A stretch of 64,000 bases of DNA, counting the filler, from Reclinomonas americana ATCC 50394 (Eukaryota): assembly GCA_048213135.1 (NCBI GenBank). It is 8 parts of 5 records of this genome, joined end to end, with 100 filler letters (N's around TTAATTAATTAA, not from the genome) between each part and the next. Parts side by side here need not be neighbours in the genome. Positions count along the whole stretch, not along the records: positions 1 to 14,502 come from PS015695.1; 7 more parts are not named here. One strand, given 5' to 3'. Position numbers and translations under genes: made by a program. The number at the start of each line of letters is the position of its first letter. Positions within the stretch are counted from its first letter, which is position 1. Positions 1-64,000 of the stretch are shown piece by piece. The notes beneath the pieces are model-generated. The model made no database searches, was not told where the DNA came from, and saw nothing but the letters and a program-made list of their open reading frames with translations.

Positions 1-183
1 AAGAACCCTGCGCCGCACGATGCCGAGAAATACAAGTGGCGCAATCTGATCGAGCGACTGTTCAGCAAGCTCAAGAACTGGCGGCGCATCGCCACACGCT
101 ACGACAAGAGCAAGGAATCTTACCTCGGATTCGTCGCCATCGCCGCAGTCAAACTCTGGCTACCCTTTGTCCACGAGGCCTAG
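1..183 (+). mobile_element. IS5-family transposase, C-terminal end and right IS end (5' truncated by window)
   Basis: Frame 1 reads KYKWRNLIERLFSKLKNWRRIATRYDK...AVKLWL, the IS5-family Y-x2-R-x3-E-x6-K and RxxTRYDK signature. The stop lies in the terminal ...TTTGTCCACGAGGCCTAG. Confidence 0.9.
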
Positions 184-783
184 TGCGATTCCGTCTTAGG
201 AGGGCTGGCGCGTCGGCTTAGCTTCTGATCGTCTCCAGGGAAGTGTGTTTGCCGAAATTGGCGCGCATGAACAGCGCTAGACATTGATTAACCAGGCGGC
301 TGTCGGGCGCCCCCTGCCTCAAACTTGCATGCCCGACTAGAAGCGCTTTCGGTTTGGGGAAGGGGAGAGCGATTGATCTGGCGGTAGGCATTGTTTCGGT
401 CGCAGCTGACCGGGTGAGCATATGCCAACCCGCCATCCAGGTGCCTGCCTTACGGCTAGGGCCAATGATCAGCCTTGATCCTTACTTCAGGAACCCCGCC
501 ACACAGCGCACTTTCTATTGCCGCGGAGTCGGGTGCCCGGATTTCAAATTGGAAACCCTACTTAGCCGATTAGCGTCGTTTGAATGCCTCCAGATGGCGC
601 ACGGCGACAGGCGCTTTCAAGAAAGTTGCTTGTTCAAAAAATATCCGGTGGAAAATTCAGTGTTTAATACTCGGAGCACCTAGCGTGGCCGAATATTTTC
701 CGGCGTTTATCCGTTCTCGCACGGGGTGGGGCTCATATCTCAGCTGCTAAACCGTCTGGTTATCGGTAGGGCAGCGTCGATCA

Positions 784-2214
784 ATGAGCAGTGACATACA
801 GGGCTTCATTGCTACTTTTCTTGCGGAAATCGACGCCGGCAACGCTGCGATTTTTGCGGGCGCCGGCCTATCGGCTCCGGCCGGCTTTGTCGACTGGGCC
901 AACCTGATCCGTCCGCTTGCCGAAGAGCTTCACCTCGACGTCGAGAAGGAAAGCGATCTGGTCGCTGTCGCGCAATTCCATGTGAACGCCAACCATCAGA
1001 ACAGGCATGCCCTTCATACTGCCATCGTCAACGCTTTCTCGGCGGATAACCCGCCAACCCGCAATCATCGACTTTTGGCACGGCTTCCGATCACGACCTA
1101 CTGGACGACGAACTACGACCGACTAATCGAGACGGCGTTGAGAGACGCAGGAAAGATTGTCGACGTCAAATGGGCTGTGCCACAGTTGGCAAACACGCAG
1201 CCTCGACGCGATGCTATCGTCTACAAAATGCATGGTGATGTTGAGCGTCCCGATGAGGCTGTAGCGACGCGAGATGATTACGAGCGGTATGTTAGTGACC
1301 GAGGGGCATTCATAAACGCGCTGGCCGGCGATCTCGTCTCGAAAACATTCTTATTTTTAGGTTTTAGCTTCACGGATCCAAATCTTGAGCAAGTGTTGGC
1401 TCGAGTACGGATCACATACAAGGACAATCAGCGGCGCCACTTTGCGATTTTTCGCAACAGGACACGCCGCAAGGGCGAGAGTAAAGCCGCGTTCGAGTAC
1501 GGAAAAATTCGCCAAGCGCTGGTGCTCGAAGACCTGAAACGCTTCAACATCCGCCCTGTGCTGGTCGACGAGTACAGCGAAATCACCACGATACTGACTG
1601 AAATCGAACGGCAGTACCGTAGCCGCACCGTTTTCGTTTCATCGAGCGCAAGTGATTTTGCCCCTTGGGGGGAGCCGGCCGTCGCTAGCTTCATGCGCAC
1701 ACTTGGTTCCGCTTTGATCTCGGCAAAGTCTCGCATTGCGACGGGCATGGGTCTCGGCGTCGGTAATGCGCTGTTTACCGGCGCGCTCGAGGCGGTTTAC
1801 GCCGACCGCCAAAGTCATCTCGAAGACCGGATCGTGATGCGCCCGTTTCCGCAATACATCGCCGACGAAGCGAGGCGGAAGGAAATCTGGGAAACCTATC
1901 GTCAGGAAATAATTTCGTCAGCGGGCATCGCGCTGTTCCTGTTCGGAAACAAGAAGGCCGATGAGAGCACGGTTATTGCGGACGGAATGATCCGCGAATT
2001 CGAGATCGCCCGCCAACACGGTCTCACCTGCCTTCCCGTCGGAGCTACTGGCTATGCCGCCGCGGAGTTGGCCGATCGCTTGATCGGGAGTGGTGCTGAT
2101 GGAGACGCGATGTTGCTGGCGGTCCTGAAGGAGCTCCGCGACCCGCGCGAGAATCTCAACGAGCTTATCGACCCGATCCTGAAATTTGCCGCGGCTGCGC
2201 GAAAGGCACGATAA
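784..2214 (+). CDS. thsA: Thoeris effector ThsA (SIR2 NADase plus C-terminal SLOG/STALD domain)
   Basis: SIR2 motifs FAGAGLS, TTNYD, KMHGD and FLGFSF. The C-terminal SLOG-like part has TGMGLGVG, RPFPQ, FLFGNK and PVGATG. Followed directly by TIR genes. Confidence 0.92.
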   Translation: MSSDIQGFIATFLAEIDAGNAAIFAGAGLSAPAGFVDWANLIRPLAEELHLDVEKESDLVAVAQFHVNANHQNRHALHTAIVNAFSADNPPTRNHRLLARLPITTYWTTNYDRLIETALRDAGKIVDVKWAVPQLANTQPRRDAIVYKMHGDVERPDEAVATRDDYERYVSDRGAFINALAGDLVSKTFLFLGFSFTDPNLEQVLARVRITYKDNQRRHFAIFRNRTRRKGESKAAFEYGKIRQALVLEDLKRFNIRPVLVDEYSEITTILTEIERQYRSRTVFVSSSASDFAPWGEPAVASFMRTLGSALISAKSRIATGMGLGVGNALFTGALEAVYADRQSHLEDRIVMRPFPQYIADEARRKEIWETYRQEIISSAGIALFLFGNKKADESTVIADGMIREFEIARQHGLTCLPVGATGYAAAELADRLIGSGADGDAMLLAVLKELRDPRENLNELIDPILKFAAAARKAR

Positions 2215-2218
2215 GCCG

Positions 2219-2836
2219 ATGCACAAAGTCTTCATCAGCTATCACCACGCCAATGACCAGTGGGCCAAGAACCAGTTGCAGCAATGGGCCTATCAATATG
2301 GTCTCTTCCTTGACGTCTCCGTTGACACGAACGATGTCAACGAAGGACTTCCCACTGAAAGCATCCGCCGGATCATCCGAGATGATTATCTTATGGATTC
2401 GAGCGTCACGATTGTTCTGGTCGGTGTTGAGACTTGGGGCAGGAAACACGTCGACTGGGAGATCTACTCCAGCATGTATGATGGGGCGGTCAATAAGAAG
2501 TCCGGAATCCTGGTTGTTCAACTCCCGTCCGTCTCCCCCCAATATTGGACGGCGGCGCACGAGGTCGAGAAAAGTACCGTTTATCCCGATTGCACCTCGT
2601 GGAGCACCATTACGGACCGGGCGGAATATGAGCGGCGCTACCCGTATTTGCCTGCCCGCATAATTGACAATTTGCTGGCTCCGAAAGCGAAGGTATCCGT
2701 CACGACTTGGGACCGTATCGCGGGAGACTTGAACAATCTCGTGACGATGATAGACGCGGCTTATAACGATCGAATGTCATGCGAATACGATCTTTCGCGG
2801 CCGATGCGCTCGAAAAACGCACCGGCATTCATTTAA
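2219..2836 (+). CDS. thsB: Thoeris TIR protein ThsB (DUF1863/MTH538-like TIR)
   Basis: ATG 4 nt after the thsA stop; HKVFISYHH, VTIVLVG and RKHVDWEI with the catalytic Glu. Confidence 0.88.
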   Translation: MHKVFISYHHANDQWAKNQLQQWAYQYGLFLDVSVDTNDVNEGLPTESIRRIIRDDYLMDSSVTIVLVGVETWGRKHVDWEIYSSMYDGAVNKKSGILVVQLPSVSPQYWTAAHEVEKSTVYPDCTSWSTITDRAEYERRYPYLPARIIDNLLAPKAKVSVTTWDRIAGDLNNLVTMIDAAYNDRMSCEYDLSRPMRSKNAPAFI

Positions 2837-2914
2837 GCCTGAGCTTGAATTTCAGCGAATCTGTTGGCCGCTGAGCGGCGGATAATAAGACGTAAGAAAA
2901 TTTAGGGAGAACCG

Positions 2915-3484
2915 GTGTCCACGTTCACGGAAAGCCGCATCAGGAGGCGTGCGCAACAGAAGGTCGGAACCTCAAGGACGGCGAAGGCTGTTCTCACGGA
3001 GGAGGTCGCGACAGCAAAAGCCAAGACGAGCTTCGACATTTTTCTCAGTCATTCGACGGCCGACGCTGAGATCATTCTTGGCGTCAAAGGTGTTCTGGAG
3101 GATTATGGAAAATCGGTCTATGTCGACTGGCTCGAAGATCCACAGTTGGACAGAAGCAATGTCACTCCGGCGACTGCTGAAGTTATTAGGGCTCGAATGC
3201 GCCAGTGCGAGTCACTCGTCTATGTGCACTCCACAAATTCGGGATCGTCTAAATGGATGCCTTGGGAATTGGGATTCTTCGATGGCTTCAACGGGGCAGT
3301 GGCGATACTTCCTGTAACGAAGGTTGAGCAATACCGCTACGAAGGCCAGGAATATCTGGGCATCTATCCGTATCTGGACGAGGCGCCGGCTCAGGGTAGC
3401 GAGGTCAATCAAATGTGGGTCAACAGAAGTTCGAAATCTCGGCAATGGAACACCTGGGTCATTGATCCCAAAACATTTCGCTAG
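2915..3484 (+). CDS. thsB: second TIR-domain protein (ThsB-like)
   Basis: GTG start after AGGGAG; FDIFLSHS, VYVDW and SKWMPWELG TIR motifs. Confidence 0.82.
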   Translation: MSTFTESRIRRRAQQKVGTSRTAKAVLTEEVATAKAKTSFDIFLSHSTADAEIILGVKGVLEDYGKSVYVDWLEDPQLDRSNVTPATAEVIRARMRQCESLVYVHSTNSGSSKWMPWELGFFDGFNGAVAILPVTKVEQYRYEGQEYLGIYPYLDEAPAQGSEVNQMWVNRSSKSRQWNTWVIDPKTFR

Positions 3485-3677
3485 GTGAGCTAGGCGCCTT
3501 AGCCGGGCCCCTTCAAAGTTTGTCGGAGAACATCGTCGGAACCCCTTTGGCTCCGGCAAAACTGATCGTAGCAATAATCAGAATTGTCACTGCGCGAATG
3601 AGATCTCTGCAATGTCACATCTGGAACGGCGCGCGAGGCTCAAAGAGCATCCGCCACACGACTGCCTTTCCCGCCTC

Positions 3678-3908
3678 TCATTTCTCGCGCATGGCGCGCC
3701 CGTTCTGGATGAACAAGCTCAATAGGTTTGCATGCCCCCGAGCATCATCGATAGCTCGGTGGGTGTGCTCGACCTCACCCAGCCATTCGGGCGGATAATG
3801 CGCGACATCGCATTCCCAGCGGCCACGACTCGTACCGCCAGCGACCATCGACATTAGGCGCAGAGGCCCACGCCGGAAGAGGCAATCGGAAGTCGCCGAG
3901 AAACGCAA
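3678..3908 (-). pseudogene. C-terminal remnant of a DEDDh 3'-5' exonuclease
   Basis: YPPEWLGEVEHTHRAIDDARGHANLL carries the ExoIII H-x-A-x2-D motif. No ExoI/II part is present because the carbamoyltransferase stop (3918) abuts it. Confidence 0.55.
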
Positions 3909-3917
3909 CCCTTCTCG

Positions 3918-5522
3918 TCAAAAATGGTCGCGCAGATAATTTTGGTACCCAACGGACGTTTTTAACATGTAGATGTGCCCGTTGACTACGAACCCGTCTA
4001 ATTGATGGCTCTTCACATAAGATGAGATATCTGAAATAGAGTTTATAAAGCCTTTGTTCTTAAAGTTTAAGGATGTATTGCATAGAACTCCATAGTTTGT
4101 TAGCGATTTGAATGCTGTTAACAGTTCAAACAGCGGAAAATTGCTTGCAGAAGACACGGTTTGAAGGCGGGCTGTTCGGTTCACATGGGTAACTGCTGCA
4201 AGCTTATCAGTGGAGGCCTTATAGGTATAAAGCATGAATGGGCTCGCCTGATCGCATCCAAACCATTTTTTAGCGTCATTTTCCAAGCAGACAGGCGCGA
4301 TCGGACGAAACTGCTCCCGCTGCTTGATGACGTTCAGTCGCTCTCTGGTGCTGGCTTTAAAAGGTGCCGCCAAGATGGAGCGATTACCAAGAGCGCGGGG
4401 TCCGATTTCACAACGACCGCTTATCCACCCCAAGATCAGGTCACTTGCCAACATTGCGGCTGCGGTCGTAACGCTCGGCTCCCAATGGTCAAACTGAGAG
4501 CTATCGACAGCTTCGTCGGACTGAAAGTGCGGGCCAGAGTATACGTCCCACGCAATCTTTGGGTCGCCAGTCAAATGAAACTGCGCGTCGACGGCAGTGC
4601 CAATCGCCGATCCCGAGTCGTTCGCCACCGGGGGGACGAACACATCGCTGAATAATCCTGAATTTCTCCACTTAGTGTTCCAGTCGCAGTTTAATCCGCA
4701 TCCCCCCGCGATCAACAGCGGCATTCCTCGTTTCAATTTTGTCTCAGCAAACTGATGAAAGCGGTCGAACAATCGGTCGCTAAAGATGCCTGCAAAATTT
4801 CGGAATTCCGGATCGTCCAGCCCAACGTTGTAGTGTGAGAACTCTTTCAAGACTTCACAATCGCGAGGTTTAAGATGCTTGCAATCCTGCAGCAGAAAAG
4901 ACGTAATCGCTAGCTCCTCGCTGGAAGGCAGACTTCTTTTCGAGTACGAGGCGAGTGCCATAAGTTTCCCGGCATCGGATAAACGGGAAAATTCTGCAGT
5001 GTTTTTGTCGAAAGTAGGGTCTGCCAATGCGTAAAGCATGGCGTAGCGATGGCCAGGTTCTGGCATCACATCAGCAATCTTCGTGATATTGAGTTCAGCA
5101 TCGATCTCGTAGAATGCACCGATGACGCCTTCCCAGAGCAAGGCGTAGCACGGATTCCCCCTCGGCAGGTTCGACATCCCAAACGCGCACAAAAGATGCG
5201 ACCGTTCATGGGACGAAGAAAAGACGTCGATCGTTTTGCCCAAAAAGTTCCTCTTGCTGACGATCACCTGATCGTTGTTACTGCCGTGGTAATCAGATAC
5301 CGGCTCACCCCCATTCGAAGCGTCGCCGGGCCACCAGCCGCCTCTACATAGCACGTCGGGAATGGCATGAAGCCCGGCAAGTGCGTCGAATGCGTCGGGG
5401 ACCGACAGCGGCGAATGCCGGTACTTCGAGCTCTTCTCGGCCTCAAAGGAGAATACCAAGCGGCGGTCTTCGAGATAGGCAAATGCACCGTCATGGCCCG
5501 GATTGTAAGAAAGTATCTTCAT
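3918..5522 (-). CDS. carbamoyltransferase, CmcH/NodU/TobZ family
   Basis: Starts MKILSYNPGHDG with an ATGA overlap. Motifs HERSH, GKLMALA, AGGCGLNCDWN, NDSGSAIG, EIGPRALGNRS, KQREQFRP, ARLQTV and NTSLN. Confidence 0.93.
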   Translation of the reverse strand: MKILSYNPGHDGAFAYLEDRRLVFSFEAEKSSKYRHSPLSVPDAFDALAGLHAIPDVLCRGGWWPGDASNGGEPVSDYHGSNNDQVIVSKRNFLGKTIDVFSSSHERSHLLCAFGMSNLPRGNPCYALLWEGVIGAFYEIDAELNITKIADVMPEPGHRYAMLYALADPTFDKNTAEFSRLSDAGKLMALASYSKRSLPSSEELAITSFLLQDCKHLKPRDCEVLKEFSHYNVGLDDPEFRNFAGIFSDRLFDRFHQFAETKLKRGMPLLIAGGCGLNCDWNTKWRNSGLFSDVFVPPVANDSGSAIGTAVDAQFHLTGDPKIAWDVYSGPHFQSDEAVDSSQFDHWEPSVTTAAAMLASDLILGWISGRCEIGPRALGNRSILAAPFKASTRERLNVIKQREQFRPIAPVCLENDAKKWFGCDQASPFMLYTYKASTDKLAAVTHVNRTARLQTVSSASNFPLFELLTAFKSLTNYGVLCNTSLNFKNKGFINSISDISSYVKSHQLDGFVVNGHIYMLKTSVGYQNYLRDHF

Positions 5523-8455
5523 ACTGAAACTCCGCTGAAAGCCGGGCTTTCCGGGGCTTCGAGACCCGTAGCCATATTTTTGAGTGTCGATGGGCCGTAG
5601 GCCCGAGCTCGCATCGATTGGACGTGGGTCATGGTTGGAAGTCGGCGAGTGTCGAGGCGCCCCGCAAGCTGAGAGGAGCGAGAGGGCCAAGTGTTGAAAT
5701 GCAATTTCATGGGCAGGTGCGGGATCGGAGTTGGATCCCAAAGCACACGTCGGTGGACGAGTAAGTCATCCACAAACCACCGAATCTCGAATGGGGTCCA
5801 TTCGATGGCATACTTATGCATGCCCTTAGAAGCATCGAATCCCAGTTCGATGTAGCTTGGAGAACCTCGATAGCCGTAGTCGAACTTGGCGCCCTCGTAG
5901 CCTGGGTTATAGAAGACATTCACGATTAGGCGGTGCGGCTTATTGCCGACTATCTCAACGTCAATTTCCTGGTGCGGCGAGTTGCGGTGAAGGAAGAACC
6001 CGGTGACCACCCCCGGCGCGTCCGACGCTTGGAAAAATGCTTCGAACCTCCCAAAAAGATAGTCGGCATGGCTGGTCAGAGCGCCTGCGCTGTATTGTCG
6101 AACTCCTAGCTCTTCGCGGCGAACGTGTATCGTCGCCCCCTCAAAACCATTGAGCTCGACGTTCTGAGGACGGAACAGCGCCAAGTTGCCAGTGAACGTG
6201 TCTGATCGGAGGGACCAGCGCAGCGGGTTGAGCTCGCCGGAACCATCATCCACGTCGACCCAACTTTCCACACCCTCAGGCGCGAGGGGTGCGATCTGAA
6301 TTCCAGGCCAATCGCGGTGATCCTGTTCGACAACCCATGGGGACCGATCCCACTTGGGTGTTGTGCGCTTATCGGCCAGGACAGGTTGCCCGTACGTTTC
6401 GACGATATGCCGCCGCCCCAGATCATCCAGCCTTGGAAACGAGCACAAAGGTGGCACGCTCCTAAGGTGCTCGCAGAGATGCCGCCAAGCGTTAGCGTTG
6501 CTGGGATCAAGCACGATGACGTCCGCGCCATCGAGGCTCGCTAGAATGTCTAGGACGTTTTGGCTTTCAAGATCACTTGGATGCGCGGTTACTATGAACT
6601 TGGCTTGTGGATAGCCGCGTCGAAGGCTCTCGACCAATGGGTCGAGACACCCCACGTTGACGTACGCATTAAAGACCCGATCAGAACCGCCCTCTCGAAG
6701 CTCCTGCAATTCGCGGCAGGGCAGACCTTCTAGNNNNNNNNNNNNNNNNNNNNNNNNNNNNNNNNNNNNNNNNNNNNNNNNNNNNNNNNNNNNNNNNNNN
6801 NNNNNNNNNNNNNNNNNNNNNNNNNNNNNNNNNNNNNNNNNNNNNNNNNNNNNNNNNNNNNNNNNNNNNNNNNNNNNNNNNNNNNNNNNNNNNNNNNNNN
6901 NNNNNNNNNNNNNNNNNNNNNNNNNNNNNNNNNNNNNNNNNNNNNNNNNNNNNNNNNNNNNNNNNNNNNNNNNNNNNNNNNNNNNNNNNNNNNNNNNNNN
7001 NNNNNNNNNNNNNNNNNNNNNNNNNNNNNNNNNNNNNNNNNNNNNNNNNNNNNNNNNNNNNNNNNNNNNNNNNNNNNNNNNNNNNNNNNNNNNNNNNNNN
7101 NNNNNNNNNNNNNNNNNNNNNNNNNNNNNNNNNNNNNNNNNNNNNNNNNNNNNNNNNNNNNNNNNNNNNNNNNNNNNNNNNNNNNNNNNNNNNNNNNNNN
7201 NNNNNNNNNNNNNNNNNNNNNNNNNNNNNNNNNNNNNNNNNNNNNNNNNNNNNNNNNNNNNNNNNNNNNNNNNNNNNNNNNNNNNNNNNNNNNNNNNNNN
7301 NNNNNNNNNNNNNNNNNNNNNNNNNNNNNNNNNNNNNNNNNNNNNNNNNNNNNNNNNNNNNNNNNNNNNNNNNNNNNNNNNNNNNNNNNNNNNNNNNNNN
7401 NNNNNNNNNNNNNNNNNNNNNNNNNNNNNNCAGCCTGCTAGATCGCTGCAGCATCGGTACCCAAGCATGGACAATGCCATTGCTAGGGATGAAAGCCCCG
7501 AATTGGCTGGACCAAATGCAAACACAGGCAACTGCGTCGGACGAGTGCTAAATAGGGCTGCGCCCTCGCTGTCGATCGCGCCGATCGTGGAGAGCGTTGG
7601 GAGGATCGAATACGAGTTGGTAGAAGTGGCATCGTTTCTTTGGTAAACAATGGCGCGCCTTGTCGCTAATACGTTCAGTGAACTGAACTGATGGTTTATC
7701 CAAAGATCTACTGGGCCACGGCACGGTAGCAATCTAAGAAGTTTCTCAGCGCCTTGACGTGAAAGAATATATCCCGATAGATACCATAGCCCACGCACCG
7801 GCCTGAACACGCTGCTTGTCATGAACGATTTTGGAGAACCGTTTTTTACCTCTAGATATGATACGTAAAGGACATCGACGTTCTCATGCTCTTTACTGAG
7901 AGCTGCGAGTTCTTTCCACGCTCGGTCAATTTGACGGGCAAATTTTGGATGAAACCAAACGTCGTCCTCTAGGATGAGAACGTGCTCTTGCGTTCCTTGC
8001 GCTATTCGTCTCCAAACCTCAATGTGTGACTTTGCAACAGCGACTTCAGCCCTACTCATCCGGATCGGTGCTTCAAGCTCGAACCGGGTTGGCAATGTCC
8101 GAGGCTGCGGCTCAACAAAAAGCTGATCTGCCAGGGTGTAGTAGGGATCCACATCTTCGTCTTTGACCGGATCCCGCTCAAAATTCCTTGCGTCCAGAGC
8201 GGCATGCCGTTCGGTGAGGCTGAGAAGATGATTTCCACCCTCGTCCTGTATGCGTCTAAGCTCCTTCTGAAGGCGGGACCATCGATCCGGCTCGCGATCA
8301 AGGTTGATCACGTAGATCTTCCCGATCGTCTCCGCACCTGAACCGCTTGGCGGCCCGAACGATTCTGAAGTTTGCTTCGGAAGGATTCTACGAAGGCCGT
8401 GTCCCAGGCGAGACACCAGGCGAAGGATAGTCAGCGGCGTCTGGGCTAGATTCAT
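5519..8455 (-). CDS. fusion of GT25 glycosyltransferase, sulfotransferase-like domain and GH16 glycoside hydrolase; interrupted by an N gap/probable IS
   Basis: GT25: IYVINLDREPDRW, SHIEVW, ILEDDV. Sulfotransferase-like: FGPANSGLSSLAMALSMLGY, YPQAKFIVT, WRHLCEHL. GH16: GVVTGFF and the EIDVE catalytic motif. ATGA overlaps at both ends. Confidence 0.85.
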   Translation of the reverse strand: MNLAQTPLTILRLVSRLGHGLRRILPKQTSESFGPPSGSGAETIGKIYVINLDREPDRWSRLQKELRRIQDEGGNHLLSLTERHAALDARNFERDPVKDEDVDPYYTLADQLFVEPQPRTLPTRFELEAPIRMSRAEVAVAKSHIEVWRRIAQGTQEHVLILEDDVWFHPKFARQIDRAWKELAALSKEHENVDVLYVSYLEVKNGSPKSFMTSSVFRPVRGLWYLSGYILSRQGAEKLLRLLPCRGPVDLWINHQFSSLNVLATRRAIVYQRNDATSTNSYSILPTLSTIGAIDSEGAALFSTRPTQLPVFAFGPANSGLSSLAMALSMLGYRCCSDLAGXXXXXXXXXXXXXXXXXXXXXXXXXXXXXXXXXXXXXXXXXXXXXXXXXXXXXXXXXXXXXXXXXXXXXXXXXXXXXXXXXXXXXXXXXXXXXXXXXXXXXXXXXXXXXXXXXXXXXXXXXXXXXXXXXXXXXXXXXXXXXXXXXXXXXXXXXXXXXXXXXXXXXXXXXXXXXXXXXXXXXXXXXXXXXXXXXXXXXXXXXXXXXXXXXXXXXXXXXXXXXXXXXXXXXXXXXLEGLPCRELQELREGGSDRVFNAYVNVGCLDPLVESLRRGYPQAKFIVTAHPSDLESQNVLDILASLDGADVIVLDPSNANAWRHLCEHLRSVPPLCSFPRLDDLGRRHIVETYGQPVLADKRTTPKWDRSPWVVEQDHRDWPGIQIAPLAPEGVESWVDVDDGSGELNPLRWSLRSDTFTGNLALFRPQNVELNGFEGATIHVRREELGVRQYSAGALTSHADYLFGRFEAFFQASDAPGVVTGFFLHRNSPHQEIDVEIVGNKPHRLIVNVFYNPGYEGAKFDYGYRGSPSYIELGFDASKGMHKYAIEWTPFEIRWFVDDLLVHRRVLWDPTPIPHLPMKLHFNTWPSRSSQLAGRLDTRRLPTMTHVQSMRARAYGPSTLKNMATGLEAPESPAFSGVSV
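6730..7441. mobile_element. probable unassembled IS inserted at a CTAG target
   Basis: CTAG at 6730-6733 and 7438-7441 flank the gap, and CAGCCTG precedes the second CTAG. Removing 6734-7441 gives a continuous reading ...YRCCSD-LEGLPCRE... Confidence 0.6.
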
Positions 8456-9324
8456 TGGGCGTCCGCATGCGGAGTTGCGCGGTAGGCCTGTTGATTGGAC
8501 AGCCTCCAGTTCCTTGAATCGTTGCGGTAACTCAGTGGCCACTGGCTGGTGGATACCAGCTCCCAGTCATGAGCGACCATCATTGCTCCAGGCGAACATC
8601 CCTCGCTTATGACTTCGAATACCGATCGTGTGAGATTTCCCGGCCCGGTCGTTGCCTGAACCTCGGGCAGCCCGTTCGAGCTGTCCGCTTCCAGAGAGGC
8701 CGTGGCGTTCAACAACGCTCTTTCAACAATGGGGTGATTGCGAGACGCGATTAGAGGCGTCGTATTGAAGTAAAAAATCCACCCTGGTTGATTGGCGCCC
8801 GGCTCTGTGAAGATGGACGGGGCCACCATTTGAGCCGTTGCGATGTCGTAGCAGAACGGCTGAAGCTTGAGTCGTCGATCCGCGAAAAGGTGGTCGATCG
8901 AGGTTCCGTGGTAAACATCGTCGGCGTCGATATAGAAACCACCTTCAACAAGAACATACGAATAACGGAAATAATCGGACATCATTGACGGATGGTAGCA
9001 CGCGTTGAAAGCGTTCTCGTAGCGATTTCCCAGCCGGGTTCGGATGAACATGCTTGCAGAACTCCTGTCGAACACCTCCAGTTCGAATCCGCTCCGCTCT
9101 AGCTGTTTCCAGGAGTTCATGCAGGCTTTGACGTCCTCAGGTAATCGCTGCAGATCATCCCAGAACTGAACAATACGCTTTGGCGTCGACCCCGACCAAG
9201 TCATCGGATCGAGTGGAGAGGGGGCACGCCGCTGCACCATGTCTCGCACGAAGTTAGAGCGCGCACGTTCCGCAGGCTCCAGTGGATCGGCGTCGAGAGC
9301 CTGGTCCGCTCTTGCTTCGTTCAT
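8452..9324 (-). CDS. DXD glycosyltransferase, GT32/OCH1-like
   Basis: PKRIVQFWD, MSDYFRY, GGFYIDADD and TTGPGNLT; AAGGGG RBS before the ATG at 9324. Confidence 0.82.
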   Translation of the reverse strand: MNEARADQALDADPLEPAERARSNFVRDMVQRRAPSPLDPMTWSGSTPKRIVQFWDDLQRLPEDVKACMNSWKQLERSGFELEVFDRSSASMFIRTRLGNRYENAFNACYHPSMMSDYFRYSYVLVEGGFYIDADDVYHGTSIDHLFADRRLKLQPFCYDIATAQMVAPSIFTEPGANQPGWIFYFNTTPLIASRNHPIVERALLNATASLEADSSNGLPEVQATTGPGNLTRSVFEVISEGCSPGAMMVAHDWELVSTSQWPLSYRNDSRNWRLSNQQAYRATPHADAQ

Positions 9325-9522
9325 TTGCGCTGTCCCCTTTTTCAAGTTTCTGATCATCAATGAGCGATCGCACGCCAGTGCAGCCTGGTTGTGCCAACGG
9401 CCCTTCGGAGCGCTTGCCTCGTGCTTCGTACAGCTGTCAGGCGCTGCGAGTTGGCTTGGGTGCGAGGTGCCAGCCGCGCTACCACTATCAAAAAACCGCC
9501 AGCAATCGAGGTCGCTGCTGGC

Positions 9523-12195
9523 TTAAACCAAAACAGCCTTGGCTGGTTCTTCGAGTGCATTACGAACTTTCGCGGCTGCCTTACCTCGGCTCTTGTAGTC
9601 CGCCTGGAAGGTATCGAGCGCCTGGACGTCGACCAGCATCTCCGCGGGCGTTGGGACTGGAATGTCCCGGCCGGCGGGCATGTCGTGGCCTGATCGCTCC
9701 GAAACATGCTTCATCGCGAAGAAAATGGCCTTGTAGTCTTCATCGGACACACTTAATGCGCTGAGCCGCTTCGTCATCACGTCCGGCACCAGACGCTCGA
9801 CCGTCTTGTTCAGAACCACCTCCTCGACGCTCCGCTCCCAGGTCTCGCGGAGATCGGAATAGAAATCCTTGGCCAGGCGCCGGTAGGTCTCGGATGTGAA
9901 ATCGGTCGTGCCAGAGAGCTGTTTGGCTCTGGCTCGAAGATCGGTGATACGAGCGCTGACACTGCGGGCCAGCCAGGGGTCAGTGTCCTCCTCGACGACA
10001 CCAAATCCGTCGGCTTCTGTTTTCCGGATGACCATTTTGATGAGTGGAGCCGCATCGCCAGCCTTGGCGGTCTGGGCAACAACCTCGTTGAAGAATACGA
10101 GGCTGTGAGTGAAGATGATGACCTGTCGACCTTTCGCGGCCTCTTGCACCAGCCGCTCGGCGACGAGCCGGATTCTTCGCTGATCCAACGACGACACGGG
10201 GTCGTCTACAATCAAGCCATAGCCTTTACCTTCGTCGCCGATTTCGGCAAGAAAGCAGGCGAGCGCCAGCGCGCGCTGCTCGCCCTCGCTGAGAATCTGA
10301 TTACTTGCGATCTTGTCGATGCCCTGCAAGCTGACCGCGAACCGGCTTTGGCCTTGTTCACTGCTGTCGCTAACGCGGAAAGGAATGTGATTGAGGTCGA
10401 GCTTTTGGATTTCAGCCTGGATGCGCTTTTGCAGGCTATCGGTCACCAGCTTGCGGCGAAGCGCGCTGATCTGAATCGATATCGCCCTGGTCTGCACTTG
10501 GACCTGGCAGGCCTTTACCGCAGCGAGTTCCCGAAGTTCAACGAGACGCTGCAATACGACAGGCAAATCATTCTGAAGCTTGAATCGGTCCTTCAACAAC
10601 GCGATTCGAGCACGATCAGCATCGAGCGCCGAGGCATGCGTTGCGCTTGCATCCAACTGGGCCGCCTCGGTGCCGAGCTTTTCGATATCGGCGGAAAGGG
10701 CTGATCGCAGAGACGGTGGAAGCGGAGCCAATTCCTGGTCTGGATCGGAAATACGCGCGAGAAGATTGCCGCGCCTTGCAGCAAAGGCTGTGAGGGACGT
10801 CTCAATCTGGCTGAGCAAACTGGCGCGTGAGCCGTCTAGGCCTGCGTAGGCGGTCAAGGTTCCAGCTACGACGTCGGTCGGCGGGACGGTCAACGATTCC
10901 AGTGCTTCCCTGGCCTTTCCAAGCTCGTCTCGCGCGGCGTCCGCACGCTTTGCCGCTTCGCTTTGAACGAACGCATTGAACCGAGCCATGCGTTTCGCGG
11001 CTTCGTCGCTGAGCGGCTCCTGGCATAATGGGCAGGGGCTGCCCGCATGGTCGGATATCCGATCAGCGGGCCCCCCGGAAAGGATAGCAAAATCCCGAGC
11101 GGCTTCATAAAGCAGCCGCCATGCGTCGCCCCCGACGAGATTCAAAGGCTCAGCTGCAAACTGTTGGCTTGCCGCCAGCCCGGCCGCGGCGGCCGTGGTG
11201 CTGGCATTCTGCGCCAAACCCGCAAGCTGCCGTCCGACTTCATCGGACAAACCCTCTTCAAGCGATTTCAGCACGTCGTTGAGACGGGCCAAGAGCTGCA
11301 TCGCACGCTTGCGCGTCGCAGCCTGCGCGACGGGATCTTGCGCAAGCTTGCGCTCAAGCCCGCCTAACTCCCCCAGTTCCGCCTCGCTTAGGCCGGCGAG
11401 CTTTTCGATTTCGGATTTTTCCGGAAGCGTCCGGGACTTTGCCTCAAGCTGCCCAAACAGCTTTTGCATCGTCCCACCGGGTGCGTAGCCAGCGGGGAGG
11501 GGTGTCTTGAGACGCTTTTCGATCGCCGTCTGCTGGATCGAAAACTCAGCGCCGAAGGCAGTGCATAGCTGCCCATGGTGCTCGAGAACCGCGATCTCGA
11601 CTGGAAGGTATGCTATCCGGTTTTGCTGGTCGACGTAGAGGCGGGCATTTCGGCTGTCGAAGACCGAAATTTGCTTCAACGCGCCTGGTGGTTTGGTGTC
11701 CGGCGCCCAGTCCAATTCCGTAATGGCCGCGTCTCCGAGCTGGAAACGAAGTTTGACCTGCATAGGCTCGTCAGGCTTCGGCTTGAAAACATCTCCTTTG
11801 AGCTCGTCGATCGATAGGCTGCGGCAGAGGCGTTTTGCTATCCTGGCATATCCGCTCTTCCCACTGCCGTTTTCACCGAAGATCAGCGTGACACCGCGGG
11901 GCGCAAAGCGCAGCTGCTGATCTTTGGCCAGGCGATCGATATTTTGCAGCGGTCCGATCGACGCCAGCGCCGCGCGGGGGCCGATCTCTGAACACTGGGA
12001 CAGGTGTTCCCCGGTGATCGGCTCACAATCTGGCGCCGTTCCAACTCCGCCGGCTTCATGCTTGAGCCGCTCCAGGACGGCCGCGCGGTCCTCGTCCCGA
12101 ATGATAAATTCGCTCGTCGTGGCGATTCGGCGAAGGGCGTCACGCGCCCAATCGGGTTGGTTCGCCGCCCATTCGATCAGGCTTACGTCCGCCAT
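9523..12195 (-). CDS. Rad50/SbcC/RloC-like ABC ATPase with zinc hook (890 aa)
   Basis: Walker A GENGSGKS, coiled coil with CPLC hook, signature LSEGEQR, Walker B/D-loop VDDPVSSLD, H-loop FTH, and a helical C-terminal domain of about 150 aa. Confidence 0.85.
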   Translation of the reverse strand: MADVSLIEWAANQPDWARDALRRIATTSEFIIRDEDRAAVLERLKHEAGGVGTAPDCEPITGEHLSQCSEIGPRAALASIGPLQNIDRLAKDQQLRFAPRGVTLIFGENGSGKSGYARIAKRLCRSLSIDELKGDVFKPKPDEPMQVKLRFQLGDAAITELDWAPDTKPPGALKQISVFDSRNARLYVDQQNRIAYLPVEIAVLEHHGQLCTAFGAEFSIQQTAIEKRLKTPLPAGYAPGGTMQKLFGQLEAKSRTLPEKSEIEKLAGLSEAELGELGGLERKLAQDPVAQAATRKRAMQLLARLNDVLKSLEEGLSDEVGRQLAGLAQNASTTAAAAGLAASQQFAAEPLNLVGGDAWRLLYEAARDFAILSGGPADRISDHAGSPCPLCQEPLSDEAAKRMARFNAFVQSEAAKRADAARDELGKAREALESLTVPPTDVVAGTLTAYAGLDGSRASLLSQIETSLTAFAARRGNLLARISDPDQELAPLPPSLRSALSADIEKLGTEAAQLDASATHASALDADRARIALLKDRFKLQNDLPVVLQRLVELRELAAVKACQVQVQTRAISIQISALRRKLVTDSLQKRIQAEIQKLDLNHIPFRVSDSSEQGQSRFAVSLQGIDKIASNQILSEGEQRALALACFLAEIGDEGKGYGLIVDDPVSSLDQRRIRLVAERLVQEAAKGRQVIIFTHSLVFFNEVVAQTAKAGDAAPLIKMVIRKTEADGFGVVEEDTDPWLARSVSARITDLRARAKQLSGTTDFTSETYRRLAKDFYSDLRETWERSVEEVVLNKTVERLVPDVMTKRLSALSVSDEDYKAIFFAMKHVSERSGHDMPAGRDIPVPTPAEMLVDVQALDTFQADYKSRGKAAAKVRNALEEPAKAVLV

Positions 12196-12324
12196 GGCCC
12201 CCGCATTCGCCCTTGTATCCAGTCAGGTTTTTGGAGCTTAGCCGCGAGGAGAATGTTCGTCACGCGCTCTAGTTGTAAAGATTGCTGTCGGCGAGCGGAT
12301 GCAGGTCGGCTAAGGAAATGGATC

Positions 12325-14498
12325 GTGACTTATCGCTTCATCCACACTGCTGACATTCACCTGGATTCGCCGCTGCGCTCCCTCGCGCTGCGCAATCCGG
12401 AGTTGGCTGAGCTCATCGGCAACGCCACACGGCAAGCCTTCGTGCGGATCATCGACCTCTGCCTCGCGGAGCAGGTCGATGCGCTGCTGATCGCCGGCGA
12501 TCTCTACGACGGCGACCAGAGCTCCATGAAGACGGCGCGCTTTCTGGCCGAGCAGCTGCGGCGGCTGGATCAGGCCGGCATCCCGCACCTTNNNNNNNNN
12601 NNNNNNNNNNNNNNNNNNNNNNNNNNNNNNNNNNNNNNNNNNNNNNNNNNNNNNNNNNNNNNNNNNNNNNNNNNNNNNNNNNNNNNNNNNNNNNNNNNNN
12701 NNNNNNNNNNNNNNNNNNNNNNNNNNNNNNNNNNNNNNNNNNNNNNNNNNNNNNNNNNNNNNNNNNNNNNNNNNNNNNNNNNNNNNNNNNNNNNNNNNNN
12801 NNNNNNNNNNNNNNNNNNNNNNNNNNNNNNNNNNNNNNNNNNNNNNNNNNNNNNNNNNNNNNNNNNNNNNNNNNNNNNNNNNNNNNNNNNNNNNNNNNNN
12901 NNNNNNNNNNNNNNNNNNNNNNNNNNNNNNNNNNNNNNNNNNNNNNNNNNNNNNNNNNNNNNNNNNNNNNNNNNNNNNNNNNNNNNNNNNNNNNNNNNNN
13001 NNNNNNNNNNNNNNNNNNNNNNNNNNNNNNNNNNNNNNNNNNNNNNNNNNNNNNNNNNNNNNNNNNNNNNNNNNNNNNNNNNNNNNNNNNNNNNNNNNNN
13101 NNNNNNNNNNNNNNNNNNNNNNNNNNNNNNNNNNNNNNNNNNNNNNNNNNNNNNNNNNNNNNNNNNNNNNNNNNNNNNNNNNNNNNNNNNNNNNNNNNNN
13201 NNNNNNNNNNNNNNNNNNNNNNNNNNNNNNNNNNNNNNNNNNNNNNNNNNNNNNNNNNNNNNNNNNNNNNNNNNNNNNNNNNNNNNNNNNNNNNNNNNNN
13301 NNNNNNNNNNNNNNNNNNNNNNNNNNNNNNNNNNNNNNNNNNNNNNNNNNNNNNNNNNNNNNNNNNNNNNNNNNNNNNNNNNNNNNNNNNNNNNNNNNNN
13401 NNNNNNNNNNNNNNNNNNNNNNNNNNNNNNNNNNNNNNNNNNNNNNNNNNNNNNNNNNNNNNNNNNNNNNNNNNNNNNNNNNNNNNNNNNNNNNNNNNNN
13501 NNNNNNNNNNNNNNNNNNNNNNNNNNNNNNNNNNNNNNNNNNNNNNNNNNNNNNNNNNNNNNNNNNNNNNNNNNGGCCGCGCCGAGGCGCTGGAGCTTCC
13601 GGGCCCGGCCGGGCGGGTCCCGATCGTGATCCATGGGCTGAGCTTCGCGCAGCCCCACGCTCCGGAGAGCCTGCTCGGCAAGTATCGGCCGCTGGTCGAG
13701 GGTGCGGTCAATATCGGCATGCTGCACACCAGCCTGGCCGGCACCCCGGGCCACGACCTCTATGCGCCCTGCAGCCTGGCCGACCTTCGGACGACGGGGT
13801 TTCGCTACTGGGCGCTCGGCCATATCCACAAGCGCGCCGTCATCGACGATGCCTGCCTGATCGCGATGCCGGGCATGCCGCAGGGCCGCGACATCAACGA
13901 GGCCGGTCCGAAATCCGTATCGCTGGTCACGGTCGGCGACGACCGCTCGATCACGATCGAAGAGCGCGTGACCAGCGTCGCGCAGTTCGAGCGGGTCACG
14001 GTCGACGCGACCGGAATCGAGGATTGGCGGGAGCTGGTCTCCGGTGTCGCGCGGGCCCTGGAGACGACACGCAGCGCGGTCGATTCCGCGCATCTCGTCG
14101 CGCGGCTGCAGGTCGTGGGAGCAACATCCCTGGCCTGGCGCATTCGCCGCGACATGGATCTGCTGAAGACCGAGGCCGACGACCGGGCTGCCGTCATCGG
14201 CTCATGCTGGGTGGAAAAGCTCGAGATCGCCTGTCATCCGCCTGCGCTGCCGGGGGAGACGAGCGGCGATCCACTGACCGACCTCCACCGCCTGATCGAG
14301 GAGCAGATCCTCGGCTCCGATGCCTTCGCTGCTACGCTGGCCGGCATGGCGGAGGAAATCCGGGCACAGCTTCCGCAGGAATGCCGCGACGTGCTGGGCG
14401 CCGACGAGGAGGCCTTCCGCGCCCATCTCGCGCGCATCGCCCGCGATGGCGCGGAGACGGTGGTCGCGCGGCTGCAGGCAGCGGGGGAGGGCAGCTGA
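12325..14498 (+). CDS. SbcD/Mre11-like DNA repair metallophosphoesterase (YhaO-like), spanning an N gap
   Basis: GTG start; HTADIHLD and AGDLYD before the gap; LHTS, YWALGHIH and PGMPQGRDINE after it. Confidence 0.88.
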
Positions 14499-15374
14499 AT
14501 GCNNNNNNNNNNNNNNNNNNNNNNNNNNNNNNNNNNNNNNNNNNNNTTAATTAATTAANNNNNNNNNNNNNNNNNNNNNNNNNNNNNNNNNNNNNNNNNN
14601 NNCGAAGCCGAGCGCGACATCTGCGAGGCGATGCGCAGCGACGACCTCGCCAGCGCCGAGGCGGCGCTCGCCCGCGCGGCTCGCCCGGCGCTGGAGACCG
14701 AATGGAACGAGCTGAAGGTGCGCTTCGAGGATCAGGACCGGCGCTGCCACGAGCTCTTCGCCGCCCGCGCGACGGCGATCGACCAGGTCGAGGCGATCGG
14801 CGGCGATGCCCGAGTTGCCGAGATCGAAGAGCGCCGCCGGACCACCTTGCTGGAGATCGAGGACGGGGCGCTGCGCTATCTGCAATTGCGCGCCGGCATC
14901 GCCGCGGCGGAGCAGGCCCTCACGATCTATCGCGAGCGCCATCGCAGCTCCATGATGGAGCAGGCCTCGGCCGCGTTCCGGACGATCAGCCGGGGCGCCT
15001 ATTCCGGCCTCGCGGCGCAGCCCGGCAAGGATGGCGAGACGCTGATCGCCCTTGCAACCGGCGGCGGCTCGAAGGCCGCGGACGAGCTTTCGAAGGGCAC
15101 GCGCTTCCAGCTCTATCTCGCGTTGCGCGTCGCCGGGTATCATGAATTCGCAAAGGCGCGGCGCGCTGTGCCCTTCGTGGCCGACGACATCATGGAGACC
15201 TTCGACGATTTCCGCGCCGAAGAGGCGTTTCGCCTGTTCGCGGACATGGCACGGAGCGGGCAGGTCATCTACCTGACCCACCACCAGCATCTCTGCGAGA
15301 TCGTCCAGCGCGTCTGCCCGACGGCGCGACTGCACACATTGGATGCGCCAGATTTATCGCGTCGGATAACGTGA
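14499..15374 (+). CDS. YhaN/SbcC-like AAA ATPase; start codon and C-terminal part only, middle missing at contig join
   Basis: ATG immediately after the sbcD-like stop. The next contig reads LSKGTRFQLYLALR, PFVADDIMETFDD and QVIYLTHH. Confidence 0.82.
14547..14558. other. artificial contig spacer TTAATTAATTAA (also at 35685, 47346, 51638, 55478, 60103, 62687)
   Basis: Identical 12-mer with stops in all six frames, centred in N runs of equal length, seen 7 times. Confidence 0.97.
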
Positions 15375-15574
15375 GAACCGCCTCAACAAGGTCCGCTTGG
15401 GGCCGAAGAGAAACCAGTCGTCGAGCTCATGACTGTCCGGGTGATTAGGCATTCGGACGTACCCGCAGCGGTGCTCATACCTTCAGGATGACCTGAGCTA
15501 GTTTGGCCGACGAGACCGGGAATGAGGCAGGCAGTCATGCGATTGCCTCACCGTTCCCAGCTCACAAACGTGGG

Positions 15575-15784
15575 CTAGAGCGTGCGCAACTGATCTGCGG
15601 AATTCCGGCCTGACCGCTTATCCTGGACGAGCTCGTAGGCGATCTTCTGGCCGTCGCGGAGCTCACGAAGTCCGGCGCGCTCGACTGCGCTTATATGGAC
15701 AAACACATCTTGCCCGCTCTCGTCGGGCTGGATGAACCCGAAGCCCTTTGTCGCATTGAACCATTTCACGGTACCTGTTGCCAT
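15575..15784 (-). CDS. cspA: cold-shock protein, CspA family
   Basis: MATGTVKWFNATKGFGFIQPD...DVFVHISAV; AAGGAG RBS. Confidence 0.95.
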   Translation of the reverse strand: MATGTVKWFNATKGFGFIQPDESGQDVFVHISAVERAGLRELRDGQKIAYELVQDKRSGRNSADQLRTL

Positions 15785-15890
15785 CGAGCACGTCTCCTTG
15801 AGGCGGGTGCAGCTTCGCACACTCGTTGCCATGGGCAAGCCGTCAAAAATGCAATGTTGGAGCGAATTTATCTGAGCGGATAGGCGCCGA

Positions 15891-16088
15891 TCACGGCCGC
15901 CAATCGCGATCCCGCCGCGCTGCTTGTTCAAGTTCTTGCTGTGTCAGGAGAACGCCCTTGCGGAAAGCGGCACACGACCTGAGGCCTGACCGGGATTGCA
16001 CTTCCTTCAGTTTTTCGAGCGCCTCGGTAGCTGAGGCGGTGCGATGCGCTAGCTTCTCGTTACGAACGACAGCTTTGATCTGATACAA
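15891..16088 (-). CDS. small hypothetical protein
   Basis: 65-aa ORF with a GAGGA RBS before TTG; co-oriented with csp. Confidence 0.45.
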   Translation of the reverse strand: MYQIKAVVRNEKLAHRTASATEALEKLKEVQSRSGLRSCAAFRKGVLLTQQELEQAARRDRDWRP

Positions 16089-16329
16089 AATTTGTCCTCG
16101 GGCATAGGGTGCGAGCCTTGTAGAGAGATGGGCCGCAAAAGAAAGATCGATGGCCTGATCGTCAACTGGTAGTTGACCAGGTTGTCCTCAACGAGGCCGC
16201 GGCGAGATCTCGCGGCGCAAATAGAATTGGTCCATGTTGGGTTCTAACGTTGACGTGATTCGTTCGTGAAAATAATAGCCGCGCCTGAATCGCAATCGAT
16301 ACTGCGTCAAATTGCAGTTGGAGAATACA

Positions 16330-16755
16330 ATGTCAGAAGCCAACCACGAGATTATCGGCCTCGTTGCCGATATCGTATCGGCCTACGTTTCGAATAATAG
16401 CGTTCCCGCGGCGGATCTTCCCGCGCTGATCGCTACCACGCATTCGGCGATCACAGGCTTGGGCAAGGAGCCGCCGGCGCCGACGCCGACCGAAAAGGCC
16501 GCACCGGCAGTGTCGATCAAAAAGTCGATCACGGCTGACTTCTTGATCTGCCTTGAGGATGGAAAGAAATTCAAATCGCTGAAGCGCCATCTGCGCACGG
16601 CTTATGACATGACGCCGGATCAGTATCGCGCGAAGTGGGGCCTCCCGCCGGACTACCCGATGGTCGCCCCCTCATACGCTGAAGCGCGCTCGAACCTGGC
16701 GAAGTCCATGGGGCTTGGGCAGCGGCGGAAGCGGACGCGTGGCAAGACCGCATAG
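16330..16755 (+). CDS. mucR: Ros/MucR zinc-finger transcriptional regulator
   Basis: ADIVSAYVSNN, ICLEDGKKFKSLKRHL and YPMVAPSY. Confidence 0.95.
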   Translation: MSEANHEIIGLVADIVSAYVSNNSVPAADLPALIATTHSAITGLGKEPPAPTPTEKAAPAVSIKKSITADFLICLEDGKKFKSLKRHLRTAYDMTPDQYRAKWGLPPDYPMVAPSYAEARSNLAKSMGLGQRRKRTRGKTA

Positions 16756-16832
16756 GTTGCCACTGTGCCGGAGGTCCCGGAGCCGGCGACGTTTGCTCCT
16801 CCGCGCCGACTTCGGAAAACCGCAGCAGAGCA

Positions 16833-17825
16833 ATGAAAACGGCGTCCGCTCAGATTGACCTGTTTGACGACGCACCCGGCTACAGGGAAGCGCCTCGGCC
16901 AGCCCCGCGAAAGCGCGGAGCCCATGCGCCTTCGCTGCCGGCAGGTTGGAACGAGGAAGAAGCTGCGCAGCGGCTAGAGCAGCGCGGTCGCTACAGGGTT
17001 CTGCGCAAACTCGTGCCGCGCACTGTGATCCCGCGGGCGGAGAGCGCGTTTCCAAACCTTGCGGTTCTGGTCGATACGGAGACGACAGGGCTCAATCACG
17101 CCAAGGACGAGATCATCGAAATTGGAGCTGTCGCCTTCACCTACGACGACGAGGGAGCGGTCGGCGACGTCGTGGGCATTTATAGCGGCCTGCGTCAGCC
17201 CTCGGATCCGATCCCAGCGGAGATTACGCGACTGACGGGCATCACCGACGAGATGGTCGCCGGTCTTGAGATCGATGTTGCAGCGCTGGATGCTCTTATC
17301 GAGCCTGCTGATCTTGTGATCGCCCACAATGCAGCGTTCGACCGGCCGTTCTGCGAAAGGCTCTCGCCAGCCTTCGGATCGAAGGCGTGGGCGTGTTCGG
17401 TCAAGGAGATCCCCTGGGCGGATCTTGGCTTCGAGGGAAACAAGCTCGGATACCTCGTTGGCCAATCTGGTCTGTTCCATGAGGGCCACCGCGCGACGGA
17501 TGATTGCCACGCGCTGTTGGAGGTGCTGGCGCGGCCGGTCGGGGAGGGTGGTACGCCGCCGTTCACGCAGCTCTTACGATCAAGCGAGCGTAGCCGCGTC
17601 CGCATCTATGCTGACAATGCGCCGTTCGACATGAAGGACCACCTCAAAGGCAGAGGCTATCGCTGGTCGGATGGAAGCGACGGCAGGCCGAGAGCCTGGT
17701 GGATCGAGATCGATGACGAGCTCGAAGAGGAGGAGCTCCGCTATCTCCGCACCGAGATTTATTGCTGGGAGGACGCGGAACCGCTGATCCAGCGGCTTAC
17801 GGCGCTCGATCGATATCGAGCCTAG
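16833..17825 (+). CDS. DEDDh 3'-5' exonuclease (DNA polymerase III epsilon-like)
   Basis: VDTETTG, AHNAAFD and HRATDDC. Confidence 0.9.
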   Translation: MKTASAQIDLFDDAPGYREAPRPAPRKRGAHAPSLPAGWNEEEAAQRLEQRGRYRVLRKLVPRTVIPRAESAFPNLAVLVDTETTGLNHAKDEIIEIGAVAFTYDDEGAVGDVVGIYSGLRQPSDPIPAEITRLTGITDEMVAGLEIDVAALDALIEPADLVIAHNAAFDRPFCERLSPAFGSKAWACSVKEIPWADLGFEGNKLGYLVGQSGLFHEGHRATDDCHALLEVLARPVGEGGTPPFTQLLRSSERSRVRIYADNAPFDMKDHLKGRGYRWSDGSDGRPRAWWIEIDDELEEEELRYLRTEIYCWEDAEPLIQRLTALDRYRA

Positions 17826-17893
17826 CCGGCGTTCATTCGGGCAGACGCTCGGCTGTGGATTTTGCCTCGGAGCTTGACTCCTCGAAGGCGATC

Positions 17894-17908
17894 GTTCTCA
17901 TAATGTTC
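17894..17908 (+). promoter_or_regulatory. alphaproteobacterial LexA (SOS) box
   Basis: GTTC-TCATAAT-GTTC, a perfect GTTC-N7-GTTC, 20 nt upstream of the ATG at 17929. Confidence 0.8.
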
Positions 17909-17928
17909 TCATTCTTGAGGACGCAACC

Positions 17929-18150
17929 ATGCCCCCGGTCGTGCTGAAACAGGCGCCTGCTCCGAAGCCTATGGAGCAACAGATCGATTCCGTACTGGCG
18001 CAGTTCGAGGGCGATGCCCGGGCTGCTATTGAGGCTCTGCTTCACAACCGTGATGAGCTGTTGCGAGATGCCGATCGGGCAGCCTCGCTGGGCTTCCTTC
18101 GCGGTCGTTTCTCGGAAGGAGCGCGGCCGGTTCGGGAATTGAAGGCATGA
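17929..18150 (+). CDS. small hypothetical protein, first gene of SOS operon
   Basis: GAGGA RBS; ATGA overlap with the helicase. Confidence 0.7.
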   Translation: MPPVVLKQAPAPKPMEQQIDSVLAQFEGDARAAIEALLHNRDELLRDADRAASLGFLRGRFSEGARPVRELKA

Positions 18151-20216
18151 ATGCCATTGCCCCGATCAGCTATCTCGACGCGCTCAACCCGGCCCAGCGC
18201 CGCGCGGTGATCCATGGCGTTGGCGCGGTGGCGTCCTCGCCCCTGCTTGTCATCGCGGGTGCCGGCTCGGGCAAGACCAACACGCTTGCGCATCGGGTCG
18301 CCCATCTCATGGTCAGCGGCTCGGATCCGCGGCGAATTCTGCTGATGACCTTCTCACGCCGGGCTGCGTCTGAGATGGCAAAGCGAGTCGAGCGGATCGC
18401 CCGAAAGGTTCTCGGCGAAGGTGCCGGCGTCCTGGCCGACGCCCTGACCTGGGCTGGCACCTTCCATGGCATCGGCGCGCGCCTGCTGCGCGATTATGCC
18501 GAGCAGCTTGGCCTTGATCCCGCTTTCACGATCCACGATCGGGAGGACTCGGCCGACCAGATGAACCTGGTCCGGCACGAGCTCGGCTTCTCCAAGACAG
18601 AGTCGCGGTTTCCGACGAAGGGCACCTGCCTGGCCATCTATTCGCGGTGCGTGAATGCCGAGCTGCCAATCGAAGAGGTTCTTCGCCTGTCCTATCCCTG
18701 GTGCGCAACTTGGGCCGCCGAGCTGAAAGAGCTCTTCGCTGCCTATGTGGAGGCCAAGCAGAGCCAGAACGTCCTGGATTACGACGACCTGCTTCTCTAC
18801 TGGGCCCAGGCTGTAACCGGTCCAGATATCGCAGCGGACATAGGTGGCCGGTTCGACCACGTCATGGTCGACGAGTACCAGGATACCAACCGGCTCCAGT
18901 CCTCGATCCTGCTCGCGCTCAAGCCCGACGGCCGCGGGGTTACGGTGGTCGGAGATGATGCCCAATCGATCTATTCGTTCCGCGCCGCGACAGTCCGCAA
19001 CATCCTCGACTTCCCCGCCGCCTTCGTGCCGCCGGCTGAGGTCATCACGCTCGATCAGAACTACCGCTCGACCAGCGCCATTCTCTCTGCTGCGAATGCC
19101 GTTATCGATCTGGCAGTCGAGCGTTTCACCAAGAACCTCTGGACGGATCGCGCGACCGGCTCGCCGCCGCAGCTTGTCCATGTGCGAGACGAAGCTGATC
19201 AGGCACGCTTCATCGCCGAGAAGGTGCTGGAGAACCGGGAGGGCGGTTCGACGCTGAAGCAGCAGGCCGTCCTGTTCCGCGCGTCGCATCACAGCGGCCC
19301 ACTCGAAATCGAGCTCACGCGCCGGAATATCCCCTTCGTCAAATTCGGCGGCCTCAAGTTCCTGGACAGCGCCCACATCAAGGATCTCCTGGCGCTGCTG
19401 CGCTTCGTGGAGAATCCGCGCGATAAGGTCTCGGGCTTCCGGGTCCTGCAGCTCCTGCCGGGCGTGGGCCCGACATCGGCCCAGCGCGTCCTTGAGCATG
19501 TGGCACAGGCTTCAATGCCCCTCGAGGCTCTTGAGAACGCGCCTGCTCCGCCGCGGTCTGGCGACGACTGGTCGTCGTTCATCGCCGCGGTAGGTGAGCT
19601 GCGCGCCGGCACGGCGGGTTGGCCGGCAGAGATTGAGCGGGCTCGCCGCTGGTACGAGCCCCACTTGGAGCGGATCCATGAGGACGCCAGCACCAGGCAG
19701 GCCGATCTCGTGCAGCTCGAACAGATAGCGGGCGGTTACCCGTCGCGTGAGCGCTTCCTGACAGAACTGACGCTCGACCCGCCGGATGCGACCAGCGATC
19801 AGGCCGGCGTGCCGCGTCTCGACGAGGACTACCTCATCCTGTCGACGATCCATTCCGCCAAGGGGCAGGAATGGAAGTCGGTCTTCGTCATGAATACGGT
19901 CGATGGCTGCATTCCGATCGACCTTGGCGCTGGCGCGCGGGACGAGATCGAGGAGGAGCGTCGCCTGCTCTATGTCGCGATGACCCGAGCCAAAGACGAT
20001 CTACATCTCGTCGTGCCGCAGCGCTTCTTCACGCACGGCCAGTCCGCTACAGGCGATCGTCATGTCTACGCCAACCGCACCCGCTTCATCCCCAATGCGC
20101 TGCTCGGTCAGTTCGAACGGACGGCCTGGCCCATCGCGGTGGCAGACGCGCAGCGGATGCCCTCAGGCGGGCCGAAGGTGGATGTCAGGGCCAAGATGCG
20201 AGGCATGTGGCGATGA
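18147..20216 (+). CDS. UvrD/Rep superfamily 1 helicase
   Basis: LNPAQ, AGAGSGKT, VDEYQD, VGDDAQSIY, QNYRS, STIHSAKGQEW and YVAMTRA. Confidence 0.95.
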   Translation: MNAIAPISYLDALNPAQRRAVIHGVGAVASSPLLVIAGAGSGKTNTLAHRVAHLMVSGSDPRRILLMTFSRRAASEMAKRVERIARKVLGEGAGVLADALTWAGTFHGIGARLLRDYAEQLGLDPAFTIHDREDSADQMNLVRHELGFSKTESRFPTKGTCLAIYSRCVNAELPIEEVLRLSYPWCATWAAELKELFAAYVEAKQSQNVLDYDDLLLYWAQAVTGPDIAADIGGRFDHVMVDEYQDTNRLQSSILLALKPDGRGVTVVGDDAQSIYSFRAATVRNILDFPAAFVPPAEVITLDQNYRSTSAILSAANAVIDLAVERFTKNLWTDRATGSPPQLVHVRDEADQARFIAEKVLENREGGSTLKQQAVLFRASHHSGPLEIELTRRNIPFVKFGGLKFLDSAHIKDLLALLRFVENPRDKVSGFRVLQLLPGVGPTSAQRVLEHVAQASMPLEALENAPAPPRSGDDWSSFIAAVGELRAGTAGWPAEIERARRWYEPHLERIHEDASTRQADLVQLEQIAGGYPSRERFLTELTLDPPDATSDQAGVPRLDEDYLILSTIHSAKGQEWKSVFVMNTVDGCIPIDLGAGARDEIEEERRLLYVAMTRAKDDLHLVVPQRFFTHGQSATGDRHVYANRTRFIPNALLGQFERTAWPIAVADAQRMPSGGPKVDVRAKMRGMWR

Positions 20217-20506
20217 CCGGGCACTGGCCGCACCAGGTCGAGATCAAGCTGGACAGGGCGTCCGCGGCCGAACGTCTTCGCCGGATCGAAGCATGGTGCA
20301 CCGACTGGCAAATCGGCTTCCGCGTTCTCGGCACGATGACCGAGGACCTGATCCGCGTCGCTTTCGAAGAAGCCCGTTTCGCACGGGCCTTCCACGCTCA
20401 TTTCGGCGGTGTCATAGCGCCGGCCGGGGAGCTCGAAGTGGCTCTGGCAGCAGATGCCGCGGAAGTCGACTTGTATGATCGGCTTGCGGGCGAATACCCT
20501 GATTAG
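20213..20506 (+). CDS. hypothetical protein
   Basis: ATGA overlap with the helicase stop; starts MTGHWPHQVEIKL. Confidence 0.65.
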   Translation: MTGHWPHQVEIKLDRASAAERLRRIEAWCTDWQIGFRVLGTMTEDLIRVAFEEARFARAFHAHFGGVIAPAGELEVALAADAAEVDLYDRLAGEYPD

Positions 20507-20520
20507 GGAGGGACAGCGCC

Positions 20521-20766
20521 ATGCCGGATGCGGTCAGGATCGGATCAGGCGTGCCGCGAATTTCGATCCGTCGAGCCGACGACTTGGTCGAGCGGATCGA
20601 GGCGCTGAAGAACGAAGCGGCCGCCCGTGGGTTCGGAACGCTGGCCTATTTCCTGGATACGGCCCTGATCGAAGCCAGGTTGCAGGAACAACACATCATC
20701 GACGACACCACCATTGCGCGAGCCAAACCCGACGAACTTTGGCGCCCTCTCGAGGATCGAGATTGA
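20521..20766 (+). CDS. hypothetical protein
   Basis: GGGAGG RBS; tight operon spacing. Confidence 0.6.
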   Translation: MPDAVRIGSGVPRISIRRADDLVERIEALKNEAAARGFGTLAYFLDTALIEARLQEQHIIDDTTIARAKPDELWRPLEDRD

Positions 20767-20984
20767 TGGCCGAGCCGACGGATCTGCCGGAAATCGATCT
20801 CGACGTGGCCGACGTGAAGCGGATCGCGCTGACGACCGATCCGCAGGGCGAGACAATGATCTGTTTCGAGATGGCGAGCGGCCAGGTGATGAACCTCGTC
20901 TTCTCGCCGGAGATATTCGCGAAGCTCGAAGCGATGATGGCCAAAGCCAACGAGGCAAAGGCTCAGGTTTCACCGATCCAGTAG
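20766..20984 (+). CDS. hypothetical protein
   Basis: TGATG overlap; starts MAEPTDLPEIDLDV. Confidence 0.6.
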   Translation: MAEPTDLPEIDLDVADVKRIALTTDPQGETMICFEMASGQVMNLVFSPEIFAKLEAMMAKANEAKAQVSPIQ

Positions 20985-21032
20985 GGTCGCAGCGCTTCGG
21001 CGGTTCAAACGCCCCTTTAATGAAACATGAGA

Positions 21033-22874
21033 CTAGCTACTAGTGGGAAGCGTGGCTGGCACATTCTTTCGACGGTAAAAAGTCGCGCCGATTGCGGATT
21101 TCTCAAAGGCCGGCGGTACGTTCAACTCCCGCAAGACCTTCTTGATGTGGATAGGCCATTGCCGGTGCTCGCTGGCGAGCTCCGTCAACGAAACAAAGTC
21201 ACGCTTGAACTTGTCGATCGAAGCACGAGACACAAGCGTATACTGAGTGCGCTGCCGGGGTAGAGTGACCCGCGTCGCGTCAATCGCGCCGATCTGAATC
21301 AGATTGACCATGACCTGGCGCGTGGAGTTGAGAACTTGACATGCCGCGGGCATCACCAGTGCGTCCTTGGACGCTTGGAACAGGATTTCGCGGGTTTGAT
21401 CATAATTCACCAGCAGTGCCTCGTACCCCTTCTTGCCTGCCGCCTTACCTTTCCAGGGCAACCGCCCGTCACGGAGCGCCTGAATGATTTCGCCTGCATT
21501 GCAATTTGACAGCCGCGATGCGGCTGGGATGGTAAGCAGGGGATAGGACGGGTCTTCGACCAGCTCTGCGCCCTCTTCGAACTCTCTCAAGAGGGCATCA
21601 AGGTCGCGCCGATCGTATGAGCGATTGCGCACCCCTTCCTGTCCGGGGAAGGGCCTGATCAGGCCCTCTTTCACGAGAATCTTCAACTGAACGGATTTGG
21701 CATTCAGATATCTTGCAGCTTCCGGCGGCGATAGCGAGTGTCGCGCTCTTGCCAAGAACTCTTCGAGCTGGGGAGTCGCCGGCATAAGGAGCCGGCTCTC
21801 GATGTGTTTCTTGTGATCAGGAGGGATAAATCCCGCCGAGGCCAGTTTGCGGCGAAGGCTAACCGAACCTAGCCCGGTGTAGGCCCGCGCAGACGATAAC
21901 GAATGCAGTTTCCGCTTTCCAACAACCTGCCGGTCGAAAAAGAGGTCTTCCGGGCCAAGAGCAATGTTGGCCCTCGCGATGTCGAGCATGATGTCGCGAA
22001 GCGGATCGTAAACGCCATCATCGGTAAGCAGCTTGATCCATTTAAAGAACGACCCAAACCAAATTCCGAAGTGCGGATTCTTGGTAGCTTCCCTAGCATC
22101 AACGGAAGCTCTCACACCATCCAGTGCGTCGTAGATCGCCGCAGAACCTCTTGACGCCACCTCGAATCCGGCGCTCCCCGCATCGATTAGCTGTTCCGCT
22201 GTGTAATGGCTGATGAGTGCTTCGCTGCCATCAATGAGTAGGGCCCCGAGCATTTCGGAAGTTTTAGCTGCGGCGTACCAGGGGAGGGAATCCAGCCACG
22301 GCGAAGCGCAGGCTCCGTCAAGGCGCGCCGTTAAATACTCTTCCAGAGGTGAAGCCGGTCTCGTTCTGCCGCTGTCAGCCGCAGCTAGAACCTCGCCAAG
22401 TTCCGGTTGAAGCGCGCTGGCATGGTCGAACAGCTGACACCTTGGCTTATATGCAAACTTTTTGAGCAAAACGTTGTGGGTGTGGCAGTATCGCAGTGGT
22501 TCCAATTGCCACTGGAACCGCATTCCCGTTCGCCATCCGTCCCGGTGCGAGCCCAGGTCCTCGGCAATGCATCGTGGACAAACGATGAGATGAGCTCTGT
22601 GGCTATCCTTCTTGGCGAGCGATTGTCCGCGAATCCGATAGTCGCGTCCAACTTTGGTGATTGCGGCGCGCGAGAGATCAATCAGCGAAGCGCCGCTCAA
22701 TTCTGAAAGCGAAGCAAGGGCTGCGGTATCGCCGTCTGCTAGCCGCTGTGAATGAAGACCCAATTGGCTCGCAAACACTCTTGCACGCTGGAAGCCGTGG
22801 AGCAGAGCAAGACGCGAGAGAAAGCTAACGGGCCCCTCATCTTCAATGAGCGGCAGGGTGGGATAGAGGCGCAT
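21033..22874 (-). CDS. tniQ: TniQ/TnsD-family target selector (about 613 aa)
   Basis: DEGPVSFLSRLA, CPRC...W...CHTH zinc site, and a long C-terminal region with HTH-like repeats; downstream of tniB. Confidence 0.88.
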   Translation of the reverse strand: MRLYPTLPLIEDEGPVSFLSRLALLHGFQRARVFASQLGLHSQRLADGDTAALASLSELSGASLIDLSRAAITKVGRDYRIRGQSLAKKDSHRAHLIVCPRCIAEDLGSHRDGWRTGMRFQWQLEPLRYCHTHNVLLKKFAYKPRCQLFDHASALQPELGEVLAAADSGRTRPASPLEEYLTARLDGACASPWLDSLPWYAAAKTSEMLGALLIDGSEALISHYTAEQLIDAGSAGFEVASRGSAAIYDALDGVRASVDAREATKNPHFGIWFGSFFKWIKLLTDDGVYDPLRDIMLDIARANIALGPEDLFFDRQVVGKRKLHSLSSARAYTGLGSVSLRRKLASAGFIPPDHKKHIESRLLMPATPQLEEFLARARHSLSPPEAARYLNAKSVQLKILVKEGLIRPFPGQEGVRNRSYDRRDLDALLREFEEGAELVEDPSYPLLTIPAASRLSNCNAGEIIQALRDGRLPWKGKAAGKKGYEALLVNYDQTREILFQASKDALVMPAACQVLNSTRQVMVNLIQIGAIDATRVTLPRQRTQYTLVSRASIDKFKRDFVSLTELASEHRQWPIHIKKVLRELNVPPAFEKSAIGATFYRRKNVPATLPTSS

Positions 22875-22875
22875 T

Positions 22876-23937
22876 TTACTTGCTGCCTCTCTGCGCGCGG
22901 CCAACGAGCGAACTGTCTGCAGGCAAGATCTGCGAAGGGGGGGCGGCCATTAACACGAGCGAACAATCCAAGTGCAGCCAGTCAGCAGCGAGAAACGGGT
23001 TCATGCGACGTCCGCAACCCGTGCGATCAGCATACGCAGCAGCGAAGTGCTCGACAGTAAGCTCCTCGACTCCGTCCAGCAGTGCTAGCTCGACCGCCTC
23101 TTGTATGAGTTCGATCATGACGCCAAAACGATAGATGGCCGCATGGACGAGGCGACTAACAAGCAAGTTGCGATCGTCTGACCAAGTCAGGTCTGCCAGC
23201 TTACAGGTTCTATCGAGCGCCGCGCTCACCAAATCGGCATCCGCCGGCATCTCCATCAATGGCATTTGGATAAATTGACCGCGTCTCCGGATCTCTCCGA
23301 CTGCCCGCATTGCCGGGACGATGCTGGGCAACCCTGAGATCACCAAAGCGACTGGCCATGTCGGCGAGACCATCAAGGCCTTCAGGCGCTTTCTGATGTG
23401 ATCGATCTGGCTGACGTTCGCGCTATCGGTCAGGTTATGCATCTCGTCGAGATGCAATATCGCGACGCCAGCAAGTTCCAGCTGGTGGTGAACCTGAGCC
23501 CAAACGGCGTGTTCCGCTAGGGGCTTGTAGATCGGCCGACCAGCTTTCTGCAGGATCGTATGGCCCAGTGCTATCGGCGAGGTAGAGGCGGGAACCGAGA
23601 CTGACAGCAAAGTGCAGCCAGACCCAAACACGTTGTAGCCGGCGGTGGCGGGATGGGTGCGGAAAAGCCGGTCCAGGGATTCAGTCTTTCCGATGCCTTC
23701 TTCGCCGGTGTAGACGATGGCCCTGCATTCACGCCTTTCTTTCCAGGCTTCATCGGCCGACGAGCGACGCATAACGATGGTCCGGAGTAGTTTGTCGAAC
23801 CGCCGCCTGAGCTCATCGTCCCAATCGGTCTCAATGTAGTTGTTTCTAATAGCCTCCATCTTGCCCACTACCGCCTGGGCATTCAGCGACATAGAGGCGA
23901 AGATAGCGTTGATTGAAGAATTGGAATTTTCGGTCAT
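22876..23937 (-). CDS. tniB: TniB/TnsC AAA+ ATPase
   Basis: Walker A GEEGIGKT, Walker B LHLDEMHNL, LVISG and IRRR. Confidence 0.88.
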   Translation of the reverse strand: MTENSNSSINAIFASMSLNAQAVVGKMEAIRNNYIETDWDDELRRRFDKLLRTIVMRRSSADEAWKERRECRAIVYTGEEGIGKTESLDRLFRTHPATAGYNVFGSGCTLLSVSVPASTSPIALGHTILQKAGRPIYKPLAEHAVWAQVHHQLELAGVAILHLDEMHNLTDSANVSQIDHIRKRLKALMVSPTWPVALVISGLPSIVPAMRAVGEIRRRGQFIQMPLMEMPADADLVSAALDRTCKLADLTWSDDRNLLVSRLVHAAIYRFGVMIELIQEAVELALLDGVEELTVEHFAAAYADRTGCGRRMNPFLAADWLHLDCSLVLMAAPPSQILPADSSLVGRAQRGSK

Positions 23938-23957
23938 TTTCAAAATATCCTGTAATA

Positions 23958-26089
23958 TTACTTGATGGTTCGCGACGGCTTGCTGTTCGAAGGAGAAGCG
24001 GACAGGGCTTTCCGAGCGGGGATGATCGCCGCTGCGAGCAAATTCCCCTTTAGAGGTGTTGGTCCGATGTCAGGCCGCAGGAATTCGAATGGATAATTTA
24101 CGTCTCGATGGAGCTTAGTGAGCTGTTCGGTGGTTGGACGCGTCGTAACCAATGCTGTCCGCTGCTCTGCAGTTTTTGCGATCTCCATCATCTTGAGAAC
24201 CGATTCCTTGACGATCGAGTCATCGAGCTTGGATTCGTCTTGGTGCTGCCGCCGAAGAGCCTGCCGCGTCGCAAGCCAAACATCGAGAGGGACGTGCGCC
24301 ATACCCGGCCGCATGCAAGGCACTGCCAACCAGCAGTTATCCCCCAGTTCAAGCGAGATGCAGTTGATGTCGCGGTGGTTTACTTTGATGTCTACGACAG
24401 CACTCCCTCGGCGTTGAAAGAATTCCTGAAGCTCCAGGCAATTGTAAAAGAGGCCGCAGAATTCTACCCCTGACGGATGTACGGTTAGGTTCTTGACCCT
24501 AACCCCAAATATTGCCCGCAATTCATGTGAATGCGGTGGCAGCATTACGCCATATTTCTTGGTGAGCCTTTCCCATGCTCTCGCAGGCGTCTGCTCGTTT
24601 AGTCCACGATGCGGAGAGTTGTGATATTGCTCCACCGTCCATCGCACCAGAACTTCGCATAACTCTGGAACAGTAAGGCTGGCCCGGCCTACCGGATCAT
24701 AGTCGCCCTTTACGACGACGTTTTCGAATGTCCGACCGGTAAAGAATGCGAGCGCCTCCTTCGCTGTTCGGAAGAAGCGCTCGATCTTTGGCCGCATGCG
24801 AGCCTTGCCTGCCGGCGGGGCTAGGACCTCGGATCCCAAGTCTAGTATAGGGGTGCGGAAATCAAGCGACATGAACCATTTAGCTTGGTCATGAACGAGC
24901 TGCTCAAACGGCCCACAGAATAGCCAGCGAGAAACAGACGGGGCGATGCGAGCGTAGGCTACCTTCGGCGAGACGGCCATCTCGACGGTGTCCAAGGCCA
25001 GTTGGACGCCAACCTTTTTGCCAATCTTCATGCCGAGGATGACGCGCGTCGCGGCATCGATGATCGCGCAGAGCCAGAAGCGCCGCTTCTTCAGGTCGGC
25101 GATCTCTTCCGCCGTAAGATCCTCAAGCAGTCCGTGGTGCTCAAAGACGGTGTAAAGATCGATCTTCCATTCATCGATCTCTACACGTTCTAGCGGGCGA
25201 GTGGCCATAACGCCGCGGGCGACGGCGGCCATTTTTGCTTCAGCTATATCTACGCCATATCGACTCGCCAGCGTTTCAAGGGCATGCAGTTCCTTCACTC
25301 TTGATAAAAGGTACTGGTAGGATGGTGTCTTGTATTCAGTTAAGCCAGCGGCTTTCCGCTCGACATTGATGACGAGCAACTTTGCACCAAGCTGATTGTG
25401 CAAAGTCCGTACTGAGCCGCGACCCTCGGCAGCGTCTTCTTTGAAGCTCGCCGCGACGTCATCTGCGAGGTCACATACCTCTGGCGGATGTCGGCTCGTG
25501 AGCCGATCACCGCACCGCCGATGGGCTTTACGCAAAGCCAACGGCTGACCTTCAGCACCTTCGAGTATCTTCAGCGATTTGCGGAGGGTTTTTGGGCTTG
25601 GCGGCTTATGGGTCTTTATCTCTTGATCGACCCGGGGCGGATGAGGTCACCATCCTTGCCCATTCTGGCTGCCGCAGCCCATTCAGCTTCGTTGATCTCG
25701 CCCTGGATAGTCGAGATCGCGCGCTTCATTGATTTATCTGAACGCGTCGCTTCTCCGGCTTGCACCATTTCGAGAAAGCGCGTGCAGTATATCTCGCGAC
25801 GGGCGACCTCGCTCCGTTCGCGCTCGGGCAGGTCGTTGATGCGGTGAGCCTCCGCTTTCGCCCGTGCCCGCATGACTTCGGGGCGAAAGGCGCTGCGCTC
25901 GATGCGGACCTCGCCGGCCAACACCAGCTTGTCCAGCTCTTGGTTGGTGAAGAGGCGCTCAGTCTCGAGGTCATCCTCGCGGAGGAGGAGGTGACCCTCC
26001 TCCTCGCGCTCAACTGGTCGGTAAGCCTTGCCCTCGATCCACAGGCGGTCCTTTGAATTGAAACGAAAATACAGGATGGGAGAGCTCAT
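23958..26089 (-). CDS. tnsB: TnsB/TniA Mu-like DDE transposase, split by a 1-nt frameshift near 25630
   Basis: RPLERVEIDEW (D), LVHDQ (D), RPKIERFF (E) and YHNSPH. The N-terminal ORF 26089-25616 continues in another frame as VDQEIKTHKPPSPKTLRK... Confidence 0.85.
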
Positions 26090-26670
26090 TTCGCCGGCCT
26101 CTCAGCCTGCGGCGCTGAAGTCGACTTTGTTGGCTCTCCGGCGCGGTCCCATTCATGCTGCCACCGGCGCAGCGTTCGGGGGCTCGGTGGCTGCGAGTTC
26201 ATTCGCCTCTGTTTAGGTCCGGAACCGACTTGCTGACGGTCGTCGCTCAGTCTGAGCGATGCTGGCCTTCTTGCTGTACTGAGCTCAGCTTGGAGGATGG
26301 CAATCGCCCGATAGATGAGCGCATGCGGGTGCTCTGATTGAGCAGCATGCCCCGTTTCCACGAAGCGGTGACGATACATTTCGCGGCGGATGAGTTGCTC
26401 GCAGCCCCGTGGTGACAGATCCAGGGCGGGTGGGGCTGCTGCAGCGGGCATTGACGGGGGAAGAGCGTCCTGTCGAAATGCGTTACGCTCCACGCGGACT
26501 AGGTCGGACGAGACCAACTCGTCCAACTCCACATCCGAGTAGACGCGAATTCTGGGCGCGTCTTCATGGACAAGCAGGTGGCCCGCCAGCAGGCGTGCCA
26601 CTGCTCGATAAGCCTTACCCCTGATCCAGATGCGGTCCGAGGCGTTGAAACCGAAGTACAGGACACTCAT
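26086..26670 (-). CDS. stand-alone paralog of the TnsB N-terminal DNA-binding region
   Basis: Aligns by eye with the TnsB N-terminus (LYFGFNASDRIWIRGKAYR vs LYFRFNSKDRLWIEGKAYR; PPSPRTLRRW vs PPSPKTLRK). No DDE domain; ATGA overlaps at both ends. Confidence 0.8.
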   Translation of the reverse strand: MSVLYFGFNASDRIWIRGKAYRAVARLLAGHLLVHEDAPRIRVYSDVELDELVSSDLVRVERNAFRQDALPPSMPAAAAPPALDLSPRGCEQLIRREMYRHRFVETGHAAQSEHPHALIYRAIAILQAELSTARRPASLRLSDDRQQVGSGPKQRRMNSQPPSPRTLRRWQHEWDRAGEPTKSTSAPQAERPAK

Positions 26671-27368
26671 GCTGCCAGCGCCTCAACGCCAGCTGCTGCA
26701 GACTGAATCCGGGTGGGGTAGTCGTATATCCCGTCGTCGAGCACATTGATCTCTTGACGACCGATCAGCCGGCCGATCGTCCTGAAGGCGGCCCCTTCCA
26801 GGCCGCTTCTGGCGACAACAGATCCGATGGTCATGACTGTGCCTTCAGACACGATCGCGCGGACGATCTCGTCATGCTCAGGATTGGACTCGCGCTTAGC
26901 GTGATGCAGAAACGTTGCGTTTGCGACGAGGTCCTTCGGAACGTCCTTTTCAGTCAAAAGCACAACGCCATCGGCAAGTTCGATTGGCATGTGTGGTGCG
27001 ATCGCTTTCAGTTCCTCTAGCAACTGATGCTTTTCGGCGCTCGCGGCTGGCTTCACCGCAACCGCTAGCCTAGTTCCGCATGAAAGCGTGAACCGGTAGT
27101 CGAAATGATGCCGACGCAGCTTGCCATCCGGGGCCGGATACAACAGCGGCGGCAGCTGCTCCTGGATGTCAACGACGTTAGGATTGGCCTCGCCACTATA
27201 GAGAACATGTCGCTCAAGGTAGCTTTCGCAAAATATCTTGTAGCCAAAGACAACCGTTGCGACGCGGCAAGCGCCCTTGCTTCTGCTATTGACTGCTCGA
27301 TGCGCGCGGGATTCCTTTGGGCCCTGCCAAATTGGAGCAGGTGAATGGGGGAGAGCTTCTATAAACAT
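26667..27368 (-). CDS. tnsA: TnsA-like endonuclease
   Basis: CESYLE, DIQEQ, HHFDY and AVAVKP resemble the TnsA N-terminal PD-(D/E)XK fold; first gene of the tns operon. Confidence 0.72.
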   Translation of the reverse strand: MFIEALPHSPAPIWQGPKESRAHRAVNSRSKGACRVATVVFGYKIFCESYLERHVLYSGEANPNVVDIQEQLPPLLYPAPDGKLRRHHFDYRFTLSCGTRLAVAVKPAASAEKHQLLEELKAIAPHMPIELADGVVLLTEKDVPKDLVANATFLHHAKRESNPEHDEIVRAIVSEGTVMTIGSVVARSGLEGAAFRTIGRLIGRQEINVLDDGIYDYPTRIQSAAAGVEALAA

Positions 27369-27537
27369 GCTGCTTTCGTCTTGATGACGCGCAGCCGCCT
27401 GCCCAGAACACTCGCATTACGCTTGCGCGGAGTCGCGCGCACGTGTACACGAGAGGCACTGGATGCGGCTTACGCCGGGTTCAGGGAGGGCCGCTTCCGA
27501 GGTTTCTCAGGCCAGTTAGGAAGTGGCTTCGAATAAG

Positions 27538-27570
27538 AGGGCATTCCGTTTGAGCGCGGAATGCCCTTTT
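27538..27570. terminator. intrinsic terminator-like hairpin
   Basis: AGGGCATTCCG-loop-CGGAATGCCCT with a T tract, directly after the stop of 27570-27803. Confidence 0.65.
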
Positions 27571-27803
27571 CATTTTTGATCGTCGTCGGTCGTTTTCTCG
27601 CTTCCTCCAAGTTGAGCCCGCTCGATCGGGAACAGAATGATCTCTGGATGCCAGGCGCGTCGGCTTGCGGCAGCCTCGGCGTGTTCGAGCGCAACACGGG
27701 CAATCTCGATCGACGCGGCATTTACCGCTCGATCGAACACGTGTTCTCCGAATTCGCTGTTCATTTGGACCAGGCGGACCATCAGGCCTGCGAGTTTATC
27801 CAT
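27570..27803 (-). CDS. small hypothetical protein (77 aa)
   Basis: AAGGAG RBS; starts MDKLAGLMVRLVQ; hairpin after the stop. Confidence 0.6.
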   Translation of the reverse strand: MDKLAGLMVRLVQMNSEFGEHVFDRAVNAASIEIARVALEHAEAAASRRAWHPEIILFPIERAQLGGSEKTTDDDQK

Positions 27804-29059
27804 GCTCGGGCTCCTTTGCCGGGCTGCACATGTGTTGGTTCTCAGAAGCTCTCCTTGAACAGGCGAACGACGACGACGAGCACGCCCTATGGAGCGTGCT
27901 GAAGAGATCGGCGTTTGCGATGGTAGGGAAGGGCGGCCTGACGGCCACGACCTCGTGCGTTCAAATCTGATTTCAATATTGGTCAAGCGAATGCGTCATC
28001 ACTCCTAATCGAGCGAAATTTGCTCGACGTCCACGAGTCTGACGGATCACCCATTTTCCAGGCAAGCAGAAAGAAATCAGGCCAATTTCCGCCATGCGTT
28101 TGGCGAATTTCGGAGGCTCCTCCAATTTGGAGTCGGCATTGACGAGCCGTCGGTCCGGCTGACACGCGCGCATGTATAATGCACGCGCGGACGCATGCGC
28201 GAGGTCGGCAATTTTATTTCGCCACAGAATTTTTCGGAAATTTATTATTTCGCCCTTCAATTTCCTATTCACTAAGCGTTGAGGACGATTACGAAATCGA
28301 GCCCATGAAAATAGCGTTAATAGATTGTATATGAACAAGTCCTTCTCGCCGCTCCGCTTCAGAAATGTTATTTCTTGTCAATGGCTTGAAGAGCGAAAGC
28401 GTTCGGTATTCGTCCAATGATCGCCTCTTTCTTTGCAGGCTCGCTGCTCGAGATAATTTGGTTGAACAACGCATCGCGGCCCGATGTGTCATAGGTCCGA
28501 CAACGCCAGGGCGGTCTTTGCGCGTCGACGGCTAAACCGGCTTGCGGAATATCCTTCGCGGCCGGCCAGAGGCTATTGCCAACGGTTCGGAGCAAGGAGC
28601 GAGGCGCCGCTATAGCGTTTGCCGATGGCTTGGCGTCTCGGCAGAATTGGCCGAGCGACCGACCCCACATCTTCGGACTGGTGCTAGGGCTGGTTCACAA
28701 TCCGCAAAAGTATGGGCACCTCGCAGCCGATCTCGTCAAATTCCTCATCGAGAAGCATTGGGTCATTGAGAAGTTCTCCTCCCGGCCAACGGTGAGCCGA
28801 ATATGGACGTCGCCCATCCGGACTGCTGACGGGAGCCGAGCGCAAGCCAGTGCGGGCGGCGGAAGAAAGACGGGACCGCTTGCTGTGGATCATCTGAAAC
28901 CCTCGCGTTGGATTAAGCCAGGAAGCGAGCAGGCAGCAGCTATCGCTCAGGAACGATGAGGCGGGTTTCTCGTCCGGAACTCGTTAGATGATATACAAAA
29001 TGTAAAATAATCTCATCAAATGTCGCACATTATGGTTAACGGGCGCAGTTAGGGCGAGC

Positions 29060-29320
29060 TTAGAAGTCGGTTTGCTGGGGTTTTGTAAAAACCACGACGC
29101 CCTCAACGGAAACCCCACTTACAAAGCTCGCCCCGGCTCCCTCCAGGGCTCTGCGGAGACGCATGTTCAAGGCCAATTTTGGCTCAATATCGCCGGCCTC
29201 GAAATCAAAAAGCGTTTTCCGGGACACATCTGCGGTCTCTGAAAGCCAATCTTGCGTGTGCCCCAAAAGAAGCCTCGCGGCCCTGCAAACGAACCCACGG
29301 ATCGGCGCGTCTGCAGGCAT
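29060..29320 (-). CDS. XRE-family HTH regulator
   Basis: CRAARLLLGHTQDWLSETADVSRKTLFDFEAG...ALEGAG. Confidence 0.85.
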   Translation of the reverse strand: MPADAPIRGFVCRAARLLLGHTQDWLSETADVSRKTLFDFEAGDIEPKLALNMRLRRALEGAGASFVSGVSVEGVVVFTKPQQTDF

Positions 29321-29780
29321 AGGCAGGAAGCCCGCTCCAGTCAGGAGAGCAGGGCCGCAATCATTTTTATGGAATAATTTTATGGAGCTTGTATAATAAG
29401 AGCTGTCGCCGAACGGCTTGGCGGGGCTCGGCGATCCATCCTTTTGCATGGGTATTTTCGACGGAGAGCTCATCCGTGCCGCACTCTTCACCCTAGATTT
29501 CCGCGGAACCCCCGTCATCAGACTGCGCCCCGCTGAGCACAGCGAGCGACAATGCGAGATGGGGCATCGGATGATGTCGAGTTCCGTCGTCCGGCAAACA
29601 TGACAAATGCCTCGCTGACGGTCGAGGGCAGCGGGATGATTTCCCCTGCACAATAGTCGCGGCGCGATCGCGCCGATCGATCCGGTTTCAACGAACGCTC
29701 GCGGTAAGCCCCCAAATCCCGGGGTGTCGTTCCGTCTATTTGCCTCTCTGCGACCAGGTTCATCCAAATCGAGGATTGCA

Positions 29781-30902
29781 ATGATCGAAGAGCGAAGCCT
29801 CGAGGAGCGCTCCCGCGTGAGCGCGCCCTGCATCCGTACTTTCCTGAACATCGCGCGCCGATGGGATCTATCTGTGCGAGAGCAATCTCAGCTCCTCGGC
29901 TGCACGGTTGCGCAATTGCGAAAATGGGGGAGGGTTGCACGAGAGCAAAAGCCGCTTGCGCTCGAAACGGATACCTTGATGCGGCTTTCGGTCGTCCTCG
30001 GCGTTTTTGCCGATCTCCGGCGCTTGGTATTTGCGCTCGCAGGCAGTCGCGAGGAACGGCGGTGGCTAATGCGGGCGCGTCAATTCCATCCATTCAATGG
30101 ACGTGCGCCGCTCGAGGTTCTGTCTGGCTCGTTCGAAGACCAGATGGCCGTCAGGCGACATCTGGCCGCGGTCGCCGATGGCGCATCCGAGCGGCCTGAG
30201 CTTGGGCGAGTCGGCACATCAGAGCCGGACAATGAAGCGGATCGCGGGGTGCTTTCCGGATTCATCAAGGCGGTTTGCTTCGATGCCTTCGGCACAGTGG
30301 TTGAGATCGCCGACAAGAGGCGTCCCTATCAAACGCTGCTCCGCCACGAACCTTCTGCAATGCTCGGTGCAATGGTGCTGACTCAACCAATAGGGCTGCG
30401 CGAGCTGGCAAAAGGGATGGCGCGCCCGGCGAGCGAAAAGCTGCTGGCGCGGCTGGAGGCAGATGTCGCGGCGGAATGTGCATCGACGCGTGTCCGACAC
30501 GGCATGGAACGGATTTGGACCGACCTGCGTCGTGCGGGATTCAAGATCGCGGTCTGCTCCAATCTCGCGCAGCCCTACGAGAGCGCTTTGCTCGAAAAGC
30601 TCCCCGGACAACCAGACGCGCTGGTGTTGTCGTTTCGCGCGGGGCTGATGAAGCCGCAGCCGCAAATCTACCGATTGGTATGCCGCGAGTTGGGGCTGCA
30701 GCCTTCGGAGGTTCTATTTTGCGGTGACGATCTGGAAGCTGACGTGCTCGGCCCCGGCACCATCGACGCGATCGCTATGCCGATCGACGAGTTCCAGCGC
30801 TCATATGCGGGGCACGTATCCTTTTTCGCGCCCAGTGAAGTCACCGAGCTGTTCGAGCGAATTGCCGCGGTACGGCGGAGTGAAACCGCCGATCGCAGCT
30901 GA
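29781..30902 (+). CDS. Xre/MbcA/ParS-type antitoxin domain fused to a HAD hydrolase
   Basis: N-terminus RTFLNIARRWDLS...LLG...RLSVVLG...WL...PFNGRAPL. C-terminus has HAD motifs FDAFGT, CSN, KP and GDDLEAD. GAGGA RBS. Confidence 0.8.
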   Translation: MIEERSLEERSRVSAPCIRTFLNIARRWDLSVREQSQLLGCTVAQLRKWGRVAREQKPLALETDTLMRLSVVLGVFADLRRLVFALAGSREERRWLMRARQFHPFNGRAPLEVLSGSFEDQMAVRRHLAAVADGASERPELGRVGTSEPDNEADRGVLSGFIKAVCFDAFGTVVEIADKRRPYQTLLRHEPSAMLGAMVLTQPIGLRELAKGMARPASEKLLARLEADVAAECASTRVRHGMERIWTDLRRAGFKIAVCSNLAQPYESALLEKLPGQPDALVLSFRAGLMKPQPQIYRLVCRELGLQPSEVLFCGDDLEADVLGPGTIDAIAMPIDEFQRSYAGHVSFFAPSEVTELFERIAAVRRSETADRS

Positions 30903-31062
30903 GGCATTTCCAGTAGCGCTTACCAATCCGTTCGGATCGTCGGATTCCAGTGGAATCCGAGTTCATCCGCTCGCGCCACGGTTCTGCCCGTCCTGGTGGA
31001 TTCCGCCTCTCGCCTTCGTTCAAGCCGATCATTTGCGGGTGCACCCGCCAGAGGAGATCTTC

Positions 31063-33192
31063 ATGTCTCAAGAGAACTCCACACCTGCTTCAGGCGCTGC
31101 CGCTCCGATCGGTCCGCGCGATCTTTTGGCGCGCGCTTTTCTAGAGATCTTGGCTCGTGACGAAGGGGCCAGGCTGACGCCCATGCTGCGCAACTCCAGC
31201 ATGGATGACGACGTCGAAAATTTACTCGATGAGCTCAATCGCTCAACCACAAGCGTTGGGGAGGTTGTGCTCCGCCCCGACGTTGCTGCCGCTGCGATCC
31301 TGACGGCCCGGGCGATCGAGGCTGAGCCCGGATTGGCCCGGCGACTGCGCCGCGGAGCGCCAGTCGTAATCTTCGCAACCCACACGTCGGACCTGGTCGA
31401 AAGGGTCAAAGATATATTTGTCCGCTGCGTGCTGCCCGCACACGCTCAGGTTTTGGAAGCAGAAAACCCACTCAAACGGGCAACGCATCACGATGCGACG
31501 GCTTTGCTCGTAGCACGAGATGGCACGGATAGCGATCATCGGCCTGAAAAAGGCAACCGCAGCGTCGCATCGGCCCTCCATCGGCGGATGACAATCGTTG
31601 GCATTGCTCCGGATCCGGTCCGTCATCTGCCATCGACTCTTCTTCAATCAGTCGAACACGCTTTATCCTTGCCGGCACTGGATGAAACTGCGGTTGCGCT
31701 GGTCATTGAGGTCGTGACCGGCAAGGCGCCCACTCAAGCCATTAGCGATGAGATCATTCGTTTGCTCGATCTGGATGACCTGTTGCTGGCCATCCGTTCG
31801 CATCGCACAGCCGATCAATGCGTCGTCGCTCTGGACGAAATGGTTCGTAGGAAGACAGATTTTCTCGGCTCGGGCCCCTCGCTTGAGGATCTCGACGGCT
31901 ACGGCGCCGCCAAGACCTGGGGGCTCGAACTTGCGGAGGATATGGCCGATTTCAAAGCCGGTCGGCTTAGTTGGGATGAGCTGACCAACAAGGGTCTGTT
32001 GCTGTCGGGCCCCCCAGGTGTCGGCAAAACCCAGTTCGCGCGAGCCTTGGCGAAGTCAGCTCGTGTCCCACTCGTCTCGACGTCAGTCGCCCAATGGAAT
32101 TCCGAAACCTATCTATCGAACACATTGCAGGCGATCCGGGACGCTTTTTCGCAAGCCAAGCGCCAGGCGCCCTGCATTCTCTTCATCGATGAGATCGACG
32201 GAATCTCAGATCGGTCCCAATTGCGGGGCGATTTCGCCGAGTACTGGACCCAGATCGTCAATCTCCTGCTTGAGCAGCTGGCAAGCGTCGATGATCGGCC
32301 CGGCGTCGTCGTTGTCTCCGCGACGAACCATCCCGACAAGATCGACGCTGCAATCAAGCGGGCAGGGCGCCTGGATAGGGAAATCGTCATCGATAAGCCC
32401 GATCCCACGACGCTCGCGCGGATTTTCAGGCATCACCTTGGCGAGGAGCTTTTGGTCGGCGTTGATCTGATGCCGCTCGCGCTCGCGGCGCGCGGCGCGA
32501 CTGGCGCTGATGTTGAGGCCTTTGTCCGCCGGGCGAAGGGAGCTGCTCGGCGGGCAAAACGTCCACTTGCGCTCGACGACGTGCTTGCCGAAATTCGCGC
32601 CGGCCGCACTGGCCTTCCCGCGCAACATCGCCGCCGGATTGCAATCCACGAGGCTGGGCACGCCATCGTCAGTCACGAGCTGCAGACCGGAGCGCCGGTG
32701 GGGCTTTCGTTGCACGATGAAGGCGGCTCATTCGATCTGGCAGCCGACTTGTCGGGCGCAAGTACGCTTGAACGCTGCCAAGCCGAAATTGCGGTTCTGC
32801 TCGCCGGCCGGGTCGCCGAGCATCTGCTTTTGGGCGACGTCAGTATTGGCTCAGGCCTTGCCCCGGCTTCCGACCTCTGTCGAGCGACCAACATTGCGTG
32901 CGCGATCGAGGGGCGCTGCGGAATCGGTCAATTCGGAAGTGTATATATCGAGAATGCAACGGACTTTGCGAATATTCCTGGCCTGCTGACCGCGGTTCAA
33001 GGTCAGCTCAATCGAGCCGAGGCCAAAGCAACGGAGATCATGTCTCGTCGCGAAACAGCCCTGCGCGCTCTTTCAGATGCTCTTGCCGAGACCGGCTACC
33101 TATCGGCCGAACAAATCGAGCAGATTATTTCCGACCACGAAGTGCAAGTCGCCGGCCCAACTGACGAAAAGGCCCAACGAGGGCCCGAATAG
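31063..33192 (+). CDS. soluble FtsH-like AAA+ ATPase with M41 zinc peptidase domain
   Basis: GPPGVGKT, FIDEID, ATNHPDKIDAAIKRAGRLD, HEAGH and LLAGRVAE. No obvious N-terminal transmembrane helices; GAGGAG RBS. Confidence 0.88.
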   Translation: MSQENSTPASGAAAPIGPRDLLARAFLEILARDEGARLTPMLRNSSMDDDVENLLDELNRSTTSVGEVVLRPDVAAAAILTARAIEAEPGLARRLRRGAPVVIFATHTSDLVERVKDIFVRCVLPAHAQVLEAENPLKRATHHDATALLVARDGTDSDHRPEKGNRSVASALHRRMTIVGIAPDPVRHLPSTLLQSVEHALSLPALDETAVALVIEVVTGKAPTQAISDEIIRLLDLDDLLLAIRSHRTADQCVVALDEMVRRKTDFLGSGPSLEDLDGYGAAKTWGLELAEDMADFKAGRLSWDELTNKGLLLSGPPGVGKTQFARALAKSARVPLVSTSVAQWNSETYLSNTLQAIRDAFSQAKRQAPCILFIDEIDGISDRSQLRGDFAEYWTQIVNLLLEQLASVDDRPGVVVVSATNHPDKIDAAIKRAGRLDREIVIDKPDPTTLARIFRHHLGEELLVGVDLMPLALAARGATGADVEAFVRRAKGAARRAKRPLALDDVLAEIRAGRTGLPAQHRRRIAIHEAGHAIVSHELQTGAPVGLSLHDEGGSFDLAADLSGASTLERCQAEIAVLLAGRVAEHLLLGDVSIGSGLAPASDLCRATNIACAIEGRCGIGQFGSVYIENATDFANIPGLLTAVQGQLNRAEAKATEIMSRRETALRALSDALAETGYLSAEQIEQIISDHEVQVAGPTDEKAQRGPE

Positions 33193-33313
33193 GGATGGGC
33201 ATGTAGGTCCGACGATTCCGGGCCAACCCAACAAGAGAGCATCGATTCCGCAATAGTCGGATATCGCGCTCAGCGCGGCGGAATTCGATTCATCGAAACA
33301 ATCTGGAGGAACA

Positions 33314-34108
33314 ATGCGACTGCTCGTCATGTCCGATCTGCATCTAGAATTTGGACCGTTCGAGTTCCCGTCACCAATGCCGGATTTCGACGTGGCGGTT
33401 TTCGCCGGCGATATCGGACAACCGATTTCCGCAGCAGTTAAATGGTTGGCTCAGCAGCGAGGTGAGGGCGGCTCACTTCGCGAACGTCCGATTATTTACG
33501 TCCCAGGCAACCACGAGTTCTACCGGTCAGAGTTCAAAGCCAATCTGGCCGAGGGTAGCGCGGCTGCGGAACTCGCCGGCATCGAGCTCCTACTTCGCCG
33601 AGCGGTCGTGGTCGGGGGCGTACGCTTCCTCGGGGCCATCCTTTGGACCGATTACCGGATCCTGGGAACGCCGAAGCCTTCGATGGTTCATGCGGGCCAG
33701 AATCTAAACGACCATCGTCTGATCCGATACCGTCAGGAGGACGGACACTATAGTCGGTTCATGCCCTGGCACGCAGCGGCGGAGCACAGACTTGATGTCG
33801 CCTTCATCCGGCAAGAACTCACGACGCCGTTCGCCGGGCCAACCGTCGTAGTTACCCACCACGCGCCGCATCCGAATTCGATTCAGCCAAGGCACCAAGG
33901 CAGCCCTTTGACACCGGCATTCGCTTCTGATCTCGGGCATCTCATACAAGATTTTCAGCCTGAGCTCTGGATCCATGGACACGATCACGGTTTGCATGAT
34001 TATCGGATCGGGAAGACTCGCATTTTTGCGAACCAGGCCGGTTATCCAAATCTGCACGGCGATCGAGAGAATCGATGGTTCGACCCTCTTTGCGTCGTAG
34101 AGGTCTGA
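33314..34108 (+). CDS. calcineurin-like metallophosphoesterase
   Basis: SDLHLE, AGD, PGNHEFY, THH and HGHDH; GGAGG RBS. Confidence 0.92.
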   Translation: MRLLVMSDLHLEFGPFEFPSPMPDFDVAVFAGDIGQPISAAVKWLAQQRGEGGSLRERPIIYVPGNHEFYRSEFKANLAEGSAAAELAGIELLLRRAVVVGGVRFLGAILWTDYRILGTPKPSMVHAGQNLNDHRLIRYRQEDGHYSRFMPWHAAAEHRLDVAFIRQELTTPFAGPTVVVTHHAPHPNSIQPRHQGSPLTPAFASDLGHLIQDFQPELWIHGHDHGLHDYRIGKTRIFANQAGYPNLHGDRENRWFDPLCVVEV

Positions 34109-34236
34109 TCACTCGATGACCAACCCATTTCACAGGGGATCCGTGAAGCCAGATCAGCTGCTCTCTACAAGCCCATCAATAGGCCCTCGAGGGCCAGCGG
34201 GCGTGCAGGTCATCGATCACGAAGGCGTGGTCATGA

Positions 34237-34260
34237 GTATCCCTCCGGTTAGGCCACGGG
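34237..34260. mobile_element. IS66-like terminal inverted repeat remnant
   Basis: GTATCCCTCCGGTTAGGCCACGG resembles IS66 ends and lies just downstream of a pRiA4b ORF3 gene, which is often associated with IS66. Confidence 0.45.
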
Positions 34261-34274
34261 TGCGTCCGGCCTGA

Positions 34275-34891
34275 TCAGTTGACCTGGCCTCGGCTTTTGG
34301 CGAACGCGGCCTTGCCGATGGCTCGACGCCTGGCGAGCTTGGCGATGCGGGCCTGGACGCCGGCGTCATCGAGGTGCTCCGGATCGAAGGGGCGGCCGTG
34401 CCAGCGCATGAGTTCGTCATGTTGCTCGTGTTCGGGATCGGCCATGGCGTCGAGGAAGAGTTCGAAGCCCGGGATTCCGCCGACATCCTCCGGTGGGCCG
34501 CGCCGGGCGCCGTCGATGTATCGGGGATAGTCGGCGCCGGGATCGGCGCTGAAGACTGTCTCGACAGTGACGGTGTGCCGCCATTCGTCGCCGAAGTCGT
34601 AGGTGTAGGAGAGTTGGGTGACACCGCGATCGACGAGCGCGCCGAGCTTGGCCGTCCGGGCAGAGAAGGTGCTGTCGCGCAGGCTGTCCCACTTTGGATC
34701 GGGGATGGCGAAGCGCTTCCCATCGGCACGGAACTCGAAGAGATGATAGTCCTCGAACGGCATTGTTGCCTGGATGACGTCGTGCAGAGCCTTGAGCGAA
34801 GCGGTCAGCGGCACCTCGACGCGCCGCCAGATGACGGGGCGCCGGTCGTCGAGCTCGATTTAAGGCGTGCGATGCGATCGACATGGCTCAT
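34275..34891 (-). CDS. plasmid pRiA4b ORF-3 family protein, 1-nt frameshift near 34860
   Basis: IWRRVEVP, LHDVIQ, HLFEF, YTYDFGDEWRH and PPEDVGG. The N-terminus MSHVDRIARL is one A short of being in frame. Confidence 0.85.
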
Positions 34892-34970
34892 GCTGCCAAA
34901 CCAGATGAGCCTCTGGGCAAAATCATCCATCAATGCCAAGATGCTGATTGAAGAGTGCCTTCGACACTGA

Positions 34971-35465
34971 TCACTTCGCTCGCTGCAGACGCGCCGCGAT
35001 TGCGTTCATTTGCTCAATTTCTTGCCGCTGACCTTGCGAGATTTCCAGACAAAGCTTGATGAGTTCGGGATCCTGGAGTTTGGCCGCGCGGCACATCAGA
35101 ATAGCACCGGAATGGTGAGGCACCATCGACTGGATGAATTGGCGGTCGCCGACTAGCGCCTGGCTGCGCGTGGCCCAGAATGAGCCGAGAGTCACCACTG
35201 CGAACAAGACATAAAGTACAATGTTCGTGCGCGCGTCCTGATACATCCCCGCCATCGTCGCGAGCATCAGTATACCCATTGGAGCCCACATGGTAAGCGC
35301 CATGTACAGCATGTTGGCATTGTTGCGATAGTCCCGCCACCCATCGATCATCGTGTACATCACGAGGTACATCACGACGAGACTCAACAGTAAATTGAGG
35401 CCGAGCATCCAGTATGCGCCTCTTCCAGAGTGGGTCTGTCCTTGATGAGGCTCTGTCTTATTCAT
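34971..35465 (-). CDS. DUF305-domain membrane protein
   Basis: Hydrophobic Met-rich N-terminus; FIQSMVPHHSGAILM...EIEQM. Confidence 0.8.
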   Translation of the reverse strand: MNKTEPHQGQTHSGRGAYWMLGLNLLLSLVVMYLVMYTMIDGWRDYRNNANMLYMALTMWAPMGILMLATMAGMYQDARTNIVLYVLFAVVTLGSFWATRSQALVGDRQFIQSMVPHHSGAILMCRAAKLQDPELIKLCLEISQGQRQEIEQMNAIAARLQRAK

Positions 35466-35774
35466 GGGCCGCTTCCTTTTGTTCGGTCAATTTGGTGACA
35501 CCGTGACCGGGGTGCAGCAGGATAACGCGCTGAAAAGACGATTGTTTCGTCGATCCGGCGGCCCCACACCACTCTGGCGTGTTCCGCGACCAATTCCGGA
35601 TGGGCTTGGCTTTAAAATCCACGAAGACCCGGCCCGCCGGNNNNNNNNNNNNNNNNNNNNNNNNNNNNNNNNNNNNNNNNNNNNTTAATTAATTAANNNN
35701 NNNNNNNNNNNNNNNNNNNNNNNNNNNNNNNNNNNNNNNNAGGAGTCTCGGAGGACGGGGGAAGGCGAAGGCGT

Positions 35775-36688
35775 CTATCCGAGTGTGATGGTTGTCCCGG
35801 CCTTTGCCCTCCGAGGATCTTCCGGGCGTCTTCCAGGCGTCCAATGCCCGCGATCCGGCCGGGCGTCACGGCGAACTGGCAGGCGGCCTCCACCTTCGGC
35901 CCCATGGAGCCGGGTGGGAACTGGTGGGCCGAAAGTTCATCGGGTCGCGCACGTCGCACGAGACGTTGTTGAGCCGTGCCCCAGTCGAGATAAACGGCAT
36001 CGACATCCGTCAGCATCAGAAATGCATCGGCGGCGAGGTCGGCGGCCAGCAGTCCGGCAGCGCGATCCTTGTCGATGACAGCCTCGACGCCCTGAAGGTC
36101 GCCGGAGGGCTTGCGGATGACTGGAATGCCGCCGCCGCCGACGCAGATGGTGACGACCTTGGCCGTGACCAGCATGCGGATGACCTCGATCTGAACGATC
36201 CGGTTCGGCAACGGGGAAGGGACAACGCGTCGCCAGCGGCCTGGCGTCTCTTCAACCATGGGCCAGCCATGCTCGGCGCGGGCTCGTTCGGCCTCCTGGG
36301 CCGCATAAATCGGACCGATCGGCTTCTCGCGCCGGCCGAACGCGGGATCGTCGTGCTCTACCTCGATGTGTGTGAGCAAGGTCGCCAGCCGGGTCGCCGG
36401 CGGAAGGGCGTTGGCGAGCTCCTGCTCGATCATGTAGCCGATCATGCCGATGCTTTCAGCGCTGATGACGTCGAGGGGGTAGGGCGGAACCTCCTTCAAT
36501 GCGGCGGCTTGCAGGGCGAGCAATCCCACTTGCGGGCCACTTCCATGAGCGACGACAATGTCGTGGCTGCTTGCGAGATCGGTGAGCGCCAGGGCGGCCT
36601 TTCGCACATTGGCGCGCTGAGCATCGGCGCTCATAGGCTGTCCCCGCTGCAGCAGCGCATTCCCTCCAAGTGCAACGACAATGCGCAT
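35775..36688 (-). CDS. arcC: carbamate kinase
   Basis: VVALGGNAL, HGSGPQVG, GGGGIPV, EAVIDKD and GSMGPKV. The natural end KAGTTITLG* is out of frame through homopolymer indels. Confidence 0.92.
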
Positions 36689-37119
36689 TGTCAGATCTCC
36701 AGGCGTCCGGAGAATAACGGGAGCAAAGAAGCTGCTTCCGGGCCGTGATAAGCGCCGTTCTTCCGGCCTCGCATCGGCGAAAGATCATTCGTCACCAGCT
36801 CTTCACCTATGTTCGTGCCCCACTCGCAACGCGCCAAATGACAGTCCCGCCTCGGTCGCCTGATGTCCGCTCGACATAGTACGCGCAGGACCGCGCGAGC
36901 GTGTCCCACACCTTGTCTCAGTTGAGTAACAGGACTCATCTGTCGAGGGCCGAAGCTGATCGATCCTTGATCGAAGTTAAGTTCAGCCATGGTGGCGCGT
37001 TCTACCGTACTTCAAGGATTGAAAAGTAGGTGGCGGGCTATCCGGCGCTTCATCGGTAAATGACACCTGGCGTTGCGCGGCCGCAACAGCACAACGAACG
37101 ATATGAGGAGGGCCTGTTC

Positions 37120-37587
37120 ATGCAATTCAAGTTGAAAGCGATGCTGGCATTCGCGGTCCTATTCGCGCCGACGCTCGCCCTTGCGCAGCATGACGCGCAT
37201 CACGACGGTGATGCGGGTGCCCCGGCCTCACCGCCGGCTGCAATGGTGCCACAGCAGCAATGCGCAGCGATGATGGGGATGATGAAAGGCATGATGGGCG
37301 AGCACATGTCGGCATGCCTGGCGGCGTTACCGTCGGCCTCGCAGGCCTACATGCGGGCGATGATGGGCATGCACATGCCGATGATGGAAGCGATGCAGGC
37401 GAAAGACCCGGACGTGGCTTTCGTAAAGGGAATGATCCCGCACCATCAGGCCGCGATCGACATGGCGCGGGCGGTTCTTCAGTTCGGATCCGACGAGCCG
37501 ATAAAGGCCATGGCTGAGCAGATGATCGCGGGCCAGCAGGCCGAAATCGATCGGATGCGCGAGTGGTTGCGGAAACGCGGCCAATAG
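37120..37587 (+). CDS. exported Met/His-rich DUF305 (CopM-like) metal-binding protein
   Basis: Signal peptide, QHDAHH, Met-rich stretch and FVKGMIPHHQAAIDMA. Confidence 0.82.
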   Translation: MQFKLKAMLAFAVLFAPTLALAQHDAHHDGDAGAPASPPAAMVPQQQCAAMMGMMKGMMGEHMSACLAALPSASQAYMRAMMGMHMPMMEAMQAKDPDVAFVKGMIPHHQAAIDMARAVLQFGSDEPIKAMAEQMIAGQQAEIDRMREWLRKRGQ

Positions 37588-37663
37588 GTCGGACTGTGGG
37601 TCCCGACGCCGCGATTCTGGACCGCCGCGAGTTTGCGATGTGAGTGTGATCGGAGCAGATCAG

Positions 37664-38134
37664 ATGGTTGTGCGGGCGTGGCTGCGGCGCGCTGGTGGCG
37701 TCATCGTCGCAATGATGTTGGCGATCGGCACGGTGGTCGCTGATGATGGCTATCGCCAAGCGGATGGCCTGGCGGTCTATCTTGGCCTCGTGCCGGCGGC
37801 GGTCGTTCGAGGACATCCAACCGCTCACTCGGAAAGCACGATGCACGGCGGCGCCGGAACGGGACGCCATCAGCAACACATCGTCGTGGCGGTGTTCGAT
37901 GCGCAAACGGCTGCGCGCATCGAGAATGCGCGGGTATCCGCGACGATCGGCGGCCTTGGTCATGTCGGCCAACAAACCGTAGAGCTCGATCCCATGAGGA
38001 TCGAGAACACCGTCACCTACGGGGGATTTATCACCCTTCCGGGCAACGATCGGTATGAAATCGCCGTCACGGTTATCGTTCCGGCACGTTCGCGCCCAGT
38101 GTCGGTGACCTTCTCAAGCGCTCACGTTCAATAG
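37664..38134 (+). CDS. exported His-rich hypothetical protein, probably metal-related
   Basis: Signal-like N-terminus, HPTAHSESTMHGG and HIVVAVFD; lies among copper genes. Start uncertain. Confidence 0.6.
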   Translation: MVVRAWLRRAGGVIVAMMLAIGTVVADDGYRQADGLAVYLGLVPAAVVRGHPTAHSESTMHGGAGTGRHQQHIVVAVFDAQTAARIENARVSATIGGLGHVGQQTVELDPMRIENTVTYGGFITLPGNDRYEIAVTVIVPARSRPVSVTFSSAHVQ

Positions 38135-38271
38135 ACCGGGCACAAGCGACGCCAGCGCGCGATCGCCGCCGCCATTCGGATTCGTCCGGGCTGAGATCTC
38201 AAGAGCGCGTTAGTAACAAAGTGCTGCTTGATTACGAAAGATATGGGTAGGACCTCGTCTGGAGGCTGACC

Positions 38272-38945
38272 ATGACATGGCACCGACTTCGAACGGAACG
38301 GTTGATCGAAAGGCTTGTCGCCGACCTCCGGCCTTGGCAAATCGAAAGGCGGATCCGCACCCATCGGCTCTGGATGGCTGCCGTTCTCGCGATCGCCTTG
38401 CCCCCGCTCGCACTTGCGCAGCCTTTTCGTGCCGATCTCGCCTCCCGATTGGCGGATGCGATGTTCGTCGCCTCTATCGCGACCTCCGCGATGATCTTTG
38501 TCACAGGTCTCGTAACGGTGCTCATACTGGGCACCCCAGGCCGATCATGGCTCTGGCTTCTGGTTCCGCTGGTTGCCTTCGGGCTATGGCTCGTCTCGGA
38601 ATCAGCAAGCATTGCCGTCGACCTCTTCCGTGAGGGTTGGCGTGCCTGGGCCTTCGAGACCAGCCCGCGATGCCCGCTGATCATCGGGGCGGCGTGCCGG
38701 TTTTCTTCGCCCTCGTTGGCGTCAGCCGGGTCGGCCTCATTGTGTGGCGAGGACCGATCATCGCGATTGCCGCTCTGTCGGCCTTTTCCCTGCCCGCAAC
38801 CATGTTGAACCTGTTTCACAGCCTGGACACGGGAGCGATGGTCCTGCTGTGGCATTTCGGCGCCATCACTGTTTTCTCGATCACCGCAGCGTTCCTCCTC
38901 AGCCGTCGCATTCCGCGCGGTTTGTGCGACTGGCTCGGATTATGA
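38272..38945 (+). CDS. NrsF/DUF1109-like membrane anti-sigma factor, frameshifted near 38690
   Basis: TERLIERLVADLRP N-terminus, several TM segments and C-terminal LLWH. The two halves are offset by one base at a G run. Confidence 0.6.
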
Positions 38946-39019
38946 GCGGCCGGTCGGCGCAAGAATGACGCTCTGATTGGCGAGCGCACGCGACCGGCTC
39001 ATTGCGGCGGCACGGCTTT

Positions 39020-40294
39020 TCAGCTGACCGCCGCGAAGGCGGCCTCCTCTATCCGTTCGCATTCCGGCTGGTCGATCATGACGGCCTGCAAGCGGTGTTC
39101 TTCCTGCTGAATATAGTTGCGGGTGAGCGGTACGGCGTTCTGCCGTCTGGCGATCTGTATCTGGAACACCATCATGCCTTGATAGCGAAAGGCGAGTTCG
39201 GAGACGCCGAGATAATACTCCCACAAGCGGGCGAAGCGCTCATCAAACAGGTCGACCACTTCAGTGCGGCGGGCGAGAAATCGCTCGCGCCAGTGTCTGA
39301 GCGTTTCCGCATAATGCAGGCGGAGGATTTCAATGTCGGTGACGACGAGGCCCGCCCGCTCGATCGCCGGCAGCACCTCGGAAAGCGCCGGGATGTATCC
39401 ACCTGGAAAGATATACTTCGCGATCCAGGGGTTGGTGTAGCCCGGCGCATCAGAGCGGCCGATCGAGTGAAGCAGAAGCACGCCATCCTCATCCAGCAAA
39501 TCGCGGCATTTTCGGAAGAAGGCGTCATAGTTGTTCACGCCGACATGTTCGAACATGCCCACGGAGACGATGCGATCGAAGCGTTCGGTCACGTCCCTGT
39601 AGTCCTGCGACCGAAAGTCGAGACGTCCCGGATCTGGAGCAGCAGCGGCGCGGGCCTTGGCGAATTCGAGCTGCTCGGCCGAGAGGGTGATTCCGGTGAC
39701 GCGGGCGTTGAACGTGTCAGCGAGGTAGAGTGCCAAACCTCCCCAGCCGCAGCCAATGTCAAGAATGCGCGCATTGTGACGGGCTCGCAGCTTTGCTGCG
39801 ATATGGCGCTTCTTGGCCTGCTGCGCCTCTTCCAGGGACATGTCTGCGTTCTCGAAGTAGGCGCAACTATATTGCATGTCGCTGTCGAGAAAGATTTTGT
39901 AAAGCTTCCCGCTGAGGTCATAGTGATGGGCGACGTTTCGCCTGGATCGCTTGCGGTCGTTTTTTTGCGCCAGCCGCCGAAGGGCGAAGCGCAGGCCGGA
40001 CAGCATTTTTGTCGCGATCGGCGGGGCGCCGGTGCGATTCTGGGACAATAGCAGCTCGAGCAGCTGCGTGATGGTGCCCTGCTCGACAAGGAGGTCGCCG
40101 TCGACGAAGGCCTCGCCAAGGTGCAGTTCCGGATCGAGCAGGACCCGTCGCTGCGCCGTGGCAGATCTGAACCGTATGGCAACCGCGAAGCCACAGCCGT
40201 CACCGAATGTTCGGGCGATACCATTGGCTGTCGTTATCGTGAGACTTCCGGTTTTGATAAGACGACGAAGAGATTTGAAAACAAGGGCATCCAT
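39020..40294 (-). CDS. cfa: cyclopropane-fatty-acyl-phospholipid synthase
   Basis: NVAHHYDL, QYSCAYF, LDIGCGWGG, SVGMFEHVG and YIFPGG. Confidence 0.93.
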   Translation of the reverse strand: MDALVFKSLRRLIKTGSLTITTANGIARTFGDGCGFAVAIRFRSATAQRRVLLDPELHLGEAFVDGDLLVEQGTITQLLELLLSQNRTGAPPIATKMLSGLRFALRRLAQKNDRKRSRRNVAHHYDLSGKLYKIFLDSDMQYSCAYFENADMSLEEAQQAKKRHIAAKLRARHNARILDIGCGWGGLALYLADTFNARVTGITLSAEQLEFAKARAAAAPDPGRLDFRSQDYRDVTERFDRIVSVGMFEHVGVNNYDAFFRKCRDLLDEDGVLLLHSIGRSDAPGYTNPWIAKYIFPGGYIPALSEVLPAIERAGLVVTDIEILRLHYAETLRHWRERFLARRTEVVDLFDERFARLWEYYLGVSELAFRYQGMMVFQIQIARRQNAVPLTRNYIQQEEHRLQAVMIDQPECERIEEAAFAAVS

Positions 40295-40432
40295 GGCCGC
40301 GCTTTCTCAGTCGATTTGACGCAAACCCGGACTAGAATGCGCGTGGACGGGCAGCAGACTTTAACGTGGATTGAACAGACGCAGCGCTGAAGTCATAAAT
40401 GGTTGAGTCGATTATCGGTTCGACAATTGTGC

Positions 40433-41089
40433 TCATCCTCTCGCATCGGCGCGCTGCGCCGAGAGACGCGGAATGAACGCCGGAACTTCTCGCATATAGC
40501 GCGCATAGGCGTCGCCAAATTCGGCGAGAGATTCGCGTTCTTCGTGCTTGGAAAGTCGCCAATACATGAAGACCAGGACAGGGAACATCGCGAGCGTCAG
40601 CAGCGTCGGCCACTGCAGCAGAAAGCCGAACATAACAAGGACGAAGCCGACATATTGCGGATGCCGGATCCGCGCGTAGATGCCTGTCGTTGCCAGCTTG
40701 TGCTGCCGTTGCGCCTGATACAGCGGCTTCCATCCGGCGGAGATCAGGATGAAGCCGCCGCCGATAAAGACGAAGCTCAGGATATGGAAGGGACCAAAGT
40801 GGGGATTAGCGCGCCAGCCGAACAGCTCTTCGAGCAGGTGGCCGGCGTCATGCGAGAACCAGTCGACGCCGGGATAGCGCGACTGCAGCCAGCCGGAGAG
40901 CAGATAGATCGTCAGGGGAAAGCCGTACATCTCGGTGAAGAGCGCGATGATGAAGGCGCTGAAGGCGCCAAAGGAGCGCCAGTCCCGCGGCGTCGCCGGC
41001 TTGAAGAAGCTGAACGCGAAGAAAATGAAGACGATCGAGTTCAGAACAACGAGGGACCAGAGACCGTAGGCTGGAATACTGTCGTGCAT
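40433..41089 (-). CDS. isoprenylcysteine carboxyl methyltransferase (ICMT/PEMT) family membrane protein
   Basis: EMYGFPLTIY, GIYARIRHPQY and EE...FG..Y..Y...VPAFIP. Confidence 0.88.
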   Translation of the reverse strand: MHDSIPAYGLWSLVVLNSIVFIFFAFSFFKPATPRDWRSFGAFSAFIIALFTEMYGFPLTIYLLSGWLQSRYPGVDWFSHDAGHLLEELFGWRANPHFGPFHILSFVFIGGGFILISAGWKPLYQAQRQHKLATTGIYARIRHPQYVGFVLVMFGFLLQWPTLLTLAMFPVLVFMYWRLSKHEERESLAEFGDAYARYMREVPAFIPRLSAQRADARG

Positions 41090-41110
41090 CGGGGCGCTCC
41101 GCTGAGATCA

Positions 41111-41380
41111 TCAATGCTGGTGCGGGGATTGGCCAGGTGGCGACGCCGGGGTATTTTGGTCACCGCCATGCCCGCCGTGTTTGCCGTGCATGAACACATG
41201 CAGGAGCGGGCATGCAAGGATGAGAAGAAAGGGCAGCCAGCCCAGAAGATGCGCGCTATGTTCCGTGATCAGGTAGAATGCGGCGATCGCCAGAAAGCCG
41301 TAGAGTGCAATGTTCGCCGCGCTGAAGCGGCTCGGCCGCTGTGGCTCTTGGTTCAGGTGGTCGGTGTGTGGTTGCATCAC
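41111..41380 (-). CDS. DUF2933 membrane protein
   Basis: EHSAHLLGWLPFLLILACPLLHVFMHGKHGGH. Confidence 0.85.
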   Translation of the reverse strand: MMQPHTDHLNQEPQRPSRFSAANIALYGFLAIAAFYLITEHSAHLLGWLPFLLILACPLLHVFMHGKHGGHGGDQNTPASPPGQSPHQH

Positions 41381-41578
41381 GGCCTCGCCGGGTTAGTGAC
41401 CTTGCCAAATGACGATGGGCATAGTCCTTCCCGAGGAAACGAAGGGCCGCTGCCGTGAGCGGTTTGGCAAATCGCGCGTCTGCTCACCTGCGAACGTTTG
41501 AGCGCCTCCAGCGAGCCAGTCTTTAATCTCGGTTAAAGCGGCGACGCCGGCGCGCGGAAGCCGCAGGCGGCGGCCGGC

Positions 41579-42049
41579 CTAATGTCTGTCGGTCCGTCGG
41601 GACCGGCGCGGTTTCAAGGCTGTGCTCGTCGTTGCGTATCGAAGCCCCCTCGCGCCACGAGAAGGTGCGGCGGCCGGCGAGGCTTCATCCCCCCGAACCG
41701 AAGAGACCGATGGCAAGGCACTGAATTCGCGCACCAGGCTTGCCACCGATCGCGCGCACGAACCAACGCGGATGTCGATGCCGGACGCGGCGAGGCGCTC
41801 CCGCTCGGCGCTGCCGATAAACCCGCAGACGAGCCTGGTGGCTCCGCTTGAGAGGATGAGCTCACAGGTGGATTCGCTGGTTCGCTCACGATTCGGTCGA
41901 AATTCTCGAACCGGCGAGAGCGGGTCGATCAGGAGCAGGCCATCGCATTTGGCGAAGAACGGGCACAGGAGGGTTCTCTGCCGGCTGCGCGAGACGAGCA
42001 GCGCGACCCATCGCGTTCGTTCTGCCGGTGTCGGGTCTATCGTGGGCAT
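41579..42049 (-). CDS. NifX/NifB-like (FeMo-co binding fold) small protein
   Basis: LCPFFAKCDGLLLID...LVCGFIG...LAASGIDI pattern. Confidence 0.5.
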   Translation of the reverse strand: MPTIDPTPAERTRWVALLVSRSRQRTLLCPFFAKCDGLLLIDPLSPVREFRPNRERTSESTCELILSSGATRLVCGFIGSAERERLAASGIDIRVGSCARSVASLVREFSALPSVSSVRGDEASPAAAPSRGARGLRYATTSTALKPRRSRRTDRH

Positions 42050-42207
42050 TTCCGATCCGCAGGACACGTCCTAGAGCATTTAGAGACCATGGCAGGGGCA
42101 TTTGCACTTTAATCTCGATCAAACATCGATCGGACAGCGACCAACGCCATGAAAGGGCACGGGATTTCAAGGGGCAAGGCTGTTCCGTGGCCGATAGGCT
42201 CGCGTGA

Positions 42208-42221
42208 TTGATCTGAATCAA
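42208..42221. promoter_or_regulatory. FNR/FixK box
   Basis: Perfect TTGAT-CTGA-ATCAA in a divergent intergenic region; a second near-match TTAAT-CTCG-ATCAA lies at 42109-42122. Confidence 0.75.
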
Positions 42222-42349
42222 GACGCGTTGTCCTGGAATGTGATGGAGATTAGCCGTCGGCTTCTTACAACGGCGCGAGAGGGATACGGTTCATCCTGCG
42301 CGCGCGGTTGCGGCGCGGCCGCCAACGGAAAGCCTGTAGGGGCGAGCGA

Positions 42350-42694
42350 ATGCTCAGGATCCTGGCCTTGCTGATGTTCTGCACGCTGTCCTTGCTTGCG
42401 CAAGGCGCGTCGGCGCAGGCTCATGCGGGTCATGCCGGCCAGGTCAGGCCGCAGAGCAACGCCAGCGTATCGGCGGTACTCGTTTCCGCACCGCAGAAGA
42501 GTGATTGCCTGCTCCATGATGGGCGCTGCTGCAAGAGCATGTGCGCCATGTGTTATCTGCCGATGCCACCCCAGGATCAAGATGTCCTGACCATTCGGCT
42601 GGAATCCTCCGCGTTGCTGCCTTCGCCCGAGGATCGTGCACGGCTCGTCCTGCTCGGAAGCGATCCTCCCGTCCCGCGCTTTTGCGACCTCTAG
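42350..42694 (+). CDS. exported Cys/His-rich metal-binding hypothetical protein
   Basis: Signal peptide, HAGH, CLLHDGRCCKSMCAMC and C-terminal PPVPR. Confidence 0.6.
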   Translation: MLRILALLMFCTLSLLAQGASAQAHAGHAGQVRPQSNASVSAVLVSAPQKSDCLLHDGRCCKSMCAMCYLPMPPQDQDVLTIRLESSALLPSPEDRARLVLLGSDPPVPRFCDL

Positions 42695-42865
42695 GGCTTT
42701 CTGGCCATCCTGTACCCCTGCTTCGTTGGGGGCATGGCTGAGTTCGGCTGCGCCCGACTGAGTGACCTGGCACGCGCCAACGGTCATCAGCGACATTTTT
42801 GCCAAAGAATTTGTTGGGCTGCGTGAGCAGCTGCCGGAACGGGCTTCGCGCCCGGGAGGTGTAAT

Positions 42866-44155
42866 GTGAGCTTGGATCGAGCGTCTTTAACAGAAGAGAC
42901 AGCCCGGTCGCTCCGCCGCGACCATTGGGGAACCGTCGAGCGCGAGCGGAATGGACTGGTGTTACGTGAATTGTCGTTGGCTGACGCGAGCCGCCGAAAC
43001 TGCGCGCGGGGCGATGAGTTGATACGGCGCCGCGGGCNNNNNNNNNNNNNNNNNNNNNNNNNNNNNNNNNNNNNNNNNNNNNNNNNNNNNNNNNNNNNNN
43101 NNNNNNNNNNNNNNNNNNNNNNNNNNNNNNNNNNNNNNNNNNNNNNNNNNNNNNNNNNNNNNNNNNNNNNNNNNNNNNNNNNNNNNNNNNNNNNNNNNNN
43201 NNNNNNNNNNNNNNNNNNNNNNNNNNNNNNNNNNNNNNNNNNNNNNNNNNNNNNNNNNNNNNNNNNNNNNNNNNNNNNNNNNNNNNNNNNNNNNNNNNNN
43301 NNNNNNNNNNNNNNNNNNNNNNNNNNNNNNNNNNNNNNNNNNNNNNNNNNNNNNNNNNNNNNNNNNNNNNNNNNNNNNNNNNNNNNNNNNNNNGAGTTGA
43401 TACGGCGCCGCGGGCGCCAGGAGGCGCAGGACGGCGCGCCGGCAAGCGCGCCGGCCGGTGGAGCTTTGCCGACCGAGCAGAATCGTCTGCTTCCCGGCTA
43501 TCACACGGGCGATCGCAAAATCGAAGCCGGCCGCGACCTGTTCAGCATAGGGGGGACAGTCAAATCGGTTTTCAATCTGCTCGATGGCTGGGTGGCCGTG
43601 TATACGCTGTTGGAGGATGGGCGGCGGCAAATCGTTCAGTTCGCGCTGCCGGGCGCGATCCTGGGGATTTTGCCGTCAAGACGAGGGCCCGCGACGATCG
43701 GCGCGCAGGCCTTAACGGATGTGACCGTAGCCGTCATCCCTGTCCCTGTCCTGACCGCCCATACCCGCACAGAACCGGAGATCTGCCAGCGGCTGGTGCG
43801 GTCGCTGGCAAGCGATTGCAGCCTCGCCTTCGATCATCTGACGAGCATCGGACGGCGCTCGGCCCGCGAGCGGGTTGCGCACCTGCTCCTCGAGCTGTTC
43901 ACGCGCTACCGCGCACAGTGGCCGGGCAATCATATCGAGGAGATGACGCTCCCGCTGACGCAGGAACAGATCGGTGATGCAACCGGGCTCACGTTCGTCC
44001 ACGTCAACCGCGTGCTCAGCGCGATGCGCAAGGAAGGTATTGTTCAATTCCACTATCGTCGATTGCGAATATTGAACCCGGATCGACTTATCGAGGTCGC
44101 CGGCGTGGACCCCGAAACGGCGACGGGCTGGCTCGAGCGCCGACCGTGGACGTAG
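42866..44155 (+). CDS. Crp/Fnr family regulator (N gap is probably a false gap; start uncertain)
   Basis: DGRRQIVQFALPG, IGRRSARERVAHLL and LTQEQIGDATGLTFVHVNRVL. Confidence 0.88.
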   Translation: MSLDRASLTEETARSLRRDHWGTVERERNGLVLRELSLADASRRNCARGDELIRRRGXXXXXXXXXXXXXXXXXXXXXXXXXXXXXXXXXXXXXXXXXXXXXXXXXXXXXXXXXXXXXXXXXXXXXXXXXXXXXXXXXXXXXXXXXXXXXXXXXXXXXXXXXXXXXXXXXXXXXXXELIRRRGRQEAQDGAPASAPAGGALPTEQNRLLPGYHTGDRKIEAGRDLFSIGGTVKSVFNLLDGWVAVYTLLEDGRRQIVQFALPGAILGILPSRRGPATIGAQALTDVTVAVIPVPVLTAHTRTEPEICQRLVRSLASDCSLAFDHLTSIGRRSARERVAHLLLELFTRYRAQWPGNHIEEMTLPLTQEQIGDATGLTFVHVNRVLSAMRKEGIVQFHYRRLRILNPDRLIEVAGVDPETATGWLERRPWT

Positions 44156-44500
44156 GTTCGACTGAGTTGAGCATCGGCCTCCAGCCGAGGTCGCAGAGCG
44201 TGCGCCGCCGGCTGCAGCCGTTCGCTCCGGACCATGGTTCTGGCGGTCAGGCTGATGATCGGTCTCCTCACCAGGCTCCAGGAAACTACGGCCCACGCCG
44301 GCAATGCGCAAAACAACGAAGCCATCGAAGGCGCTTGGCCGAGCGCACCAACTAAAGGGCCTGGGGTCGTTGATGCTTAATCGAGATTAAAGATGCCGCA
44401 TCTTGACATGGCTAGCTTGATGAATGGCGAAGCGAATGCGCACGAAGCGCAATCAGCAGCAACGCCTCTATCGTCATGCCTTGGAGCAGGAGTCATCGCG

Positions 44501-44734
44501 ATGAAATCTGTCGGCGAGACCAAATCCCCCGCGCATGCGGCATCGACTTCCGCCTCTTGTTGCGGAGATCACAGGAGACCGGAAGGCGGGACAGCCCATG
44601 CCCACGGCAAATGCGCGTCTCATGAAGGCGACGCCGAACCTGCCGCAACGGCAGGATCCGCTGGTGATCAGGGTGGCTCAGCCTCCAGTGCGCGCGCTCA
44701 CCCGAAAAGATCGAGCTGCTGCGGCAGGGGTTGA
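44501..44734 (+). CDS. small Cys/His-rich protein
   Basis: GGAG RBS; SCCGDH, HAHGKC and terminal SCCGRG. Confidence 0.55.
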   Translation: MKSVGETKSPAHAASTSASCCGDHRRPEGGTAHAHGKCASHEGDAEPAATAGSAGDQGGSASSARAHPKRSSCCGRG

Positions 44735-44912
44735 TATTGCCTAGCCGCGTAACGCGGACAGCGCGCCGTATGCGGTCCGGGCGATCTCGATTCCGTCACC
44801 CGTTTGGCGGAGACCACTTCCCGGAATGAACCTTAGGCCTGTAATCCTTTCAGGCCTAATCGAGCGCCTGCAACGGCGGAATGCATGACAGACTAGATGG
44901 CAGGATTCGTAA

Positions 44913-45683
44913 ATGGGCAAGAAGGAAAAGCGAGACGCCGCGAGCAAAGCACTTCGCGAGCTCCAGGTTGACCTGTCGCGGCTCCAAAAGCATGTCATTA
45001 AATCCGGTAAGAAGGTTCTGGTGCTCTTTGAAGGACGAGACGCCTCCGGCAAGGACGGAACGATAAAGCGGATCGTCGAGCATCTCAGCCCACGCGACAC
45101 GCGTGTTGTCGCCTTGGGCAAGCCGTCTGACAGAGATCAGAGATCCTGGTATTTTCAACGTTGGGTTCCGAACCTCCCTGCCGGCGGAGAGATCGTGCTG
45201 TTCAATCGCAGCTGGTACAACCGTGCCGGGGTCGAGCGGGTTATGGGCTTCTGCAGCGACGAGGACTATGAAGAATTCCTGACGACCGCACCACTCTTCG
45301 AGCAGTTGCTCGCCCATTGCGGCGTCACCATTGTCAAATACTATTTGGATATCTCGCGGAGTGAACAGAAACGTCGGCTGAAAGAGCGACGAGATGACCC
45401 ACTGAAGCAGTGGAAGCTCAGTCCCATCGACGACGCTGCGACAAAGCACTGGGATGATTATAGTACAGCCCGCAATGAAATGCTGGCCCGAACGCATACG
45501 CCCTTCGCGCCATGGACTATGGTCCGCGCAGACGACAAATCGGAGGCTCGCCTTAACGTCATCCGCGATCTTCTGACGCGTTTCGAATTCGGCGGAAAGG
45601 ATCGCGCGCGCGACCTCCCCGACCCGAATGTCGTATTTCCCTATGACAAAGCGGCGCTGACGAACGGCCAGATCGCGACGTGA
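44913..45683 (+). CDS. ppk2: polyphosphate kinase 2
   Basis: FEGRDASGKDG, WYFQRW, FNRSWYNR and WKLSPID. Confidence 0.95.
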   Translation: MGKKEKRDAASKALRELQVDLSRLQKHVIKSGKKVLVLFEGRDASGKDGTIKRIVEHLSPRDTRVVALGKPSDRDQRSWYFQRWVPNLPAGGEIVLFNRSWYNRAGVERVMGFCSDEDYEEFLTTAPLFEQLLAHCGVTIVKYYLDISRSEQKRRLKERRDDPLKQWKLSPIDDAATKHWDDYSTARNEMLARTHTPFAPWTMVRADDKSEARLNVIRDLLTRFEFGGKDRARDLPDPNVVFPYDKAALTNGQIAT

Positions 45684-45767
45684 TCACGTCGTGTGGGTCG
45701 CCCTCGAAAACAGAGTAAACCGACAGCGCATGAACACGCAGGTTACCACCCCAAGGACGCTCCGATA

Positions 45768-45989
45768 ATGGACCACTCGTATATGATGCTCGGCTACTGG
45801 TCATCTTGGCACTGGGTCGCGTTCGTTGTGTTTGCAGCCTTGGTGCTTTACCCAATTGGGCGCATTCTCGCTCGGATTGGATACTCACCATTCTGGTCGG
45901 TTCTTGCATTCGTGCCGCTGGCCAATCTGCTCGGCCTCTGGATCGTCGCGCTGGGAGAGTGGCCGCGACAAAGGTCTCGTTCCTCATGA
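45768..45989 (+). CDS. small membrane protein
   Basis: AAGGA RBS; WHW, RILARIGYSPFW and VPLANL. Confidence 0.65.
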   Translation: MDHSYMMLGYWSSWHWVAFVVFAALVLYPIGRILARIGYSPFWSVLAFVPLANLLGLWIVALGEWPRQRSRSS

Positions 45990-46161
45990 CGCGAGCGCTG
46001 CGTCCCTCGACGGCCCGCTTGAGAACGACGATTTAGGTCGCCGGCGACCTACTTGGCTCTCAATTAGAATTCGGTGCGTGAGCGATCCTGATTGCGCCAG
46101 ATCAGACACACAGCCGGCGGTCGGTATGGGTGTAGCCATGAAGTATCGGCGAGGCCCCAAG

Positions 46162-46818
46162 TTATGGGGTGGTCTTGGCCTTGGCATCGGCCACCGCTTT
46201 GCGCGTTTGTTCGGCTTTTTCGCAATGGCAATCCAAGAAGCCATGCACCGGACACGTCCGGCACATCTCTTCGAGACGTTTGCGCAACGCCTGCCGGCCG
46301 CGATGCAATCGCACGGTCAGATTGTTCAACGACGTCCCCAAACTCTCCGCCAAACGGTTCCGCGGTTCTCCGAGAATATCGGCGCGCCAGATGATGTCGG
46401 CGTATTCTGCTTTCAGCGTCGGCAATAGGCGATAAAGACAGTTGCAGATCGCCGCGTCGAGCTCCTCATCGACGGGGTGGTTCTCGACCTCGGCCTGATC
46501 GACTACGATCTCGCGGCGGCGGCGGCGTGCCGCCTCTCGTTGGTAGTCGACGATCGTTGTCGCGAGGATGCGGCCCAACCAGCCGCGCACCATTCGAACA
46601 TCGTGGAGCTGAGATGCGCGTTCCAGTGCGCGCAGTGAGAAGCGCTGCAAGACCTCATCTGCCGCGTCGCGATCGCCGAGGCGCCGCTGGAGGAACTGAA
46701 GGATTTGCTTTTGGGCTTCGACCAGAGCGCTCTGCACGGCGCGGTCGTGAGGCTTTGCAGCTTCATGATCCTCGACGCCGCGGGGCGCTGGCACGTCGTC
46801 TTGGTGGCTGTTTGACAC
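46162..46818 (-). CDS. ECF sigma factor, CorE-like with Cys-rich tail
   Basis: Region 2 ADEVLQ...WL...IVDYQR, linker CNC, region 4 VRLHRGRQALRKRL, and tail CRTCPVHGFLDCHC. Confidence 0.82.
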   Translation of the reverse strand: MSNSHQDDVPAPRGVEDHEAAKPHDRAVQSALVEAQKQILQFLQRRLGDRDAADEVLQRFSLRALERASQLHDVRMVRGWLGRILATTIVDYQREAARRRRREIVVDQAEVENHPVDEELDAAICNCLYRLLPTLKAEYADIIWRADILGEPRNRLAESLGTSLNNLTVRLHRGRQALRKRLEEMCRTCPVHGFLDCHCEKAEQTRKAVADAKAKTTP

Positions 46819-46891
46819 AACGCTCCACAATCCTTGACCCGAAGATGCGCGAGGCTCGCTGGTCAGACTGACAGGAGAAGGCGCCAGGTCT

Positions 46892-47301
46892 TTAACCCAG
46901 ATCAAGATCTTCTCCTGAACTCGCTCGGCAGTCTCGCTGCCTCCGGCTCCTTTCGCAATGCTTCGGGATTTGGGCCTCGAGTTCATTGATCTGCTTGGCA
47001 AGGGCGATGAGCTGATCCGCAAGAATGCTCAAGGCAGCTCGAACCATATCTGGCAGCGGCGTCGTCGAATTGGAGATCCGCTCGACGAGCGACCCAACAT
47101 GCTGAGGGCCGGCCGCCGCGATCACCCCGAACTCCGCCATGTGGCTCCGGATCGCGTTGATCAGCAAAACACGCTGACGCGATAGTAGCTCATGCGTGCG
47201 ATGCACGACCCGCGCGGCCTGCTGCGCGAGCGTCTTGATGGGAGCAGCTCGAACCGCCGGTCGCGTCACGGCTTCGCAAATGGCCGCTGCGTCGGCAGCA
47301 T
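46892..47301 (-). mobile_element. IS110-family transposase fragment
   Basis: DAADAAAICEAVTRP, HR..L.RQR...INAIRSHMAEFG; the C-terminal domain is missing. Confidence 0.82.
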
Positions 47302-48360
47302 NNNNNNNNNNNNNNNNNNNNNNNNNNNNNNNNNNNNNNNNNNNNTTAATTAATTAANNNNNNNNNNNNNNNNNNNNNNNNNNNNNNNNNNNNNNNNNNN
47401 NCCTTCCCCTTCCCCCCTCTCCTTTCCCTCTCCACTCCCCCCCATCCCCCTTTCCTTCCCCTTCTCCATCTCCCTCATTTCCCTTTTCCTTTCTCCCCTT
47501 GCTTGTACGACAGGCGCCACTGGAGCCTCCGCCGCCGCCGGTCGTGGTGGACGCGCAAGGTACGACAGCGACGAGGAGCCCGACATTAGCGACGAGGACG
47601 AATAATGCGAATCAGAGTCGACAGGTGCGCAGCTTCGCGTTTTTAAACAAATGAAGGAAAACGTTGTGTGTGAAAGCCCGCGGGCGAGGACTTTTGTTTT
47701 TGACCCTCTGCTCTTGACCCTTTGCCTTTTGATTCGTGTCCTCTCCCTCTCAGGACAGAGTCGTCAACTGGCGTTGGTGCGTGGATGCAGCAACCGGACG
47801 ACACGCAAGGAAAGAAGAGGGAAAGGGAAGAGGGAGAGGGCGAGGACGACGGAGCACCGCCCGTGAAGCGCGCGAACCAAGGCACAGTGGAAGAGGAAGG
47901 TGAGCTGGGCTCTCTTTCTTGATCGTCGCCCTCTTTTTTTTCTGAACGTTTGCCTTGATGAACAGGTTGCAGCTGTGTTCCACAGTCACTGCGCACCGTC
48001 AGTACGTGGCTGGGCGACGACGTGATTGTGCACTCTGATTACGTCCATCGTTTTGTCGGGTTTCTTGTGTAAAATCAGTCGTCACATGTCACTTTCTCAC
48101 TCGCAGCAGCACCTCGCAGTGGGCGTGGGCGTGGGCCAGAAGGAAATCGCCGAGGCACATGAAATCCTGTCATTCAACGCAAACACGACTCTCCGCGCCG
48201 CTGGCATTGTGCTTGACCACACGGCCTTCCCCGCGGATGGGCAGTGGGACATTGACGGGTGCGAGGTGCTGCGGCCGTACGCGCAGTTGTTTGGAGAAAA
48301 GTGCGTGGTTGTATTCGTTTTCGATGTCGTCAACTCGTGAACTATCATCGTCTTTGCCCT

Positions 48361-48396
<36 letters not shown>

Positions 48397-48820
48397 ATTG
48401 ACTCTGTTGTCCACTTACGTTGTCAGTCTCTCGACTCCCCTCAAGTTTCCTCTTCCTCCTTTGCTTGTGTTGTTTGTTCTTTTGCTTTGCTCCTTCTTCC
48501 TTCCGCTTTTCCGGACACTGCCTTCACCCCCGATCCCAACATCTATATGTGAATTGACTTGCTCTCTCAGTCTCTCTCTCTTTCAGTCTCTCTCTCTCTC
48601 AGTTTCTCTCTCTCAGTCTCTCTCTCTCTCTCTCTCTCTGATTCAACGTATTCCTTTCCGCGCACTTGTGTGTCTCATCGCTTGTGCTGACTGCACGACG
48701 TCAATCACAACCCGATGTGAGAGCAGAAAATTACCACCGCATGGCGACTCAGTGCGCTGGTATGTTGCTTGCTGTGGTAAGTTCATCATTACTCTCTCCC
48801 ATTGTGCATACTCGATCCAG

Positions 48821-50772
48821 GGGAGTAGCTTCGACACTGTGGACGCTACCATTTCCGCCCGAGCCAGACAGCAGTGTGTGGCCTCTGTCCGCGATCCTAC
48901 CACTTGTCAATTTTCACAAGTGGTGCCCAAGTGGCTTGATGCATCGATTTTCGAGGGTTCCGAACGATGTCTCCGGGATTCTGTTGCGGATCATGTCGCT
49001 CGGGCCGATCGAGCAGCTCATCGGTGTGGTGTGTGTGCCGTTGTTTCTTGTGCTGTGATCTCGTAACCGACGATGCCATTCCTAGCGCAATGCGAACCTT
49101 TTTATGTTTCGATGACCAGCAACTTAGAAGTCGCGGGGTTCCCGGCTGGCCGCACGTGCCCCAGACCGGATCTTGACGTCCGTTTTGCTGCCGAAGAATG
49201 CTCGGTTTTGCTTGGCGAGGTGAAGCCGGGTAACGGGGGGCCAGCGAAGAGTCAGGAGGATATGTTCGTTCTGCTACTGCAAATGGCTTGCAGCTTGTGC
49301 CTGCGTCTGCAATGGGTTGACCGCAGCAAGTTGGAACAACATCGGATTTACGGATGGCATCAGACCGGAACCAAAGTTGTCTTCCTTCACATGAGAGCCA
49401 CACCGGAAACGATCCGTGGCAAGGTTTTGTGTGTGCCGATGCCTGTTGCTTGCATAATATTTCAATTCTCAATGGCCTGCCGCCTTGCTTCCTGGCATGG
49501 CAGCCGGCGCTGCTGTTTCGGTACCAGAAGATGCGACTGAAAGATTTCACATTGCCTTCTTATATGCGGTGGCCTGTTGTGCGCGGTGTATTGCTGGCGT
49601 TGTTCGAGATCACCAGAGACGTAGACTCAGAGCCGGAAGCGCCTCTGCCGAGCACAGCTCTCATGAAGCTATTGCAACATTTGTCCAAACACAAGGTGTG
49701 TTGCATGCGCAATGATTGTACATTCTCGTCACTCCAGCTCATTTTGTTAACATGTCCATGCTTCTCGCCTGTCGGTCAGCCTGGGGGCAGTCGCCAGGCC
49801 ATTGATAAAACCACCGGCTCTGCAGCTGGATCCGCAGCAGCAGGAGGCGACGGTGGTCGAGGTGGTCGAGTCTCCGTAGCTGGATCGGCAATGTGCAAGA
49901 CCGTCGACTTTGACATTCATACGGCACGCCTTGTGAATGGCCTGCCCGTGGAACTGGCTGTCCTCATGGTCTGCGCGATGGCTGATGTGTGGAGTACTTG
50001 CTTGGTTCTCACTGGCGATTGTGATTAGCTGCGTCTGCCCAACACGGTTCCACTGCTGAAGTATGTGATCGATCCAGACGGCGGGACGTACGAGTACACC
50101 ATGCCTCGACTGCAACCATGTGAGCCGCAGTCTGTCGACGAGGCGCTTGCAGTCACGCGTGATGTGTGTGTGGCGCTCGCCGCCATGCATCGAGCCGGAT
50201 TCATCCACTGCGACGTGAAGCCGTCGAATGTGATGATGGACGAGAGTGGGCGTGCAGTGCTGATTGACTTTGATCATGCGCATGTTGTGGAAGGCGGCGG
50301 GGGAGGGCAGCCGCAGCGCATGAGTGCGGAACGCACCGGAACTGTGGGTTTTCAGGTGTGTGTTCTTTTTTTCTGCAGCACTGCTGCTTCTTTAGCGGTG
50401 TCATGACGCATGCGCTTGCAGGCACCGGAGATTGTGGTGAGCGGTTGCGGTGATGAGCGAGTGGACACGTGGAGCCTCGGTTTCACTCTCGGAGCCTGGC
50501 TCGCACGCGTGGCTTCCAGTCGATGTTCAGCACTGTCAAAGTGGCGCAATGGCATCCAGGAGGAGGCGTATCACGCTGGTGGCGGCAACTTGGAGACCAC
50601 TGTGCGTTGCCTGATCAGCGATGTTCGTGATTGCTTTGGCGACGACTGTGGAGCTGTGGAATTGCTGGAGACGATGGTGGCTGTGGCGGCACCGCAGCGC
50701 AAGACGTGCGCGCAGCTGCTGGAGAGTTATAGCGTGTTGGCTGCTGGCATTCCAGATCCGGAGAAGCAGTGA
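48821..50772 (+). CDS. spliced gene: REase-like (PD-(D/E)XK) domain plus Ser/Thr protein kinase; 5' end uncertain
   Basis: RPDLDV...LLGEVKP exon; kinase motifs IHCDVKPSN, LIDFD, GTVGFQ|APE split by an intron, and DTWSLG. Confidence 0.72.
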
Positions 50773-51462
50773 GGTACCGGTGGTGTTGCGAAACAAGAAC
50801 GCATGCGCTGCGATGATGGAAATCCAACAACAACAACAACCAAACAGCTGTCTTGATGACCAAGCACAACACCAGTCTTGAGGCAGCAGCAGGTTAGAAG
50901 AGTGAACTGCACTCGATTGGTTGCCGTCAAGAATGTTGTTTGCGGTACCGGTGATGGACTTGGTTATCAAGACAAAGCTGATGGTAACTTCGATGGTGCA
51001 TACCCCGTAGGACGAACATATTGCCAACTAATCAATCATGGGGAACACCGAGTCTCTCATTCCCGCCGACTCTCGCGGTTCCGTGTGTCTCTATCTCTTC
51101 TCTCTCACACACCCTCTCTCACTCTCACCCTCTCTCATACAGCTCCCCTGCAAGCGCTCTCTGATGCCGACACTCGCGCAGTCTATCGACAGCTGCTCAC
51201 ACGCGCCGAGCAGCTGAGCATTGACGAAGGCGATGAGCAGGAGGAGGAGCAGCGAGTGGAGAGAGCAATGGGCGATGAGGTCAGACAGACACACACATAG
51301 AGAGAGAGAGAGAGAATGATGAGAGAAGACGAAGGAGGAGGAGGGGAGTGAGGAGAAGAAGAAGAAGAGTATTAAAGAACTTGAATAAGAACAAGAAGAA
51401 GAGAGAAGATCATCAAGAAGAAGCAGAAGGAGAAGTATATAATGAAGAAGGGCAAACAGGAT

Positions 51463-51593
<131 letters not shown>

Positions 51594-51881
51594 NNNNNNN
51601 NNNNNNNNNNNNNNNNNNNNNNNNNNNNNNNNNNNNNTTAATTAATTAANNNNNNNNNNNNNNNNNNNNNNNNNNNNNNNNNNNNNNNNNNNNAAAGAGA
51701 GAGAGAGGGAGCTTTCAGTGTTGTCAAGAACGAAGAGAAGGAGAAGTAAGGTGAAGAGACAAGAAGACAAGGATGTAGAGACAGAGAGGAACAGTGAAAG
51801 TAAGAGGGAGAGGAGGAGAATGATGATGAGTCTTGCAACCAACGAGAGTTCGCTGAGAGTCAACTGAGTCTTGTCTCTCTT

Positions 51882-54306
51882 CTCATTGTATTCTTCCTTC
51901 TTCTTCTTCAGTACAACTTTGCGCTGTTGATGCTTCACGGAGCCGGTGGATTGCCTGTCCGCGACCATCGATACAAGCTCTTTCGCACTCACCGTGCCTG
52001 CTTTCTCGGGTCCGAGCTGATCGAGTGGATATGCGCTGTTTCGTTTGGGGAGTCCTCCATTTTCCTCTCTTCTCCTCCCTTCTCCTCTCTTCTCCTCTCT
52101 TTTCTTCTCCTCTCTTCTCCGCTCTGCCTTTCTCCTCGCCCTTCCCCCTCATTCCCTCCCTTCTCCTTCGATCCCTTCTCCTTCGTCCAGCACTCCGACC
52201 TGGACCTCCGCTCGGCCTGCCAACTCGCGCAGCGACTCTACCTCATGCGCCTGTTCCATCGCATCACTGGCCACGAGTACGAGGGCGACACGCCGCGCTT
52301 CACCCTGCGCCCCGACTGCTTGTATCGGTTCCAGGCGGACGAGGTGCAGGCGGTGGCGGCCGCGCTCAACATGCATCGCGTATTCACTGGCGAGGCGAGG
52401 CCGGCAATGGACGTGGTGCGCGAACTGCGACGCCTGACGCTGACGCTCAAGGCGCAATTCGTGTCGGAAGACGGGAGTGAGGTGAACTATGCGGCGATGC
52501 GTGAGTCGAACGAGTGGCGCCACTATGTCGCGGCGTCGACGGAGCTGCAGACGGTGCGACTGGACGACCTGTCGGAGGATGAGAGGAAGGCGCTGTTCAT
52601 CAATCTGTACAACTCGCTCACGCTGCATGGGTGCGTGTGTTCTATCTCGATTCTCTCTCAATCTCCTGTCGCTGATGCGTTGACGCGGCAGATTCGTGGA
52701 GCTCGGTGTTCCGGAGGGCACGTTGCGTGATTCAGTGGTGTCGTTTGGTGGCAACCGTACGCTCTCACCATTCTCTGCCTCCAGCATGAAGCGGCTGCAG
52801 TTCTTTGCGAAAGCCAGCTATCGCATTGGCGAGCACGACTACTCGTTGAATGACATGGAAAATGGAGTTGCGTCGAATGCCGATATCTTGGTCAATGAGC
52901 CTCTCACGACTATTGCCGCAGGTGTTGCGCGGTCTGTGAAGCGCGGCGCTCGTGTTGGTATTCCTTGCTGCCGCTCACTACTGTACAGGCAAGAAGCGTC
53001 GTCCGTACGGCTTCTCCAAGCAGTTTAGCGCGTCGGATCCACGCTTGCGCTACGCTGGTACGCCTACAGAAAGGGATTGTGCTCTCCTCTATGCTGCATT
53101 TGCATGTCATGCATGACACGATGTTGGGGAAGTAGGCTGATTGCCATACAAAACACGAGATCTCACTTTAGACCCAGAAGAGAACGCGCAGCCTGTTCTT
53201 CTCTCCCTTCGCTTCTTTCCCTTCTAATTCGGGTGAATGATCGTCAAGAGAACACCTGCCCTTGAGATCTACTTTCCCATCCTCCCGTTATCCTTTCACG
53301 TGCACTCTCGTGCTTCAGCAGAACGCGGGTGCTGGCGGCAACGCTTGTCTTCTTCCGTTCACCCCCTCTCTCCGCTCTCATCCAGTCGCGCGGGATCACC
53401 CATCTCCCTCAACAGAACACTCGTCCTTGTATCAGTCTCCGTTCCCCCACATCCTCTCTCTCACGTGCGTCCGGTTGCGCCGGAACATCTCACACCGTCA
53501 TCAAGAGAACACGTGCGCTTGAGATCTTCTTTCATCGCCCCCCTTTTCCTCTCTTGTCCATTCGCGCTGGATCACCACTTTCACAGAACACGCGTCCTTG
53601 TGGAAGTCTTCTCCCCTTCACCCCCTTTTCCTCTCGTATCCGTTCGCGCGGGATCATCTATCTCCTTCAACAGAACACGGGTCCTTGTGACAACTAGTCT
53701 TCTCCCCCCCTCCCCTTTTCCTCTTGTCCGTTCGCGCTGGATCACCGCGTACAGTTCAAGAAGACGTGCCATCTATCAACCTATTCCTCTCTTGTCTGTT
53801 CGCTCCCACCATACACTTCACCTGAACACGTGCCCTTGTAATTTACTTCCCTTCCTCGTCCAGTCGCGATCTTGCCGCATGATCACGAGCCATTGCAGCA
53901 AACTAATCTACTTTCCCTCTCTCTTCCCCCTTCTCCCCCTCCCCCCTTTCCCCCCTTCCCAGTGGCGCTGGACCATCGCATCCACTTTGCGCTCGTGTGC
54001 GGCGCCAAGTCTTGCCCGCCTATCCAAGTGTACAGCGAGGACAATCTGGAGCGCGCCCTGGCCGCGGCCGCCACCAACTTTGTGTCCACAGACTTGGAAG
54101 TGGACGCCGACGCACGACACATCACCGTGAGCCAGATAATCGACTGGTATCGCAGCGATTTCGGCCGCTCCGACGACGAGGTTCTTCACTGCCTTTTGCA
54201 GCACCTCGACGAGGCCGACGAGCGCCGCGCTCGCATCGAGGCCATGGGCCAGGGATGGTCTTTCCGCTACCGTCCGTACGATTGGTCGTTGAATGGCGCA
54301 CAATAA
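51882..54306 (+). CDS. spliced DEP-domain plus DUF547 protein (5' part missing)
   Basis: VRDHRY...CFLGSELIEW (DEP); ALFINLYN, SLNDMENG, RIHFALVCGAKSCP, WYRSDFG and YDWSLN (DUF547). Confidence 0.85.
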
Positions 54307-55292
54307 ATCGTTCCCCTCCAACATTGTCAAGCTAGCTCTTGTATTCGATGTGCAGCACACAGTCATTGGCGCGCACGCGCGCAACGCCGCGCAACAAACT
54401 TCAACTACCCGGAATTATCCAGCAACCAAGTTGTGGCGCGGTCAATGTCGTCGTGCTGCGGGGCGCAGAGATATCGTCAGCAAACGGAGAGAGAGAGAGA
54501 GAGAGGTCCACAGCGCTCTGCTACTCCAACAAATCCCACATGCCGTCGAATGCCCCCCGTTGCAGCTCAACTGCTGCACCACATTCCCCAGCCTCACTCT
54601 CCTTCTCGGCATCATTCGCTTTTATCTCCAGAAACGAGTCGTCCCCTCCCACTTTCGTGCTCATCCACCCCTGCATTCTCTCCTTTCTGTCCTTTGCTCT
54701 CTCCTCAGCTTTCCACCGCCGACTGCCTCTCCCGACAAACGATCCACCATCTCAGTCCCAGCTCCACATTGCAACCTCACTCGGCGATCTTATCCCGATC
54801 TCCCGCCTCATCCTCTCAATACTCTCTCGTTCATCTCTCCGATGGTTCTTCTCCTTCATGCCTCTTCCCGTTGTCTTCCTCTTCCTCCCCTCTCTCCCTC
54901 CCCCATTCAATATCATTTCCTCTTGCTCCTTTCCACTTTCTTCCCCTCTTCCCCTCCAAGTCCCTCTCCCTCTTTCTTCCGCCCATTCCCTACCACTCTC
55001 ACTCCTCCCTTGACCCTTGACCCCCTTCCCTCATTCGCCTCCCCATTTCCTCGTCTCCCTTCAACCTTTTCCCTTTATTCCCTTTCCCTTTCTCTTCTTC
55101 TCCCTTCCACTCTCCTTTCACCTCTCCCTCTTCTTCTCCACGTCCCTTTCCCCTCCCTTCCTTCTCTCCCTCTCCTCCCCCTTCCCCCTTCCCCCTTCCT
55201 TCCCCCTTCCCCCCATCCCCCTCCCCTCCCCCTTCTCCTTTCCCCCTTCCCCCTTCCGCCCTCCCCCTTCCCCCTTCCCTCCCCCCACTCAC

Positions 55293-55433
55293 ATTCTGCG
55301 CCAATGCCGTCCGCGCCTTGGCCTCCTCAAATCCCATATCCACCAACTGCGCCACATTCGCCTCCGACACCTCATCCGGTTGCATCGAGGAGATGAGCAC
55401 GGCTGGGCCGGCGCGCACCAGCGACGTGTGCTC
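55293..55433 (-). CDS. exon encoding a UBA domain
   Basis: NVAQLVDMGFEEAKARTALAQN followed by a GTGAGT donor. Confidence 0.75.
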
Positions 55434-55533
55434 NNNNNNNNNNNNNNNNNNNNNNNNNNNNNNNNNNNNNNNNNNNNTTAATTAATTAANNNNNNNNNNN
55501 NNNNNNNNNNNNNNNNNNNNNNNNNNNNNNNNN

Positions 55534-56090
55534 CGGCTTCCGTGATCGACGTCCGCCACTGCTTCGACTTGTCGTCGGCAATGGCCGACACGTCGAGCGC
55601 TGACGAAGTGTTCTCCGACAGCGGAACCGACGAGTACACACTGGTTGGTGATCGCTGGCGGAAGAACATGTCGCACTCGCTCACGCGCAATTTCGCAAAG
55701 TCGCTCAGGCGCGCCAGCGCACGTGTTCCATCGGCTTCGTTGGCATACACCTTGCAGCGCTTCAGGACGCACACTGCCAGTGGGAGGAAATGGAAAAGGT
55801 CAGCAATCGCGTGAAAAGCGGTGTGTGCGTGCAAGCGAGACGCACCCGAGTCGCCAGTCTGCGTGGCCAGGTACATGCCGATGCCCACAAGCACGCAGTC
55901 CTCAAAGGACACGCGCAGTGCGCTTGCCTCCTCCACCACGCATCGTCCGGTGCGTGAAATGCGGCTGTTCTTGAGAAGGATCTTGGCGTCGCTGCGGACT
56001 TCCACTTGTGCCTGCGGGGAACGGCAAAGGGGTGAGAAAGAGGAAAGAGGGGGAAAGGGGGAGGATGGTGGCGGAAATGAAAATGAAAAT

Positions 56091-56151
<61 letters not shown>

Positions 56152-59100
56152 CAAGACGGAGGAGGGACTCGGAAGGAAGGATACCATGAAGGTCGAGATT
56201 TGCAGAAGAAGAGCGGAAGGAGGAGAAAGAAAGAGAGAAAAAAAGGACGAGACAGTGAGGAAGAGAGAACTGAAAGAAGGAAGAAATATGAAGAGACAGA
56301 GGAAGACAATAAAGAACGCAAGGAGAGAGAGAGAGAGAGAGAAAAAGACAGGATGAGAGAAATGAATGAGGGTGGAAGGGGTTGAGGAGTAACGGTGGAG
56401 CGCATGATTGAGAGTGAACGAGGGAAGAAAAAAGAAACAGAGAGCGAAACAGAGTGAGGTGTGGGTGCGTGAGAGAATGGACATGGAGTAAGCAGGGGAC
56501 AGAAACAGATGGAGGCAGAAATGAGCGAGGAATAAGAGTGAGCGGTTTATGAGCGGAGTTCATTATCCTGTGAACGCTACATTCTGCTACAGCTGCGTTC
56601 CTTTCTCTTCGTTCCTCCCTCCCTCATTTATGTCCACAACTCACTCGTTACCCTGACTTCCACATTCGCTTTCTCCCTGTCTCCCTCTTTCATTCTCTCT
56701 CTCACTCTCTCTCTCTCTTTCTTCCCGCTCTCCCTCTCTTTATCTTTTTCTCTCCCTCTCCCTCTCCCTTCTTCTCCTTCTCTCCTTGCTCCCTCTCCCT
56801 CTCCCTTCCCCTTTCCCCTGTCCCCTTTCCTCCTCCCCCTTTCCTTTTTTCCCCCTTTCTCACTTACCCCCGAATGATCATGCAGTTCCACATGATCAAC
56901 GGTGGCCTCGGCGCCACCTTCGACTCGCACACCAGTGGTGAGGTTGTTGTTGATGGAGGCGTATGAAATGTCGACCGAGGAACCATCGCCGAGCACGGCC
57001 ACACCGCCTACTTCGTTGAGTAGGAACTCGGCCTGTGAGCAGAATCAGTATAAGCACCGCTATTCACCTTCCCTCTCCTTCTCCCCCTTCCCGCATACCT
57101 CTCCATACACCGTCGCTGCAGAGCCCTCGCGCACCGTCAAGCCGAACGACTTGTTCTTGGTGAAATTGCTACACACACACCCACACCAAGTCCGTCAGTT
57201 GCCGACCTCACCCACTCCCCACCCGCCCAACACTCACCCGCCCTTGATGTCGAAGGTGGCCTCGGGGCCTGCCACGCGCGCACCATCTTGCTCATTCTGC
57301 TGCGCTCGGCACGAATCGAGCACCACGTATGACGTGTCGACAAAAACGCCGTTGGAGCCATTGAGGATGAAGCGGCAGCCTGCGTCTCACCGCACTCAGT
57401 ACGACAAAACACAGCGGAAACAGGACACACGCGAGACGCTTGAACGCACCGGTGAACTCGGCACTCGAGTGGTCCTTGACAATGGCGCCGTTCATGTAGC
57501 AACGCGACATGTCGCAGTATTGGAAAATCACGTTGCCGGCATCGCAGCGGCTGCTCAGCACGACACCGTGGCCGCCAGCACTGGTGATCTGCGTCGAGTC
57601 CACCATGCACACTGTGTCCGAGCCACTGATATGTATGGCATCCGACTGCGTGCCGTTGATCTCACACTCGGAGATCTCCACCAGCGCCCCGGTGTGCACA
57701 TGCAACGCATGCTTCTGACCCGAGCCCAGTCGGCAACGATGCAGGCGACTGCGTGTGCCTTCGTCCGAGATCTCCATGTCGATGACTGCGGAGAGGAACA
57801 AGTGGGTGAGATGGCCTCCGTGCAGAAGCGCAGAATGCCACACGCACTTTTCGACGAGGAAATCGTGCAGCCGCGGCACTCGGCAAAGGAGCCGGAAGCG
57901 ACGACCACGGAGAAGGGGTTTTGCCATACGTTGGTCTCGTTGAGCACGACCGAGCACTTGTCGACCGCCACCACACCTGTGCGAGCAATATGAATGGTGA
58001 GAGTCATAAACCTGCGGCTGCAGGACTCCACCCAAAAACACCTGCATCCTTGTTCTGTGACACCAGACACCGATCGCAGATGAGCGAGGCGTTGTCGCCC
58101 ACTCGCACACCCTCGCCGGTGTTTGACAGCACGTGGACGGCAACGAGCTGCGGTTGAGTGAGAATGACATCGCACCACAGAAAAGAGACAATTAGAGGCA
58201 CGCACCCGCACGCGCGTCTTGTCGTTGCGCACAATGATGCCGACCTCGTTCTCCTTGACCATCAGGTCGTTAAGCTCGACGGCTGACGACTCGCAAATCT
58301 TCAGACCTGCGACGCCGGAGAGGGAAGTCAGCGCTCAGAAACACCACCCTGGCTACGCTCCGCGTGTACACAAACCAGCCACTCGTCCACCGATCGCCGT
58401 CACCGCATGCACCATGATACCGCCGCACTCGCCATTGACCAGGAAGCAGTAATCGATGTGGCGCCCGCAGTTGAGAAACACGTACGACATTTTCACGTCG
58501 TCCGAGCCGTGGTGAACCAGCACGAGACTGCTCGTGAAATCGCTGCGATTGACCACCTCTTTGCGCTGCGTGTACCGCGTGAGGCATGCTTATATGCAAA
58601 CTGAGGCGGGGTCAGGAGACGGGCACTCACCGACGTCGGCAACTCCATGAATTCGTTGTGCGGCACTTTGCGACCGGTAATGGTGACGTTGCTGATCATG
58701 CAGTTGCTGGCGCGGACGCACACACCGGCTTCCAGGTAGTCGGGCACAACGATCTCCACCTGCGAAGTGGGAAAGGAGGAGATAGGGGGAAAGGCGTGAG
58801 CGAGTGCGACAAAACTCGCACACAAGAACTCAAACTTTACGTGCGTAACCTCGCAGCGCTCTCTCTCTCTCTTTCCTTCTCTGGCTCTACCAGTAACTGT
58901 CCCGCTGTGTCTACTCGTCTGTCACTCTCACTCTCCTGTTTTACTCTTTCTCCCTCTCTCTCTCTCTCTCTCTCTCTTTCCTCTCTGGCTCTACCAGTAA
59001 CCGTCCCGCTGTGTCAATGCGTCTGTCACTCTCAATCTCCTGTTTTACTCTCCCTCTCTCTCTCTTTCCTCTCTGGCTCTGCCAGTAACCGTCCCGTTGT

Positions 59101-60058
59101 GTCTACTCGTCTGTCACTCTCACTCTACTGTTTTACTTCTCCCTCCTCTCTCTCTCTCTTTCCTCTCTGGCTCTACCAGTAACCGTCCCGTTGTGTCTAT
59201 TCGCACTCTCACTCCTGTTTTACTCTCTCTCTCTCTCTTTCCTCTCTGGCTATAGTAACCGTCCCAACGTGTCTACTCGTCTGTCACTCTCACTCTCCTG
59301 TTTTACTCTTCCTCTCTCTTCGCTTGTCTCTCCCTCAGTGACCTTCCCTTGCCTTTTCCCAACTCCCTGCGTTTCTCGCACATTTAACTTCGCTCTCTGG
59401 GCCCGCTGCCTTTCCATCGGCAGGTAATGCTCTCCTTTTCCCTCGCACTGCCTACTCCTGTCTCTGCTTACATTTCACACTCGCTGTGCACTCTAGGATT
59501 TCTTATCCTTTTTGACGCTGTCTCCCTATCTTCGTCTCTGGTCTCTTTCCGCTCACACATTGTTCCTGCTCGCTCATACACAATCTCTGCCTTCATGAAG
59601 TCTCAGGATAGCTGCATTCCTGCGCGCTCTCTCTCTCTCTCTCTCTGTGGGTATGTGCGTGTGTTTTCATTTGATCCATCAACCTCAACACATTCAATCT
59701 TCCTTTGTCCTCTCCATGACGACCTCCTCGTTCTCGGTCCCTCTGCTCTCTTCCCTCTTCTCTCTCTCTCTCTCTCTCTCTGTGCGTGCGTGTGTGTGTG
59801 TTCAGATCCATCAACCTCTTCTCTCTCTCTCTCTCTCTCTGTGCGTGCGTGTGTGTGTGTTCAGATCCATCAACCTCAACACATTCTATCTTCGTTTGTC
59901 CTCTCCATGACGACCTCCTCTCTCTTTTCCCGTCCTTCTTCTCTCTTTTCCCCTCTCGCTTCCCTCTACTCACCAACTCTCGCGGCCCGGCCCCAATAAT
60001 CGACACATGCGAATGCCGCAGAATCAACGTGTCGGTCAGGTAATACGCGCCCGGGCAC
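55534..60058 (-). CDS. multi-exon right-handed beta-helix (pectin lyase-like) repeat protein, partial
   Basis: PGAYYLTDTLILRHSHVSIIGAG exon and many G-(V/I)-x-(V/I)...C-x-I repeats across exons with GT-AG borders. Confidence 0.7.
58860..59315. repeat. intronic minisatellite, about 5 copies with (CT)n spacers
   Basis: Recurring CTCTGGCTCTACCAGTAACCGTCCCG..GTGTCTACTCGTCTGTCACTCTCACTCTCCTGTTTTACT. Confidence 0.85.
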
Positions 60059-60158
60059 NNNNNNNNNNNNNNNNNNNNNNNNNNNNNNNNNNNNNNNNNN
60101 NNTTAATTAATTAANNNNNNNNNNNNNNNNNNNNNNNNNNNNNNNNNNNNNNNNNNNN

Positions 60159-60300
60159 AGAAGAAGAAGAAGAAGAAGAAGAAGAAGAAGAAGAAGAAGA
60201 AGAAGAAGAAGAAGAAGAAGAAGAAGAAGAAGGAGGAGAACAAGAACAAGAACAAGAACAAGAACAAGAACAAGAAGAAGAAGAAGAAGAAGAAGAAGGA
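60159..60300. repeat. (GAA)n and (GAACAA)n microsatellite
   Basis: Seen directly. Confidence 0.95.
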
Positions 60301-60574
60301 GAAAGAGAAGGAAGACACCATGACCAAGATGCAGGCAGATGAGGAAGGAGTTGGAGAACAAGAACACGAAACGAAGAGGAACAGAAGAAGAAAAGCTGAC
60401 GAACAAATAGAAGGACAAACAGCCCCATCCCTCTCCCCTCCCACCTCTCTTCCCTCTCCCCTCCCCTCCCTGCCTCCCCTCTCTCCCCCTTTCCCTTCAC
60501 ACCGCCCTCCCCTCTCTTCCCCTTTACTCCCTTACTCCCCCTTTCCCCGCAACTCATTCCTCCTCCTCCCCGCC

Positions 60575-61465
60575 ATGGCACACACATCAATCGCCACCAC
60601 CCGCTGCCTCCCAAACGACGCCTCCGCGTACCGCTCCACGTGATCCTCGGGAATTCGATAGTTGCGCGGCACCCTTGCACACACAAATGAGCGCTGCAGC
60701 CCCGAAAACACGAGCAAAATAGGCGCCTCACTTTTTCACCGTGCGCTGATTGACCTTGAAGAGCGTCATGTGCGCCTCGAACTTGTACCCCTCATCCACA
60801 GCCACTCCACTCTGACTGAGATGCCTCGTCAACGCCACTGCGCAGTCGGCAACATAAGAAGCGCGTAACTCCACGCAAGCAGCTTATCCATCGCGCACTC
60901 AACTCTGCATCCGCGACAACCACCTATGCGACTCGTCTTCCTCGACAGCCGCAAACAGCACTCGTCCCTTTCCAAACGACTTGGTTCCTCGTAAATGCAA
61001 CTCGCCACCGCTTGCAGCTGGCACAGGCGGCACCTCAAACGCATCCAGTGCCTGCTGCACCTCCGCAATCCATTGCTCCACTGGTGAAGGTGGCGCAAAG
61101 AGCAAATTCAGTGAGAAGTGAAAGGCGGCCTCGTCGATGCGCAGGTGCTGGAGGGTGCGCGTGGTCAGACACAGATCGTCTTGCGCAGCGCTGAGTGCGT
61201 TGACAAGGGCGCGGTTGTCGACTCGAACGGAGAGGAAATGCGTGGGAGGCACTCGTGCGCGCGACGAGGAAGCAGAGGCGGCAGAGGAGAAGACGCGAGG
61301 GACGGTGTTGAGCACGGGCAACATGAATCGTGCGGCGGTCTCTGCGTATTCCTCCTCGAGAGGCGAGGCTGCTGCTGCAGCAGTGGGCGACTTTTCGTGG
61401 TCTTGTTGGTCCTCTGCTGCAGTGGGGGCGACGGGAATGGCGATGCGGCGGCGACGTGGAGGCAT
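60575..61465 (-). CDS. spliced AKAP7-like 2H phosphoesterase
   Basis: PPTHFLSVRV, first H-x-S motif (HFSL), SFGKGRVLF, and second motif FEAHMTLFK in the next exon. Confidence 0.75.
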
Positions 61466-62507
61466 TGCGGGTGAAAGGAATATGTCCTGCGGAATAATAA
61501 TCAACTTCACTGATCCATGCACGACAATGAGTATCTACTAGTGATCGCCAACAAGTCTCGTGTGCTCTCCTTCTTCAAACAAAACTATCATCGACGTTGA
61601 GAAAAAACCAAAATCAATTCAGGACACGCAGCCTCAAGGCCTTTGCTGGCCAGCATGCGAGAGAGTGTATCTGGTCGAGGAGAGACATGCACACGCAGAG
61701 TCTATGCGGTGTCATTGTTGCTCTTTCTTTGCATTTTTATGACGTCGACAGCAATTGCAAGCATGCAGCAACGTCGAGGCTATCCATCCTCCTCACAGTC
61801 TCCTGCTCGTAACCATCGTTTTCGCACGTTGCGCACGTTGAAGACTATTATGGTGGACATGCACATGCCGCAACTGCGGCTCAGAACTCACCGTCAAGCG
61901 CGTCGTACGCGTCGACGTTGCGAGTTTCGACCACTGGAAGGAAACAAAGCTCTGTCGCGCATCGCTGCACGTGTCCCTTCACTTGTTACTACGCCCTCCG
62001 CAGCCATACGAGCTCCACTCTTCCACTGCGCGCCTCACCCTCCAGAAAAAAGCGCGGGACAAAAAACTGACCGTTACTTTTCCAAGTCACAGTCACTCAG
62101 TCGCGCACAAAAGTACAATGAGACGCGCGTCGTCTCCCTCTGTGGGAGGAGCAACGACAACAGCAGCAACAGCAGCAGGACAGCAGAGTGTCACTGCTGG
62201 TGCCTCCTCCTCCTCCATGACACATGTGATGTGTGTGTGGGTGGAGGAGGCGGTGGAGATGCCAGTGGTGGGCGTGCGAGGCAAGAGAGTGTGTCTGCTG
62301 TCGCAGTTTAACAGTTGCGTGAGTGGGAGGGAGAGGGAGAGAGAGGGGGGAAAGGGATGAGGCAGTTGCTTTGTGTCCTTCGTCTTCTCATGCTCTATCG
62401 CTCTGTCGTTTGTGTGCACGCTGTCTTTTCTCTGTCTTCTGTCTTGTGCAACTCACCTTCTCGCTGTCTGTGCTTGATCTGCCCTTTCCCTCCTCCTCCT
62501 CCCCCCT

Positions 62508-62642
<135 letters not shown>

Positions 62643-62802
62643 NNNNNNNNNNNNNNNNNNNNNNNNNNNNNNNNNNNNNNNNNNNNTTAATTAATTAANN
62701 NNNNNNNNNNNNNNNNNNNNNNNNNNNNNNNNNNNNNNNNNNAGGGAGAAAAAGATGAGTTGAGATTCATAATGAATGGCAGGATGACCTGACATCCCGC
62801 AC

Positions 62803-62982
62803 CTTCACACGCTCAATGGGGGCGGCCGCGGTCTTGGAGATACCGGCAGCCACACCACCGAGGAGGAAGTCCTCGGCGAAGGACAGCTTGGGCTTGCCCT
62901 TCTTGGCGCCACCCTCACCACCGGAGAGGGCCGCAAAGGTGACCTGGTTGGGGTCCACAGACGGACGCTGGGCGAACAACAT
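62803..62982 (-). CDS. mitochondrial ADP/ATP carrier, first coding exon
   Basis: SFAEDFLLGGVAAGISKTAAAPIERVK followed by a GT donor. Confidence 0.92.
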
Positions 62983-63957
62983 GACGGGATAACGAAGAGA
63001 AAAAGAGTCCTCCTGCAAGCACACGCCACGCTGTCGTCAGTTCGCTTGCAAAGACGATCGATTGGGAAAGCATTGGCATCATCAACAACATCAGCGGAGA
63101 AGTGCCACAGAGCAGAACAGAGAGAGGCGAGAGGGAGCGCGAGAGAGGGGTGTGCATGGAGAAGGGAGAGAGAGAGAGGCAAGAGCAGTATGGGGCGAGT
63201 GCGTGTGAGTGCAGAAGCGGAGGAAATGTGCATGTCGCGCAAACCGAAGGGAAAATAATCGCCTTCAGCAGACAGACAGACAGGCACACAAGACACCACT
63301 CGCCTCCACACGCACACACACACGCACGTCAACACACAAGCACAAGCCACAAGAAACCGCGCACGGTCAAACACAAAAAAGTAAAAGAGGCGGCGACATG
63401 TGCATGCGCGGCGACGCAAGCAACATTTTTCGAAACGCACACAACAAGAGAGACGCACGCGCGCACGCTACTAGGGAAAGAAAGAGAGAGCGAGAAAGAG
63501 AGTGCGCGTGCGTGCATAAGAGAGTGATACACACTGCGGTGACCAAAAAGTTAACGAACGAGGAAAACGTGCATGCCTCACACGCGAATCAAGCAAGCAA
63601 GAGAAAAGCACGCGCAAGCGTCGGAGGAAGGCGACAAACCTCTGCTGGCAATACGGCCAAAAAGATAACTAAGGGTTACTCTTATGTAATTCCATTCCAC
63701 GTCGTCAGAGTAACCCTGACAATCACCGTTTCATTCACAAAAAAAATGTTTGTGCCATCGTGCGTCCCCGCGCTCTGCAACGAGGCCTGGTTGCCTGAGC
63801 CTCGCGACCCGCGTCCATCATCCACCAGCACGCATGTAAACGCCACGGCAGTGCTGGTCGCCGAGGAACGATACATGGCGGATTGGGTTCGTGTTTTTTT
63901 GTTTCCCGCGCGCATGCATGCCACTCCACGCCGATGATTGACTGCATATTACACGTT

Positions 63958-64000
<43 letters not shown>

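Follow-up and report, generated by a model that had tools for sequence, protein, structure and literature searches.

Phages carry small glycosyltransferase sets with known acceptors, such as the T4 glucosyltransferases (hmC DNA) and gtrABC (O-antigen on its lipid carrier), and the GT25 beta-glycosyltransferases include LOS enzymes of the Lic2A/LgtB type. Carbamoyltransferases of the NodU type also occur in phages. One report (PMC8670742) describes a phage member of this family whose action on 5hmC, in DNA, RNA, and NTPs alike, yields 5-carbamoyloxymethyl-C, an activity that the first-pass annotation of the locus studied here had invoked.

We analyzed a 64,000-nucleotide stretch (the window) of the Reclinomonas americana ATCC 50394 assembly GCA_048213135.1. 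It concatenates contigs through seven artificial joints, the N44-TTAATTAATTAA-N44 blocks, and physical linkage to the locus extends over positions 1-14502 only. Four long, co-oriented ORFs occupy the minus strand at 3918-12195, and their Pfam matches (Carbam_trans_N/C, GT25, GH16, Gly_transf_sug of the GT32 type, and AAA_13) agree with the families assigned at first pass. The four genes had been regarded as one system; their anatomy very probably reflects two separate units instead, an ATPase and a three-gene cassette, in the following layout:

784..3484, plus strand: type I Thoeris, a neighbor (SIR2-STALD ThsA and two TIR-type ThsB)
3918..5522, minus strand: O-carbamoyltransferase, 534 aa, Kae1-like and YrdC-like domains, third cassette gene (Pfam, PDB, PHROGs)
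5519..6733, minus strand: 3' part of the fusion gene, second half of a decayed P-loop domain plus GH16 (Pfam Glyco_hydro_16, 1.1e-28)
6734..7437, no strand: insertion of 697 N and 7 foreign bases (N runs, alignment with P0001)
7438..8455, minus strand: 5' part of the fusion gene, comprising GT25 and the first portion of the P-loop domain (Pfam Glyco_transf_25, 1.5e-15)
8452..9324, minus strand: GT32-type retaining glycosyltransferase, 290 aa, first cassette gene (Pfam Gly_transf_sug, Foldseek)
9500..9517, minus strand: terminator-like hairpin and T run directly 3' of the ATPase stop (pattern scan)
9523..12195, minus strand: AAA_13/ABC-type ATPase, 890 aa, a neighbor and not a component (PADLOC PDLC04891, Pfam AAA_13)

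The cassette genes (8452-9324, 5519-8455, and 3918-5522) are coupled by ATGA overlaps at 8455-8452 and 5522-5519, as had been proposed: the ATG of the fusion gene (8455-8453) overlaps the GT32 stop, and that of the carbamoyltransferase gene the stop of the fusion gene. The carbamoyltransferase gene converges on the second ThsB gene of the Thoeris system that the cassette was said to face (ThsA, 784-2214; ThsB, 2186-2836 and 2915-3484), which is recognized by Pfam (STALD, 1.5e-61; SIR2_2; ThsB_TIR; TIR_2) and PADLOC (ThsA, 1.1e-192; ThsB, 9.9e-72). The reported AT richness proved modest (53.8% GC in the region versus 58.0% in the window), and the deep GC dips along the window are N runs. Consistently with the first-pass description, positions 1-14502 encode no exporter or polymerase, nor any flippase, lipid-carrier transferase, or nucleotide-sugar gene, and neither signal peptides nor transmembrane segments were found in the cassette proteins; no 19-residue window reached a Kyte-Doolittle value of 1.6 in any of 57 fusion and 31 GT32 proteins.

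The GT32 product matches Pfam Gly_transf_sug at 1.1e-6 (29.7 bits; cut-off, 23), and its DXD motif (D145, D147, D148) is invariant in 31/31 orthologs. A start at ATG 9324 (290 aa) fits alignment A3 better than TTG 9360, which was rejected. In Foldseek searches with an AF2 model (pLDDT, 81.8), the nearest structure was the Och1 mannosyltransferase (1.4e-9), followed by bacterial protein-glycosylating GT-A domains (1e-8 to 1e-6) and then glycogenin. The fusion protein carries an acidic GT25 motif (E163-D164-D165) and a GH16 E-x-D-x-E motif (E594, D596, E598), both invariant in 57/57 orthologs. Against the PDB, its GT25 part weakly matched procollagen galactosyltransferase 1 (COLGALT1; ∼4e-4), whereas the best GH16 matches (4e-14 to 1e-7) were lichenases, xyloglucan endotransglycosylases, and fungal Crh/Crf1 enzymes; the AF2 model of the whole protein (pLDDT, 35) is of no use for domain arrangement. 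The sulfotransferase-like domain named at first pass was not upheld (PF17784, 19.5 bits; cut-off, 22.8). The carbamoyltransferase matches Carbam_trans_C (1.5e-52) and Carbam_trans_N (1.3e-23), the structures of TobZ (1e-33), GdmN, and the novobiocin carbamoyltransferase (range, 1e-30 to 1e-35), and, over its full length, phrog_1601 ("Nol-like carbamoyltransferase"; 4.5e-75). Named phage genomes share no more than 32% identity with it, and a single 7.4-kb contig, unverified and deposited as "Bacteriophage sp.", reaches 45%. No PADLOC-DB v2 model matched the three glycan genes, and no NCBIfam cut-off was reached, the best scores being 263.6 bits for the NodU equivalog (cut-off, 1000) and 85.3 for BglS (of 300).

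The first-pass description of the fusion gene had only hinted at an interruption. Its GT25 and GH16 domains stand, but the ORF crosses 697 N (6734-7430) and seven readable foreign bases (7431-7437), with CTAG on both sides (7438-7441 and 6730-6733). The N stretch is unreadable, being either an assembly gap or masked sequence. The reference P0001 is an uninterrupted 742-aa protein with 99% identity; the window copy is split after CCSDL, and the product of 5519..6733 is 99% identical to P0001 residues 339-742. Because of this interruption of ∼0.7 kb, mostly N and flanked by CTAG, the cassette copy in the window is probably inactive.

Among candidate stretches from contigs of one genome per species, 195/236 encoded a relative, and 80 loci were kept. 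Gene order, which the first-pass annotation had proposed to check, is conserved: the GT32 gene lies upstream of and adjacent to the fusion gene in 77/80 loci, the three misses being contig starts, and a carbamoyltransferase ORF is present in 63/80, while 13 loci hold a two-gene form. The cassette spans at least 14 phyla, including Bacillota, Actinomycetota, and Gram-negative phyla, and retains 54 to 76% identity across Bacillota, Actinomycetota, Chloroflexota, Bacteroidota, and Pseudomonadota. In the family tree, 24 phylum changes were counted over 52 labeled rows and 14 phyla, versus 28 to 30 in the five shuffles listed out of 200. Gabija genes excepted, flanking families recur in three loci at most. 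Each of 20/20 genomes carries one cassette. Most copies are chromosomal, beside host defense systems; carriers also include conjugative IncC and IncFII plasmids, with the cassette within ∼6 kb of arr-3 and dfrA27 on one plasmid and ∼6 kb from psiB and a plasmid SOS-inhibition gene on one. It matched none of 50,697 phage records, a DNA search of 5,426 complete Escherichia coli genomes did not recover it, and it occurs in only 4 of 2.9 million IMG/VR contigs. No paper on this three-gene set was found in the literature searched. We are confident of its anatomy as an autonomous, horizontally mobile, translationally coupled cassette of GT32, fusion, and usually O-carbamoyltransferase genes.

The ATPase, judged by its sequence, is a stand-alone, full-length member of the PADLOC candidate defense family PDC-S06: residues 5-868 align with positions 6-854 of the 858-position profile PDLC04891 (E = 4.1e-163), with a further match to AAA_13 (6e-20) and, in the translation, a CPLC motif as the sign of the putative zinc hook named at first pass. 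Its inclusion at first pass in a single system, in which the ABC/AAA_13 ATPase would sense or power the glycosylation and carbamoylation enzymes, has in its favor the shared orientation of all four genes, the gap of only 198 nt between the ATPase stop and the GT32 start, and the presence of PDC-S06 proteins beside the cassette in two other loci (L021 and L043). Those are, however, the only such cases in 80 loci, one lying upstream and one downstream and representing different PDC-S06 subfamilies, and Gabija is a commoner neighbor (6/80). Upstream of the GT32 gene, conservation across loci ends after ∼50 nt. The hairpin at 9500-9517 is a consensus match from a scan that returned 3 sites in the region versus 6.8 expected from shuffles, and is relevant because it lies 6 bases after the ATPase stop. 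PADLOC lists the family as a single-gene candidate, which is the meaning of the "S" in its name. The ATPase is thus placed outside the cassette on account of its full-length PDC-S06 match, the hairpin, and its rare and variable adjacency; a four-gene system is largely refuted by synteny and seems to us extremely improbable.

Defense genes are enriched around the cassette, as the first-pass annotation had anticipated. Considering, with crude ORF calling, the three ORFs (≥120 aa) closest to the cassette on either side, strong PADLOC matches (E ≤ 1e-25) were found for 60/373 cassette-neighbor ORFs versus 4/147 control ORFs (Fisher p = 5e-6). The controls comprised 115 ORFs at 100 kb on the same contigs (4/115 ORFs and 3/20 loci with a match) and 32 from other window pieces (0/32); over the 20 matched loci, a small control, Fisher p was 0.0087. 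Matches occurred at 29/76 loci by a strict and 34/76 by a lenient count, which differ in our own sorting of generic matches (UvrD-like, RtcR, kinase, ABC ATPase), and some of these loci are not independent: one arrangement of Gabija and cassette recurs in four, L053 resembles L055, and L039 and L040 proved to be a single contig sequence, for which one of the two entries was dropped. Besides Gabija, the neighboring systems are CBASS, Septu, Wadjet, SIR2-HerA, Shedu, Bil, AbiE, type I and IIG RM, and several PDC candidates. Within three ORFs, 42/76 loci had no PADLOC match, and 17/47 strict-negative loci adjoin an integrase, transposase, recombinase, conjugation gene, or TniQ. Taken together, defense or mobile-element genes are much more frequent next to the cassette than in the control regions. 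Residence in LPS/EPS or antibiotic clusters and loss of gene order had been named as arguments against a defense system; we found LPS, EPS, PKS, or NRPS genes in 0/146 Pfam-tested neighbors and a conserved order. The anti-phage proposal is favored by the neighborhood, from which a defense function would follow through guilt by association.

From its gene neighborhood, we regard the cassette as an uncharacterized cytoplasmic glycan-building set whose role in phage-host conflict we judge to be an evenly balanced proposition. Both DXD-type transferases would act in the cytoplasm with UDP-sugars as donors, GT32 attaching a sugar in alpha linkage and GT25 one in beta linkage; the GH16 domain would trim or transfer the beta-linked chain, like XET/Crh-type transglycosylases, and the TobZ/NodU-type enzyme would cap a free hydroxyl with carbamate from carbamoyl phosphate and ATP. 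As the cassette would need no host-specific partner across very different envelopes, the acceptor would be universal to bacteria or borne by the invader, the candidates being nucleic acids, nucleotides, proteins, and common lipid carriers. The outcome might equally be, or not be, defense or abortive infection in conflicts with phages or mobile elements, through glycan tagging or a toxic glycoside. Absence from the phage records and scarcity in IMG/VR fit a host-side role without proving it. Against this reading, a GH16 glycanase has no obvious cytoplasmic substrate, and mobile islands also bring non-defense cargo.

That cargo might be a mobile small-molecule pathway, making a carbamoylated glycoside or inactivating a toxic compound (resistance or detoxification). 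The closest solved carbamoyltransferases serve the tobramycin, geldanamycin, and novobiocin pathways, and cytoplasmic proteins without partner genes, carriage on conjugative plasmids, once near arr-3 and dfrA27, APH or GNAT enzymes as neighbors (L017, L012, L062), and 50 to 80% identity across phyla, a resistance-gene-like spread, all point the same way. Yet aglycone-forming, PKS, NRPS, and export genes are found in 0/146 neighbors, the enrichment concerns phage-defense systems and not resistance arrays, and it is hard to see what a GH16 endo-glycanase/transglycosylase would contribute to modifying a drug, so that we consider this pathway unlikely.

Were the cassette to modify a surface glycan, whether LPS, capsule, or teichoic acid, and thereby mask phage receptors or change serotype as phage gtr modules do, the link to phage pressure would be accounted for. 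Pfam describes GT25 from LOS/LPS core enzymes, NodU-type enzymes decorate secreted glycans, and PHROGs places a carbamoyltransferase and a GT25-like glucosyltransferase under "moron, auxiliary metabolic gene and host takeover". This is nevertheless improbable: flippase, polymerase, exporter, lipid-carrier transferase, and nucleotide-sugar genes are absent from the 146 neighbors as well as from 1-14502, the proteins have neither a signal peptide nor a transmembrane segment, and the five phyla sharing the cassette at 54 to 76% identity have no surface glycan in common. Slightly more doubtful still is an anti-defense, self-marking module that glycosylates and carbamoylates the element's own DNA or nucleotides to evade restriction. 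The 5hmC-modifying phage relative (PMC8670742) and plasmid copies, once near psiB and the SOS-inhibition gene, would suit it, but no hydroxymethylase or thymidylate-synthase homolog was found alongside the cassette, the phage records contain no copy and the IMG/VR contigs only four, chromosomal copies adjoining host defense systems prevail, and the two-gene form dispenses with the carbamoyltransferase.

The cassette compares with known systems part by part. Its GT32 shares a predicted fold and the DXD motif with Och1, the GT-A protein glycosyltransferases, and glycogenin, at TM-scores of only 0.41 to 0.48 and ∼15% identity; its acceptor may be a sugar, a lipid, or a protein. The GT25 domain lies above the Pfam threshold and keeps the acidic EDD motif; unlike LOS-type enzymes and COLGALT1, it belongs to a fusion with a decayed P-loop and GH16, is cytoplasmic, and sits outside LOS/LPS clusters. 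The GH16 domain matches lichenases, xyloglucan endotransglycosylases, and Crh/Crf1 in sequence and in the E-x-D-x-E motif, whereas those act extracellularly on wall glucans and this one, without a signal peptide, makes up the C terminus of a glycosyltransferase. The carbamoyltransferase has the two-domain Carbam_trans_N and Carbam_trans_C build of the NodU/NolO/CmcH/TobZ family, including the phage 5hmC enzyme (PMC8670742); it falls far below the NodU equivalog cut-off and has no hydroxymethylase, Nod, or antibiotic genes nearby. The neighboring ATPase matches PDC-S06 (relatives of PrrC, RloC, and LmuB) end to end, with an AAA_13 domain and a defense-island location, a likeness that does not extend to the glycan genes; the parts of the literature searched give no mechanism for this family, itself a candidate. 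Finally, the cassette resembles the DNA hypermodification and serotype conversion modules of phages (T4, gtrABC) as a small mobile glycosyltransferase set with a putative tie to phage-host conflict; it differs from them in being host- or plasmid-borne, in dispensing with flippase and hydroxymethylase, and in adding a GH16 domain.

ORF listing and translation bore out the four long minus-strand ORFs placed within 3918-12195 by the first-pass annotation, and the two ATGA overlaps that it had reported between cassette genes are present in the sequence.

Minus-strand ORFs of the cassette and its upstream neighbor, with Pfam matches
3918-5522, minus strand: O-carbamoyltransferase ORF (Carbam_trans_N and Carbam_trans_C)
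5519-6733, minus strand: fusion gene, GH16 part (GH16)
7431-8455, minus strand: fusion gene, GT25 part (GT25)
8452-9360, minus strand: GT32-type ORF (Gly_transf_sug)
9523-12195, minus strand: ATPase ORF (AAA_13, AAA_21, and SMC_N)

Upstream, a type I Thoeris system (ThsA SIR2-STALD and two ThsB) occupies the plus strand, its last gene being convergent to the carbamoyltransferase gene, and an Rfam scan of 1-14502 gave no match. Seven identical blocks consisting of 44 N, TTAATTAATTAA, and 44 N, which we take to be all-frame stop linkers as used for joining contigs, lie at 14503-14602, 35641-35740, 47302-47401, 51594-51693, 55434-55533, 60059-60158, and 62643-62742. At least eight contigs are thus strung together in the window; gene order across linkers is meaningless, and the piece carrying the cassette is 1-14502 only. 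Several of the contig ends adjoining linkers are simple GA/CT or GAA repeats. The reported AT-richness of the cassette stands as a modest difference once N is left out (GC is 53.8% in the cassette, 58.0% in the window, and 59.9% in the ATPase gene), whereas the deep dips to 0.06-0.43 GC are artifacts of N runs.

The fusion ORF contains a 697-N run at 6734-7430. A search with the C-terminal part of its product retrieved a family of 710- to 751-aa proteins; GT25 and GH16 occur together in all 120 matches listed, and P0001, an uninterrupted relative, is 99% identical to the window protein. Where P0001 reads CCSDLEGLPC, the window gene runs to CCSDL, followed by AG from seven foreign bases, the N run, and then exactly LEGLPC, with CTAG flanking the gap on both sides (7438-7441 and 6730-6733). 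Since the two window halves total 745 aa versus 742 aa in P0001, the N run covers an insertion of ∼0.7 kb with a 4-base duplication and not coding sequence. Judged from its sequence, the fusion gene is disrupted in this organism, which leaves the window with a broken copy of the cassette. The N run may mark a repeat, such as an IS, at which the assembly has a gap, or else sequence that was withheld.

The ATPase matches the PDC-S06 profile PDLC04891 of PADLOC-DB v2 end to end (E 4.1e-163; residues 5-868 versus profile positions 6-854 of 858), and a terminator-like hairpin with TTTTTT begins six bases past its stop codon. Among the best 80 of 195 cassette loci, tblastn located an adjoining ATPase homolog in L021 alone, where it is 29% identical and lies downstream of the carbamoyltransferase, and PADLOC scans of neighbors revealed a second PDC-S06, of another subfamily, upstream of the cassette in L043; the remaining 78 of 80 loci have no PDC-S06 neighbor, and Gabija is a commoner neighbor (6/80). 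Upstream of GT32, the DNA can be aligned between loci for only ∼50 nt. The profile match of its own, the hairpin, and an adjacency limited to 2 of 80 loci contradict the initial assignment of the ATPase to the cassette. It is, by all appearances, a separate and already catalogued defense candidate to be split from the cassette, and a single four-gene system including it, as first proposed, is very improbable. Divergent from the ATPase gene, an SbcD/Mre11-type metallophosphatase gene (Pfam Metallophos, 9e-7; TIGR00619 sbcd, 2e-11) lies on the plus strand within 12004-14498, broken by a 983-N run (12592-13574). The 290-aa ORF 3′ of it (13626-14498), which ends 4 bases before the contig joint, had no Pfam, PADLOC, or NCBIfam match; the two may constitute another defense-island pair.

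Both catalytic ends of the fusion protein are well supported, GT25 (PF01755) scoring 58.1 bits against a gathering score of 24 and GH16 (PF00722) 100.3 bits against 22. The GT25 acidic motif E163-D164-D165 and the GH16 residues E594, D596, and E598 (E-x-D-x-E), which we take to be catalytic, are invariant in 57/57 fusion proteins. For GH16, the closest relatives are lichenases, xyloglucan endotransglycosylases, and Crf1; GT25 shows weak similarity to procollagen galactosyltransferase. The sulfotransferase-like domain originally described between them did not survive inspection: Sulfotransfer_4 (PF17784) reached 19.5 bits versus a cutoff of 22.8, over profile positions 2-97 of 215 only. PAPS-binding loops contain a conserved basic residue; the glycine/serine loop that the middle domain retains across the 57 fusion proteins (G-P-x-x-S-G-x-S-S) has none, and we treat this region as a putative decayed P-loop domain. 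The AF2 model of the 742-aa fusion protein, from a 16-row alignment, was unusable (pLDDT 35).

The GT32 protein belongs to its family by Pfam score (PF04488, Gly_transf_sug; 29.7 bits against a gathering score of 23), keeps D145, D147, and D148 in 31/31 sequences, and gave a confident model (pLDDT 81.8), whose predicted fold is nearest to Och1, followed by bacterial protein-glycosylating GT-A domains and glycogenin (TM 0.41-0.48). A BFVD fold search returned only generic giant-virus and phage GT32-like transferases. The carbamoyltransferase is of the TobZ/GdmN type and not NodU (263.6 bits versus a cutoff of 1000 for NCBIfam NF041651), its sequence placing it in the wider O-carbamoyltransferase family only. 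Its full length is also covered by a match to the phage family phrog_1601, and PMC8670742 describes a phage enzyme of the carbamoyltransferase superfamily that carbamoylates 5hmC in DNA, RNA, and NTPs. None of the cassette proteins has a hydrophobic membrane-spanning segment. An unverified 7.4-kb 'Bacteriophage sp.' contig (L083; MT837218.1, 4185-5792) encodes a carbamoyltransferase 45% identical to that of the cassette, and so is much closer to it than cyanophage 'Nol-like' enzymes (26-32%). This contig was dropped, its neighboring genes being unrelated to GT32 or the fusion protein.

Scanning one genome per species (185,579 species) confirmed 195 loci, the best 80 of which were analyzed. Phyla with the cassette include Pseudomonadota, Bacteroidota, Nitrospirota, Planctomycetota, Thermodesulfobacteriota, Bacillota, Acidobacteriota, Chloroflexota, Actinomycetota, and Methylomirabilota, among others. 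Within these best 80 loci, identity is 50-76%, GT32 lies directly upstream of the fusion gene in 77 (the 3 exceptions begin at a contig end), and a carbamoyltransferase ORF follows in 63, with a two-gene form in 13, which upholds the notion of the three glycan genes as a conserved unit. The carbamoyltransferase is split or a remnant in L015, L026, L030, L059, L073, and L039/L040. Clustering of 1,242 locus ORFs uncovered no further family in more than 6 loci, the two largest being GajA and GajB, and all 20 genomes examined carry exactly one cassette copy. A FastTree tree of the 57 fusion proteins implied 24 phylum changes, against a minimum of 13 for 14 phyla and 28-30 in the five listed of 200 label shuffles, so that the fusion-gene tree is almost uncoupled from taxonomy. 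The cassette occurs on conjugative IncC, IncFII, and other plasmids (40 plasmid records match, 8 of them at ≥80% of the query) and on 4 IMG/VR contigs; the fusion protein had no match in 50,697 phage records, and a DNA search of complete E. coli genomes found no cassette. The anatomy is secure: two or three genes for cytoplasmic glycan enzymes form an autonomous cassette that crosses phylum borders, resides in defense islands and mobile elements, and often decays. On a Klebsiella michiganensis IncFII plasmid (L082; NZ_CP071395.1, 6687-11948), the two-gene form lies between two 603-nt tyrosine recombinase genes, ∼6 kb from psiB and the plasmid SOS-inhibition gene, an arrangement that looks like a small cassette-like mobile unit.

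Guilt by association in defense islands is reportedly the approach of Doron 2018-type screens. At each locus, up to three ORFs of ≥120 aa on either flank, the closest ones, were scanned with PADLOC (E ≤ 1e-25), which amounted to 373 ORFs at 76 loci after removal of L040 (a duplicate of L039) and of L013, L029, and L069, which had no neighbors. Matches were obtained for 60 of the 373 ORFs, several PDC candidates among them.

Defense families adjoining cassette loci
Gabija: L004, L005, L011, L022, L054, L065
CBASS: L064, L065
Septu and PDC-S06: L021
Wadjet: L027
SIR2-HerA: L039
Shedu and Old-like nuclease: L045
Bil: L046
Type I or IIG restriction: L009, L033, L043, L050, L056
AbiE: L009, L031
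bSEFIR: L044
Argonaute-associated nuclease: L042

Generic matches were set aside, namely a UvrD-like helicase (L002), RtcR (L016 and L059), a kinase (L026), a group II intron RT (L036), and an ABC ATPase (L063), which left 29 of 76 loci with a strict match, or 34 of 76 with generic families counted. As a control, none of 32 ORFs from other window pieces matched PADLOC. At an offset of 100 kb on the same contigs in 20 genomes, a rule fixed beforehand, 4/115 ORFs in 3 loci did so, all of generic kinds or partial, versus 16/118 ORFs in 11 loci (9 strict) near the cassette in the same 20 (Fisher's test, p = 0.0087 for ORFs and 0.019 and 0.0084 for loci). With all ORFs taken, the comparison was 60/373 versus 4/147 (p = 5e-6); cassette neighborhoods are thus richer in known defense genes than the background. 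A complete GajA and GajB pair stands on the same strand directly upstream of the cassette in L005, L011, L022, and L065, which belong to different classes (E down to 1e-273; positions ∼4.7-9.0 kb in the first three and 1.4-5.7 kb in L065), as if pair and cassette traveled as a composite island.

For the 47 loci lacking a strict match, Pfam was applied to the closest two ORFs on either flank (146 ORFs, those of >1,300 aa excluded), the other 29 loci being covered by PADLOC only. More defense-type domains appeared among the 146 (TIR_2, DUF4365, AbiJ_NTD4, SNase, and ThiF-DUF6791). Location in LPS/EPS or antibiotic clusters had been named beforehand as an outcome speaking against a defense role, and 0 of the 146 neighbors is a flippase, polymerase, exporter, priming transferase, nucleotide-sugar enzyme, PKS, or NRPS; nor does 1-14502 of the window hold LPS, EPS, or capsule cluster genes. 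Carbohydrate-related neighbors are limited to a GH16/SKN1 protein (L002), a sulfatase (L078), and an FGE-sulfatase protein (L019). The same 146 ORFs include assorted metabolic genes. Mobile-element genes adjoin 17 of the 47 loci (integrases, serine recombinases, transposases, a T4SS coupling protein or TraG, and TniQ in L070).

A role of the cassette in conflict, to which its gene neighborhood points, stands at roughly even chances. Of the rival readings, a cargo for synthesis or detoxification of a small molecule is unlikely, modification of a surface glycan quite improbable, and DNA self-marking by mobile elements slightly less probable still. The cassette travels with no gene for making an acceptor and is maintained by Gram-positive as well as Gram-negative lineages, for which reason we expect the acceptor to be either universal or brought in by an invader. 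A bolder reading, less likely than not, is a new immune or conflict system that, on infection, would build a short carbamoylated glycan on such a cytoplasmic acceptor, thereby blocking phage replication or arresting the cell. GT32 and GT25 would perform UDP-sugar-dependent alpha- and beta-glycosylation, respectively, GH16 would trim or transfer the beta-linked chain, and the TobZ-type enzyme would carry out O-carbamoylation. Phage DNA or nucleotides with hydroxymethyl bases, a phage protein, and a lipid carrier are candidate acceptors.

Other contig pieces of the window carry further genes of interest, among them a Tn7-like module.

Tn7-like genes
21033-22904, minus strand: TniQ
22876-23943, minus strand: TniB
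23958-25541, minus strand: TnsB-like (PADLOC TnsB, 6e-8)
26667-27368, minus strand: weak TnsA-like protein (E 0.013)

The cassette was considered as cargo of this element at 21-27 kb and the idea rejected, since the artificial joint at 14503-14602 lies between; being on another contig piece, the Tn7-like genes cannot be named as its carrier. One related cassette locus, L070, likewise has a TniQ neighbor. In the second piece, a MucR/Ros regulator, a DEDDh exonuclease (PADLOC DEDDh, 5e-27), and a UvrD-type helicase (GajB-like models, 1e-63; RTasHel, 4e-72) stand in a row on the plus strand at 16312-20216; the helicase could be housekeeping. The plus-strand genes at 29724-34108, namely an ORF with Xre_MbcA_ParS_C antitoxin and HAD domains, an FtsH-like AAA and M41 protein with IetA-like PADLOC matches (5e-26), and a metallophosphatase with a weak PDC-S10 match, could be a further defense-like cluster.

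Of the first-pass account, what was observed is confirmed in part and how it was read is likewise supported in part, with the ATPase split off and the local copy broken. Annotation of the window should accordingly list the ATPase separately as PDC-S06, mark the cassette copy as interrupted, and treat long-range gene order as a concatenation artifact. The three cassette proteins (the fusion as both halves) matched 0 PADLOC-DB v2 families at E ≤ 0.01 and reached no NCBIfam family cutoff; RefSeq names them 'family 16 glycosylhydrolase', 'glycosyltransferase', and 'carbamoyltransferase C-terminal domain-containing protein'. Full-text literature searches yielded no paper on this gene set. The family is an uncharacterized, unusual candidate conflict system. 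Should the cassette prove not to be immune, the retention of its three enzymes at 50-80% identity in at least 14 phyla, without any host-specific partner, would still imply a universal substrate. A direct test is cheap, as the cassette is self-contained, spans ∼5.4 kb, and occurs in culturable strains of several phyla. We know of no defense system with a set of glycosyltransferase, transglycosylase, and carbamoyltransferase, and the GH16 fold is, to our knowledge, otherwise known from extracellular wall remodeling. Bacterial immunity is known to act chiefly through nucleases, NADases, membrane effectors, and nucleotide signals; should a conflict role of the cassette hold, glycan chemistry would join these immune mechanisms, and the GH16 domain would have a cytoplasmic job.
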